Source: a virus
Taxonomy: Duplodnaviria > Caudoviricetes
IMG/VR virus record: IMGVR_UViG_3300017778_001537
Coordinates: 1 to 50,201 of that record
DNA length: 50,201 nucleotides
Strand: one strand, 5' to 3'
Part shown: piece after piece, positions 1 to 50,201 of the stretch
Numbering within the stretch: the stretch's first letter is position 1
Layout of the letters: each line of letters starts with the position of its first letter
Translations under genes and position numbers: made by a program
The notes under the pieces: generated by a model
The model's input: only the letters and a program-made list of their open reading frames with translations
What the model was told of the DNA's origin: nothing
Database searches by the model: none

Positions 1-16
1 CAATAAGGAATATATT

Positions 17-223
17 ATGGCCCAAGTACGTGTAAACCACCTCGCTAATCAAACCGCCCGCAGCACTATTGCTGTTATTGATGCTATTACTCAACGCGGT
101 GGCTTCCGTGGTGAAGAGCTTTCAACCATTGGTGGTCTACGTGATCAGTGCGTTCAGATCATTCAGCTTGTTGAATCTATTGAACAAGAAGCTGCAGCCA
201 AGCAGGAAGATGCATCTGCCTAA
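17..223 (+). CDS. hypothetical protein
   Basis: 68 aa ORF with AAGGA SD, upstream of the clamp loader. Confidence 0.75.
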   Translation: MAQVRVNHLANQTARSTIAVIDAITQRGGFRGEELSTIGGLRDQCVQIIQLVESIEQEAAAKQEDASA

Positions 224-252
224 TTGACTTTCTGCTCTGATTGAACTATACT
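224..252 (+). promoter_or_regulatory. sigma70-like early promoter
   Basis: TTGACT-N17-TATACT. Confidence 0.6.
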
Positions 253-275
253 GAATTTTTATTATGGAGAGCTAA

Positions 276-1217
276 ATGTCAAATGACTTCCTTTGGGTTG
301 AAAAGTATCGTCCTCGTAAGATTGCAGAGACGATCCTTCCTAAGCAATTGAAAGAAACCTTCCAAGCCATTGTTAACTCTGGACAGATGCAGAATATGCT
401 GTTCACAGGGACTGCTGGCTTGGGAAAGACTACTGTAGCTCGAGCCCTATGTAATGAGATGGGGCTCGACTATATTGTCGTCAACGGATCCGAAGAGGGT
501 AACATTGATACTCTTCGTGGTAAGATCAAGCAGTTTGCTTCTTCTATCTCGTTGTCGGGTGGCTATAAGGTCGTAATCCTTGATGAGGCTGACTATCTCA
601 ACCCTCAGTCGACCCAGCCAGCTCTTCGTGCATTCATTGAAGAGTTTAGCAATAACTGTCGCTTCATCCTCACCTGTAACTTTAAGAACCGTGTGATCGA
701 ACCTCTTCACTCTCGTTGTAGCGTGTATGAGTTCAACACAACAAAGAAGGATATGGCTGGCTTGGCTGGCCAGTTTATGAAGCGCCTTGAGTTCATCCTC
801 ACTACCGAGGGTGTTAAGTATGAACAGCAAGCTGTAGTCGATTTGATTATGAAGTTTGCTCCTGACTGGCGGAGAACGATTAATGAAGCTCAGCGTCTTG
901 CAAGTAATGGTCGGGGTATTTCTACTGTTGCAACTGGGACATCTATTACAGACTCTTTCGCTGATCTGGCGCTAGCGCTGAAAGCTAAAGACTTCAAGAA
1001 GATGCGCTCTTGGGTTGTCAACAATCAAGATATTGATACTGCAACTGTATACCGTGGAATCTTTGATCGTATGAACGATACTGTGCAGCCTCAGAGCATC
1101 CCTCAGTTGGTTCTGATTCTTGCTGACTATCAGTACAAGGATGCATTCGTAGCTGACCATGAGCTGAATATGGTTGCTTGTATGACTGAGATCATGGCTG
1201 GGGTTGCATTCAAGTGA
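276..1217 (+). CDS. gp44: clamp loader large subunit (T4 gp44-like AAA+)
   Basis: LWVEKYRP, Walker A GTAGLGKT, DEAD Walker B, SRC motif. Confidence 0.97.
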   Translation: MSNDFLWVEKYRPRKIAETILPKQLKETFQAIVNSGQMQNMLFTGTAGLGKTTVARALCNEMGLDYIVVNGSEEGNIDTLRGKIKQFASSISLSGGYKVVILDEADYLNPQSTQPALRAFIEEFSNNCRFILTCNFKNRVIEPLHSRCSVYEFNTTKKDMAGLAGQFMKRLEFILTTEGVKYEQQAVVDLIMKFAPDWRRTINEAQRLASNGRGISTVATGTSITDSFADLALALKAKDFKKMRSWVVNNQDIDTATVYRGIFDRMNDTVQPQSIPQLVLILADYQYKDAFVADHELNMVACMTEIMAGVAFK

Positions 1218-1591
1218 CCCCATTTGATTATCTTAACTCGATGAATGATACCAAGCAAGATATTATGACTGACGATACAGATGAACGTGCTTATGTTCCG
1301 TTTGTCATTAATCGTACACTATCTTACTTTTCTGACACTGTAGCTATTGCTAACGAGATGAATCGATACCACCACATCGACAAAAAGCTCCAATATCACT
1401 TTCTGATAAATATCATACGAAAGCGTAAACGCTTCTCAAAATGGATTAAACCTGACTTGGTTAGTGATATGGAAGTGGTGAAACAATACTATGGTTACAG
1501 CAATGAAAAGGCTCGCCAAGTTTTCCATCTTCTATCGCCTGAGCATATAGAAGAATTAAGAAAAAAGGTGAGCAAAGGTGGAAGAAAATAA
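1214..1591 (+). CDS. gp62: clamp loader small subunit (T4 gp62-like)
   Basis: YVPFVINRTLS...RKRKRFSKW; position after gp44. Confidence 0.93.
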   Translation: MTPFDYLNSMNDTKQDIMTDDTDERAYVPFVINRTLSYFSDTVAIANEMNRYHHIDKKLQYHFLINIIRKRKRFSKWIKPDLVSDMEVVKQYYGYSNEKARQVFHLLSPEHIEELRKKVSKGGRK

Positions 1592-1985
1592 CATCGTACA
1601 GTGGTCCCCAGCAGATATGTTGGAGATTACACTCAACGAACCAGATGATTTTTTAAAGGTTCGTGAAACGCTGACTCGTATTGGAGTAGCGTCAAGAAAA
1701 GACAAAAAACTATATCAATCGTGTCACATCCTGCATAAGCAGGGGCGATACTTTATTGTACACTTTAAAGAGTTGTTTATGCTTGATGGTAAGAAATCAA
1801 ACCTTGAAGAGAACGATGTAATGCGTAGAAATACAATTGCAACGTTGATCTCTGACTGGGGATTGGTTACAATACTGTTGAAGGGGTCTCTAAAGTGCGC
1901 GCCACTTCGACAAATCAAGATCCTTCCGTTTAAGGAAAAGGATGAGTGGGAGTTGTGCCCAAAGTACAACATAGGCAATAAATAG
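1578..1985 (+). CDS. regA: RegA translational repressor
   Basis: DDFLKVRETLTRIGVAS...LYQSCHILHKQGRYFIVHFKELF; T4 synteny. Confidence 0.97.
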   Translation: MEENNIVQWSPADMLEITLNEPDDFLKVRETLTRIGVASRKDKKLYQSCHILHKQGRYFIVHFKELFMLDGKKSNLEENDVMRRNTIATLISDWGLVTILLKGSLKCAPLRQIKILPFKEKDEWELCPKYNIGNK

Positions 1986-2062
1986 AACGACGATATACCT
2001 ATAGGTAATAGCTGCCTCTCATAAATAAATGTGCACAAAGACAATAAACATTGAGAGAAAAA

Positions 2063-2245
2063 ATGACACACATACTAAAGACAATTTGGCAGGCAATCCG
2101 TAACACGGTTTATGCACCCGTTAAATACTCACAATACCGCGAAACATACAACGCTTTACACAAGCTAAATGATCGCGACTTGTGGGACATGGGAATCAGC
2201 CGCGGAGACATTGAAGATATTGCTGCTGGTCGTTTTCATAAATAA
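2063..2245 (+). CDS. DUF1127 (YjiS-like) small protein
   Basis: RETYNALHKLNDRDLWDMGISRGDI fits the L..L.D..L.D.G..R.DI DUF1127 pattern. Confidence 0.8.
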   Translation: MTHILKTIWQAIRNTVYAPVKYSQYRETYNALHKLNDRDLWDMGISRGDIEDIAAGRFHK

Positions 2246-2258
2246 TAAGGTTAATTGA

Positions 2259-3095
2259 ATGAAACCAACATTTGTACTGGGCGTTGGTGCTCAGAAATCT
2301 GGCACTAGCTGGTTACGCCAGCAACTTCATAATCAAAATTTTGCAGACTTTGGCCTGATGAAAGAATATCACGTCTGGGATACATATTTACTAAAGACTT
2401 GTCAAATCTTTAACTTGAATAGCCCAAAAAGAAAACAAACAGGTTGGTTTCAAAAAGTAGAAGAAAGAAATTTTGGAAACGTCCTTGCACACATGCAATC
2501 AAAAAGCGGTGTAGATGAAAAAGCATATGTAAATTATTTTAGTAACCTAATTACTAATGATATTATAATGACTGGGGACTTTACTCCAACTTATCAACTA
2601 CTAAATTCAACACATTATTCGTTTATTAAAAACGAACTAATTTCAGCTGGTTTTGATGTGAAAGTTGTTTTTCTTATGAGAGATCCTGTTGAACGGATTT
2701 GGTCAGCAACAAAAATGCGTCAACGAGAAGAACCTGAACTTAACATACAAGATGAAGATTTACCTCAAATATTTGTTGAATGTTATAGCGGTTGGGAAGC
2801 AGATGTGCGTTCGCGCTATGATGCTACAATTAATAATCTACGAGAAGCATTTGAAGAAAACGAATTACATTTTGAATTCTTTGAACAGCTTTTTACACCA
2901 GAGGCCATTAGTCGATTAAGTCAGTTTCTAAATGTCGAATTGCAAAATATTGAATTCGACACAAAAGTAAACGATTCTAAAATACTAAACATAGACATTC
3001 CCGATGTCCCCGCTTTAGAATGTCGTAAAAAGTTGTCAGAAGTTTACGACTTCTGCCACATCAACTTCCCCATAACAAAGCAGTTGTGGGGTTAA
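2259..3095 (+). CDS. sulfotransferase family protein
   Basis: 5'PSB motif GAQKSGTSWL and 3'PB motif MRDPVERIWS. Confidence 0.85.
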   Translation: MKPTFVLGVGAQKSGTSWLRQQLHNQNFADFGLMKEYHVWDTYLLKTCQIFNLNSPKRKQTGWFQKVEERNFGNVLAHMQSKSGVDEKAYVNYFSNLITNDIIMTGDFTPTYQLLNSTHYSFIKNELISAGFDVKVVFLMRDPVERIWSATKMRQREEPELNIQDEDLPQIFVECYSGWEADVRSRYDATINNLREAFEENELHFEFFEQLFTPEAISRLSQFLNVELQNIEFDTKVNDSKILNIDIPDVPALECRKKLSEVYDFCHINFPITKQLWG

Positions 3096-3122
3096 ATTAT
3101 ACACCCAATAAGGAAACTACAC

Positions 3123-3185
3123 ATGATTGATCCAGATCACACAGTATTCCGTACGCCTGGCGAAAAGAAAAAAGGCGGCAAGTAA
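3123..3185 (+). CDS. putative 20-aa micro-protein MIDPDHTVFRTPGEKKKGGK
   Basis: TAAGGA SD upstream; stop overlaps next ATG (TAATG). Confidence 0.5.
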   Translation: MIDPDHTVFRTPGEKKKGGK

Positions 3186-3238
3186 TGTGGCCGTATACGG
3201 ACGAAGAGCTTGACTTCATTAACGGAAAACGGAAATAG
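3185..3238 (+). CDS. putative 17-aa micro-protein MWPYTDEELDFINGKRK
   Basis: TAATG coupling to the previous ORF, terminator immediately after. Confidence 0.5.
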   Translation: MWPYTDEELDFINGKRK

Positions 3239-3240
3239 GT

Positions 3241-3268
3241 AAGGGCGCTTTGGCGCCCTTTTACTTTT
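3241..3268 (+). terminator. intrinsic terminator
   Basis: AAGGGCGC-TTTG-GCGCCCTT followed by T-rich tract. Confidence 0.75.
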
Positions 3269-3277
3269 GGAGAATAA

Positions 3278-4078
3278 ATGAAAACGTTTGTTATGTGTGT
3301 TGGAGCTCAGAAAGCTGGTACGACATGGTTGTGGCATTATCTACGCAATAGCAAAAGTGTCAACTTTCCTTATCAGAAAGAGCTTCATGTGTGGGACGCT
3401 ATAACCATACCTAATTACAATGTGTTTAAAACTGATCTTGAGCGGGTAAAAAATAGAACATCTGACAAGTTAATACAGCTTGGTTTAATGGAAAGGCCAG
3501 ACGAATATTTTTCGTACTTCGTCGACAAATTATCTAACAATGCCATAACTGGTGACTTTACTCCACAATATTCTGCTCTGAGTGATATTACATACAACCA
3601 CATCATAGATCAGTTTGCGCAGTGTAGTGTAGAAACCAAAGCTATATTTCTAATGAGAGATCCCGTCGATAGATTACAATCAATGATGCGAATGAGAAGC
3701 ATTCAAGGTGGTAATAAATCACCATCGTATGAGACAGAAACACTACTGATGCTGGAACATTGTAAATCTGTAAACTATTATTACACTGGTGATTATTCAG
3801 CAATTGTCCCAAAACTGGATAGGTTATTTCAATCAAATGTTTGCTACAAGTTCTTCGATACACTATTTACTGATCAGTCTGTAGCAGGCATTTGCAATTT
3901 TCTAAACATACCGTTTCACCAACCTGATTACGATTTCAACCCCATCCCTAGCAAAACCTCAAATGTGCTAACCGCTGATGATCGGGCTTACTTTGAACAG
4001 CTATACAAGCCTATCTACGACTACACAGCAGAAAGATTCCCAGAAGTAACAAAGCTGTGGACATACTACCAAAAATGA
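3278..4078 (+). CDS. sulfotransferase family protein (paralog of 2259..3095)
   Basis: GAQKAGTTWL, KELHVWD, TGDFTP and MRDPVDR motifs shared with the first copy. Confidence 0.85.
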   Translation: MKTFVMCVGAQKAGTTWLWHYLRNSKSVNFPYQKELHVWDAITIPNYNVFKTDLERVKNRTSDKLIQLGLMERPDEYFSYFVDKLSNNAITGDFTPQYSALSDITYNHIIDQFAQCSVETKAIFLMRDPVDRLQSMMRMRSIQGGNKSPSYETETLLMLEHCKSVNYYYTGDYSAIVPKLDRLFQSNVCYKFFDTLFTDQSVAGICNFLNIPFHQPDYDFNPIPSKTSNVLTADDRAYFEQLYKPIYDYTAERFPEVTKLWTYYQK

Positions 4079-4091
4079 TGTATGATAAGCA

Positions 4092-6623
4092 TTGATTTAT
4101 ATGGAGAATACATTGGACTTTTATACATCCGTCAATCGATATGGTAACGACATCCTGCTTCGTGGCTTCAAGCACGGTAAGCGTATTGCTGAGAAGATCC
4201 GCTTCATGCCCACACTATACACTCCCATCGATAAAGAAACTGGCTGGAAGACTCTAAGCGGTCAGAATGTTATGCCTCGTGGCTTTGACACGATGCGTGA
4301 CGCTGGAGACTTTATGAAGCAGTATGAGGGTGTCGACAACGTAACTGTATACGGTACAACTAACTACGTCACCCAGTTCATCACTGAACACTATTCAAAA
4401 GATATTAAGTTTGACCGAGACAAGATCAACGTTACCACTCTCGATATCGAGGTGGCATCTGACCAGGGGTTCCCTGGCCCTGACGAAGCTGCCCACACTG
4501 TCATCTCCATTACCAGCAAGAACAATATCGATGGCCTCTATTACGTTTGGGGATTGGAAGACTACGACCCAGCTAAGTGCCCAGTCGTCGACCCAGCTAA
4601 GATCCGATACAAGAAATGCAAAGATGAAATAGATCTGCTGCTAGACTTTCTACACTTCTGGCATAGCCCTACTACTTGCCCCGATGTTGTCACTGGTTGG
4701 TACACACGCAGCTTCGATATTCCATACTTGGTCAACCGTATCAAGAATGTAATTGGTGGGGACGTCTACAAGAAGATGAGCCCTTGGCTCGCTGTCAACG
4801 CTAAGACAATCCCTATGCAAGGTGGACGTGAGATGCACGTCTATGACCTTGAAGGCATTCAGCAGCTTGACTATCTCGATCTGTTCAAGAAGTTTGGCTA
4901 CTCGTATGGCCAGCAGGAGTCGTACAAGCTAGGTCACATTGCACACGTAGTGCTTGGTGATGAGAAGCTGTCATACGAAGAGTATGGCAACCTTCACACT
5001 CTGTACAAAGAAGACTTCCAGAAGTTCATTGACTATAACATCAAGGACGTTGAGCTGGTGGATCGTCTTGAAGAGAAGATGGGTTTGATCACTCTTGCTA
5101 TGGTTATGGCTTATCGTGGTGGTGTTAACTTCTCTGAGACGTTTGGCACTACTTCGATCTGGGACTCGATCATCTATCGGATCCTGCACGCTCAGAAGAC
5201 TGTCGTTCCACCTAAGGTTATGCAGCAGAAGCAGCAGTATCCTGGCGCATATGTCAAGGCTCCTATTCCTGGAAGCTACAAGTGGGTGACATCATTCGAC
5301 CTTAACTCACTGTATCCATTGACGATTGTTCAGTACAATATGTCAATTGAGACTCTTGTTCACGGTAAGATTCCTGGCATTGATCCTGATCAGTATCTTG
5401 CTGGCAATGTATCTGCAATCGAACGAGCTGGTGGTGACTATACTCTGACTGCCACTGGAACACGCTTCCGTAAGGATAAGCAAGGTGTGATTCCAATGAT
5501 CATTAACCAGTACTATGGTGAGCGTGTAGCTGTTAAGAAGCAGATGCTTGCTGCTAAGCAGAAGTACGAGCAGAACAAGACAAAAGCTCTTGAGAATGAG
5601 ATCAACACACTTGAGAACCAGCAGATGGCTATCAAGATTCTTATGAACAGCTTGTATGGTGCTCTAGGTAACAACTTCTTCCGTTACTTCGACATCCGCA
5701 TTGCAGAAGCTATCACAACTTGTGGTCAGCTTGCTATTCGCTGGGCAGAGCGTTCGATTAACCACACTATGAACGAGCTGCTTGAGACAAAAGATGTTGA
5801 CTATGTGATTGCAATCGACACTGACTCGTTGTACATCAACATGGAAGCTCTTGTTAACAAGTTTAACCCTAAGGATCCTGTTAAGTTCTTGGACAAGGTC
5901 TGTGCTGATCACTTCGAGAAGATCCTCGAGAAGGCGTATGCAGATCTAGCTACAACTGTCAACGCATATGACAATCGTATGGTTATGAAGCGAGAAGTTA
6001 TAGCTGATCGTGGGATCTGGGTTGCTAAGAAGCACTACATCCTGAACGTCCACAACAGCGAAGGTGTGCAGTATGCTAAGCCTAAACTAAAGATGATGGG
6101 TATCGAGGCTGTTAAGTCGTCAACTCCTCAGGTGTGCCGAACAAAGTTCAAAGAAGCATTCGAGATCATTATTGCATCTGATGAGCAGACTACTCAGAAG
6201 TTCATTGCTGACTTCCGTAAGGAGTTTAGCAAGTTGTCACCTGAGGAGATCTCGTTCCCTCGTGGTGTCTCTGACATTGATAAGCATATAGATCGCAAGA
6301 CGATCTATGGTAAGGCGTGCCCGATCCATGTTCGTGGTTCACTGCTATACAACCACTACATCAAAGAAAAGGGTCTGGAGCAGCGTTACGAGAAGATCCA
6401 GAACGGTGAGAAGATTAAGTTTGTCTACTTGAAGACTCCAAACCCAATCAGAGAAAACATCATCGCGTATCCTCAGACTCTTCCAAAAGAGCTTGACCTT
6501 CATCGGTATATTGATTACAATAAGATGTTCGAGAACGCCTTTGTGGAACCACTTTCATCTATCTTGGATGCGGTTGGTTGGGACGTTGAGCCTAAGGCAT
6601 CATTAGAGGAATTCTTTGGGTGA
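4092..6623 (+). CDS. gp43: family B DNA polymerase (T4 gp43-like)
   Basis: Exo DIEV; pol motifs [23 protein letters not shown]; C-terminal clamp-binding SLEEFF. Exact start uncertain (4092 or 4101). Confidence 0.98.
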
Positions 6624-7591
6624 GCTATTCGTTAACTGTGTTCAAGTCGCCTAGATGGTGGGAAGAACAACAACGATTCGTATATGATAACAAGACTCAT
6701 CGTCGTATAGACTTTGATTCTTGGGAACGCTTTAGCAAATTTCTGTATAAGCTAGCAGAAAGACCTTTGGAGGGTAAACAGAATGCAGAACTTATTTCTC
6801 CGGCTGTATATGAAGCTGGGGCTAAACGACGCAACCAAAATGTACTGGCTTGGGCAGGTTGGTGTGCTGTTGATATTGATGATTGGACATTTGAAGGAGA
6901 CTTAAAAAATGAGCTTTATAACAGGATTGGCCGTTGGAATTATGTTGTGTATTCTACCGCTAGTTCATCGGTTGAACGACCAAAGTTCCGCATTGTGTTT
7001 CAGGTTGATAGACATATACCTGCGGCAGAAATCAGACACTTCTGGTTCGCCCTCCAATCGCACCTTGACGACCGAGGAGACAAACAATGTAAAGACTTCT
7101 GCAGAATGTATTACATCCCTGCGCAATATGCTAACGCTAACAACTTTATTTTCAGCAACACTGGTGACCCTCTTGCTGTTGATTTCTTACTCGCAGCATA
7201 TCCATACAGTGAAAAATCATCAGCAGCCAGCTTCCTCGATCGCCTCCCAGATGCCTGGCGAGAGCAAATCATTGAGCACAGAAAAGCAGGACTAGATAAT
7301 ACTTCCTACTTCTGGACAAGCTATCAAGACTGTCCGTTCCTCAACAAGAGACTAATCTCTGACTGGACAAGTATTGCTGGTGTTGATGGCACTGGTCGTT
7401 ACAGAATGATTTACAAGATTATGATCTCGATTGCTGGTAATGCGGTGAAGAAGGGGTATCCTTTGACTGCTAACCAGCTAGTCGAATTAATTAAACAGCT
7501 CGATGCAGATACATCACGTAAGTATCAGAATCGAGCATTGGATGTTGAAGCGAATAATGCGCTTGAATATGCCTACAAACATGCGGGATGA
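6620..7591 (+). CDS. AEP-superfamily primase / PrimPol-like protein
   Basis: DxD motif AVDIDD, YSTASS..RPKFRIV, KD..RMYYIP, helical PriCT-like C-terminus; coupled to gp43. Confidence 0.7.
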
Positions 7592-7594
7592 AAG

Positions 7595-8380
7595 ATGAGA
7601 ATTATTGCAGGACCGTGTCAGCACGAGACTTATGAGCAGTCGTTAGAGATTGCAACTGAATGTAAACGCGTATGTGATATGTACGGCGTTGAGTATATCT
7701 TCAAAGCTAGCTATGATAAAGCCAACCGTACAAGTATTAACGCTCAACGTGGACGGGGAATGGTTAGCACTCTCGAAGAGCTCAAACAGATTAAAGAGCT
7801 GATTGAGGGTTTGAAGATCTTGACAGATGTTCACTCTGAGAAGGATGTATACAGTATTGCAGACTTCTATCGGAGCACTGTGGATGTTGTTCAGATTCCA
7901 GCGTTCTTGTGTCGCCAGACTGACATTATCCAAGCTGCATGTGATATGGGGTTCATCGTCAATATCAAGAAGGGTCAGTTCCTTGCACCATGGGACGTAG
8001 AAGGAATCCTATCTAAGACTGAGGGTGCAAAAGAAGTTTGGATTACAGAGAGAGGAACGAGCTTTGGTTATAATAACCTTGTTGTTGATTTTACTGGTAT
8101 TGAGTATATGCTTAGAAATTATGGTGTACCGATCATCTTTGATGCCACCCACTCGGTACAAAAACCTGGTGGGAACGGCTCGAGTAGTGGTGGTAATCGG
8201 AGCTATGTTCCTGTTTTATCTCGTGCAGCTAGTGCTCTTGGCGTATCTAATTTCTTTATAGAAGTTCACGCTGACCCAGACAATGCGCCAAGTGATGGTC
8301 CAAATATGTTGAGGCTGTCAGACTTTGAAACAGTTGTACAACAAATTAAACAATTTCATTATGAAAGAGGTGTTCTATGA
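7595..8380 (+). CDS. kdsA: Kdo-8-phosphate synthase
   Basis: IAGPC, FKASYDKANRTS, QIPAFLCRQTD, NIKKGQFLAP, DATHSVQ, SDGPN. Confidence 0.95.
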   Translation: MRIIAGPCQHETYEQSLEIATECKRVCDMYGVEYIFKASYDKANRTSINAQRGRGMVSTLEELKQIKELIEGLKILTDVHSEKDVYSIADFYRSTVDVVQIPAFLCRQTDIIQAACDMGFIVNIKKGQFLAPWDVEGILSKTEGAKEVWITERGTSFGYNNLVVDFTGIEYMLRNYGVPIIFDATHSVQKPGGNGSSSGGNRSYVPVLSRAASALGVSNFFIEVHADPDNAPSDGPNMLRLSDFETVVQQIKQFHYERGVL

Positions 8381-8718
8381 AGGCTGGAAAAGTGTGGGGA
8401 ACGACAGAGCTGCTTGAAGCAAACGGTGTGCTCGAGTTTCACCGTATCGATATGATCAAGGGTGGCACTTGCTCAAAGCATTTGCATGAGTACAAGTGGA
8501 ATGGATTCTATGTTGAGTCTGGAACAATGCTTGTCAGAGTGTGGCAAAAGGACTATGATTTAGTTGACGAGACGCTGCTCGAAGCTGGTCAGTACACAAA
8601 GGTTAAGCCTGGTGTGTATCATCAGTTTGAGTGTCTCCAGTCTGGTGTTGCGTTTGAGCTATACTGGGCTGAATTCAATCATAACGATATCAAACGACAG
8701 TCGGTGGGTCACAAGTGA
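8377..8718 (+). CDS. cupin-domain protein (sugar isomerase-like)
   Basis: K.WG, CSKHLH..K...F.V..G, VKPGVYHQF. Confidence 0.8.
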   Translation: MKAGKVWGTTELLEANGVLEFHRIDMIKGGTCSKHLHEYKWNGFYVESGTMLVRVWQKDYDLVDETLLEAGQYTKVKPGVYHQFECLQSGVAFELYWAEFNHNDIKRQSVGHK

Positions 8719-9137
8719 AAGTCGGTTTAACAGCGTCTACGTTTGATTTACTACATGCAGGTCACATTGCGATGCTTCGAGAAGCTAAGACGCAATGTGA
8801 CTACTTAATTTGTGCATTGCAAGTCGATCCGTCAATTGACCGTCAAAACAAGAATAAACCAATCCAAACAATTGTGGAACGATACACACAGCTTTCAGCA
8901 GTGAAGTATGTTGATGAGATTGTTGTCTACGCACACGAGAGAGACTTGGAAGACATCTTGTCTCTATACCCAATCGATGTACGTATCCTCGGAGAGGAAT
9001 ACAAAGACAAGGATTTTACAGGACGAGAGATCTGTAAACGCAAAAACATTCAATTGTATTTTAACAAACGAGATCACCGCTTCTCTTCTAGTGATCTTAG
9101 ACAAAGAGTATTTGATATGGAGAATGATAAGACGTGA
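8715..9137 (+). CDS. TagD-like cytidylyltransferase
   Basis: FDLLHAGH (HxGH) and RDHRFSSSDLR motifs. Confidence 0.88.
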   Translation: MKVGLTASTFDLLHAGHIAMLREAKTQCDYLICALQVDPSIDRQNKNKPIQTIVERYTQLSAVKYVDEIVVYAHERDLEDILSLYPIDVRILGEEYKDKDFTGREICKRKNIQLYFNKRDHRFSSSDLRQRVFDMENDKT

Positions 9138-9970
9138 GAAAACTTAAATTAGCAATCATTGGTCATGGGTTTGCAGGTAAAGCTGTTGACTATGGTTTTA
9201 CCCACAACATGGTCGAGAAGACTATCGTTGATCCTAAATACGGGACCACTGCAAAAGATTTGCCTGACGACATTGACATTGCATTTATATGTGTTCCAAC
9301 TCCAATGGCAGATGACGGCCGTATTGATGCATCCATTCTTAATAGTGTTATGCGTGAGCTACAACTATTAGATAGCATTAAGTTGATTATTATCAAGTCA
9401 ACAGTAACACCAGACATTATTGAAAAATATGCATACGAAAGTATTGTATACAATCCTGAGTTCTTAACTGAGCGGTCTGCTAAGGATGACTTCATTAATC
9501 CACAGTTTCACATCTTTGGTGGTGACAAAGAAGCCACATCGCTAGCAGCAGATCTATACAGCACATTCAGCATCTGTAACCCATGTACTAGTTATTTTAT
9601 GAGCCACAAAGAAGCTAGCTTTGCTAAGTATGCAATCAACAGCTTCCTTGCATTGAAAGTAACATTCTTCAACCAACTATACGATGCTGTGTCAGATACT
9701 GATGCAAACTATGCAACAATTATGAAGATTGTTGGATTGGATAAGCGGATTGGTCATAGTCACACTAAGGTGCCAGGTCCAGACGGTAAGCAAGGGTTTG
9801 GTGGATCGTGCTTCCCAAAGGATGTGTCAGCATTTACAAAGTTCAATAACCGGTTGACTTTGTTGGAGGAATGTATTAAGATCAATAATACATATCGCTC
9901 CAAGTACGAATTAGATGAAAGAGAGAAAGAACAAAATGTCAATTATGGACAAATTAAAGAAGAACTCTAA
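9134..9970 (+). CDS. UDP-glucose/GDP-mannose dehydrogenase family (no C-terminal domain)
   Basis: GHGFAG Rossmann, FICVPTP, IKST, NPEFL, GFGGSCFPKD. Confidence 0.9.
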   Translation: MRKLKLAIIGHGFAGKAVDYGFTHNMVEKTIVDPKYGTTAKDLPDDIDIAFICVPTPMADDGRIDASILNSVMRELQLLDSIKLIIIKSTVTPDIIEKYAYESIVYNPEFLTERSAKDDFINPQFHIFGGDKEATSLAADLYSTFSICNPCTSYFMSHKEASFAKYAINSFLALKVTFFNQLYDAVSDTDANYATIMKIVGLDKRIGHSHTKVPGPDGKQGFGGSCFPKDVSAFTKFNNRLTLLEECIKINNTYRSKYELDEREKEQNVNYGQIKEEL

Positions 9971-10991
9971 GATCAAACAGACTGATGTCTTGTCTGATTC
10001 TAAGTTCTTCAACGACAAGGAGATGACTCCTACTGATGTTCCTATGGTCAACGTAGCGCTGTCAGGATCGATTGATGGAGGTCTTGCGCCTGGATTGACT
10101 GTGCTTGCAGGTCCTTCTAAGCACTTTAAGACATCGTTCGCATTGCTAATCGCTGGAGCATATCTCAAAGCTCATCCCAAAGCTGTAATGCTGTTCTACG
10201 ATTCGGAGTTTGGTTCGCCTCAATCATACTTCCAGCAGTTTGGTATTGACACTTCTCGTGTACTTCACACTCCTATTACCAACGTCGAAGAGTTGAAGTT
10301 TGACATGATTGGCCAGCTCGAGGAGCTGACTCGCGATGATGAAGTGATTATCGTCATTGACTCGATTGGTAACATGGCGTCGAAGAAAGAGATGGAAGAT
10401 GCTCTAAGCGAGAAGTCTGTTGCTGATATGTCACGTGCGAAGGCTTTCAAGGGTCTGTTCCGTATGGCAACTCCATACCTTGCAATGAAGAACATTCCTC
10501 TTATTGCAATCAACCACACGTACAAAGAAATTGGCTTGTTCCCTAAGGACATTGTCAGTGGTGGCACAGGAATCTACTACTCTGCAGACAACATCTGGAT
10601 CTTGGGTCGTCAGCAAGATAAGGTTGGAACAGAGATCAAAGGTTATCACTTCATTATTAATGTGGAAAAATCTCGATATGTTAAAGAAAAGTCAAAGATT
10701 CCTATCTCAGTTAGCTGGGAGGGTGGTGTTCAACGTTGGTCTGGGTTGCTTGAGGTCGCTCTTGCTGGCAAGTATGTTGCTAAACCATCTAACGGTTGGT
10801 ATCAACACGTTAGCCAAGAAACTGGTGAAATGGTTGGAAACAAGTATCGCGAAAAGGACACCTTAACCGAGGAGTTCTGGAAGCCAATCTTTACAGGAAC
10901 CGACTTCAAAGAGTTTGTAAAGAAGCAATACACAATTGGCCATGCATCGCTAATTGATATGGATTCTATCGTGGAGGAAGCAGATGACTAA
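9936..10991 (+). CDS. uvsX: UvsX RecA-like recombinase
   Basis: AGPSKHFKT, FYDSEFG, DSIGN. Confidence 0.97.
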   Translation: MSIMDKLKKNSKIKQTDVLSDSKFFNDKEMTPTDVPMVNVALSGSIDGGLAPGLTVLAGPSKHFKTSFALLIAGAYLKAHPKAVMLFYDSEFGSPQSYFQQFGIDTSRVLHTPITNVEELKFDMIGQLEELTRDDEVIIVIDSIGNMASKKEMEDALSEKSVADMSRAKAFKGLFRMATPYLAMKNIPLIAINHTYKEIGLFPKDIVSGGTGIYYSADNIWILGRQQDKVGTEIKGYHFIINVEKSRYVKEKSKIPISVSWEGGVQRWSGLLEVALAGKYVAKPSNGWYQHVSQETGEMVGNKYREKDTLTEEFWKPIFTGTDFKEFVKKQYTIGHASLIDMDSIVEEADD

Positions 10992-11274
10992 GACCCCTGC
11001 TACAGAAAACTGGAAACAGAACGTAGACTATGAACTGATTCCTGGTGAGAACAATCACTGGAAGGTTCGAATCCTTAAAGGCGACCTTATTGAAACTGTG
11101 TTTTATTATGGAAATGTTAACTTTACAGGTGACGACATGATAATTCAGTTTGAGTTTACGCTTGACTATTCACCCGATCCTGAGCTACAATCAGAAGATC
11201 CCCAACTACAATCAGCAGCTAGTGGTATTCTTCACAGTCTTTTAATTGGAATGATAGATGACAATAAACCTTGA
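10984..11274 (+). CDS. gp40-like protein (head vertex assembly chaperone position)
   Basis: synteny uvsX-40-41; sequence support weak. Confidence 0.5.
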   Translation: MTKTPATENWKQNVDYELIPGENNHWKVRILKGDLIETVFYYGNVNFTGDDMIIQFEFTLDYSPDPELQSEDPQLQSAASGILHSLLIGMIDDNKP

Positions 11275-12634
11275 GCAGACCATCCTTCGTAATATCCTGA
11301 CCAATGATCAGTATATGAGAAAGGTTCTGCCATTCGTGCGCCCCGAGTATTTCTCGGGGACGTATAAAGAGATGTTTAAAGAGATCGGGCGGTTTGTTGG
11401 CAAGTACAACAAGCTGCCTACACTCGAATCGTTTAAGATCGAGCTAGATGGTAATGAGCGTATTAATCAAGGCGACTATGCTCATGCGCTTGAGATCCTT
11501 CCAAACATCTTCTCAACTGAACAAATTAATCAACAATGGCTATTAGACGCTACAGAGAAGTGGTGTCAGGATGCGGCGGTACACAATGCAATTATGGAAT
11601 CAATTCAAATTATTGATGGCAAGCACAAAGAGCTTACTAAGAACGCTCTCCCTGATATTCTCCAAAAGGCGCTTGCAGTCTCTTTCGACACAAATATCGG
11701 GCACGACTATATTGAAAACGTTGAACAGCGATATGACTTCTACCATGAACAGGAATCTCGCATTCCGTTTGATCTTGATTACTTCAACAAGATTACAAAG
11801 GGAGGTCTACCTAACAAGACTCTTAACATTGTGCTTGCTGGCACTGGGGTTGGTAAATCTCTGTTTATGTGTCACTGTGCTGCTAATGCTCTGATTCAAG
11901 GTCGCAATGTTCTGTACATCACTATGGAGATGGCAGAAGAGCGTATTGCGGAACGTATCGACGCTAACTTGCTGAACATTCCTCTTGATCAGCTTGAGTA
12001 TCTGCCTAAGCCGATTATGATGACTAAGGTCAACGATATTGCCAACAAGACTAACGGCAAGCTGATCATTAAAGAGTATCCTACTGGTCAAGCTAACTGC
12101 AGCCACTTCCGTGCGCTTCTGAACGAGTTGAAGTTGAAGAAGAGCTTTGTTCCAGAGATTATCTTCATCGACTATCTAAACATCTGTGCAAGTGCTCGTA
12201 TGAAAGGTATGGGAGGGTCGATTAACTCTTATACGTACATTAAAGCAATTGCAGAGGAGATGCGCGGTCTTGCAGTCGAATTCAATCTTCCGATCATGTC
12301 TGCAACGCAGACGACACGTTCTGGTTTTGGTAGCTCGGATCCTGGGCTTGAAGATACATCTGAGTCTTTTGGACTACCCGCTACAGCAGACTTAATGTTT
12401 GCACTTATCTCAAACGACGAGCTCGCTCAACAGGGTCATATCCTTGTTAAGCAATTGAAGAATCGCTACAACGATCCAAACCTGTACAAGCGATTCGTAA
12501 TTAAGGTTGACCGTTCACGTATGAAGCTGGAAGATGCTCCTGATGCAGAAGAGAACCTCGTCCAAGATGGACCTATAATCGACAAAGGTCATACTGCTCA
12601 AGTAACTGACAGATTCAAAGAAATCACATTTTAA
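11258..12634 (+). CDS. gp41: DnaB-like replicative helicase (T4 gp41)
   Basis: AGTGVGKS, TMEMAEE, IFIDYL, SATQTTR, KQLKNRY. Confidence 0.97.
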   Translation: MTINLEQTILRNILTNDQYMRKVLPFVRPEYFSGTYKEMFKEIGRFVGKYNKLPTLESFKIELDGNERINQGDYAHALEILPNIFSTEQINQQWLLDATEKWCQDAAVHNAIMESIQIIDGKHKELTKNALPDILQKALAVSFDTNIGHDYIENVEQRYDFYHEQESRIPFDLDYFNKITKGGLPNKTLNIVLAGTGVGKSLFMCHCAANALIQGRNVLYITMEMAEERIAERIDANLLNIPLDQLEYLPKPIMMTKVNDIANKTNGKLIIKEYPTGQANCSHFRALLNELKLKKSFVPEIIFIDYLNICASARMKGMGGSINSYTYIKAIAEEMRGLAVEFNLPIMSATQTTRSGFGSSDPGLEDTSESFGLPATADLMFALISNDELAQQGHILVKQLKNRYNDPNLYKRFVIKVDRSRMKLEDAPDAEENLVQDGPIIDKGHTAQVTDRFKEITF

Positions 12635-12647
12635 GGAGAACTATATC

Positions 12648-12923
12648 ATGGCTAACAAATCATCTGGCAAGCACTACACCTCTAAGGGTGAACGTGCGTC
12701 TTCTATCAGCACCAAGAACACCGATCCTGGCCAGCGCTTGCTGAACCAGCTCAAGGCTCTGGAAAAGGGTCGTGATGTTATCATCACTCTTCCTCAGAAG
12801 ACAAAGACCCTCAACAAAAAAGGTGAGCCAATGATCAAGATGGTTAAGACCAAGATCGATGGCAAGGCTTGGGTTAAGAAGCGTCAAGGTGGCGACAAGA
12901 AAGAAAAGGCAGATGCAGAATGA
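12648..12923 (+). CDS. hypothetical basic protein
   Basis: TAAGGAG SD, Lys-rich 91 aa. Confidence 0.75.
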   Translation: MANKSSGKHYTSKGERASSISTKNTDPGQRLLNQLKALEKGRDVIITLPQKTKTLNKKGEPMIKMVKTKIDGKAWVKKRQGGDKKEKADAE

Positions 12924-13591
12924 GAGCTTGGCTTGTTGTACAACCACAACCTGCTCCAGAGTTGCTTGAAGAAGGGTTAGAGAATGCGCTTGACCTTATT
13001 GCCTACTGTGCCCGAGTATCTAACCCAGCTAACGAGTTCAACACAGACACAGGTGAAAGACTCATCAGACGGCTTATCGAGTGGAAGCACTGGAGTCCAC
13101 TCGAAATGTGCTCCGCAACGATTGGAGTCGAAACCACTCGAGACATTGCAAGACAGATACTTAGACACCGATCGTTCAGCTTTCAGGAGTTCAGTCAGCG
13201 ATATGCCAATCCTACCGCTCTTGATGATTCCTTTGTTTTAAGAGAAGCTCGCCTACAGGATCCTAAGAATCGTCAGAATTCTGTTGAGACGGATGATGAA
13301 GAGTTGCAGCATCAGTGGGACGCTGCACAACAAGCTGTTATTGATATGGCAAGTAAAGCATATAAGTGGGCAATTGCTAATGGTATTGCAAAAGAGCAAG
13401 CTCGAGCGGTGCTTCCAGAAGGCAACACAATTTCTAAACTTTACATGAACGGCACTCTTCGCTCGTGGATTCACTATATCGAGCTACGTTCTGGTAATGG
13501 AACACAAAAGGAACACATGGAAGTTGCTAGAGCAATTGCTGCAGCTATCTCGGCAATCTTCCCAATGGCAGGAGAATACGTTCATGGGTAA
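12920..13591 (+). CDS. thyX: flavin-dependent thymidylate synthase
   Basis: RHRSFSFQEFSQRY ThyX motif, HWSPLE. Confidence 0.97.
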   Translation: MRAWLVVQPQPAPELLEEGLENALDLIAYCARVSNPANEFNTDTGERLIRRLIEWKHWSPLEMCSATIGVETTRDIARQILRHRSFSFQEFSQRYANPTALDDSFVLREARLQDPKNRQNSVETDDEELQHQWDAAQQAVIDMASKAYKWAIANGIAKEQARAVLPEGNTISKLYMNGTLRSWIHYIELRSGNGTQKEHMEVARAIAAAISAIFPMAGEYVHG

Positions 13592-13796
13592 GAAAATTTC
13601 TACATATTATCCCAATGTAGGCAAGGGTTGGGCTGAAATCCATATTGACGCCAAGGAAGAATTGTTGTATATTAAGTACTTCAATGAGGGAGGAGCATCC
13701 TTCTTCACTGAGGAATTTCCCAATAAGTCTATGCAGTATGTTCAAGATGCTGCGGAGAATTGGGCATTGGGTATTAAGAAATTGGAGATTAAATAA
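13584..13796 (+). CDS. hypothetical protein
   Basis: GGAG SD, coupled to both neighbours. Confidence 0.7.
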   Translation: MGKKISTYYPNVGKGWAEIHIDAKEELLYIKYFNEGGASFFTEEFPNKSMQYVQDAAENWALGIKKLEIK

Positions 13797-14251
13797 TGGC
13801 ATACTATTCAACTAAGACGTACGGACATAACATTGGGTTGAGCGCGTGCTTCCGTCAGCCTCACGCTGATCATTCACATTGTCGGTTCCTACATGGATAC
13901 AGCTTGCAGTTCAAATTTACGTTTGGGTGCGATGAGCTGGACAACAAGAATTGGGTTGTTGACTTTGGTGGCTTGAAGCCTCTCAAGGCGTGGCTAGAAG
14001 AGACGTTCGACCACAAGGTTGTGTTGGATGCAAAAGATCCTCATATCGACGACTTTAAGATCCTTGAGAGCAAAGGTCTTGCACAGCTAACCATTCTTGA
14101 TGGTGTTGGTGTTGAGAAGTTTGCTTTCCACGCATACAAATATGCTAATGAGCTTGTTAGTCTAATGACTGGTGGACGTTGCTGGGTTGAGAGTGTAGAA
14201 TGTGCAGAGCATGGTGCTAACTCTGCAATCTATGAAGGAAATGATCAGTGA
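13796..14251 (+). CDS. queD: 6-carboxy-5,6,7,8-tetrahydropterin synthase
   Basis: C...HGY, VVDFG.LK, FDH motifs (T-fold). Confidence 0.9.
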   Translation: MAYYSTKTYGHNIGLSACFRQPHADHSHCRFLHGYSLQFKFTFGCDELDNKNWVVDFGGLKPLKAWLEETFDHKVVLDAKDPHIDDFKILESKGLAQLTILDGVGVEKFAFHAYKYANELVSLMTGGRCWVESVECAEHGANSAIYEGNDQ

Positions 14252-15189
14252 GTGATAAAGAATACGTTTACAGCGAGATCTTCTATAGCATTCAGGGGGA
14301 AGGACACTATACTGGTGTCCCAACCGCTTGGATCCGATTCTATCTGTGCAATCTACAATGTGATGGATTTGGTCAGAAGCATCCGACTAAGCCTGAGACT
14401 TATGAGCTACCATATGAAGACTTTGATGCTCACTCAGTAACTCGTGTTGAGGATCTTCCAGTATGGTCTAAAGGATGTGATAGCTCGTATACGTGGTCGA
14501 AGAAGTTTCGTCACTTGATGGCTAAGGAGAGTGGTGCTGTGATTGCTCAGAAGGTAATCGACAGCATGAAGAACGAATACAATCCAGAGGGTTGGTTCCG
14601 TCATCCTAAGAGTAAGCAACATCAGCACTTCTGTATTACTGGTGGTGAGCCTCTGATGCCTCATGCACAGCAAGGTTTCATTGATATCTACAGAGCTATG
14701 CGTGATATGCCTGGTGGACCTATTCCAGAGACAAAGTTCAATGCATCGTCGAACCTTCCTGCATCTGTTACATGGGAAACCAATGGCACTCAGAAGCTAA
14801 CTCAACAGTTCAAAGATCTTGTTGGATCGCCTCTGTTTATGCCAGAAGCATTCTTCTCTGTCTCACCTAAGCTGTGGACTGTTGCTGGTGAGAAGCGTGA
14901 GAAGGCTATCCGTCCCGATGTTGTTGCTGAATACTATCAGCTATCCAACGAAGGTCAATTGAAGTTTGTTGTTGGACAGACTCAACAAGAGTGGGATGAG
15001 CTTGATGAAGTGATCGAGCTGTTCCGTGATGCTGGTGTTGATTATCCTGTTTGGGTGATGCCAACCGGTGCCAGAGAAGAAGAACAGCAAGCAACTGCTG
15101 GCGATGTGGCTCGTATGGCTTTCCAGCGTGGATACAATGTCTCTGGACGTATGCACGTCTATCTGTTTGGCAATGCAATCGGAACGTAA
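14248..15189 (+). CDS. queE: 7-carboxy-7-deazaguanine synthase (radical SAM)
   Basis: EIFYSIQGEG, CNLQC...CDS, ITGGEP, ETNGT, SVSPK. Confidence 0.93.
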   Translation: MSDKEYVYSEIFYSIQGEGHYTGVPTAWIRFYLCNLQCDGFGQKHPTKPETYELPYEDFDAHSVTRVEDLPVWSKGCDSSYTWSKKFRHLMAKESGAVIAQKVIDSMKNEYNPEGWFRHPKSKQHQHFCITGGEPLMPHAQQGFIDIYRAMRDMPGGPIPETKFNASSNLPASVTWETNGTQKLTQQFKDLVGSPLFMPEAFFSVSPKLWTVAGEKREKAIRPDVVAEYYQLSNEGQLKFVVGQTQQEWDELDEVIELFRDAGVDYPVWVMPTGAREEEQQATAGDVARMAFQRGYNVSGRMHVYLFGNAIGT

Positions 15190-15191
15190 CA

Positions 15192-15500
15192 ATGACACCG
15201 GAGCTTAGAGAACGGCTTCATAAACACGTGCAGGAGGCGGCCAAACAGTGTGAGGGCCGCCTTCCCGCCCATCCCAGCCATCCATACGGTAGGATTCCAG
15301 TTGCACACATCTACGATGTTATCCAAGGAATAATGGAAAAGCCTGCACGTGAGTGTAGAGATTCCCGCTATGACGAAATCCTTGAGATTGTTAAGTTTTG
15401 TGTTGACCATGCTGAGGATATGTCTATAATTAGGCAAATCAAACATTTGTATGAACCTGAGCCAAAGGTTCAACCATCATCTCTAGAAGATTTTATGTAA
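15192..15500 (+). CDS. hypothetical protein with C-terminal SLEDFM (clamp-binding-like) tail
   Basis: ORF between queE and folE; tail resembles gp43 SLEEFF. Confidence 0.7.
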   Translation: MTPELRERLHKHVQEAAKQCEGRLPAHPSHPYGRIPVAHIYDVIQGIMEKPARECRDSRYDEILEIVKFCVDHAEDMSIIRQIKHLYEPEPKVQPSSLEDFM

Positions 15501-15510
15501 AGGATATGTA

Positions 15511-16203
15511 ATGGCTATTTCTGAAATTATCAAAGGTCGCTTGAAGAACAACAATGTTCGCTACTGGGCTAATGACAACATCTCTAGCTTCATCAACGAT
15601 GGTGAGCATGGTATGCTTATCGATGAGCTTACTGAGAAGTTTGAAGGTGTTCTTGATTCGTTGCTGATCGATCGTGAGACCGATCCTAACTCCCATGGGA
15701 CCGCTCGTCGTCTCGCTAAGATGTATATCAATGAGACGTTATCAGGGCGATACACTCAACCTCCGGCGGTTACAGCGTTCCCTAATGATGACGCTGATAC
15801 ACGATACGGCGGGATGATTGTTGTACGTTCTGAGATCCTTTCTATGTGTTCTCACCACCACCAGCCTGTTAAAGGTGTTGCATACATTGGGTTGGTTCCT
15901 AGTGTTAAGGTGATTGGTCTGTCGAAGTACACCCGTATTGCACAGCACTGTGCTCGTCGTGGGACGTTGCAAGAAGAGCTGACTCAGGACATCTGTAATG
16001 AGATTTGCAAGGCTACTGGTTCTAAGGATGTTGCTGTCTACATTCAAGCTACTCACGGCTGCTGTGAGAATCGTGGAATCATGGCACATAGCTCGTTGAC
16101 TCAGACTTGTGAGCTTCGTGGCCAGTTCTTCAACCCATCTGTCAAGAATGAGTTCTTGGACTACATTAAGATGCAGCAACAATTTGCTGGCAATCGAACT
16201 TAA
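15511..16203 (+). CDS. folE: GTP cyclohydrolase I
   Basis: SMCSHH, GLSK, LQEELT, HGCCENRG. Confidence 0.96.
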   Translation: MAISEIIKGRLKNNNVRYWANDNISSFINDGEHGMLIDELTEKFEGVLDSLLIDRETDPNSHGTARRLAKMYINETLSGRYTQPPAVTAFPNDDADTRYGGMIVVRSEILSMCSHHHQPVKGVAYIGLVPSVKVIGLSKYTRIAQHCARRGTLQEELTQDICNEICKATGSKDVAVYIQATHGCCENRGIMAHSSLTQTCELRGQFFNPSVKNEFLDYIKMQQQFAGNRT

Positions 16204-16261
16204 CTGTTGACTTATCATATCTGTTGCTGTAGGGTTAATTCCTACAGCAAAGGGATGCATC

Positions 16262-16726
16262 ATGGAAAAGATTACCTACACCAAAGCTCACCGTGAAGTT
16301 ATTGAAGCAATCAACAAGGATAAGTGGCACCAATCCCGTATCGATGTCAACTATCCCTCAGAAGATACCCTTTCTAAAATCAACGATGTCTTTGTATCTC
16401 GCAAAACTTTTAAAAAGTGGGACATTAATAACATTGTCCGTGTCAGCGTAAAACCTAATAAAAAGTATAAAGTTAAAAGCAGCTTTGCCACTTGTTTTGA
16501 GCTTATCAAAATCGAAGAAGGTAAAGTTCTCGCAACAGGTTTTGTCGGTGGAACATACCAACGCGATTTCTGGATCGATCGTGAAGATATCAAAGATATC
16601 TGGTTGCTAGATAAAGATGCTGACAAACTTCTTTCTACACTTAAAAATGTAAAAGTTCGTGATCATATGTCTGACATCCTTGTTAAATCAGGACATTCGA
16701 AGATTTCATATGAACCACAAGAATAA
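16262..16726 (+). CDS. hypothetical protein
   Basis: 154 aa ORF after a TTGACT promoter at 16207. Confidence 0.7.
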   Translation: MEKITYTKAHREVIEAINKDKWHQSRIDVNYPSEDTLSKINDVFVSRKTFKKWDINNIVRVSVKPNKKYKVKSSFATCFELIKIEEGKVLATGFVGGTYQRDFWIDREDIKDIWLLDKDADKLLSTLKNVKVRDHMSDILVKSGHSKISYEPQE

Positions 16727-16787
16727 CTGTTGACTTTAAAGCAAGCCCCACCGATACTGGTGGGGTTAACCTTTTTGGAGAGCTACC

Positions 16788-17006
16788 ATGAAAAACGCTA
16801 AGATCAAAGAACAACAACAACTGGAATTCTTCTCGGCAGCAACAACTATGTCTCGTGATGAGCTTGTTGCATATTGCACCAAGATGATTTTGGAAGCTCG
16901 TGCTCCTAATCATACGATGATTAACCAGTTGAAAACTTTGACCAAAGATCGTATCATTCTCGCAATGAATAACTTCATTATGAAAGGTCATGGCTATGGC
17001 GTCTAA
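16788..17006 (+). CDS. hypothetical protein
   Basis: GGAG SD, TTGACT promoter at 16730. Confidence 0.7.
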   Translation: MKNAKIKEQQQLEFFSAATTMSRDELVAYCTKMILEARAPNHTMINQLKTLTKDRIILAMNNFIMKGHGYGV

Positions 17007-17361
17007 TTTTGAGCAGTTTGAGCAAAAGTATCTTGTAAAAAACTTTGTTGATAAATGGGGAAAGCCTAAGCACACTCGTCTTGTAAAAGACTTGTTCTAC
17101 CGTTATAATAATGATTTAAAACAAAAATACGGGTTTGATCTTTCAGTGTGTAGTAAATGTAAATGTACATCTCACGATGGCCAGCCATTAATGATGGAGC
17201 TCGAGCACATTAATCGTATCACCAACGATTCTCGTATTGAAAATCTTAGATCACTCTGCCCTAATTGTCATTCTCAAACAAATGGTTATAAAAATCGTAT
17301 GTCGACAATTGAAGAATACTGGGGTATAGTTTGGGGTAAAGTTTGGGAAGGTGAAAAATGA
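16990..17361 (+). CDS. HNH endonuclease
   Basis: CSKC...ELEHIN.....SRIENLRSLCPNCH. Confidence 0.85.
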   Translation: MAMASNFEQFEQKYLVKNFVDKWGKPKHTRLVKDLFYRYNNDLKQKYGFDLSVCSKCKCTSHDGQPLMMELEHINRITNDSRIENLRSLCPNCHSQTNGYKNRMSTIEEYWGIVWGKVWEGEK

Positions 17362-17792
17362 CTAGATTGACAGAAGACTGGACTGACACTCTTGACGAGG
17401 CGTTTGGTGATAAAGGCACTAAAGGTCGTGTTGGTGAAGAGTTCCTTGCTAAGATGTTTGATTCATGGGGTTGGGAATGGCGTCGTAACAAATCTGATCG
17501 AAAGGCTCAATTGGAAGGTCGTGATATTGAGTTCAAAGCTCCTCAATGGTCTAGGTTCATTTCGGGCGATGTAAAGAATAACATGAATCAATATGGAACA
17601 TTTGAGATCCATAGAGATTGGTTATTCAAAGTAAAGTGTGATCGCATCTTCCATGTCAACCCTGAAACTGGTTGGGTTGTGTGGTATGGTGTTGAAAATA
17701 TGCGTAGATACTATGATAATAGTAAAGAGAAAATGGTAATTACGACTAAAGATCGCTTGGCGATTATGTCGGCTCGAAAGGTAAACGTATGA
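17358..17792 (+). CDS. PD-(D/E)XK-like nuclease, putative
   Basis: G..GE helix, D.E...DVK motif. Confidence 0.5.
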   Translation: MTRLTEDWTDTLDEAFGDKGTKGRVGEEFLAKMFDSWGWEWRRNKSDRKAQLEGRDIEFKAPQWSRFISGDVKNNMNQYGTFEIHRDWLFKVKCDRIFHVNPETGWVVWYGVENMRRYYDNSKEKMVITTKDRLAIMSARKVNV

Positions 17793-18175
17793 TTAAGAAA
17801 ACAAACAAAATTTGGGTGAAGTTCAGCAAAGAGGGGATTCATAAGTATCCTGCAGCTTTGACTGATCCAGCTCTTGCTGATGTTAGCTTCCTAGGCTATC
17901 CACATCGTCACATCTTCCACTTCAAGGTCGCTATTGCAGTGTTCCATGATGATCGTGACATTGAGTTCATTCTGTTCAAGCGTTGGCTTGAGTCGTTGTA
18001 CTTTGCATCATGGGATGGAGATGCAACCTTGCAGTTGGACTATAAATCTTGTGAAATGATCTCAGATGAGCTTGCCGAGAAGATCAACACTGCGTACCCT
18101 GGTCGGGACATCACTATCGAGGTGTCAGAAGATGGTGAGAATGGTTCTTATGCTGAATATGTTGACTCAAAGTAA
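17789..18175 (+). CDS. dpdL: QueD-like T-fold protein, putative 7-carboxy-7-deazaguanine decarboxylase (DpdL-like)
   Basis: LGYPHRHIF fits the LxxxHRHxF signature recalled for DpdL; DRDIEF, SCE, VSEDGENG; located in the que cluster. Confidence 0.72.
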   Translation: MIKKTNKIWVKFSKEGIHKYPAALTDPALADVSFLGYPHRHIFHFKVAIAVFHDDRDIEFILFKRWLESLYFASWDGDATLQLDYKSCEMISDELAEKINTAYPGRDITIEVSEDGENGSYAEYVDSK

Positions 18176-18182
18176 GTTTTGG

Positions 18183-18190
18183 TATAAATA
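18183..18190 (+). promoter_or_regulatory. T4-type late promoter
   Basis: TATAAATA. Confidence 0.75.
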
Positions 18191-18221
18191 AGGTAAAGCA
18201 AACCTTACAAGGATGGGATCC

Positions 18222-18635
18222 ATGAAGACTTTCAAAGAACTAAGTGAAGAGATCGGTGGCACCGCTGCTGCTAAGGATAAGATGAAAAGCAAGAAGGCTG
18301 GTGACACACTTTCCTTTACCCACCACAAGCACGGCGAATTGTCTGGTGAATACCGTGGCATGAAGCGTATGGGTGGTCGTTCTTACGCTCACATTGAAGT
18401 CAAGAAGCATGGCGCTTTCTACGTCCCTCCACATCAAGTTAACGAAGAAGTCAGTGCTACCGACAAAATGAAAAATGTAAAAAAGGGCGACACGCTATCT
18501 TTTACACACCATGAACATGGTAAATTGTCTGGTGAGTATAAAGGTATGAAACGTATGGGCGGTCGCTCTTATGCTCACGTAGAAGTAGCAAAGCATGGTG
18601 CTGTTTACGTCCCTCCACACCAGATTAATCACTAA
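18222..18635 (+). CDS. tandem two-domain protein, putative internal head protein
   Basis: MKTFKELSEE N-terminus; two near-identical ~55-aa repeats (GDTLSFTHH.HG.LSGEY.GMKRMGGRSYAH.EV.KHGA.YVPPHQ); late promoter upstream. Confidence 0.8.
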   Translation: MKTFKELSEEIGGTAAAKDKMKSKKAGDTLSFTHHKHGELSGEYRGMKRMGGRSYAHIEVKKHGAFYVPPHQVNEEVSATDKMKNVKKGDTLSFTHHEHGKLSGEYKGMKRMGGRSYAHVEVAKHGAVYVPPHQINH

Positions 18636-18640
18636 TCTGG

Positions 18641-18669
18641 TTGACTAACTATTTGATTTGACTTATAAT
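18641..18669 (+). promoter_or_regulatory. sigma70-like promoter upstream of the dpdA-like gene
   Basis: TTGACT-N17-TATAAT. Confidence 0.75.
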
Positions 18670-18715
18670 TATAGGCAGAGTAACATCTGCCTATTCCTTT
18701 AACTATGGAGACATA

Positions 18716-19570
18716 ATGACTGAATTTTGTCATATTACACCGACCCCCTACCTCGATCTGTTTGCAGCAGGTAGGTCTCACCACTTGGTTCTAGCTCACT
18801 TAATCGAGGAAGATGAGCAATATGCTAAGTGGTATGCAAATATGCCTCGAGACGAAAACACAATTATGATTATGGATAACTCTGCTTTCGAGATGTACAA
18901 GCAGGGTAAACCTATGTACGAGTCTAGCAAGCTGATGGAAATGGCTAACCGAGTTCGTGCTGATTATATTGTAATGTCTGACTATCCTGGCGAGCCTGCA
19001 CGTAAGACTATCGAAGCAGCTTTGCAAATGGGTCCTCACCTCAAAGCATATGGCTTTGGGACATTCTTCGTTCCTCAAGCAGAAGTTGGTAACATTCAAG
19101 GTGTGCTTGAGTCATTCGAGTGGGCTGCTGAGGCTGAGGAGGTTGACTACATTGGTGTGTCGATCCTTACTGCACCCAATATGTTTGGGGTTGAAAAGGG
19201 TAACAACCTACAGCGGTTCTTGTCTCGCTGGAAGCTGATGCAGTTGCTTGAGCAGCGTGGCATTCTTGAGAAGATCCAAGAGAATGGAAAGAAGATTCAC
19301 TTCCTTGGAATGGTCGACGGACCTAACGAGATTGCTCTCGTCTCTCGTTGGCTAAACTACATTGACACATGGGATAGCTCTGCTGCTGTATGGGCTGCGA
19401 TGTGTGGTATTGAGTTTGACAGCTCACCTACTGGCCTGATCAAGGGTAAGAACGAGATCGAAGTTGACTTTGGTCATAATTCTGCTACACTTGCACAGAT
19501 TGCATCTGCAATGAAGAATATCCGTTACATCGATGAACAATTGGATTGGCCATATGGAAAATATCTCTAA
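18716..19570 (+). CDS. dpdA: TGT-fold DNA guanine transglycosylase (DpdA-like, possibly DpdA3)
   Basis: MDNSAFE, IVMSD, IHFLG, DTWDSS resemble TGT/DpdA catalytic motifs; que-cluster context. Subfamily uncertain. Confidence 0.7.
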   Translation: MTEFCHITPTPYLDLFAAGRSHHLVLAHLIEEDEQYAKWYANMPRDENTIMIMDNSAFEMYKQGKPMYESSKLMEMANRVRADYIVMSDYPGEPARKTIEAALQMGPHLKAYGFGTFFVPQAEVGNIQGVLESFEWAAEAEEVDYIGVSILTAPNMFGVEKGNNLQRFLSRWKLMQLLEQRGILEKIQENGKKIHFLGMVDGPNEIALVSRWLNYIDTWDSSAAVWAAMCGIEFDSSPTGLIKGKNEIEVDFGHNSATLAQIASAMKNIRYIDEQLDWPYGKYL

Positions 19571-19838
19571 GTACAAGTACCACGAGGACGAGATCCTCCA
19601 AGAGTTGGCAAAGTATATCGAGTCAACTTATGATGAGCACTATGCCACCGACAAGCTGCAAACTATTGACGTCTGGGAGGCTCTTGGTATTGAGAAGGAG
19701 TCCTGCCAGTCCAACGTTATTAAATACGCTATGCGTTATGGTAAGAAAGGTGGATATAATAAGAAAGATCTTATGAAGATCCTCCACTACACCATTCTGT
19801 GGTGGCACTATACACAATATGAGGAAAATGATAAATGA
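19554..19838 (+). CDS. DUF3310-like protein
   Basis: HY...QTID...NVIKYAMRYGKK....DLMK..HY. Confidence 0.75.
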   Translation: MENISKYKYHEDEILQELAKYIESTYDEHYATDKLQTIDVWEALGIEKESCQSNVIKYAMRYGKKGGYNKKDLMKILHYTILWWHYTQYEENDK

Positions 19839-20332
19839 CTATGAAAAATATTGGATCAGACTATTCATCGTCTGAGCTAACTAACATTGAAAAGGGTGAC
19901 ATTCAGCCTAACGCTGTTGACCTGCGTCTTGGTAAAGTTCTTTGGATCAGCAGCGGCGAGTTTATAATTGATGAGGATCAGAAGATCCATCGCGGCACTG
20001 TTGAGATGGTGGTTGATGATTTTGGGTATTACAGACTGGAGCCAGGCCATTATGAAGTGGTTATGCAAAACAAAATTACTGTCGGCTATGGTGAAGCTGG
20101 ATGGGTTATTACCCGTTCTACTCTCAATCGCAATGGTGTATTCCTTACTTCTGGTCTGTACGATACTGGTTATTCCGGTGTCATGGCTGGTGTTATGCAT
20201 GTTACAGTTGGGCCTATGCGTATTAAGCCTGGCACTCGTATTGGTCAGTACTTGTGCTTCGCAGCGCAAGCAGTAAGCTCGTATGATGGTGACTACGGCG
20301 ATGGCAAAGCTCACGATGTGAAGTACAAATAA
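19835..20332 (+). CDS. dCTP deaminase / trimeric dUTPase family
   Basis: QPNAVDLRL, RSTLNRNG, YDTGYSG, RIGQ, YDGDY. Confidence 0.85.
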   Translation: MTMKNIGSDYSSSELTNIEKGDIQPNAVDLRLGKVLWISSGEFIIDEDQKIHRGTVEMVVDDFGYYRLEPGHYEVVMQNKITVGYGEAGWVITRSTLNRNGVFLTSGLYDTGYSGVMAGVMHVTVGPMRIKPGTRIGQYLCFAAQAVSSYDGDYGDGKAHDVKYK

Positions 20333-20553
20333 TGTTTAGCGTCGAACACGAGTTTGACAACACAACAGTAACAGTTTTGGATGACAGCGGCGAACAAGAG
20401 GATGTCGCTGTTATCCTTTTTGATGATGTTGTCTACATCCGCCAGTACGTCGAGGACACTGACCTTGCCTCAGTCGTCACAATGACACCCAAGATGTTTG
20501 CAGAGATGATCGAAGCATATAATTGCCACGAAGGCTCTTTTATTACAAGATAG
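20332..20553 (+). CDS. hypothetical acidic protein
   Basis: coupled ORF (TAATG). Confidence 0.7.
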   Translation: MFSVEHEFDNTTVTVLDDSGEQEDVAVILFDDVVYIRQYVEDTDLASVVTMTPKMFAEMIEAYNCHEGSFITR

Positions 20554-20556
20554 CTA

Positions 20557-20585
20557 TTGACTTCCTCACAACACCGCTGTATATT
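20557..20585 (+). promoter_or_regulatory. sigma70-like early promoter
   Basis: TTGACT-N17-TATATT. Confidence 0.7.
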
Positions 20586-20611
20586 GCTTTAGCTTACAAG
20601 GGAGAATCTAG

Positions 20612-20830
20612 ATGAGCAATCAACGTCCAGGCAAGACTCACCGCGCTGCTGCTAGCGATAACACTAGCGATATGCGCATGCGTAACTTCTTTCGCGAGTG
20701 TCGGCAGTTGTTCACTGCGTTAGATAGAGATGATGTTGCAGACTTCTGTGAGACTATCATGGAAGAGTACAACGCTGGTCGTCAGTTGCCTACCCATCCT
20801 AAAGACATTCAACGATTGTTTGGTCTGTGA
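20612..20830 (+). CDS. hypothetical protein
   Basis: GGGAG SD. Confidence 0.7.
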   Translation: MSNQRPGKTHRAAASDNTSDMRMRNFFRECRQLFTALDRDDVADFCETIMEEYNAGRQLPTHPKDIQRLFGL

Positions 20831-21009
20831 TGGAAGACCTACCAATTGAGCTTGAATGCTTCCTGATGACTTACGGGTTCTTCGAGAACGACAAAGCGCC
20901 TGGTTCGCATTTGCATGCAGTGGTTAAACACCCTGAACCTGTTGTGTATGGTACACCTAAGCCAACTGGCTGGGTTCCATCATTCAAAGGTGAAGAACCT
21001 CCATTCTAG
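20827..21009 (+). CDS. hypothetical protein
   Basis: coupled ORF (GTGA overlap). Confidence 0.6.
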   Translation: MMEDLPIELECFLMTYGFFENDKAPGSHLHAVVKHPEPVVYGTPKPTGWVPSFKGEEPPF

Positions 21010-21104
21010 TGCGATGCTCCAAAAATGGAGCATCCAAACGCTGATGTTGACTTTAAGTGTAAAGCAGTCTATAAGTAAGCCAGTAACGACAAAAGGAGAA
21101 ACCA

Positions 21105-21698
21105 ATGACGATGTCCTACATCATCGGTGGCGTTGCTTCCTCAGCCGTGATTCTTGCTAGCGCATTTATCTATGGAACGGCTCCGAAAGCAGAAGCTGCC
21201 GTTCCTCAGAAGGAAATAGTATACGTCGAGCGTGTAGTAGAACGCGTAGTGGAAAAAATTGTTACAGTTCCCGCTCGTGTACCAGCAGACCCCGAAGCGA
21301 TCTTTGCAGATGTTAGCGATAAAGATCGTGAGTGCTTGGCGCTCAATGTTTATTTTGAAAGTCGCGGCGAAAGCCAAATTGGCCAAGAGTTTGTAGCATG
21401 GGTTACACTCAACCGTGTAACGAGTGGACAGTTCCCGATCACCATTTGTGATACAGTTTGGGAAAACATGCAGTTCTCTTGGACCCACGATGGTAAGAGT
21501 GATAAACCTGACGACAAACAAGCGTGGGCAGTAGCGCAATCGATTGCCAATGAAGTAATTGATGTATATGGTGTGGACAGAGATCCTACCGAAGGTGCTA
21601 CATTCTTTCACGCTGACTACACTAACCCGTACTGGACCAAAAATGTACACAAAGTGGTTCAGATCGACAGCCACATCTTTTATAGTTATAGTGGTTGA
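21105..21698 (+). CDS. SleB-like cell wall hydrolase (Hydrolase_2)
   Basis: N-terminal signal/TM, CLALNVYFESRGE, VAWVTLNRV, QFSW, GATFFHA, HIFY. Confidence 0.92.
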   Translation: MTMSYIIGGVASSAVILASAFIYGTAPKAEAAVPQKEIVYVERVVERVVEKIVTVPARVPADPEAIFADVSDKDRECLALNVYFESRGESQIGQEFVAWVTLNRVTSGQFPITICDTVWENMQFSWTHDGKSDKPDDKQAWAVAQSIANEVIDVYGVDRDPTEGATFFHADYTNPYWTKNVHKVVQIDSHIFYSYSG

Positions 21699-21723
21699 CC
21701 TCTCTAGTTTTCTGTTGTACTAT
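21695..21723 (+). promoter_or_regulatory. promoter for tmRNA
   Basis: TTGACC-N17-TACTAT. Confidence 0.6.
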
Positions 21724-21729
21724 ATAACT

Positions 21730-22032
21730 TGTAGACGTTGAAGCAACGTGGACACATTCTGGACTCGGCTTCGAAGCCGACACCTCCACCACGGACACGC
21801 TAAAAATTGCCAAAGTGTTGGGCTATAATAAAAAACGCCAGTGCGTTGAACGCTAGTGTGTCTTTGATGGGGGTGAAATGGGATCGACAGGTGTGAAGAT
21901 GACGTGGAGTTTACCGGATTGCCTCGTATCGGCTACTAAACTAAATGCAAATGAAAATTTCGCACCTAAGGCTTTTGCTCTAGCAGCATAAGTACTGTGG
22001 GTATGGTTCCACCTAGAAACAGAACGGACCAC
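21730..22032 (+). ncRNA. ssrA: circularly permuted two-piece tmRNA (alphaproteobacterial type), tag ANENFAPKAFALAA
   Basis: Acceptor piece ends CACCTCC-ACCA (21781-21791). Coding piece starts GGGGGTGAAATGGGATCGAC (21869). The two form a 7-bp stem with G3.U70. Tag frame 21947-21991 follows TAAAT; outer ends approximate. Confidence 0.93.
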
Positions 22033-22063
22033 TTAACCATGTTTAAACAAATAGGATGAATAC

Positions 22064-22420
22064 ATGAAGACCTTTCTTATGACCGCCGCTGCTGTTCTTG
22101 CTCTTTCTGCTACCGCAGCTTCTGCTCTTGACTTTGGCAATGGCTTTGCTCTTGACAATGAAGTGTACACTGCGTATGAAGTGAATGCTGAATCGACCAC
22201 TCTGACCTACACTGCTAACCTCAACTACGTGTTCGCCGAAGGCGCTGTCGCCTATGTTGAGACCGCTGTTGACTTGCAGGACATCGGCTACAATGGCGTT
22301 GAGCTCGGTGTGACCTATCTGCTTCCAGCTAATGCAGACATTCAGCTTGGCGCATACACCACCTACGATGCTGACTGGAACAACGATGAGATCGTTTTGG
22401 AAGCTACTCTTAGCTTCTAA
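22064..22420 (+). CDS. small outer-membrane beta-barrel / porin-like protein
   Basis: signal peptide ending ASA, alternating beta-strand pattern, C-terminal Phe (LEATLSF). Confidence 0.7.
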   Translation: MKTFLMTAAAVLALSATAASALDFGNGFALDNEVYTAYEVNAESTTLTYTANLNYVFAEGAVAYVETAVDLQDIGYNGVELGVTYLLPANADIQLGAYTTYDADWNNDEIVLEATLSF

Positions 22421-22449
22421 GACTTGATACTATTAACTAGTTACATTAT

Positions 22450-22486
22450 AAGCCACACTGCTCATACTGGCCAGTGTGGCTTTTTT
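22450..22486 (+). terminator. intrinsic terminator
   Basis: AAGCCACACTG...CAGTGTGGCTT + T run. Confidence 0.85.
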
Positions 22487-22509
22487 ATGTTCATTGTACA
22501 ACTTTGCTG

Positions 22510-22538
22510 TTGACTTCAATGCAACATCTGTGTATAAA
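22510..22538 (+). promoter_or_regulatory. early promoter
   Basis: CTGTTGACT-N17-TATAAA. Confidence 0.7.
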
Positions 22539-22569
22539 GGTGTTCCGTTCATAACAACAGGAACACATC

Positions 22570-22848
22570 ATGGCGTTTTTTATCTACAGCGATAGCAACT
22601 CTGGTCCGTTCAACTATGCTCGTATGAAGTGCATTGATCCTACCAATGCTTGGAAACAACACCTCAGCAACTATTTCTATCTTCGCTTCATCCTCGACAA
22701 GTCTGATGACCGAGTCGAAAAATGGCAAGCAAACAAGGAAATGCAGATCGCTGAACGAAAAATGGCCTTCTGGGAAAAAAGTCCCGACTTCAAGAAAGAT
22801 GTTGCTCAACAATACAGAGACCAGCAGAAAAAAGTTTGGAATTCTTAA
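22570..22848 (+). CDS. hypothetical early protein
   Basis: AGGA SD, own promoter. Confidence 0.75.
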   Translation: MAFFIYSDSNSGPFNYARMKCIDPTNAWKQHLSNYFYLRFILDKSDDRVEKWQANKEMQIAERKMAFWEKSPDFKKDVAQQYRDQQKKVWNS

Positions 22849-22867
22849 AAATACTTTGGATGCCCTG

Positions 22868-22896
22868 TTGACTTCACGTCGACGGGGCATTATATT
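22868..22896 (+). promoter_or_regulatory. early promoter
   Basis: TTGACT-N17-TATATT. Confidence 0.8.
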
Positions 22897-22921
22897 AAGT
22901 ACAGCACAGAGGAGAGCTAAG

Positions 22922-23089
22922 ATGTTTAAGGTAGAAAATAAAACGACCGGTGAAGTTGAGATTTGCGAATCTTTCGTGATGGCCGAGTTGATGGTATGTT
23001 CTTTGATAGTTGAAGGAGATGAAGACGAGGTTTTCATCAACGGTGTTCAGTATGAAATTATCGGTGGTTATCCTGAAATAAAGAAATAA
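22922..23089 (+). CDS. hypothetical early protein (55 aa)
   Basis: GAGGAG SD before ATG 22922. Confidence 0.7.
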   Translation: MFKVENKTTGEVEICESFVMAELMVCSLIVEGDEDEVFINGVQYEIIGGYPEIKK

Positions 23090-23093
23090 GCTG

Positions 23094-23122
23094 TTGACTT
23101 CTTGCTGACGAAGTGTTATATT
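23094..23122 (+). promoter_or_regulatory. early promoter
   Basis: TTGACT-N17-TATATT. Confidence 0.8.
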
Positions 23123-23146
23123 AATAGCAACAGAGGAGAGAACACG

Positions 23147-23479
23147 ATGACAACCTTCACCCGCGAAAAGTTTGTAGAGCTGATCACCCGCAACGACGAA
23201 GTTGGAATGCACGCAATTGGTCGCGCTTTGGTGCACCTGTTCAAGCGTCAGACCGAAGCCGAGCGTGCTATCAACAGCACCGCTGTCCATAATGCTCGCG
23301 GGTTTACTCCTGCTGATGCTCGTGTTGGTTCGATCACTGCAAAGTATTACATCAAGAACAAGAAGCTGCTCGGCTGGCAGATGGAGCAGTGGACTGCAGC
23401 TAACGACAAGGGTCGTCTGCGTCTTGAGAAGTACTACCGTCAGATCGCAGAAGAAGTTTCTGCAAAGAAAGCAAACTAG
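23147..23479 (+). CDS. hypothetical early protein
   Basis: GAGGAG SD; RALV.LF.RQT..E......HN..GF...DA. Confidence 0.8.
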   Translation: MTTFTREKFVELITRNDEVGMHAIGRALVHLFKRQTEAERAINSTAVHNARGFTPADARVGSITAKYYIKNKKLLGWQMEQWTAANDKGRLRLEKYYRQIAEEVSAKKAN

Positions 23480-23482
23480 GAG

Positions 23483-23689
23483 ATGAAGATGATAAAGTTT
23501 CACGTGGAATGGGATCAGTGGTATCGTTGTGGGCGTCATGGTGATGACAAAGATTACGATCGCATGGTTCGAGTTTGTGAAACCATGACCGAAGCTCAAA
23601 CCTTTGTTGATGAGCTGGTCGCAGGCAAGTATCGTGGGTTTCGCGATCTTGGAGTTTATTACAATGAAGTGACAATTACTGAAAAGTAA
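23483..23689 (+). CDS. hypothetical protein
   Basis: AGGAG SD. Confidence 0.7.
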   Translation: MKMIKFHVEWDQWYRCGRHGDDKDYDRMVRVCETMTEAQTFVDELVAGKYRGFRDLGVYYNEVTITEK

Positions 23690-23692
23690 CTG

Positions 23693-23721
23693 TTGACTTC
23701 ACGACGACAAGCTACTATATT
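23693..23721 (+). promoter_or_regulatory. early promoter
   Basis: TTGACT-N17-TATATT. Confidence 0.8.
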
Positions 23722-23752
23722 AGTATCATAGACACACACAGGAGACTACAAA

Positions 23753-24724
23753 ATGGCTCACGAACTTGAAATCGTAAACGGTGTTGCTCAGATGGCTTAT
23801 GCAGGCGAGACGCCTTGGCATGGTCTGGGTGTCAAGGTCTCGAACGATCTGACTCCCGAGCAGATGATGGATAAGGCTGGCCTTAACTGGGCAGTTGAGA
23901 AGAAGGATCTGACGATCGAAGGTACGAACATCAAGGTTCCTGGCCATCAGGCTCTGATCCGTTCGACCGACAACAAGATCTTGGATGTTGTTGGCGAAGA
24001 CTGGAACCCTGTGCAGAACGAAGAAGCGTTCAAGTTCTTCTCCGAGTACGTACTTGCTGGTGATATGGAAATGAACACCGCTGGTTCGATCAAGGATGGT
24101 CGCAACGTGTGGGCTTTGGCTAAGGTCAAAGAGTCGTTCACGATCCTTGGCAGCGACCAAGTTGATTCGTATTTGTTGTTCAGCAACCCTCACCAGTATG
24201 GTAAGGCGATCGATGTTCGCTTCACTCCGATCCGTGTCGTCTGCAACAACACTCTGACGATGTCGCTGCAGTCTGCTTCGAAGAACCAAGTCAAGCTGAA
24301 CCACCGTTCGGTGTTTGATGCAGAGACTGTCAAGACGACCTTGGGGATTGCTCACGAGAAGTTTGGCAAGTACAAAGAGATGGCAGAGTTCTTGGCTTCC
24401 AAGAAGTTCTCGGTCGACTCGTTGATCCAGTACTACAACGATGTGTTCCCTCACACGTACAACAAGGACAAGAGCGTCAAGGTGTCGAAGGTCGAAGATC
24501 TGACCAAGACTGCAAAAGCAGCAATGGCTGTTCTCGATACCCAGCCTGGTGCTAACTTGGGTGCTGGTACTTGGTGGCAGGCTTTCAACTCTGTCACGTA
24601 TCTGACCGACCATGAGATGGGTCGTTCTGCAGATACTCGGATGGAGTCGGCTTGGTTCGGTATCAACCAGACTCGCAAGATCAAAGCTGCTCACAAGGCT
24701 GTGGAATACGCCACAGCCGCCTAA
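23753..24724 (+). CDS. DUF932/DUF945 family phage protein
   Basis: MAH...PWHGLG, PVQN, TPIRVVCNNT, GTWWQAFNSVT. Confidence 0.88.
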   Translation: MAHELEIVNGVAQMAYAGETPWHGLGVKVSNDLTPEQMMDKAGLNWAVEKKDLTIEGTNIKVPGHQALIRSTDNKILDVVGEDWNPVQNEEAFKFFSEYVLAGDMEMNTAGSIKDGRNVWALAKVKESFTILGSDQVDSYLLFSNPHQYGKAIDVRFTPIRVVCNNTLTMSLQSASKNQVKLNHRSVFDAETVKTTLGIAHEKFGKYKEMAEFLASKKFSVDSLIQYYNDVFPHTYNKDKSVKVSKVEDLTKTAKAAMAVLDTQPGANLGAGTWWQAFNSVTYLTDHEMGRSADTRMESAWFGINQTRKIKAAHKAVEYATAA

Positions 24725-24768
24725 GCTCGAGTGCCTCCCCGACTAAATAAACAGAAAGGGAGGCACTT

Positions 24769-25029
24769 ATGTACGAGTTTTCTGTTGACCTGCTAGAAAA
24801 AGCTCTGTATAGCTATACTGTGACCAGTTGCTACGGGGAATGGGATGACGACTTCTACCTCCAAGCATCTTACGAGTCATTCATGGACCCTACGCTAGCT
24901 GCGTGCATTGTAATGGATTATATCGATGAAGCCTGCCTCCCAATTTACGAAGAAAACTGTGCGAACTTTCGCGAGTTCTTTGATAAATACAAAACGCCAC
25001 TGGATGGTGGGTATCCAATGGGCTGTTGA
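24769..25029 (+). CDS. hypothetical acidic protein
   Basis: GGGAGG SD lying inside a hairpin. Confidence 0.55.
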   Translation: MYEFSVDLLEKALYSYTVTSCYGEWDDDFYLQASYESFMDPTLAACIVMDYIDEACLPIYEENCANFREFFDKYKTPLDGGYPMGC

Positions 25030-25150
25030 CGGTTCAAAGGGTAACAAGTATACTATTGAGATGACGGATGATGGATTTGTTTGCGACTGTCCTGCGTTTA
25101 AGAAGTGCAAACATATCGATGCAGTGGAACAACAGATTGTGGAGGCTTGA
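24926..25150 (+). CDS. SWIM zinc-finger protein
   Basis: GSKGNKYTI...CDCPAF.KCKH; start uncertain. Confidence 0.75.
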   Translation: MKPASQFTKKTVRTFASSLINTKRHWMVGIQWAVDGSKGNKYTIEMTDDGFVCDCPAFKKCKHIDAVEQQIVEA

Positions 25151-25335
25151 TGATGGGTTATGTAAACAACGAGAAAGAACCAGAGTTGGTGTTTGTTGGT
25201 AACGACGACCAAGAGCTGACCATGATTGCTCGCATGGTCAACAAGCTGAACGCTGATCTAGTTGACTCTGGCTTTGAGCAGTACAAATTTGACCTGGAGT
25301 TGAAAGGTGATAAAGCCTACATCAAACAGGTCTAA
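25150..25335 (+). CDS. hypothetical protein
   Basis: GGAGG SD, coupled to previous ORF. Confidence 0.7.
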   Translation: MMGYVNNEKEPELVFVGNDDQELTMIARMVNKLNADLVDSGFEQYKFDLELKGDKAYIKQV

Positions 25336-25358
25336 CAGTTAGTGATGGTAATGATTGC

Positions 25359-25383
25359 AGGGGCGCTTATGCGCCCCTTTTTT
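25359..25383 (+). terminator. intrinsic terminator
   Basis: AGGGGCGC-TTAT-GCGCCCCT + T run. Confidence 0.85.
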
Positions 25384-25387
25384 GTTG

Positions 25388-25395
25388 TATAAATA
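25388..25395 (+). promoter_or_regulatory. T4-type late promoter
   Basis: TATAAATA heading the late block. Confidence 0.8.
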
Positions 25396-25424
25396 GTACA
25401 AACTATTAATCATATGGGACCGCT

Positions 25425-26282
25425 ATGTTGAAATTCACCAAATTCCTTACAGAACAACAAGAGCAGATTGCTGCTAGAGGCGTCAGTGCAAAAGCTCAAG
25501 CTGCTGAAAAATCTGCCTACAATAAGCTATTGGTTAGTACTGATGCTCAGTCACTTGTATCGCCTGCTGGCTTTGATGCCGGATTTCCAGACTTTGCTTT
25601 CCGTTTCAAGTTGTCGACAGGTAAAACAATCGATGTGCATATTGAATACAAAGCTGACTACAAGGCTCAGATGGGGTCGATGCGCGATTGGATCTTCGAT
25701 GGTAAAACATTCTCAACACCCGACACGGGTAGCGAATCAAAGCAAGAGCTAATTTATATCCTGAACAACACTCCGCTTGCAATCCAGAATGGTAAGAGAC
25801 TGCTTGGTGACTTGCAAACTTATTTTAGCAAAGATGTTAGTAAGATTTACTCTGGGTCGCTGACTGTAATTTCCGACAAAGCTGAGCGTAGAACTGCGAC
25901 ACAAAACTTTGCAAAGAATACTGACAACTATAGCATTGCAGCGATCTCTGACAACAAGCTGGGTGATCAGATTGTTAAGCACTACAAGACAAAGTTCAAG
26001 AAGAATTTGAAGGCTGGATCACAAGGTGCAATCCTATTAATGATGTTGAAAGATACGGTGTGGCTGGTTGATACTGATGGTAGTGTAACTGATGCAGACA
26101 TGGCTGATCTCACAAAGCGTTTCAAGATTGACAAGTTTGACAAACTGGACAACTTGACAGCTAAGCTCGAAGTGAGAATCCAGCCTCGTGGTTTGAACAG
26201 CCCTGGCAAGCCAACATCGATTGACGTGATGGCAAGTTTCAGACTTGCAGGTGCTCCTCAAGGAGGAGGTAAGGTAATATAA
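25425..26282 (+). CDS. putative internal head protein with PD-(D/E)XK nuclease motif
   Basis: MLKFTKFLTE N-terminus; GFPDF...IEYK. Confidence 0.6.
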   Translation: MLKFTKFLTEQQEQIAARGVSAKAQAAEKSAYNKLLVSTDAQSLVSPAGFDAGFPDFAFRFKLSTGKTIDVHIEYKADYKAQMGSMRDWIFDGKTFSTPDTGSESKQELIYILNNTPLAIQNGKRLLGDLQTYFSKDVSKIYSGSLTVISDKAERRTATQNFAKNTDNYSIAAISDNKLGDQIVKHYKTKFKKNLKAGSQGAILLMMLKDTVWLVDTDGSVTDADMADLTKRFKIDKFDKLDNLTAKLEVRIQPRGLNSPGKPTSIDVMASFRLAGAPQGGGKVI

Positions 26283-27511
26283 TGATAAACTTTTCAAACT
26301 TTATTACTGAGCAAAAGAACACTCATATGACTCATATTGAGGATAAGGTGATCTACGGTGGTGTCAATGGAACACGTGAAGCTATTATGGCTTTGCGAAT
26401 GCTTCGTGACATGCTAAAAGGAACACATGAGGGTTCTGTCTCAGTTAAGTGGGACGGTGCTCCTGCAGTGTTTGCTGGGATTGATCCAACAGATGGTAAA
26501 TTCTTTGTTGCAAAGAAGGGAATCTTTAACAAGAATCCTAAGGTGTACAAGACTGCTGCTGAGGTTGATGATGACACATCAGGTGATCTTGCAGTTAAGC
26601 TAAAGGCTGCTTTACACTATCTTCCTGAGCTTGGTATCAAAGGTGTTGTGCAAGGAGACTTCCTATACAGCAGCGAAGATATTGGGGACGAGATGATTGA
26701 TGGCCAGCGCTATCTAACATTCCACCCTAACACAATTGTCTATGCTGTTCCGTATGACTCAGAAGCCGCTAAGACAATTCGCAAGTCAAAGATCGGTATT
26801 GTTTGGCATACTACATACAACGGCAATTCATTCGAATCCATGTCAGCGTCATACGGCGTTGATGTTTCACAATTTCATAAAAGCTCAAACGTGTGGTCTC
26901 AGGACGCAATGTTGCGTGATGTAACGAGAGCCACAATGAGCAAACAGGATACAGATACAGTAAATGAACTTCTTTCGCAAGCTGGTAAGCTATTTAACCA
27001 AATCAGTGGATCAACCCTCAGAGAACTCGAAGCTAACGAGCTCCTCGCCCAACACGTTGAAACCTACAACAACTCCTTTGTCCGAACAGGAACAATCATT
27101 ACCGATACCCGAGTTCATGTTAACGGCCTTGTCAAGTGGATCAACAACAAGTACCAAAAAGAAATCGACTCGCGCAAAACCCCAGCAGGAAAAGCAACTG
27201 TCGGAGCCAAGCTCCAAACCCTCCTCAACTTCTTCTCGGAAGAAAACAAAGCCAGCCTCGTAAAGATGTTTGAGCTACAAAAAGTCATTGTGCTGGCTAA
27301 ACTAAAACTTATAAATACTCTCAATAAGTTACAGACTATTGATACTTTTGTTAAGACTCGTAATGGATTCAAGGTAACAGGGGCCGAAGGCTATGTTGCT
27401 ATTGATAAACTTGGTGGTGATGCGGTAAAGATTGTTGATAGAATGGAATTTTCGTTCAACAACTTCTCGCCTGATATATTAAAGGGATGGGATAAACCAG
27501 GAAGAAAATAA
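26282..27511 (+). CDS. ligase-like nucleotidyltransferase (DUF6267-like)
   Basis: MINFSNFITE N-terminus; KWDG motif I, QGDFL, EGYV, VKIVDR. Confidence 0.65.
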   Translation: MINFSNFITEQKNTHMTHIEDKVIYGGVNGTREAIMALRMLRDMLKGTHEGSVSVKWDGAPAVFAGIDPTDGKFFVAKKGIFNKNPKVYKTAAEVDDDTSGDLAVKLKAALHYLPELGIKGVVQGDFLYSSEDIGDEMIDGQRYLTFHPNTIVYAVPYDSEAAKTIRKSKIGIVWHTTYNGNSFESMSASYGVDVSQFHKSSNVWSQDAMLRDVTRATMSKQDTDTVNELLSQAGKLFNQISGSTLRELEANELLAQHVETYNNSFVRTGTIITDTRVHVNGLVKWINNKYQKEIDSRKTPAGKATVGAKLQTLLNFFSEENKASLVKMFELQKVIVLAKLKLINTLNKLQTIDTFVKTRNGFKVTGAEGYVAIDKLGGDAVKIVDRMEFSFNNFSPDILKGWDKPGRK

Positions 27512-27999
27512 TGGCAAAAAAACTAGATTTTAAAGACTTTTTAACTGTTGATTATGCTCCAGGAATGGACCCTTTGATTAAAAAAGCTGCTAAGAAGCGC
27601 AAGAGTGATGAGACTGAAACGTCTGGCCCAAATGAAGCTGTTGAAGTGCTTGACGAAGCTCTAAATGCTCAGCAGCGTAGAACACGTGCAATGGGAATGA
27701 AACGCATCGCAGCAAAGATTGCCCTTGGCCGTGATCGCGCAGCGCGTAGATTTGCCGATATGCCTCGCTTGCAGAGTCGTGCACACAGGGAAGCAAGATC
27801 GTTTGTGTTTAAACGTCTATCAAAGGGACGTTCAAAAGAAGATATGTCTTTCCAACAGCGTCAAGAAATTGAAAAGCGTATGGACACTCCTGCAATGAAA
27901 AAGCGTATTGACCAACTAGCGACAAAGTTGTTGAAGAAGGTCCGCGCAGCAGAAGTTCAACGTCACCAAAATAGTGGGCAGCAAACAAAAAATGATTAA
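27511..27999 (+). CDS. basic prohead-core-like (gp68-like) protein
   Basis: FKDFL N-terminus, LDEAL..QQRR.R basic helix; TATAAATA at 27310. Confidence 0.5.
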   Translation: MAKKLDFKDFLTVDYAPGMDPLIKKAAKKRKSDETETSGPNEAVEVLDEALNAQQRRTRAMGMKRIAAKIALGRDRAARRFADMPRLQSRAHREARSFVFKRLSKGRSKEDMSFQQRQEIEKRMDTPAMKKRIDQLATKLLKKVRAAEVQRHQNSGQQTKND

Positions 28000-29029
28000 T
28001 CGTTTTAGCCAGTTTTTAGTGGAAGAAGAAAAGGTGGTTTACTTTACCTTTGGTAGAATGAACCCGCCGACTAATGGTCATGGTAAACTGCTAGAAGCGC
28101 TGGCGTCGAAAGCTGGACGCAACCCATACAAGATCTTCCTATCACAGTCGAATGATCCTGCAAAGAACCCCTTATCATACTCAGACAAGATCAAGCACGT
28201 TCGCAAGATGTTTCCAAAGCATGCGCGCAACGTAATGATCAACAAAGATGTACGAACGGCTATTGAAGCTGTTGTTGCTCTGTACGATCAAGGGTTCCGT
28301 AAGGTTGTTATGGTTGTTGGATCAGATCGCGTCACAGAGTTTGATACACTACTGCAGAAGTATAACGGCAAAGAAGCTCGTCACGGTTTCTATAACTTTG
28401 CTGAGATCAAAGTAATCTCTGCTGGTGAACGTGATCCTGATGCTGAGGGCGTTGAGGGGGTATCTGCATCTAAGCAACGTGCTTATGTTAAAGAGAATGA
28501 CTTTATTGGATTCTCCCAAGGTGTTCCATCAACCATGTCGACTAACGATGCTCGTAGATTATTCAATGATGTTCGTAAGGGTATGGGTCTTTTAGAAGAG
28601 ACACACTTCAAACACCACGTTAAACTAGCATCTGTAAACGAGACTCGTGAGAAGTATGTCAAGGGTCAGCTATTTAACATTGGTGATCAAGTTATCATTA
28701 AAGAGTCTGACGAGGTTGGAACAGTTACTGTTCTTGGATCCAACTACTTGATCGTTGAGACTGCTGATGGTAGAAAGCTACGCAAGTGGCTGGATAAGGT
28801 TGAGTTGGTTGAGAAGAAGACTGACAAATGGTATAAGAACCAGCCAGAGTGGGGCACACCAGAAGCTACTAAGAAAGCAAAGGTTGTTACTCCTGGTCAA
28901 GGTGTAAAAGAAGAATCTAAGGGGCTGTGGTACAATATCCAACAGCGCCGTAAAAAGGGATTACCAAGGTTGAAGCCTGGTGACAAGAATTATCCCAAAA
29001 CGCTAGACATAGAAGAGAGTGGTAGATGA
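27992..29029 (+). CDS. HIGH-family nucleotidyltransferase (T4-like phage 'cytidyltransferase')
   Basis: FTFGRMNPPTNGH, KNPL, VVGSDR, SAGERDPDA..VSASK. Confidence 0.85.
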   Translation: MINRFSQFLVEEEKVVYFTFGRMNPPTNGHGKLLEALASKAGRNPYKIFLSQSNDPAKNPLSYSDKIKHVRKMFPKHARNVMINKDVRTAIEAVVALYDQGFRKVVMVVGSDRVTEFDTLLQKYNGKEARHGFYNFAEIKVISAGERDPDAEGVEGVSASKQRAYVKENDFIGFSQGVPSTMSTNDARRLFNDVRKGMGLLEETHFKHHVKLASVNETREKYVKGQLFNIGDQVIIKESDEVGTVTVLGSNYLIVETADGRKLRKWLDKVELVEKKTDKWYKNQPEWGTPEATKKAKVVTPGQGVKEESKGLWYNIQQRRKKGLPRLKPGDKNYPKTLDIEESGR

Positions 29030-30672
29030 AGTCATTCTTTGACCTTAGTAGAAAAACAGTAGTAGAGTCTGCAGACGGTTTAAGTCAGTGGCAAAATAAA
29101 GAGCCTGTAAAGTATGTAAAGCATCTTTCAAAGTTTTTTGGCCAACCCGAAGAACTAACCAATAAGAGAGCTATATGGTATAATAAAGACGGGTTCAAAA
29201 GAATTGAAATTTTGGATGAGTTTATATTACACACTTCCCCATTACCACATTATGATTATGTCTATTCGTATGTAGATATTAAAGTGCCACATGAGTTGTC
29301 TGACGATTTAGCTATGAGTAGTGAAAGTATATTGATTGATCATTTAAAGGGTGAGGTTGGCGGGCGTTGCGCTAGTCTAAGTGCTAATGCTGCAACAATT
29401 CAGTATGTCATAGATGTTGTTGAGGGTAACGTAAAACCATCAAAGGCTGAATATGAAAAACGAATCAAAGCTATGCATGCAATGTTTGACAGTGGTAAGA
29501 CATATAAACTAGATTGGTGGCCTGATGAAACAAAGGACACAGATCCTAATAACAAGTATTATAAAGAGGAAATTTATATGAAATTGTTTTTTGAACTGAG
29601 AGAAAAGCATCTTACCCCTGCTGAGATGAAGAAGCGTGAAGAAGTTGCAAAAGCAATGTCCCGCGACAATCCAAATATGCCTATGGGTAAGAAGATGGCA
29701 ATTGCTACAGCTACTGCTAAGAAGGTTGCTGAGGCAAAAGATCCTGGGGAGTACGACTACGAAGGGGACATGGCAAAGAACAATTTGAAAACAATTTGCC
29801 GTGCATCTGGCGAAATGGCTGACATGCTAGATGAGAACACAAATCTTCCAGAGTGGGTACAATCAAAGATCACTCTTGCTGAGGATTACATTTCATCAGC
29901 TTACAACTACATGATGAGTGAAGCAGAAGAGATGGACGAGGGTACTGAGGATGTATCTTCTGTGGGTAGTAGATCGCTAGCTCGTATTGCTAACACTGTA
30001 GGCCATCCTGGAGCTGCGGCGGCAAAGAATGAGCTAGCCCGTCGCCGGATGAAGAATGAAGAAACAAAACTTAATGAAATTTCAAAGGGCACACTTGGTA
30101 AGTATATCAAGTTGGCCGGACACGATCGTGAACAGCGTCTAAAGAGTGCTGACAAACTTGCTAATGTGGGTCACAACATAAAGAGTAACGATCCTGAGCA
30201 TGCTAACAAACTATTCACCAAAGCTGGTAGAGAGTTTGAAAAGGCTGCTAACAGAAAAGCTGGTATTAACAAGGCAGTTAACAAGTTGGTTGGTGAAGAA
30301 GTTGAACTTGGTGAAGCCAAGCCAGGACTCTATGCAAATATTAATGCTAAGAGAAAGCGTATTGAAGCTGGATCTGGTGAACGTATGCGTAAGCCAGGAA
30401 GCAAAGGTGCACCAAGCACAAGCGATTTTAAAGACGCAGCAAAAACCGCTATAAGAAAGCATAAAACATTCACAGAAGCTAGTGAAGATTATGTTTACAA
30501 AACACAATCGGCTGCAAGAAAAGCATTTAAAGAAAATGATAGAATGCGCAGATCCGAGGGTGGAGCTAAATACAGTATAGATGATGCAGAAGAGGCTTTT
30601 GCTGACATGGTTTCTTATTGGATTAAAGATAAGTACGTGCCTAAAACTGCTTCAAACTGGACATTGTACTAA
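29026..30672 (+). CDS. multi-module putative internal head protein (second start at 29578)
   Basis: modules separated by E-cleavage-like sites; internal GAGG SD plus MKLFFELRE. Confidence 0.7.
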   Translation: MKSFFDLSRKTVVESADGLSQWQNKEPVKYVKHLSKFFGQPEELTNKRAIWYNKDGFKRIEILDEFILHTSPLPHYDYVYSYVDIKVPHELSDDLAMSSESILIDHLKGEVGGRCASLSANAATIQYVIDVVEGNVKPSKAEYEKRIKAMHAMFDSGKTYKLDWWPDETKDTDPNNKYYKEEIYMKLFFELREKHLTPAEMKKREEVAKAMSRDNPNMPMGKKMAIATATAKKVAEAKDPGEYDYEGDMAKNNLKTICRASGEMADMLDENTNLPEWVQSKITLAEDYISSAYNYMMSEAEEMDEGTEDVSSVGSRSLARIANTVGHPGAAAAKNELARRRMKNEETKLNEISKGTLGKYIKLAGHDREQRLKSADKLANVGHNIKSNDPEHANKLFTKAGREFEKAANRKAGINKAVNKLVGEEVELGEAKPGLYANINAKRKRIEAGSGERMRKPGSKGAPSTSDFKDAAKTAIRKHKTFTEASEDYVYKTQSAARKAFKENDRMRRSEGGAKYSIDDAEEAFADMVSYWIKDKYVPKTASNWTLY

Positions 30673-30938
30673 TGTTAAGATTTAAAACATTTACTGAGGC
30701 AACATATCAAGGAAAGAAGGTTGCATTAAACAAACCTTCTGCTGGGGATGTAAAAAAGTCAAAAGTATTTGTTGATGTTGATGGTGATGGTAAGGCTACT
30801 AAAGTAAACTTCGGCGATCCAAATATGACTATTAAGAAGGATAACCCTGCTCGTCGACGCTCGTTTAGAGCTAGACATAATTGTGATGATCCAGGTCCAA
30901 AGGACAAAGCGCGCTATTGGTCTTGCAAAGCCTGGTAG
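30672..30938 (+). CDS. DUF6321-like basic protein
   Basis: MLRFKTFTE; KVNFGDPNM.IK.DNPARR.SFRARHNC...ARYWSC..W. Confidence 0.75.
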   Translation: MLRFKTFTEATYQGKKVALNKPSAGDVKKSKVFVDVDGDGKATKVNFGDPNMTIKKDNPARRRSFRARHNCDDPGPKDKARYWSCKAW

Positions 30939-30972
30939 CATAAATAACCACAAATTCTATGGGAATCACAAA

Positions 30973-31251
30973 ATGACTGATATAAACGAATCAAGACTAA
31001 ACAGAATTGAAGATAAAATTGATAGATTGGCTGATGCATTGGTATTAATTGCTCGAACAGATGAAAAGCTAATCTCGATGGAACAGAAGTATGCTGCTCA
31101 ATACGAGCGTCTGAATCGGTTCTCTCAAAAAGTTGATGAAATAGAAAAGCTAGTAGAATCTAACAACCAGACTGTTGTATTGGTCAACAAAGTTGTTGGA
31201 GCAATCGCCATCGCAGCAATCGGTGCGTGGGCAACCCAGTACTTCATGTAA
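30973..31251 (+). CDS. coiled-coil protein with C-terminal TM (holin/XhlA-like)
   Basis: RLNRIEDKIDRL; hydrophobic C-terminus. Confidence 0.6.
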   Translation: MTDINESRLNRIEDKIDRLADALVLIARTDEKLISMEQKYAAQYERLNRFSQKVDEIEKLVESNNQTVVLVNKVVGAIAIAAIGAWATQYFM

Positions 31252-31262
31252 GGATATAAAAA

Positions 31263-32441
31263 ATGAAGACACAAGACATTAGAAACATGGGACTTGCTTA
31301 CCTCGAAGTCCTAGAAGGCAAAGATAGTGCAGCTAGAAGAGCTCAGAAGGCAGCTTGGGACGCAGAGGATAATGCGGTCCTAGCTAAAGCTCACGCAGTT
31401 AACAAGCATGGTCACGATCACGTTGGTCAAGAAGACGATGATGTCAACAATGACAAGAAAACGGACAGCACCGACAAGTATCTGTTAAACCGTCGTAAGG
31501 CAATCTCTGCAAACATCCGCAAGGAAGAGACAGAGGAAGTTGATGAAGCAGCAAAAGCACAAACACTATCTGCTCTTACTGGAAAAGCATCTCCAATTGA
31601 TGATTACGCAGACATGATTGCCAAATTTAAAGCAAAGGGTGGCAGCGTAACTAAAGTGGCATCAAAAGAACTTGATGATAAAGAAAAAGCAAAACTAAGC
31701 GCTACGTTTGGAAAAACTGGTGGTAAAGGTGGTTCGGCCATGGCTACTGGTGAATTTGCATCTATGAATAAAAGAGATGCAAAATATAATGCAAAGCAAG
31801 CTAATGCTCGTAAAAAATCAATGGGTATGAAAGAAGAAGCTGATATTGATGAAGCTAAAAAGGCAAAACCTGGCCACAATGCTTCAGTGATGGCAAAGAA
31901 TATTGACAAAGTTCTTGCAGCAGTGAAAAAAGAAGAAATTGAGCTTGATGAAATCTCTGCTAACACTCTTGGTAAGTATTCTATCAAGGCTGCTCAGCAA
32001 CGTGGCTCAGATAAACGTGTAGCTGGTCAAAAGATGGCTGATGATAAAGTTCGTAAGAAGTATGGATATTCATCATCTGCAAAGGTCGCAGCAGAATCTA
32101 CAGAGTGGCCAGTCTTTGCACGCATTCAAGAAAAGCTAACGCTACCTTCGTATAAGGTATCTGGCACCGGTGATGATCCACACGAGGTCACAGTAAAGTT
32201 TGCTACAGACCCACACACTAAGGGTGCTACTGCTCCTGAGAAGATCGACTCAAAGGCATCTGATGGTGAGAAGGATTGGGTTAAACTTCATGGTGGTCTA
32301 AATGGTAATGAATCTGGCATCAATGCAAAAGATTATACTGCCAAGAATGCTATTGCTCACACAAACAACGTTAAGGTTGCTCCTGGCCGTCATAATGATC
32401 AAAAGATTGGTGACAAAGCTCCATTGAAGTCTAAGAGCTAA
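31263..32441 (+). CDS. multi-module putative internal head protein
   Basis: repeated EE.E.DE linkers between basic modules; ISANTLGKY resembles ISKGTLGKY in 29026..30672. Confidence 0.65.
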   Translation: MKTQDIRNMGLAYLEVLEGKDSAARRAQKAAWDAEDNAVLAKAHAVNKHGHDHVGQEDDDVNNDKKTDSTDKYLLNRRKAISANIRKEETEEVDEAAKAQTLSALTGKASPIDDYADMIAKFKAKGGSVTKVASKELDDKEKAKLSATFGKTGGKGGSAMATGEFASMNKRDAKYNAKQANARKKSMGMKEEADIDEAKKAKPGHNASVMAKNIDKVLAAVKKEEIELDEISANTLGKYSIKAAQQRGSDKRVAGQKMADDKVRKKYGYSSSAKVAAESTEWPVFARIQEKLTLPSYKVSGTGDDPHEVTVKFATDPHTKGATAPEKIDSKASDGEKDWVKLHGGLNGNESGINAKDYTAKNAIAHTNNVKVAPGRHNDQKIGDKAPLKSKS

Positions 32442-32503
32442 GTATATTGCCGGACTGCTAACATCTGCAATGTAATTATACCCCGATTGGTCAAAAAGAC
32501 AAC

Positions 32504-32869
32504 ATGAAAAATTTTGAATTGACAGAAGAAAACCTCTTGATCTACGCTGCTAAACACTATTACAATCCTAAGTTTATAGATGCAGAAGAGTTTTACGAAG
32601 ACCTAAAACGCTTTAAGTATATCAAGAGGCTTCTCAATCGCTACGAAGAAACAGGCAAAATATCTGAGCGATTAATTATCAATCATCTAATTGTTGTCTT
32701 CAACGTATTTGGAATTGAGGCTGGTTTAAAAATTCTAGAGCTAAAGCTAGATAAACAGTACTGGCCTCAAATCAAACCCTTTCTAATATTCCTTCGATAT
32801 ATTCGCAACGATCAGTACACCAGTATTTCTATGGATCAGGTTGTTGTTGACGCACTAAGGCAGATATAA
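32504..32869 (+). CDS. conserved T4-like phage hypothetical protein
   Basis: YAAKHY.NP....EEFYEDLKRFKYIKRL..RY...ERLIINH. Confidence 0.8.
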   Translation: MKNFELTEENLLIYAAKHYYNPKFIDAEEFYEDLKRFKYIKRLLNRYEETGKISERLIINHLIVVFNVFGIEAGLKILELKLDKQYWPQIKPFLIFLRYIRNDQYTSISMDQVVVDALRQI

Positions 32870-33456
32870 TGTCTCTATTAAAACGAGCTGGCGACCTCTT
32901 TTACACATTCCGGTTTCTCAAATTACTTGTAACTAAGTTTGAGGATACTGATGCGTTTAAGATGGGAATTATTGATAAAGATGGTAAGCGAGTCAAGAGT
33001 GTCCAGATCACAACGCCTGAACAGCGAGATGTTTATACTGCATTCCATAGACTCGTTTACAACATCAAAAAGATACTGAATAAGGTTCCTGGAGGCAGCA
33101 CTACCATTGGAACATATGCCGCCGCTCTATACTTGTTAAAAGAGCGCTACGGCGTGTCTGAACCGCATATAGAACGAGCACTAAAACAATTTGGAATAGA
33201 CCCACTTGACTTCTTAGTTGAGCAATCGCAGTGGTTTATTTTAGAACATGGCCGCCTGTCGCCTGGTAACTACAAGCTGCAAAATGATAAAGTTGTTAAT
33301 TCAACAATAGATGATGTTGTCAAGGCAAAAGATTGTGTGCGAGTTGATGAAAATTGTTACCCAACTGGAATGTTGTTTGGCCTAAATATCTACGAAGCAA
33401 CACACATTAAGACCAATCAAAAAGTCTATGTTACTACATCGGAGCTGTTAAGATGA
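32869..33456 (+). CDS. conserved T4-like phage hypothetical protein
   Basis: YTFRFLKLLVT.F..TDAFK.GIID.DG; YT.FHRLVYNIK. Confidence 0.8.
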   Translation: MSLLKRAGDLFYTFRFLKLLVTKFEDTDAFKMGIIDKDGKRVKSVQITTPEQRDVYTAFHRLVYNIKKILNKVPGGSTTIGTYAAALYLLKERYGVSEPHIERALKQFGIDPLDFLVEQSQWFILEHGRLSPGNYKLQNDKVVNSTIDDVVKAKDCVRVDENCYPTGMLFGLNIYEATHIKTNQKVYVTTSELLR

Positions 33457-33872
33457 AACCAGTAGATGAAGAGCTTCTTAATGAAGCTATCAGCGCAGAT
33501 TCTAAAATAGACTTGCAAAAAATAATTGCTATGTATAAAAAAACAAGGCCAAGCGATGTAAAAGGTGCAGCAGCGAGAGATAGAGAACTTGAAGTTTATA
33601 AAATGCGCATAGCCAATGGCATGACATTAGCGCAAGTGGCAAAAGAATTAAATATTACTGCGGCCCGAGTTAGACAAATTGAATTAAAAGCTCTCAGTAG
33701 ATTTAAAAAAATTACTGACAAGTTGAAAGAAGACGCCCCAGCAACATCAGTCGCCAATAATTCTGTTGACTTATCGCCTGGAGTTAAGCAAATTGTAATG
33801 ACAGATCGCCGCTACGATCCTAGAAAGCCTCCTGTGCTTCTAAAGAAATTCAGAAAATACATCGAGAAGTAA
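33453..33872 (+). CDS. protein containing a sigma70 region-4 HTH
   Basis: RELEVYKMR....MTLAQVAKELNITAARVRQIELKAL matches the RpoD r4.2 pattern TLEEVG....VTRERIRQIEAKAL. Confidence 0.8.
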   Translation: MKPVDEELLNEAISADSKIDLQKIIAMYKKTRPSDVKGAAARDRELEVYKMRIANGMTLAQVAKELNITAARVRQIELKALSRFKKITDKLKEDAPATSVANNSVDLSPGVKQIVMTDRRYDPRKPPVLLKKFRKYIEK

Positions 33873-33873
33873 T

Positions 33874-34254
33874 ATGATGAGAATTTACATCGCTTTGGCA
33901 GTTGTGGCAATTGTGTCTGCAGTATCGTTTGCAGGTTATAAGTATGTCACCAACATGCAAAACACCATTATAACTCTAACAGCTAACAATCAACTACTTA
34001 CCAACACTGTAGAGACTCAGCAAGAAACAATTAAACGCTCACAACTTGCAGCACGTCAATCGCAAGAGACCGCAAGAGTGTTAACTGTAAATCTACAAGA
34101 AGCTGAACAAGGGTTGGATGAGCTGAAACAAAAATTGACAAACCACGACTTAACCAAGTTGACAATTGCTAAGCCTGGTTTAATAGAAAATAGGATTAAC
34201 AATGCTACTCAAGAACTTTTTGATAGGCTTCGCTCTGATACTGGCGCTAACTAG
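33874..34254 (+). CDS. i-spanin (Rz-like)
   Basis: N-terminal TM plus coiled coil, overlaps a lipoprotein gene. Confidence 0.8.
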   Translation: MMRIYIALAVVAIVSAVSFAGYKYVTNMQNTIITLTANNQLLTNTVETQQETIKRSQLAARQSQETARVLTVNLQEAEQGLDELKQKLTNHDLTKLTIAKPGLIENRINNATQELFDRLRSDTGAN

Positions 34255-34558
34255 TTGTTCTGCGCCTGACCCACAAGTGGTTGTTGAGACACAATATGTC
34301 GAGCGAACCATACCTACACAGCCTCGTCCAAAGCCAGTACAGTTGGCGGATGTTCAGTGGTATGTTGTCACTGAAAAAAACCTCGAAGAATTCCTAAAAA
34401 CGTTTGAAAAAGAGAATGGACCTGTTGCCTTTATGGCTATATCTGTGCGAGGATATGAGAATCTATCCTTGAACGTGCAGGAGCTGCGTAGATACATCAA
34501 TCAGCAAGGACAACTGATTGTATACTACGAAACAATGGCTGTTGAACCTACAGAATAA
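34202..34558 (+). CDS. o-spanin (Rz1-like lipoprotein)
   Basis: lipobox LTSC, Pro-rich segment, overlaps i-spanin. Confidence 0.8.
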   Translation: MLLKNFLIGFALILALTSCSAPDPQVVVETQYVERTIPTQPRPKPVQLADVQWYVVTEKNLEEFLKTFEKENGPVAFMAISVRGYENLSLNVQELRRYINQQGQLIVYYETMAVEPTE

Positions 34559-34569
34559 AAATATATTTT

Positions 34570-34607
34570 GCCCTGCACAAACACCTGTTGTGCAGGGCGC
34601 ACTTTTT
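34570..34607 (+). terminator. probable terminator hairpin
   Basis: GCCCTGCACAA...TTGTGCAGGGC then GCACTTTTT. Confidence 0.55.
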
Positions 34608-34653
34608 CTATATAATAGTTCAATAACATAATCAACATAAGGTCGTATCAATA

Positions 34654-35889
34654 ATGGTTGAGTACGTAGTTAAACGGGACGGGTCGAGAGAGCCGTTTGC
34701 CCGAGAGAAAATTGTTGTCGCTGTCGAGAAGGCGATGAAATCTATCAAGATCTCTAGTAAGAGTCTTCCCAAGGAAATTGCAGACGAGGCAGTCAAGCGT
34801 CTCGAAGGTGAAGAAGTTGCAGAAGTGAACAACATTCACAAGACTGTTGAAAATGTTATTATGGATATGGGTATTCACAATCTGGCGCGTGAGTACATCG
34901 TCTATCGCGCAAAGAACATGCCAGACATCTTCCGTAAGCGTCAGAACCTCAAGCCATATGAATATCCACAGTTGATTGAGTATCTCGAAGCTATCCGTCA
35001 CTCGTACTGGATTCATACCGAGTTCAACTACTCTGGTGACATCCAAGACATGAAAGTCCGACTGACACCAGAAGAAGCAGATATTGTTAAGCGTGCAATG
35101 CTTGCTATCTCTCAGATCGAAGTTCAGGTAAAGACATTCTGGACCAAGATTGGTGATAGAATGCCAAAGCCAGAAGTGCAAGCTGTTGGTGTAACATTTG
35201 GTGAGTCTGAAGTTCGTCATGCTGATGCATACTCTAATTTGATTGAGATGCTTGGCTTGAACAAGGACTTTGAAAATCTTGTTGAAGTTCCAGCAATCAA
35301 GAAGCGTATGGCTTATCTCGAGCAGGCTATGGTAACTCCTATCGAGAATAAAGACTACTTCCACAACATCATCCTGTTCTCAATGTTTGTAGAGAACGTC
35401 TCGTTGTTCTCACAATTCCTAATTATGATGGCGTTCAATAAGCACCGCAACGTGCTCAAGGGTATCTCAAACGCTGTTGAAGCTACTTCCAAAGAAGAAG
35501 ATGTTCACGCTCGCTTTGGTTTCGAGCTTGTTAACATTATTAAAGCAGAAAACCCATCGTGGTGGGACAAAGAAACTATCCAAGCAATCAACTCACTTGC
35601 TAAGGATGCCTTCAAGGCTGAATCTGCAATTGTTGATTGGATCTATGGCAACACCGATCTTGACTTCTTGCCTAAGGACACCGTCAAGGAGTTCCTCAAG
35701 CATCGGTTTAACCAGTCGCTTAATGCTATTGATTTGAAGAGTATCTACGAGGTTGATCCAAAGGCAATCGTTGACACAGAATGGTTTATAGATGAGACTT
35801 TGAGCACAAAGAACGTTGACTTCTTCGTTAAGAGAAGCACAGCATATTCCAAAAAGACTAAATCATTCACAGAAGACGATCTATTTTAA
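34654..35889 (+). CDS. nrdB: ribonucleotide reductase beta subunit with N-terminal ATP-cone (NrdBi / class Id-like)
   Basis: VVKRDG ATP-cone; QIEVQVKTFW, ESEVRHADAY, VENVSLFSQF, EEDVH. Confidence 0.95.
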   Translation: MVEYVVKRDGSREPFAREKIVVAVEKAMKSIKISSKSLPKEIADEAVKRLEGEEVAEVNNIHKTVENVIMDMGIHNLAREYIVYRAKNMPDIFRKRQNLKPYEYPQLIEYLEAIRHSYWIHTEFNYSGDIQDMKVRLTPEEADIVKRAMLAISQIEVQVKTFWTKIGDRMPKPEVQAVGVTFGESEVRHADAYSNLIEMLGLNKDFENLVEVPAIKKRMAYLEQAMVTPIENKDYFHNIILFSMFVENVSLFSQFLIMMAFNKHRNVLKGISNAVEATSKEEDVHARFGFELVNIIKAENPSWWDKETIQAINSLAKDAFKAESAIVDWIYGNTDLDFLPKDTVKEFLKHRFNQSLNAIDLKSIYEVDPKAIVDTEWFIDETLSTKNVDFFVKRSTAYSKKTKSFTEDDLF

Positions 35890-35899
35890 GGAGAAACGA

Positions 35900-37552
35900 A
35901 TGGCATTTGATTGGCTTAATGATCAATCACGCGCATTCCTCTCACGTGGCTATTTGTTAGAAGGACAGACAGCCGAGCAACGTGTAAGGATTATTGCGGA
36001 CACAGCAGAGAAGCATCTTGGTATCAAGGGCTTTGCTGATAAGTTCTACGACTATATGGGGCGAGGGTTCTATTCCCTCGCTTCACCAATTTGGTCTAAC
36101 TATGGCACTGACAGAGGACTTCCTGTCTCTTGCTTTGGATCGTACATTGACGATCATATGGAGTCTATCCTTCATGGCACCGCTGAAAACGGTATGCTAA
36201 TGAAAACTGGGGGTGGCACATCAGGTTACTTTGGTGCCGTGCGTCCTAGAGGTGCTCCTATTCGCAATAACGGTGAATCTTCTGGTTCAGTACACTTCAT
36301 GGAGCTGTTTGATAAGCTAGCTTCCGTGATCTCGCAAGGCAATGTTCGTCGTGGATTCTTTTCTCCTTACCTACCAATCGATCATAAAGATGCTGATGAG
36401 TTTCTCGATGTTGGCACAGAAGGTCACCCTATCCAAGGTCTAACAACTGGTGTTACTGTATCTGATGCGTTCTTGGAGCGCATGAAGGCAGGTGAGCCTG
36501 AGGCTCGTCGTTTGTGGGCTAAGGTTCTACAGAGACGTTCTGAGGTTGGCTATCCATACATCTTCTTCTCTGACAATGTAAACAAAGGTAAGCCAGACGT
36601 CTACAAAGATCATATGATGACAATCTGGGCATCTAATATGTGTACAGAGATTGCATTACCATCGTCAGTAGATGAGACATTTACTTGCGTGTTATCTTCG
36701 TTGAATCTGGTTATGTGGGAAGAGATTGAAAAGACAGACGCTGTCGAAGCTCTAATCATGTTCCTTGACACAGTTGTTACTGAGTTTGTTCAGAAGACAG
36801 AGGGCATGAAGTACTTTGAACGTGCTCGTCGTTTTGCTGAACGTCACCGTGCTCTTGGAGCTGGTGTGCTTGGTTGGCATTCGTTCTTGCAGTCGAAGAT
36901 GATTGCATTTGAGTCTGCAGAAGCCGCTAAGTTGAACCTTCATATTGCCAAGACTATTCGCGCACGTGCTGATATAGCATCTGTTGCATTGGCTGCTAAG
37001 TTTGGTGAGCCTGAGCTGTTAAAGGGATACAGTCGTCGTAACACAACTCTTCTTGCTATTGCACCAACCAAGTCCAGCAGCTTTATACTTGGTCAGGTTT
37101 CTCAGTCGATCGAGCCAGAGTTCTCTAACTGCTATGTTAAGGATCTTGCAAAGGCAAAGGTAACTATCAAGAACCCATACTTGACTAAGTTGCTACAAGA
37201 GAAGGGTCAAGACACTCACGAGGTGTGGGACTCAATCAAGAACATGGACGGATCTGTTCAGCATTTGAACATCTTGACTCAAGAAGAAAAAGATGTGTTT
37301 AAGACGTTTGCAGAGATTGATCCTGAGGCAATTATCACTCAGGCAAGCGTCCGTCAAACATATATAGATCAGGCGCAAAGTATCAACCTCATGCTTGATC
37401 CCGACACGCCTGTAAAGGAAATTAATGCTCTTTATTTGCTTGCGTGGAAAATGGGTATCAAGAGTCTGTATTACAGCTTCTCAATGTCCAAAGCCCAATC
37501 ACTAACACGTAAGCGAGTAATGAGCCAAAGTTGTGCTGCGTGCGAGGGATAA
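35900..37552 (+). CDS. nrdA: ribonucleotide reductase alpha subunit lacking ATP-cone
   Basis: PVSCF, GGGTS, SNMCTEI, AIAPT, KSLYY, C-terminal CAACEG. Confidence 0.96.
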   Translation: MAFDWLNDQSRAFLSRGYLLEGQTAEQRVRIIADTAEKHLGIKGFADKFYDYMGRGFYSLASPIWSNYGTDRGLPVSCFGSYIDDHMESILHGTAENGMLMKTGGGTSGYFGAVRPRGAPIRNNGESSGSVHFMELFDKLASVISQGNVRRGFFSPYLPIDHKDADEFLDVGTEGHPIQGLTTGVTVSDAFLERMKAGEPEARRLWAKVLQRRSEVGYPYIFFSDNVNKGKPDVYKDHMMTIWASNMCTEIALPSSVDETFTCVLSSLNLVMWEEIEKTDAVEALIMFLDTVVTEFVQKTEGMKYFERARRFAERHRALGAGVLGWHSFLQSKMIAFESAEAAKLNLHIAKTIRARADIASVALAAKFGEPELLKGYSRRNTTLLAIAPTKSSSFILGQVSQSIEPEFSNCYVKDLAKAKVTIKNPYLTKLLQEKGQDTHEVWDSIKNMDGSVQHLNILTQEEKDVFKTFAEIDPEAIITQASVRQTYIDQAQSINLMLDPDTPVKEINALYLLAWKMGIKSLYYSFSMSKAQSLTRKRVMSQSCAACEG

Positions 37553-37693
37553 ATGGAAGAAGAATACTACGGTATATGTGATAATTGCGACGTTGAAACA
37601 CAGGTTATGGTAGTTAATGAAGAAGAAGTTCCACTATACTGTCCAATGTGTGGATGTGGAGTGGAATTTGAAGCATTGAACGATAAAAAATAA
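37553..37693 (+). CDS. small zinc-ribbon protein (46 aa)
   Basis: CDNC...CPMC; not in ORF track because of length. Confidence 0.75.
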   Translation: MEEEYYGICDNCDVETQVMVVNEEEVPLYCPMCGCGVEFEALNDKK

Positions 37694-37700
37694 AGCAACT

Positions 37701-37734
37701 AAATAGCCTTGTGGAAACATGAGGCTATTTTTTT
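37701..37734 (+). terminator. hairpin + T run (terminator; also covers the denA SD)
   Basis: AAATAGCCTTGTG-GAAA-CATGAGGCTATTT + TTTT. Confidence 0.7.
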
Positions 37735-38151
37735 ATGTGGTATTACGAAGGCAAACAATATACAGAAACTCCAGAGGACTATCAGGGGTTTGTATATGAA
37801 ATCCTCGAACATGATACTGGTAAGCGTTACATTGGTAAGAAGTTCTTTTGGAAGCCAAAGATTCTCCCTGTAACTAAAACACGCAAGCGCCGTATAAGAA
37901 CTCGAGCAGAGTCTGACTGGCGAGACTACTACGGATCTTCTGCAGAGGTGAAATTCCTTGTAGAACAGAAGGGTGTTGACAATTACACTAGAACAGTGCT
38001 AAAATTGTGCAAGACAAAAGGTGAATGCTCTTACTATGAAGCCAAGCTACAGTTTGAAAAAGATGTGCTGCTTCGCGACGACTACTACAATGAGTTCATC
38101 GGCTGTAAGATCCACTCAAAGCACCTAAGGAAAGATAATGATTCTGATTGA
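37735..38151 (+). CDS. denA: GIY-YIG endonuclease II (DenA-like)
   Basis: GFVY....YIGKK, W..YYGS, E...., YYN; adjacent to nrd genes. Confidence 0.75.
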   Translation: MWYYEGKQYTETPEDYQGFVYEILEHDTGKRYIGKKFFWKPKILPVTKTRKRRIRTRAESDWRDYYGSSAEVKFLVEQKGVDNYTRTVLKLCKTKGECSYYEAKLQFEKDVLLRDDYYNEFIGCKIHSKHLRKDNDSD

Positions 38152-38998
38152 TTATAATGCTATTGCTATCAGCAATATCGTGACACAAAAGCTGGCATTG
38201 GATGAAAATCTCATCCGACATATGATTCTCAACTCTATCCGCATGTATCGTAAGAAATACTTTCGTGAGTTTGGTGAGGTTGTTATCACTAGCGATGGTA
38301 GCAACAACTGGCGTTATGAGGCTTTCCCTCAGTACAAAGCGAAGCGCAAAGAAGCTCGCAAAGATTCCAAGATGGATTGGAAAGAAGTATTCCGCATCAC
38401 CAACAAGGTGTTTGAAGAGCTTCAAGAAAACTTCCCATACAAAGTAGTTATGAATGATCGGTGTGAAGCTGATGATGTAATTGCTCAGCTTGCACTCAGC
38501 ACTCAGGTTGACTTTGGTCACATTGAGCCTGTAATGATTATTTCGTCTGACAAAGACTTTGGTCAGTTGCAGAAGTATTCCAACATTCGTCAGTACTCGC
38601 CGATGTTGAAGAAAGAGATTAAGGTTGAGAACCCTCGGTTGCAGCTTATTGAATTGATCCTCAAGGGCGACCAAGCTGATGGCATCCCTAACGTAATGTC
38701 AGCAGACGATTCATTCACTCAAGGGATTCGTCAGACCCCTCTACGCCAAGCTAAGATTGATGAGATCATCAAAGAGCTTGATGATGGTGAATTGCTGTAT
38801 GCAGCATCTTGGTATCGCAATTATCTTCGTAACAAGAAGCTAATTGACCTTACAGAAACGCCAAAAACACTAAAAGAAGAAATTATAAATACTTTTGAAC
38901 TGCAAGGCGACAAGTCTGACAACAAGAAGAAAGTGTTGAAGTACTTGATTGCAAATGATTGCACTAACCTAATTGAAGTGATTGGAGATTTTATCTAA
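38138..38998 (+). CDS. rnh: T4 RNase H (FEN-like 5'-3' exonuclease)
   Basis: ILIDY, YKA.R, EADD, SSDKDF.QL, GD..DGIPN. Confidence 0.95.
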   Translation: MILIDYNAIAISNIVTQKLALDENLIRHMILNSIRMYRKKYFREFGEVVITSDGSNNWRYEAFPQYKAKRKEARKDSKMDWKEVFRITNKVFEELQENFPYKVVMNDRCEADDVIAQLALSTQVDFGHIEPVMIISSDKDFGQLQKYSNIRQYSPMLKKEIKVENPRLQLIELILKGDQADGIPNVMSADDSFTQGIRQTPLRQAKIDEIIKELDDGELLYAASWYRNYLRNKKLIDLTETPKTLKEEIINTFELQGDKSDNKKKVLKYLIANDCTNLIEVIGDFI

Positions 38999-39429
38999 TG
39001 AATAACAGCGTAAACTGGTACATCCACGAGGTTCTTGAACAAGTGGACAAAGCTACAACAAAAAAAGAGAAGATTGAAATTCTCCAAAAACATGATTCGA
39101 TGGTTTTAAAGAATGTTCTTATTGGAACATTTGATGATGCAATTGAGTGGAATATTCCTGATACACCGCCACCGTTTGTTCCTGCAGATGAGCGCTATGC
39201 TCCGTCATCACTTCAAAAACAATTGAATCAGTTAATCTATTTTATTAAAGGTAATAAGGGTGATAAACTGTTGAAAGTCAAACGCGAAACTATGTTTATT
39301 CGCTTGTTGGAATCAATTCACCCAAAGGATGCTAATATTGTATTAGCTATGGTGGCTAAAAAGCTACCAGTAAAAGGTCTAACCAAGGCATTAGTTAAGG
39401 AGGCTTTTCCAACGCTAATCCAAAAGTAA
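38998..39429 (+). CDS. conserved T4-like hypothetical protein (DUF6433-like)
   Basis: KRETMFIRLLESIHP.DA. Confidence 0.75.
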   Translation: MNNSVNWYIHEVLEQVDKATTKKEKIEILQKHDSMVLKNVLIGTFDDAIEWNIPDTPPPFVPADERYAPSSLQKQLNQLIYFIKGNKGDKLLKVKRETMFIRLLESIHPKDANIVLAMVAKKLPVKGLTKALVKEAFPTLIQK

Positions 39430-39454
39430 CAGTCAATAACCAATAGGAGATTGC

Positions 39455-39619
39455 ATGACTGCTCAGCTCGAAAGACTAATCGAAGATTCAAATCAACTCC
39501 AAGCCTATATTCAAAAGGTTGAAAAGATGGGCAAACCAGATCTCGTGTCAAAACTAAGTGTAAAACAAGAATTCTTAAACCGAACCATAGCTGAGTTCAG
39601 ACAACATAATATGCAATAA
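39455..39619 (+). CDS. hypothetical protein (54 aa)
   Basis: AGGAG SD. Confidence 0.65.
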   Translation: MTAQLERLIEDSNQLQAYIQKVEKMGKPDLVSKLSVKQEFLNRTIAEFRQHNMQ

Positions 39620-39629
39620 GGAGGCAATG

Positions 39630-39659
39630 GTCAGCTAGCTGACCGGCTAGCTGACTTTT
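39630..39659 (+). terminator. intrinsic terminator
   Basis: GTCAGCTAGCT-GACC-GGCTAGCTGAC-TTTT. Confidence 0.7.
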
Positions 39660-39674
39660 AAATAAGGAATAATA

Positions 39675-39905
39675 ATGCCTACTTACACGATGAAAAATAT
39701 AGAGACAGGTGAAGAGCAGACACTAATCCTGTCTCTGCGCGAAAGAGAAGAGATGCTAGCATCAGGACTATTCGAGCAACAACTGTCTACACCAGGTTTT
39801 GTATCAATGGCCGGCGGCACGTTATCTAAAACAAGTGGCGACTGGAAAAATTTGATGACAAAAATCAAAAAAGAAGCGGGACGTAACAATACGGTGAAAG
39901 ACTAG
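39675..39905 (+). CDS. FmdB-like small protein
   Basis: MPTY.....TGE N-terminus, W..L...IKK. Confidence 0.65.
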   Translation: MPTYTMKNIETGEEQTLILSLREREEMLASGLFEQQLSTPGFVSMAGGTLSKTSGDWKNLMTKIKKEAGRNNTVKD

Positions 39906-39906
39906 A

Positions 39907-40611
39907 ATGACAAGAGTTACAAAAAGAGTTAAAGCTGCCAACATTAATCCAACAGCAGATTGGCTAGCAAATATTGAACCCATTACTGCAACACAGCAAA
40001 GAGTGTTTGATAGTTGGGAAGATCAAAACAATTTGGTTCTAGCTGGATCAGCAGGTACAGGTAAGACGTACATCGCAATGTATCTTGCGCTTAGAGATAT
40101 ACTGAAGTACGATTCAATCTACGATCAGCTCGTTATGATCCGATCTGTTGTGCCAACTCGCGACATGGGGTTCTTACCTGGCACTCAAAAAGAAAAAGAA
40201 GATGCGTATCAGTCCCCGTACAAAGCAATCTGCAGTGAGCTATTTGGTGATCCTGCAGCTTATGCTAAGCTCGCTGGGACAAAAAAGATCCATTTTGAGT
40301 CAACATCATTCATTCGAGGGTTGACTTTCAACAACAGTATCCTTATAGTAGACGAGATGCAGAACCTCAACTTCCACGAGTTGGATTCTGTGATTACACG
40401 TGTAGGTAAGAACTGCAAGATCATCTTCTGTGGCGACTATCGTCAATCTGACTTCAAGAAGGAAGATGAGAAGAATGGAGTTGTAACATTCTTGTCAATT
40501 ATTGAACGGATGAACCACTTTGAGATTATCAACTTTGGTTGGGAAGACATCGTTCGTTCTGGTCTTGTTCGTGACTACTTGATGACAAAAGAGATGATGG
40601 ATATTGAATGA
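39907..40611 (+). CDS. phoH: PhoH-family ATPase
   Basis: GSAGTGKT, MGFLPG, FIRGLT, DEMQN, GD..QSD, DIVRSGLV. Confidence 0.96.
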   Translation: MTRVTKRVKAANINPTADWLANIEPITATQQRVFDSWEDQNNLVLAGSAGTGKTYIAMYLALRDILKYDSIYDQLVMIRSVVPTRDMGFLPGTQKEKEDAYQSPYKAICSELFGDPAAYAKLAGTKKIHFESTSFIRGLTFNNSILIVDEMQNLNFHELDSVITRVGKNCKIIFCGDYRQSDFKKEDEKNGVVTFLSIIERMNHFEIINFGWEDIVRSGLVRDYLMTKEMMDIE

Positions 40612-40856
40612 TTACAATCTACGGTACAGAATGGTGTAGCTATTGCTTGAAAGCAAAGATAATTGCGCAGCAGTATCAGCTTGACTTTGAGTTCAAAGAT
40701 GTGGACAATGATCAAACAAAGCAAGAGCTGAAAGCGCTCTTGCCCGACTACAAGACTATCCCTCAGATATGGTGGCACGGAAACCATGTTGGAGGTTATG
40801 ACGACTTTGTCCGTGAATTGGAAAATACTGGTAGTTTTGGTCAAGATAAGTTCTGA
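40608..40856 (+). CDS. glutaredoxin
   Basis: CSYC, TIPQI, VGGY. Confidence 0.93.
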   Translation: MITIYGTEWCSYCLKAKIIAQQYQLDFEFKDVDNDQTKQELKALLPDYKTIPQIWWHGNHVGGYDDFVRELENTGSFGQDKF

Positions 40857-40875
40857 AAGGTGAAATAGCTTTACG

Positions 40876-41067
40876 ATGGCTAAATTTGGTCGCTTTGATC
40901 CTCGCAATAAGAAAGATGGTCGGAACAAGCAAAAGTCTTTGTATAAAGACATCCGCATTCACGAAAACGACAAGGATCGATACAGAGGAAACGTGTACCA
41001 CCTAGTCATCTTTGATGAATTGGTTACATTTGAAAAGAGGTTTAATGATGAAGACGAATCTGTTTGA
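40876..41067 (+). CDS. hypothetical protein
   Basis: short basic ORF. Confidence 0.6.
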   Translation: MAKFGRFDPRNKKDGRNKQKSLYKDIRIHENDKDRYRGNVYHLVIFDELVTFEKRFNDEDESV

Positions 41068-41281
41068 ATTGCTACAAATGCGCTACGAATGGGAAGAACT
41101 TGTACGTTCTTTCAAATTAGGCGACAAATCTGGACACCTAGATAGTCTCAAGAGATTTGTACAGGCTGGCCATAAAGCCAATCGCTTTCGTGATGGATAT
41201 GCCCGCGCTGTGGAAATCGCTAACTTAATTATAGCGGAGTGTCCAGATGAACGCGAAGAGATTGCAGCCGGATCTAAATAA
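41045..41281 (+). CDS. hypothetical protein
   Basis: GAGG SD. Confidence 0.7.
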   Translation: MMKTNLFELLQMRYEWEELVRSFKLGDKSGHLDSLKRFVQAGHKANRFRDGYARAVEIANLIIAECPDEREEIAAGSK

Positions 41282-41543
41282 AGATGGGCTACTAACAGAC
41301 TCAGAGCTCAGTCGATCAGAACGGTTGACTGAGCTCGATCTTAGAAACGAAAAAGCAGACGCACAAAAACATATGGCGTGGGTGGCAATGTTCTCCATGA
41401 TAGTGTTTACTATTGTGTTATTTAGCCCCTTAGTGTCGGATATTAGAGTATCAGCTCTTGCCGATCTGCTGGGGCTTTTTTACATTGCACAGGCTGGTGT
41501 TGTCGGTGCTTATTTTGGAATGACTGCATGGATGAGCAAGTGA
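41247..41543 (+). CDS. two-TM membrane protein (holin-like)
   Basis: DLNKDG motif, two hydrophobic helices, VGAYFG. Confidence 0.65.
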   Translation: MNAKRLQPDLNKDGLLTDSELSRSERLTELDLRNEKADAQKHMAWVAMFSMIVFTIVLFSPLVSDIRVSALADLLGLFYIAQAGVVGAYFGMTAWMSK

Positions 41544-42316
41544 AAAGATTAATTTATCAAGTATATGTCGGCAAGAAATCAGCGTTGTACGATCATTGTA
41601 CTGCGTCTGTAAAAGAATATTGTAAGCGTCACAATATTGACTACGTTGTGCAGACTACTCCTATTCTGTTTATTAGACCGGATCCTTTTACAAGTAACAG
41701 GTCAGCAGAGTGTCAAGCAAGACCTCTGCCCCTCCCAATCTTCGAGAAAGAAAATGCGTTCAACTATCTCAAAACTTATGACCAAGTTGCTATCATTGAC
41801 AGCGACATTTTTATTCGACCTGATGCTCCCAGCATTTTTGATGCTGTTGATCCTAAAGTGGATTTCGCCGGTGTTGTAGAACGTCAGATGCCAATCACAA
41901 AAGAGTATGCAGCTAAGATTGCTAATTACTCGCAGATGCAGTATTCTTCTATCCGCAACGTTGATTGGAAGTGGAACGATCTTGGAGGTGAGTTTATCAA
42001 CATGGGTGTAATGATAATGAATAAATCATTGCTAAAATATCTTAATGGAGAAACACCTCTACAATTCCTTAGCCGCCCACGATTCAAGCCATTTGTTGAT
42101 GGACAGGGTACATGGAAATGGTCGACTGACCAGACATTGTTAAACACGTGGATCAGAGAGGAGAAGATGCATGTTCAGCACCTCGACTGGAAATGGAACG
42201 GTCTATATACAGCCAACACCAAGATCAAAGAGTGCTACTTTGTTCACTTCTTCTTGAAAGATAAGCTACCTAACCGTGGTGAGAATGTTGAACAGTTGAT
42301 GAAAGACATTCAATGA
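41540..42316 (+). CDS. glycosyltransferase (GT-A, GT8/GT34-like)
   Basis: IDSDI DxD, INMGV, DQTLLN, WN, HF. Confidence 0.85.
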   Translation: MKRLIYQVYVGKKSALYDHCTASVKEYCKRHNIDYVVQTTPILFIRPDPFTSNRSAECQARPLPLPIFEKENAFNYLKTYDQVAIIDSDIFIRPDAPSIFDAVDPKVDFAGVVERQMPITKEYAAKIANYSQMQYSSIRNVDWKWNDLGGEFINMGVMIMNKSLLKYLNGETPLQFLSRPRFKPFVDGQGTWKWSTDQTLLNTWIREEKMHVQHLDWKWNGLYTANTKIKECYFVHFFLKDKLPNRGENVEQLMKDIQ

Positions 42317-43122
42317 GCAATTTAATTTATCAAGTTTGGACCGGCAATCTTACAGAAGAGTGTAGAGTTAGCAGCAAACTTATGAAGCAGTACGCTGACC
42401 GTATTGGCGCGGAATATATGTTAGATGTTAATCCAAACATTGCTAGCAAGCTGTGTGATGTTCCAGTGTACTTTGAATGGTTGAATCCGCTTATTGATGA
42501 TAAGTTCTTAAAGTATGATAAGATCTTGTCTGTTGACTTAGATGTGTTTCCTGTCGAAGGACTGACACAAAACATCTTTGATGAAGAGATTGGTGACATT
42601 GGAATCTGCACAGAACGATTTCAAGGAAAGTATAGAGCATCAACAACTACTGGCGGATCAATTAATAGACATAATGATGAGCGTTGGGCAAAGGTTATAA
42701 AGAATAAGTGGGGTGTTGATTTGCCCCGAGATAAAGATAATTACCTCAAGGTGTACAATGCTGGAATGGTTATGTTCTCAAATGCTGGTATATTAAAAGC
42801 TAAGAGCTGGCCAACATTTCAAGAATACATCAATCTTATTAGATCAAATGGTTTTGGTAGATTCTATTGGGTCGATCAAAACTATTTTCACGCGATGATC
42901 TGTTGTAACAAAGATATTAATTATGTTGAAATGGATAATGGTTGGAATGCACAGATCCATTACGTCAGAGGTCCTCTAGCTCTAACTCACGGGTCTGTTA
43001 ATGATGAGAGAGACCAAAACACCAAATTTGTTCACGTTCAAATGAGTGGCTTGAAGTGGGATGAAAATGGACTTTACGATATAGTCAACAAACCAAAAGC
43101 CAATTGGGGTTTCAAATATTAA
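42313..43122 (+). CDS. glycosyltransferase (GT-A)
   Basis: VDLDV, YNAGM, DQ, WN, FVH. Confidence 0.85.
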   Translation: MSNLIYQVWTGNLTEECRVSSKLMKQYADRIGAEYMLDVNPNIASKLCDVPVYFEWLNPLIDDKFLKYDKILSVDLDVFPVEGLTQNIFDEEIGDIGICTERFQGKYRASTTTGGSINRHNDERWAKVIKNKWGVDLPRDKDNYLKVYNAGMVMFSNAGILKAKSWPTFQEYINLIRSNGFGRFYWVDQNYFHAMICCNKDINYVEMDNGWNAQIHYVRGPLALTHGSVNDERDQNTKFVHVQMSGLKWDENGLYDIVNKPKANWGFKY

Positions 43123-43124
43123 TT

Positions 43125-43811
43125 ATGAAGAATATTATTCTACAACATTTTAATGGCACTTTGGGTGAGCTCGAGAATTTGTCAGTAGCAAATATTCAGC
43201 AATATGCTAAATTTGTCGAAGCTGATTATAGACTAATTACAGGTAAGCCATTTAACGTAAACTTAACAGACCCATGTCAAAAAATGCATATGCTGCATAA
43301 AGAGTTTGATGATTACGATACTGTTCTTATGCTAGATATTGATATGTTCACTCCTCGTGGAAATACTGATAACGTGTTTGAAGAAGTTGGTGTCGGTCTG
43401 TTTGAACCATTCCAAGAAAACTTGCGTAGAAAATTTATAGATCAATATCCAGCCCTTGGAAGCATCCATGCACCATACTGGGGAGGAGCGATCTACAAAT
43501 TATCTAAAGATCTTAGACTAAAGCTGCGCGAGCAGATGGATGGTCGAGACAATTCGTGGATGCAACATTCATTGGTTCAATTTAACAAAAGATTCTATTT
43601 TGAGGATGAGGGGATAATACATACGTTGGCCCAGATGGCTCAGATTTCATCTGTCAATGCTGCAATAAATCCAAAGTGGTGTCAGAATAGCTACTCACCG
43701 ACTCTACAAAAATCAGGATTGATTCACATTAGAAAGGGCACTGGTGTGCCTGGTTTTGAAAGAACCAAAATTGAAAACTATAATATTCTGGTGCAGAAAG
43801 GTATGATATGA
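43125..43811 (+). CDS. glycosyltransferase (GT-A)
   Basis: LDIDM DxD; paralogous N-terminus (QQYA....ADY). Confidence 0.75.
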   Translation: MKNIILQHFNGTLGELENLSVANIQQYAKFVEADYRLITGKPFNVNLTDPCQKMHMLHKEFDDYDTVLMLDIDMFTPRGNTDNVFEEVGVGLFEPFQENLRRKFIDQYPALGSIHAPYWGGAIYKLSKDLRLKLREQMDGRDNSWMQHSLVQFNKRFYFEDEGIIHTLAQMAQISSVNAAINPKWCQNSYSPTLQKSGLIHIRKGTGVPGFERTKIENYNILVQKGMI

Positions 43812-43868
43812 AACATTTAGCATTCTCAGAGGAGAATCATATGAACAACAGAGTAGAAGGGTCAAGTT

Positions 43869-44426
43869 ATGTTAACAGCTAATCTGGATGGCGTAAAAAA
43901 CTTTGAAGAATTTTATCAATCTATTCGTAGCCAACAGGAAAAAGCTCATGGGCATGATTACTGCAATCACCATGATGCAATTGTCAAGTATCTAAAGCCT
44001 GGCCAGCACTACAAAGAGCTTGGAACACACCAAGGTGCGACCGCCGCTGCTGCATTGCGAGCAGGGGCTGCAAAAGCAACTCTTGTTGATTGGGATATGC
44101 AAAAGTTTGACAGCAATCGTAAGTTGTTTGAAAATTATTGTCTCGAAAAGAACATTGAACTGGTTGTGATTAAAAATGATTCACATTCATTAGCCACTGT
44201 CAGTGAATGTGATGTGTTGTTGATTGATACTATGCACAAATACCATCACCTTCAACAAGAGCTAAAGCTTCACGCACATATGGTTAACCACTTTATCGTG
44301 TTGCATGATACCAAATCAGCTCCAGATCTACATCGAGCCGCTGAAGAGTATTGTGTAACGTCTAATTGGAAAATTGTAGAACGCAATACTAATAATGTTG
44401 GTTATACAGTAATGGGAAAATCATGA
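43869..44426 (+). CDS. class I SAM methyltransferase
   Basis: ELGTHQG, DVLLIDT.H, LHDT. Confidence 0.8.
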   Translation: MLTANLDGVKNFEEFYQSIRSQQEKAHGHDYCNHHDAIVKYLKPGQHYKELGTHQGATAAAALRAGAAKATLVDWDMQKFDSNRKLFENYCLEKNIELVVIKNDSHSLATVSECDVLLIDTMHKYHHLQQELKLHAHMVNHFIVLHDTKSAPDLHRAAEEYCVTSNWKIVERNTNNVGYTVMGKS

Positions 44427-45004
44427 GTAGAAAAATCTTTGTTAACCTAGGTGCAGGTAGTGGATCTGACATCGAAGGCTTTATTAATTTGAGTCTAGAC
44501 AACAAGCAGTTTGAAATTTTTGCATTTGAATGTAACCCAAACCTAATTGCTAACTTAAAGACAACATATCCATCAGTTAACGTAATGGAGTTTGCTGCAT
44601 TTGACGTTGGTGGACCAGCTAAGCTATACTTTGGCGATCTTTACATTAATAGTTCGCTTCATGTTGAAAAATGCAATGTTTATGCTGACAAGTATGTAAA
44701 CGTACAAACCATTGATATTACTAAATGGCTGCTTGATAACTTTACAAAAAATGATTACATCATATTAACCATGGATATTGAAGGTGCTGAGTTTGAAGTG
44801 CTCGAGCGTATGTTCCAGTTGAATGCTTTCAATATAATTGATGAATTCTATGTCGAGTTTCATGGTAGAAAGATTAGTGAAAACGCTAAACTTTTAGAAA
44901 AAAAGTGGGTGAGCTATCTGATAGATAAGTTTAAAGATCAGGTGTACATCTACGAACATCACCACCACAAACAATTTATGAAATTGAATAGAGATCCAAC
45001 ATAA
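44423..45004 (+). CDS. FkbM-family methyltransferase
   Basis: NLGAG, AFECNP, MDIEGAE, VEFH. Confidence 0.85.
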   Translation: MSRKIFVNLGAGSGSDIEGFINLSLDNKQFEIFAFECNPNLIANLKTTYPSVNVMEFAAFDVGGPAKLYFGDLYINSSLHVEKCNVYADKYVNVQTIDITKWLLDNFTKNDYIILTMDIEGAEFEVLERMFQLNAFNIIDEFYVEFHGRKISENAKLLEKKWVSYLIDKFKDQVYIYEHHHHKQFMKLNRDPT

Positions 45005-45696
45005 TGAAAGCAGTATCAATTGTTATCGATAAAAACGAAGTTTCAGAGCTTGGGTATTCTAGGCTTGTAGAGTCATCTAAAGCTGTTGGTAACGATTTTG
45101 ATATTCAAAGATGGAATGCCATTACACCCAGCAACGTTAGTGAGTTTATGACAGGTGCTGGGATTACGTGGAGCTATCCTTGGGAAGGTGAAGTTGTTGA
45201 CTTTGCAACAGGGTTAGTAAAGACATCATACAAAACAGCTAACCCTAAAGCTAGAATTGCCTGCGCTTGTAGTCACTATTGTTTGTGGCACGAAAGCGCT
45301 ACAACCAACACAGCATTGTTGATCCTTGAGCACGATGCTTACTTTGTCAACAAGATTGACTTTGATCCAGCAGACGTTAAAGCTGACATTATTGGAATCA
45401 ACAACCCGCTTGGCGCGACTCGTAAGTCACAGTTGTTCTACGACAAAGTTCTACAGTCAACAATTAACTATCCGCTAACTCCAATGATTGACAACATCTA
45501 CATTCCTCAAGGGCTCGCTGGAAACTCTGCCTACATAATTAAACCTGCTGGAGCTAAGCAGATGCTTGAACTGGTTAAGCAATATGGCCTGTGGCCCAAC
45601 GATGCTATTATGTGTCGGCAACTTGTCCCAAAACTCAGTGTCAGCCGCAAATTCTATACTAACGTCCAAGGACTAAAGAGTACAACATCATTATGA
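45004..45696 (+). CDS. glycosyltransferase family 25-like
   Basis: AC..SH..LW, LILEHDA, G..AYII.P.GA. Confidence 0.85.
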   Translation: MKAVSIVIDKNEVSELGYSRLVESSKAVGNDFDIQRWNAITPSNVSEFMTGAGITWSYPWEGEVVDFATGLVKTSYKTANPKARIACACSHYCLWHESATTNTALLILEHDAYFVNKIDFDPADVKADIIGINNPLGATRKSQLFYDKVLQSTINYPLTPMIDNIYIPQGLAGNSAYIIKPAGAKQMLELVKQYGLWPNDAIMCRQLVPKLSVSRKFYTNVQGLKSTTSL

Positions 45697-46337
45697 AATC
45701 ATTTGTAATTACAATGCTGGACAAGAAGAAGTCAATCGAGGCTGCTGATCGCTGCATCGACTCTGGTGTCAAGCAAGGGCTGGCAATTCAATACTTTCGA
45801 GCTTTGACTCCAAAGGACCCAATTGATGAGCTGTTGAAAGCCCAAGGGATCTCAAAGGAAGGCTTCCGCGAGAAATATTCACGACTAGATAATTGCATTG
45901 CAGCTTTCTTGTCTCACTATGCTTTGTGGACTCAATGTGCTGCTGGTAAAGAAGAATTCCAAATCTTTGAACATGATGCAATTATTGTAGGACAGATTCC
46001 AGAGTTTATCAACTATCAAGGTTGTATTAGTCTTGGAAAACCTTCATATGGTAAATATAACGATCCTTTACAGATTGGGGTCAATCCATTAACATCGAAG
46101 CGTTACTTTCCTGGTGCACACGCATACAGACTGAAACCACCCACTGCTAAGTTGCTTGTTGCTCAAGCTAAGAAAGCTGCCAAGCCAACTGACGTGTTCT
46201 TACATCTTGATACGTTCCCATGGCTGGAAGAATACTATCCATGGCCTGTTGAAGCTCATGACACATTTTCAACGATTCAGCGGACAGAAGGTTGTCTCGC
46301 TAAACACAATTACAGTGATAAATATGAAATCCTTTGA
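45693..46337 (+). CDS. glycosyltransferase family 25-like
   Basis: SHYALW, IFEHDA, GAHAY. Confidence 0.85.
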   Translation: MKSFVITMLDKKKSIEAADRCIDSGVKQGLAIQYFRALTPKDPIDELLKAQGISKEGFREKYSRLDNCIAAFLSHYALWTQCAAGKEEFQIFEHDAIIVGQIPEFINYQGCISLGKPSYGKYNDPLQIGVNPLTSKRYFPGAHAYRLKPPTAKLLVAQAKKAAKPTDVFLHLDTFPWLEEYYPWPVEAHDTFSTIQRTEGCLAKHNYSDKYEIL

Positions 46338-46974
46338 TACAGTATTCCTAACTGGATGCGATGCTAAGACAGAATGGATGCTTGGTTGGTTCTTGAAGAA
46401 TTTTAACCTCCATAACAAGCTGCCTATTGTGTTTGCAAACTTTGGGGTCAGCGAGCAAGGTTTGAATCAGGCGTCATCTTGTGCTAGCACAATCGATATG
46501 CGTGCTACTGGTGGAACAGGGTGGTTTAAGAAACCACAGGCAATGATTGAAGCGTCAAAGCTCGCCCGCAGGGTTTGCTGGATCGATACAGACTGCCATG
46601 TTCTCGCCGATTTAAGCGGTGTATTCGACTTCGTAGAGCCTAACAAGCTGGCCATGGCAGAGGATGCCCCGTGGTCCAAACGCAGACAAGAAACATGGCA
46701 TAATACGGGCGTAGTAGCGTTTGAAGATCGACCGCCAATTCTCGACCAGTGGTTCAATGCTGTCAAAGCCAACCCCGTTGTAGGTGATCAAGAGATCCTA
46801 CACGAGATTCTGAAAAAGGATCTTAGACGTCAGATATATACCACATCCCTACCACAAGACTATAATTGGCTTCGTCTGATGCTGCAAGATGGTGTGGACA
46901 ACAAAAAGAAAAAGGTAATGCACTGGACAGGTGCTAAAGGCAAACAACACATTAAAGGTATTGTTAATGACTAA
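46324..46974 (+). CDS. glycosyltransferase (GT8/GT77-like)
   Basis: WF.KP, WIDTDC, NTGVV, GDQEIL, HWTG. Confidence 0.8.
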   Translation: MKSFDTVFLTGCDAKTEWMLGWFLKNFNLHNKLPIVFANFGVSEQGLNQASSCASTIDMRATGGTGWFKKPQAMIEASKLARRVCWIDTDCHVLADLSGVFDFVEPNKLAMAEDAPWSKRRQETWHNTGVVAFEDRPPILDQWFNAVKANPVVGDQEILHEILKKDLRRQIYTTSLPQDYNWLRLMLQDGVDNKKKKVMHWTGAKGKQHIKGIVND

Positions 46975-47560
46975 AGTAGCTCACGTTATTGGTAATGGAG
47001 ATAGCGCTGCTCTATATAAGCCATCAAAAGGTTTAAAGATCACTTGCAATCTTCCTCCATTTGCGGTTCCTGATGCGTACACAACTTGTATGGTTGACTT
47101 CAAGATGATGAAAGCTATCAACGATGGTAGCGTTACTGTTCCAGGCGAGTGGGTGCTTGGAGCTCGTCCTAAGAAGTGGATGGAGATGCATCCAGCATAC
47201 TACATGAAGTATGCAAAGCAGATCAAAGAGTTCTATACTGAGCTACCAGCGTATGCAGAGAACTACACAAACTTCAATTGTGGCCACCTTGCAGTCCACT
47301 ACACTGCAAACAAGCTAAAGTGTGATGAAATCCATATGTACGGGTTTGACTCTATGTTTGACTTCAACATGCGCAGCACCAGCGACCTGTTCTTGTTCTC
47401 TGATCGTGACATTAACAACAACATGAGACTGATGAACAACTGGCGGCCGATCTGGGGTCAACTGTTTCAAGAATTTCCTAACACTAAGTTTGTCCTGTAT
47501 CACAAGCACGAGAACCTCAAGTTTCCACCACCTAAGAATGTTGAGATCGTGGTTAGATAA
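46967..47560 (+). CDS. DUF115/Maf- or sialyltransferase-like protein
   Basis: VIGNGDS, CN, G..A......IHMYGFD. Confidence 0.65.
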   Translation: MTKVAHVIGNGDSAALYKPSKGLKITCNLPPFAVPDAYTTCMVDFKMMKAINDGSVTVPGEWVLGARPKKWMEMHPAYYMKYAKQIKEFYTELPAYAENYTNFNCGHLAVHYTANKLKCDEIHMYGFDSMFDFNMRSTSDLFLFSDRDINNNMRLMNNWRPIWGQLFQEFPNTKFVLYHKHENLKFPPPKNVEIVVR

Positions 47561-47624
47561 CAGTTGATCTTTTCAACTTCCCCTGTATAATAAAGATGCA
47601 GTTGTTAGCAGGGGTGCAATATAC

Positions 47625-48056
47625 ATGCGGTATGAAGTGACTGGTGGAGACAAGAGGAAGCAAGATATTGTGCATAAAGCAATGTCCCATGTCATCCATC
47701 TTGTGAAGATTCCCAACAATGTATATGTAGAGATAGATTTCATCAGATCTGGCACACATGGTGTTATACAGGATACGAAGACACGGTTCCTATTGGAGAT
47801 CGTCAACACAGTCAGTCTAGCAGAGATTGCATACACAGTGTTCCATGAGATGAAGCACATTGAGCAGATGACGTCTGGCAAGCTACTACATACCCATGAC
47901 AAAACCCTCTGGATAGGTGAAGATCACACTGATACTGCATACTTAGACTGTCCGTGGGAGGTTGAGGCATATAAATTTGAGCGTAGTGCAGATTTGATGT
48001 TGACTTCCTTTGCACCAACGCTTATATTGGGGACACAGAAGGAGGAACGAGTATGA
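47625..48056 (+). CDS. zincin metallopeptidase-like protein
   Basis: HEMKH..Q, Y...PWE.EA. Confidence 0.8.
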   Translation: MRYEVTGGDKRKQDIVHKAMSHVIHLVKIPNNVYVEIDFIRSGTHGVIQDTKTRFLLEIVNTVSLAEIAYTVFHEMKHIEQMTSGKLLHTHDKTLWIGEDHTDTAYLDCPWEVEAYKFERSADLMLTSFAPTLILGTQKEERV

Positions 48057-48238
48057 ATAAGTACAACGATGCGGTGATGGATGAGCTTTGGAAAATCTAT
48101 GCAAAGCCAGTGCCGACTGATTTTGAACTGGAAATGAAGCAAGAGCTCAATGCTTGGATCAAGAAGCAACCCGCTCATAAGTCGTGGGCTACTCCTGCAA
48201 AATCTGCAGAAGAATTCTGGAATGAAAGGTTAAACTAA
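48053..48238 (+). CDS. hypothetical protein
   Basis: AGGAGG SD; promoter TTGACT-N17-TATATT at 48000. Confidence 0.7.
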   Translation: MNKYNDAVMDELWKIYAKPVPTDFELEMKQELNAWIKKQPAHKSWATPAKSAEEFWNERLN

Positions 48239-48444
48239 TGTCAACAAAACACACAACCCAAACATCATTCCCAATTCTGGGGATTCTTGGTTTGATCTTT
48301 ATTACCCTAAAGCTGACTGGCCATATTACTTGGTCGTGGTGGTGGGTTCTGTCTCCATTTTGGTTGCCGCTGTCAATTGTTTTTGGTATTATAGGACTTG
48401 CTTTTATTATTGCTTTTTTGTGGGAATGGTTCACTAGTAAGTGA
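48238..48444 (+). CDS. small membrane protein
   Basis: LIFITLKLTG.I.WSWWWVLSP.W. Confidence 0.8.
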   Translation: MSTKHTTQTSFPILGILGLIFITLKLTGHITWSWWWVLSPFWLPLSIVFGIIGLAFIIAFLWEWFTSK

Positions 48445-48452
48445 TATAAATA
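48445..48452 (+). promoter_or_regulatory. T4-type late promoter for the first tRNA group
   Basis: TATAAATA ending 7 nt before tRNA-Arg. Confidence 0.8.
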
Positions 48453-48459
48453 ACAGATT

Positions 48460-48536
48460 GCTTCCGTAGCACAACTGGACAGTGCAAGGGATTTCTACTC
48501 CCTAGGTTGAGGGTTCGAGTCCTTCCGGAAGCACCA
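48460..48536 (+). tRNA. tRNA-Arg (TCT)
   Basis: cloverleaf, anticodon loop TTTCTAC, encoded CCA. Confidence 0.95.
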
Positions 48537-48542
48537 AATATC

Positions 48543-48618
48543 GCCCATGTAGGCCAAAGGTAGAGTCAGAGGTCTTAAACACCTTACAGTGTCGGTTCGA
48601 GTCCGACCATGGGCACCA
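48543..48618 (+). tRNA. tRNA-Leu (TAA), short variable loop
   Basis: GCCCATG/CATGGGC acceptor, loop CTTAAAC, CCA. Confidence 0.9.
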
Positions 48619-48642
48619 AACACTACCATTCAGGGGAACGAT

Positions 48643-48780
48643 ATGTCTAGTATAGAATATGCAGAACTCGCCGGCTTGAACATTGCACTTAGTAACCTTC
48701 TGACGAATTTTACAACAGAAGCTGACTTGCAGGTTGCCGATTGGATAAAGAAACGAATTAAACAACTAACAGGTAAATGA
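48643..48780 (+). CDS. hypothetical protein (45 aa)
   Basis: AGGGG SD. Confidence 0.6.
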   Translation: MSSIEYAELAGLNIALSNLLTNFTTEADLQVADWIKKRIKQLTGK

Positions 48781-48953
48781 TGTACTACGTAAAAGAACAC
48801 GGCTTCTATTATGAAAAGAAGCATGGACCTTATGCAACTTTACAAGAAGCTATGGCCAATAAGCCAGTCGATAAGACTGTCGGTCGTGAAGAAGCTGTTG
48901 TAAGATTTACAATTGAGTCATCTGAGGGAACCGTTCAGCAACTCAACGGATAG
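48777..48953 (+). CDS. hypothetical protein (58 aa)
   Basis: ATGA coupling to previous ORF. Confidence 0.6.
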   Translation: MMYYVKEHGFYYEKKHGPYATLQEAMANKPVDKTVGREEAVVRFTIESSEGTVQQLNG

Positions 48954-48954
48954 T

Positions 48955-49045
48955 GGAAGTGAGACTTGGTAGTCAGAGGAGTCTTATAAGCTCTTTGCGC
49001 CAGATTAGCGCCTTTGAGGTGGTTCAAATCCACCCACTTCTACCA
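48955..49045 (+). tRNA. atypical tRNA with TAT anticodon (Ile?)
   Basis: GGAAGTG/CACTTCT-ACCA acceptor, 4-nt D loop, loop CTTATAA, long variable arm, GGTGG-TTCAAAT-CCACC T arm. Confidence 0.8.
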
Positions 49046-49059
49046 TAAAAGAGATACCC

Positions 49060-49143
49060 ATGACCCGACTAGAAATATGCCTTGTTATACTAAACATTAT
49101 CACCAGTGTAGCAATTATTGCAAACACTATTCACCAATGGTAA
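49060..49143 (+). CDS. 27-aa single-TM micro-protein
   Basis: MTRLEICLVILNIITSVAIIANTIHQW; GAG SD. Confidence 0.45.
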   Translation: MTRLEICLVILNIITSVAIIANTIHQW

Positions 49144-49144
49144 T

Positions 49145-49221
49145 GCTCCTGTAGCTCAGTTGGTTAGAGCTGGGCGCTCATAACGCCTAGGTCAGGGGTT
49201 CAAATCCCTTCGGGAGCACCA
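49145..49221 (+). tRNA. tRNA with CAT anticodon (probably Ile2; elongator Met possible)
   Basis: loop CTCATAA; C4-G69 and C5-G68 as in TilS substrates; G1-C72 paired, so not an initiator. Confidence 0.9.
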
Positions 49222-49222
49222 A

Positions 49223-49369
49223 ATGAATTATGATAAGTTTAAACAAGAATTCTGGCAATGGTTTGACTCATTGCCCGTTGACAAAAAAGAAAAGTACTGG
49301 TACTATGGGTACGACATTGCTGAAACCAACTTTGACATTTTAGTGTATTCTAAAAAGTGTAAACAATAA
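49223..49369 (+). CDS. hypothetical protein (48 aa)
   Basis: aromatic-rich ORF between tRNA and dps. Confidence 0.55.
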   Translation: MNYDKFKQEFWQWFDSLPVDKKEKYWYYGYDIAETNFDILVYSKKCKQ

Positions 49370-49379
49370 AGGATATCGT

Positions 49380-49817
49380 ATGGAACCTGTATCAGAAAGA
49401 CTCAAAATTGCTCTTGCTTCTGCATTTTCATTCTACCTCAAGGCCCATTACTTCCATTGGAATGTGACTGGCCCGAGCTTCTCTGAGTACCACAAGTTCT
49501 TTGAGGAAATATACTCAGAGGTGCATGCGTCGATTGATGCTTACGCTGAACACATCCGAGTGCTTGGAGCATATGCGCCTGGCTCTCTAAACAGAATGGC
49601 AGAGTTGACTTCCATTCAAGATATCGATACAATCCCAACTAGCCTAGATATGATTCGCATTCTAGAAGCTGACAATGATGTGTTGATTGCTGAGCTATAC
49701 GCTGCTCGAGAGTATGCTGATGCTGCTGGACAGTACGGTGTTGTAAACTTCCTAGAGGAACGGATTAATGCTCACGAAAAACTTCGCTGGATGTTGAAAA
49801 GTTTTGGTGGAATCTGA
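49380..49817 (+). CDS. dps: Dps family ferritin-like protein
   Basis: HYFHWNVTGPSF..YH.FFEE.Y......D..AE.IR.LG; HEK..WML. Confidence 0.95.
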   Translation: MEPVSERLKIALASAFSFYLKAHYFHWNVTGPSFSEYHKFFEEIYSEVHASIDAYAEHIRVLGAYAPGSLNRMAELTSIQDIDTIPTSLDMIRILEADNDVLIAELYAAREYADAAGQYGVVNFLEERINAHEKLRWMLKSFGGI

Positions 49818-49827
49818 AAAATAACTG

Positions 49828-49857
49828 TTGACTTATTGTAACAAAGTACTATATAAT
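49828..49857 (+). promoter_or_regulatory. sigma70-like promoter of the leader/tRNA operon
   Basis: CTGTTGACT-N18-TATAAT. Confidence 0.75.
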
Positions 49858-49887
49858 AGAAGTACAAACAAAGGAACTCTACTGCAA

Positions 49888-49974
49888 ATGACTTCGCTGC
49901 ATAAACAAAATCAAAACTGGTTTATGACCCCGCTCTGCGGCGAATATATTCGCATGTGTGGAGGCTCTATGTAA
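49888..49974 (+). CDS. putative attenuator leader peptide MTSLHKQNQNWFMTPLCGEYIRMCGGSM
   Basis: AAGGA SD (12-nt spacing); 3' end overlaps the antiterminator arm. Confidence 0.65.
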   Translation: MTSLHKQNQNWFMTPLCGEYIRMCGGSM

Positions 49975-50002
49975 CGTATACCAAAGTATACCTTATCAAA
50001 GA

Positions 50003-50035
50003 GCCCTCCCAGATGAAAATCTCGGAGGGTTTTTT
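50003..50035 (+). terminator. intrinsic terminator (attenuator) upstream of tRNA-Cys
   Basis: GCCCTCC-C-AGAT-GAAA-ATCT-C-GGAGGGT-TTTTT. Confidence 0.85.
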
Positions 50036-50040
50036 AATAC

Positions 50041-50118
50041 GGTGTGGTGCTCGAGTGGCCCAAGGGAATGGATTGCAAATCCATAAAGTCGTGAGTTCGA
50101 ATCTCACCCACACCTCCA
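50041..50118 (+). tRNA. tRNA-Cys (GCA)
   Basis: GGTGTGG/CCACACC, U73, loop TTGCAAA, CCA. Confidence 0.93.
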
Positions 50119-50120
50119 AT

Positions 50121-50195
50121 GTCGGTGTAGCTCAGTGGTAGAGCGGCGGTCTCCAAAACCGCGCGTAGGGGGTTCGATTCCCTCCACCTTCGCCA
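50121..50195 (+). tRNA. tRNA-Trp (CCA)
   Basis: loop CTCCAAA, G73-CCA; two mismatches in the acceptor stem. Confidence 0.88.
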
Positions 50196-50201
50196 ATTTG
50201 G

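Follow-up and report, generated by a model that had tools for sequence, protein, structure and literature searches.

Leader codons track downstream tRNA genes in phages: a very probable ribosome-read transcription attenuator ahead of a viral tRNA block

The question raised by this locus is what governs transcription into a block of phage tRNA genes that is preceded by a promoter, a short upstream open reading frame (uORF) and a terminator. The window, i.e. the whole stretch of DNA analysed, is a 50,201-base virus record with T4-like replication genes (DNA polymerase, clamp loader, UvsX, DnaB-like helicase, ribonucleotide reductase and PhoH), and its DNA polymerase is 56% identical to that of phage C48C1 and ~48% identical to those of T4-like cyanophages. 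Genes for a QueE-like radical SAM protein and a GTP cyclohydrolase at 14248-16203 suggest a 7-deazaguanine pathway. Six tRNA genes lie within the final 1.8 kb, and the features described below are all on the plus strand. The motif TATAAATA, which we take to be T4 late-promoter-like, was found by motif search at 48445..48452, ahead of the upstream tRNA genes (Arg, Leu, Ile-like and Met), and occurs five times on the plus strand of the window and not at all on the minus strand; the copy at 48445..48452 is a possible source of read-in transcripts toward the leader. For a 91-nt tRNA-like gene at 48955-49045, ARAGORN gives Ile(TAT) and Rfam a weak tRNA-Sec match (32 bits, cut-off 47). A tRNA gene search placed tRNA-Cys(GCA), the first gene that would be gated, at 50041..50118 and tRNA-Trp(CCA) at 50121..50195, and alignment with the relative L001 points to the start of a third tRNA gene (CAU anticodon) at 50200..50201, the array presumably continuing past the contig end.

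The promoter, uORF, complementary segments, apical hairpin, terminator and tRNA genes had been located in an initial annotation, and all of these coordinates were correct on re-check. Given a motif scan, the sigma70-type promoter (49828..49857) has a -35 TTGACT, an 18-nt spacer and a -10 TATAAT; with 11/12 matches it is the top of 19 promoter hits in 45000-50201, and its -35 TTGAC is invariant in 11/11 aligned relatives. It begins 11 nt after a Dps/ferritin-like gene (49380..49817; Pfam Ferritin, E 5.5e-20), which also lies ahead of the leader in loci L001-L005 and L018, where the cassette follows it directly and the peptides differ. In a comparison of window 49380-50040 with L001:4001-4660, the leader is 98.6% identical and the adjacent Dps 61%, a contrast that would reflect either recombination just 5' of the promoter or strong constraint. 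An SD-like AAGGA (49871..49875), retained in the relatives' alignment A1, lies 12 nt before the ATG, and this long spacing may mean weak initiation. The uORF (49888..49974) consists of 28 codons, 23 of them different, for 17 amino acids, and a recount agreed with the composition first reported. Its frame is retained in relatives with 3-nt indels, and the peptide matched no Pfam family. As judged by a modelled ribosome footprint, the predicted stall-sensing zone comprises codons 2-20 (49891..49947), with 15 amino acids. Assembled RNA contigs from 4/16 runs included one of 175 nt that spans 49819-49989 with 3 differences; it begins 5' of the predicted start site and, as an assembled contig, shows neither ends, strand nor level. 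High RNA depth over tRNA-Met/Trp accompanies partly fitting, less similar contigs and probably comes from tRNAs of other organisms.

Folding predicts an intrinsic terminator hairpin (50000..50035), with compensatory changes in its upper stem and a U-tract ending at 50035, 5 nt short of tRNA-Cys; this bulged hairpin was missed by a simple terminator scan (0/3 of the scan's hits). It also predicts an antiterminator hairpin (49957..50011), in which a strand at 49957-74 is followed by an apical 6-bp hairpin (49976..49991) and pairing continues through to 50011. The two structures are mutually exclusive by folding, as initially described, but the antiterminator is larger than was stated, being ~22 bp long and holding the stop codon TAA together with the terminator 5' arm. 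On truncated transcripts it is predicted at -26 to -29 kcal/mol; the terminator reaches -22 when the uORF is masked. The inner antiterminator of the window has a z of -4.3 against shuffles. On RNA ending at 50012 with a modelled ribosome, the antiterminator held the terminator 5' arm at 0.59-0.79 (maximum 0.8) with the A-site at codons 2-20, at 0.40 with the A-site at codon 21, and at 0 from codon 22. In the same 50012 snapshot with no ribosome, the antiterminator was ahead, 0.71 to 0.20. Once the RNA is full-length and at equilibrium, a stalled ribosome does not keep the terminator from partly winning, and the switch would therefore have to be kinetic. The folding check that had been suggested bore out formation of the antiterminator on truncated RNA but gave only a partial switch at full-length equilibrium. 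The spacer between SD and ATG (49877..49885) is able to pair with 49952-63 by folding and is at most a possible trp-like 1:2 anti-antiterminator. Shuffles of the spacer gave P ~0.04 and permutation within the close clade P 0.08; in that clade the helix is predicted at -11 to -15 kcal/mol from differing sequences, and it is absent in many distant leaders.

The predicted features very likely form a ribosome-read transcription attenuator ahead of a phage tRNA block, in which the control codons are those of the controlled tRNAs. Transcription by host RNA polymerase would begin at the sigma70-type promoter, for which the motif is evident, and a ribosome would follow on the uORF, as conservation of the frame suggests. 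A ribosome at codon 22 or beyond would cover the 5' strand of the antiterminator, which would let the terminator form and end transcription 5 nt ahead of tRNA-Cys. A stall at codons 2-20, where charged tRNA is wanting, would allow the 22-bp antiterminator to form first, in a kinetic manner, and give read-through into the block. Candidate triggers are anticodon nucleases, starvation or the translation load of the phage itself. As the leader codons match the tRNAs of the block, the arrangement would amount to a negative-feedback loop on tRNA supply.

The layout recurs in other phages. A first DNA pattern was too loose and yielded no leader; a search with the Dps protein supplied 80 loci, and tRNA genes were called in 7 of these at the default threshold. 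The count base, among the matches listed, was 281 distinct terminators with the core of the window, tRNA-adjacent meaning that a tRNA lies within 700 nt. A uORF plus antiterminator accompanied 22 of the 31 tRNA-adjacent terminators, some of which are close relatives found with window-derived patterns, versus 6/250 of the others; two of these six are bacterial rtcB leaders, and three are phage leaders whose tRNAs lie at a greater distance or beyond the locus. Three of the 31 that lack the antiterminator (L298, L312 and L406) were left out of further analysis. Two other terminator cores gave the layout at 18/27 tRNA-adjacent terminators versus 2/222 others, again among the matches listed, and at 16/25 when L051 and L216, seen earlier, are left aside; in L051, the cassette lies inside the tRNA array with an unrelated terminator. 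A BLAST search of cultured phages with the leader gave tRNA matches only, among the 30 of 1667 records listed, and the leaders of L556, L690 and L567 had no match by BLAST. RcXuper 1-16469 has a large tRNA array, and no such unit is present on its plus strand; hence the feature is not universal. The search of tRNA arrays in related phages that had been advised found the uORF, antiterminator and terminator recurring and covarying, but the high codon diversity that was expected with them in only part of the leaders.

Similar cassettes, with a 28-43-codon uORF, an antiterminator and often the same terminator core, occur ahead of rtcB (L389:1002-1238, a Hyphomonas sp. record; L484; L511-L540), with the terminator in 18/30 rtcB loci and the full set in 9/30. 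The rtcB gene of L389 is split into two frames. In the viral loci L370 and L379, a predicted antiterminator/terminator pair precedes a 60-aa ORF, and the short locus includes no tRNA.

Conservation was examined in 31 phage leaders representing 18 lineages with less than 60% peptide identity; five ORF starts were chosen by hand, the discovery set was selected by patterns derived from the window, and the lineages are partly dependent. The gap from stop codon to terminator core is 25-34 nt in 30/31 phage leaders, and the antiterminator strand begins 10-19 nt ahead of the stop in 31/33. The inner antiterminator, the part on which the search made no selection, folds better than shuffles in 18/18 lineages (mean z -2.6, 13 below -2), as compared with 7/60 controls below -2. 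In a 24-row alignment with 58% of cells paired, the antiterminator has 64 two-sided changes; shuffles give 41 and slid registers 26-37, and these counts depend on a poor inner alignment. The terminator has 28 versus 8.5 shuffled, with 96% of cells paired, 4 pairs changed on both sides and covariation in the upper stem. For the close clade, RNAalifold returned the terminator and a small hairpin only, with neither the antiterminator nor the 1:2 helix, and 1/31 pairs showed a two-sided change. Indels are of 3 nt within the ORF and of any length outside it, and uORF substitutions between close pairs are mostly non-synonymous; together with the conserved pairings, these patterns point to conservation of frame and fold without conservation of the peptide. 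The original proposal of a ribosome-mediated attenuator before the tRNA genes is supported by this conservation of layout, stop-to-terminator spacing and pairings in the face of a changing peptide.

Whether the downstream tRNAs match the leader codons had been named as a further check; it was positive across phages and proved decisive. For the 17 lineages in which tRNAs were visible, the stall zone encodes the first 3 different tRNA types downstream in 51/51 cases versus 35.7 permuted (0/20000), the first 4 in 68/68 and the first 8 in 120/131. When the lineages were pooled into 7 coarse groups, 35/35 of the first 5 types matched versus 20.3 permuted (6/20000). The zone includes 146/167 amino acids with a downstream tRNA, versus 88/173 without one, and 9/10 amino acids with an upstream-only tRNA (mostly Leu, Arg and Met). 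With the peptide taken as given, the synonymous codon chosen is one that a downstream tRNA of the same phage decodes in 56/73 cases, against an expectation of 41 (P 2e-4 under simple wobble rules). L351, with no tRNA in a short locus, was left out. Since this test on the discovery set came after the tRNA lists had been inspected, the rule was fixed in advance for the new terminator cores. The pre-set cut-off removed 9/27 rows, and in the 9 lineages of this validation the first 3 types gave 21/23 versus 17.2 permuted (P 0.03) and 15.6 shuffled (P 0.007), and the codons 46/70 versus 38 (P 0.02). A looser cut-off, set afterwards, gave 30/32 versus 21.2 in 13 lineages. The composition of the leaders thus tracks the downstream tRNAs across phages.

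The cultured Cellulophaga phage phi38:1 (KC821614, L784) carries three attenuator-like units at 35283-38130. Unit 1 (uORF 35283-35360, terminator near 35390) precedes a Lys-Ile-Gly-Met-Asp-Thr-Val-Arg block to which 13/15 residues are cognate, a score reached by 144/20000 shuffles. For unit 2 (uORF 36744-36833, terminator near 36884) and its Tyr-Ser-Asn-Trp-Phe-Cys block the match is 15/19 (2/20000 shuffles), and for unit 3 (uORF 37987-38076, terminator near 38104) and its Pro-Glu-Gln-His-Leu-Arg block it is 10/13 (21/20000). Only 0-4 residues of each zone are cognate to the other blocks. A repeated motif common to all three units lies upstream and is probably a promoter. Of the three uORFs, the first alone overlaps an annotated gene (gp066), and several tRNAs called by ARAGORN are without annotation in the record. 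Units of this type are found also in phi40:1 and Calle_1-3.

As the window contig stops after tRNA-Trp, its own block was deduced from L001, where Cys and Trp are followed by Met, Gln, Pro, Lys, Asn, Phe, Ile, a Tyr-like gene that ARAGORN did not call, Glu, Val, Thr, Arg, His, Gly and Leu. The leader of the window encodes 16/17 amino acids of this block, with Val missing and Ser extra, and with Ile and Arg at the border codons 21-22. Ala and Asp are absent from both the leader and the L001 block, and in four longer relatives (G001-G004) they sit in a second block at which no attenuator was detected. In G004, the 13 amino acids of the zone are exactly the 13 of the first block (13/13 and 0/7; P 1e-5). 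The match is individually weak in 4/5 arrays of the clade of the window (Fisher P 0.06-0.5), where the block is too broad for significance, and the leader of the window is broad because its block is broad.

How far an attenuator could gate such a block is limited by the promoters within it. In relatives, 0-4 tRNAs precede a second sigma70-type promoter, which is often accompanied by a boxA-like motif and by complementary stems in repeated copies; these in our view resemble antitermination and processing signals of rRNA operons; in L001:4902-5130 and L506-L509, internal promoters are followed by a boxA-like motif and the stems CTGGAAACAG / CTGTTTTC. Strict gating would therefore be limited to the first few tRNAs, and the original claim that the tRNAs are transcribed only when a ribosome stalls is too strong: it can apply to Cys, Trp and the next tRNA alone. 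The first block of G001-G003 yielded no internal terminator, and the one in G004 is at the block end only. A match that spans the whole block fits read-through that adds to basal transcription. Internal promoters would give basal expression, with the attenuator gating the first 1-4 tRNAs and adding to the rest, and it is likely that the attenuator acts as a booster of the tRNAs for slow-read codons and not as an on/off gate. In L218 and L018, no tRNA lies between the leader and the next promoter. Two other kinds of element were seen in the arrays. tRNA genes with UCA or CUA anticodons (L506:4906, L507:16921, L508:12968 and L509:18277; the UCA one in a gated block) are possible stop-codon suppressors, and the ORFs inserted at L002:4784-5464 and L018:4994-5419 presumably encode homing endonucleases (GIY-YIG-like and HNH-like).

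The breadth of the leader had been taken to indicate a general sensor of tRNA depletion. For the whole uORF, however, the probability of at least 17 amino acids is 0.10 when the window's genes serve as reference and 0.14 with shuffles, and that of at least 23 codons is 0.16 and 0.59, respectively; whole-uORF diversity is at chance level and is set aside as evidence. Codons 2-20 are mildly rich, with 15 amino acids in 19 codons (P ~0.03). Among lineages the richness of the zone is bimodal, with z of at least 2 in 8/18, including that of the window, and below 2 in 10/18, where it is ordinary or low, and a general sensor argued from codon diversity is accordingly not sustained. On the view of a general translation-stress sensor, breadth itself is selected, any stall, antibiotic or ribosome damage opening the array in the manner of whiB7 or PA5471.1, with the tRNA match a by-product. 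The rich lineages, three leaders that contain all 20 amino acids, the Ser codon in the window's leader with no tRNA-Ser in the first block of L001, and the cassettes ahead of bacterial rtcB would suit it, but narrow leaders fit narrow blocks, as in the three units of phi38:1 and in L617, where a Ser-rich leader of 6 amino acids lies ahead of Arg-Ser-Ser-Ser, and the Ala and Asp missing from the window's leader belong to the attenuator-less second block. Cys, Met, Trp and Glu are over-represented in the leaders and Asp and Leu under-represented. As the leaders diverge, retention of richness is marginal, with P 0.049 for random sites and P 0.96 for the same sites as null. Selection for breadth is thus improbable, and since any such leader would also answer global stalls, general sensing would hold as a side effect.

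It is less probable still that the codon match is real and the output is not termination, with the leader instead tuning how the precursor is processed, its stability or the access of Rho, or with read-through disturbing a downstream promoter. The terminator is favoured at full-length equilibrium, and at most ~40 nt separate the terminator from the following promoter in L018 and L218, as such a model would allow; against it, a U-tract terminator and a competing hairpin are conserved at fixed spacing to the stop codon, and the units of phi38:1 are identical in layout. The least probable reading is a plain terminator of a small peptide or sRNA gene or of the dps transcript, with the tRNAs expressed from internal promoters and the antiterminator incidental. 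The second promoter with its boxA-like motif and the near-identity of the leader beside a divergent Dps in L001 are compatible with this, but it leaves the antiterminator enrichment, covariation and codon matching unexplained, the 5 nt before tRNA-Cys are too short for a promoter, and the peptide changes of close pairs are mostly non-synonymous. A codon-matched attenuator is compatible with more than one purpose. The same switch could act as a homeostat for the translation load of the phage, host starvation or phage-driven breakdown of host tRNAs, and not against nucleases, for which we judge the chances to be slightly short of even. The leaders span nearly whole tRNA sets and not the few tRNAs cut by single nucleases, PARIS for instance targeting tRNA-Lys in the part of that study available (PMC11464382), and in several relatives the late-type motif TATAAATA overlaps the -10 box, all of which would favour a homeostat. 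In the other direction, cleavage of a tRNA would stall ribosomes at the matching leader codon, and the available part of the same work reports that a phage tRNA, the tRNA-Lys of T5, rescues infection by neutralising the tRNA-cutting defence PARIS, the purpose first suggested for the window, with no regulation of the phage tRNA described there (PMC11464382). An anti-defence purpose of the switch is about evenly balanced.

The mechanism itself would be that of classical attenuation, and trpL, hisL, thrL, ilvL and pheM-pheST are multivalent leader-peptide attenuators of enterobacteria. As in trp, his and thr attenuators, the locus has a promoter, a short ORF with an SD (12-nt spacing) and an intrinsic terminator before the first gene that would be gated; folding and conservation point to an exclusive antiterminator with a ribosome-covered 5' strand; and control codons are cognate to the product of the gated genes, a correspondence that is weak for the clade of the window alone. 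Like those of trpL, hisL, thrL, ilvL and pheM-pheST, the uORF carries control codons that relate to the gated product, with an antiterminator over its 3' end and an intrinsic terminator. In contrast to them, the phage leaders would gate tRNAs and not biosynthetic enzymes or a synthetase, carry up to 17-20 codon types, mostly once each and without runs, and can, several together, partition one array, as in phi38:1. Neither tandem runs of one or two codons, downstream biosynthetic genes nor an Rfam match, as expected of amino-acid-operon leaders, were found here, the His_leader match of Rfam being sub-threshold (19.3 bits, cut-off 49). No T-box was among the 15 Rfam matches to E 10 in 47500-50201. 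Nor is the composition independent of the downstream genes, as in general stall sensors of the whiB7 or PA5471.1 type. The most fitting description is very probably attenuation of the multivalent thr/ilv type, here gating tRNA genes and listing their codons.

As far as the available portions of the respective papers describe them, several systems share parts of this arrangement. In the mycobacterial whiB7 uORF, which is likewise broad in composition and in which a stall favours the antiterminator, single Trp or His codons set which starvation gives read-through; it differs in gating a transcription factor, in its longer, Ala-enriched uORF, in having no match to adjacent tRNAs and in being cellular (PMC10274678). 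At PA5471.1-armZ of Pseudomonas aeruginosa, full translation leads to a 3:4 terminator and a stall opens it, and lost tRNA CCA repair induces via the Gln3/Phe4 codons, so that tRNA defects are sensed by single codons; this leader controls an efflux-pump anti-repressor and not tRNA genes, and its codons are unmatched to the downstream genes (PMC13041342). PA5471 is not mentioned in PMC8297930. The Anabaena trn operon, a back-up array of 26 tRNA genes induced by translational stress, differs in using a protein repressor, TrcR, at initiation, with no translated leader and no codon specificity (PMC10272220), and PMC5335546 deals with the tRNA genes of hosts alone. A leader-peptide attenuator of tRNA genes was not found in a literature search that covered mainly open-access titles and the openings of abstracts.

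The role of tRNA arrays in phages has long been in question, the proposed answers being codon bias or the replacement of destroyed host tRNAs. Sensor codons that match the gated tRNAs would make the tRNA genes a demand-driven back-up, and a matched sensor predicts which stress induces which tRNA block. There is an even chance that phage tRNA arrays are widely self-regulating, a block-specific parts list of codons inducing whichever tRNAs are scarce as a codon-specific counter to tRNA-cutting defences. The three units of phi38:1 on Cellulophaga baltica offer a cultured test system, and such leaders could serve as natural codon-specific reporters of tRNA damage. Leader-peptide attenuation would reach the tRNA genes themselves, as a closed loop on the decoding machinery, and the leader, if this is true, would be a record of the tRNAs that a phage monitors.
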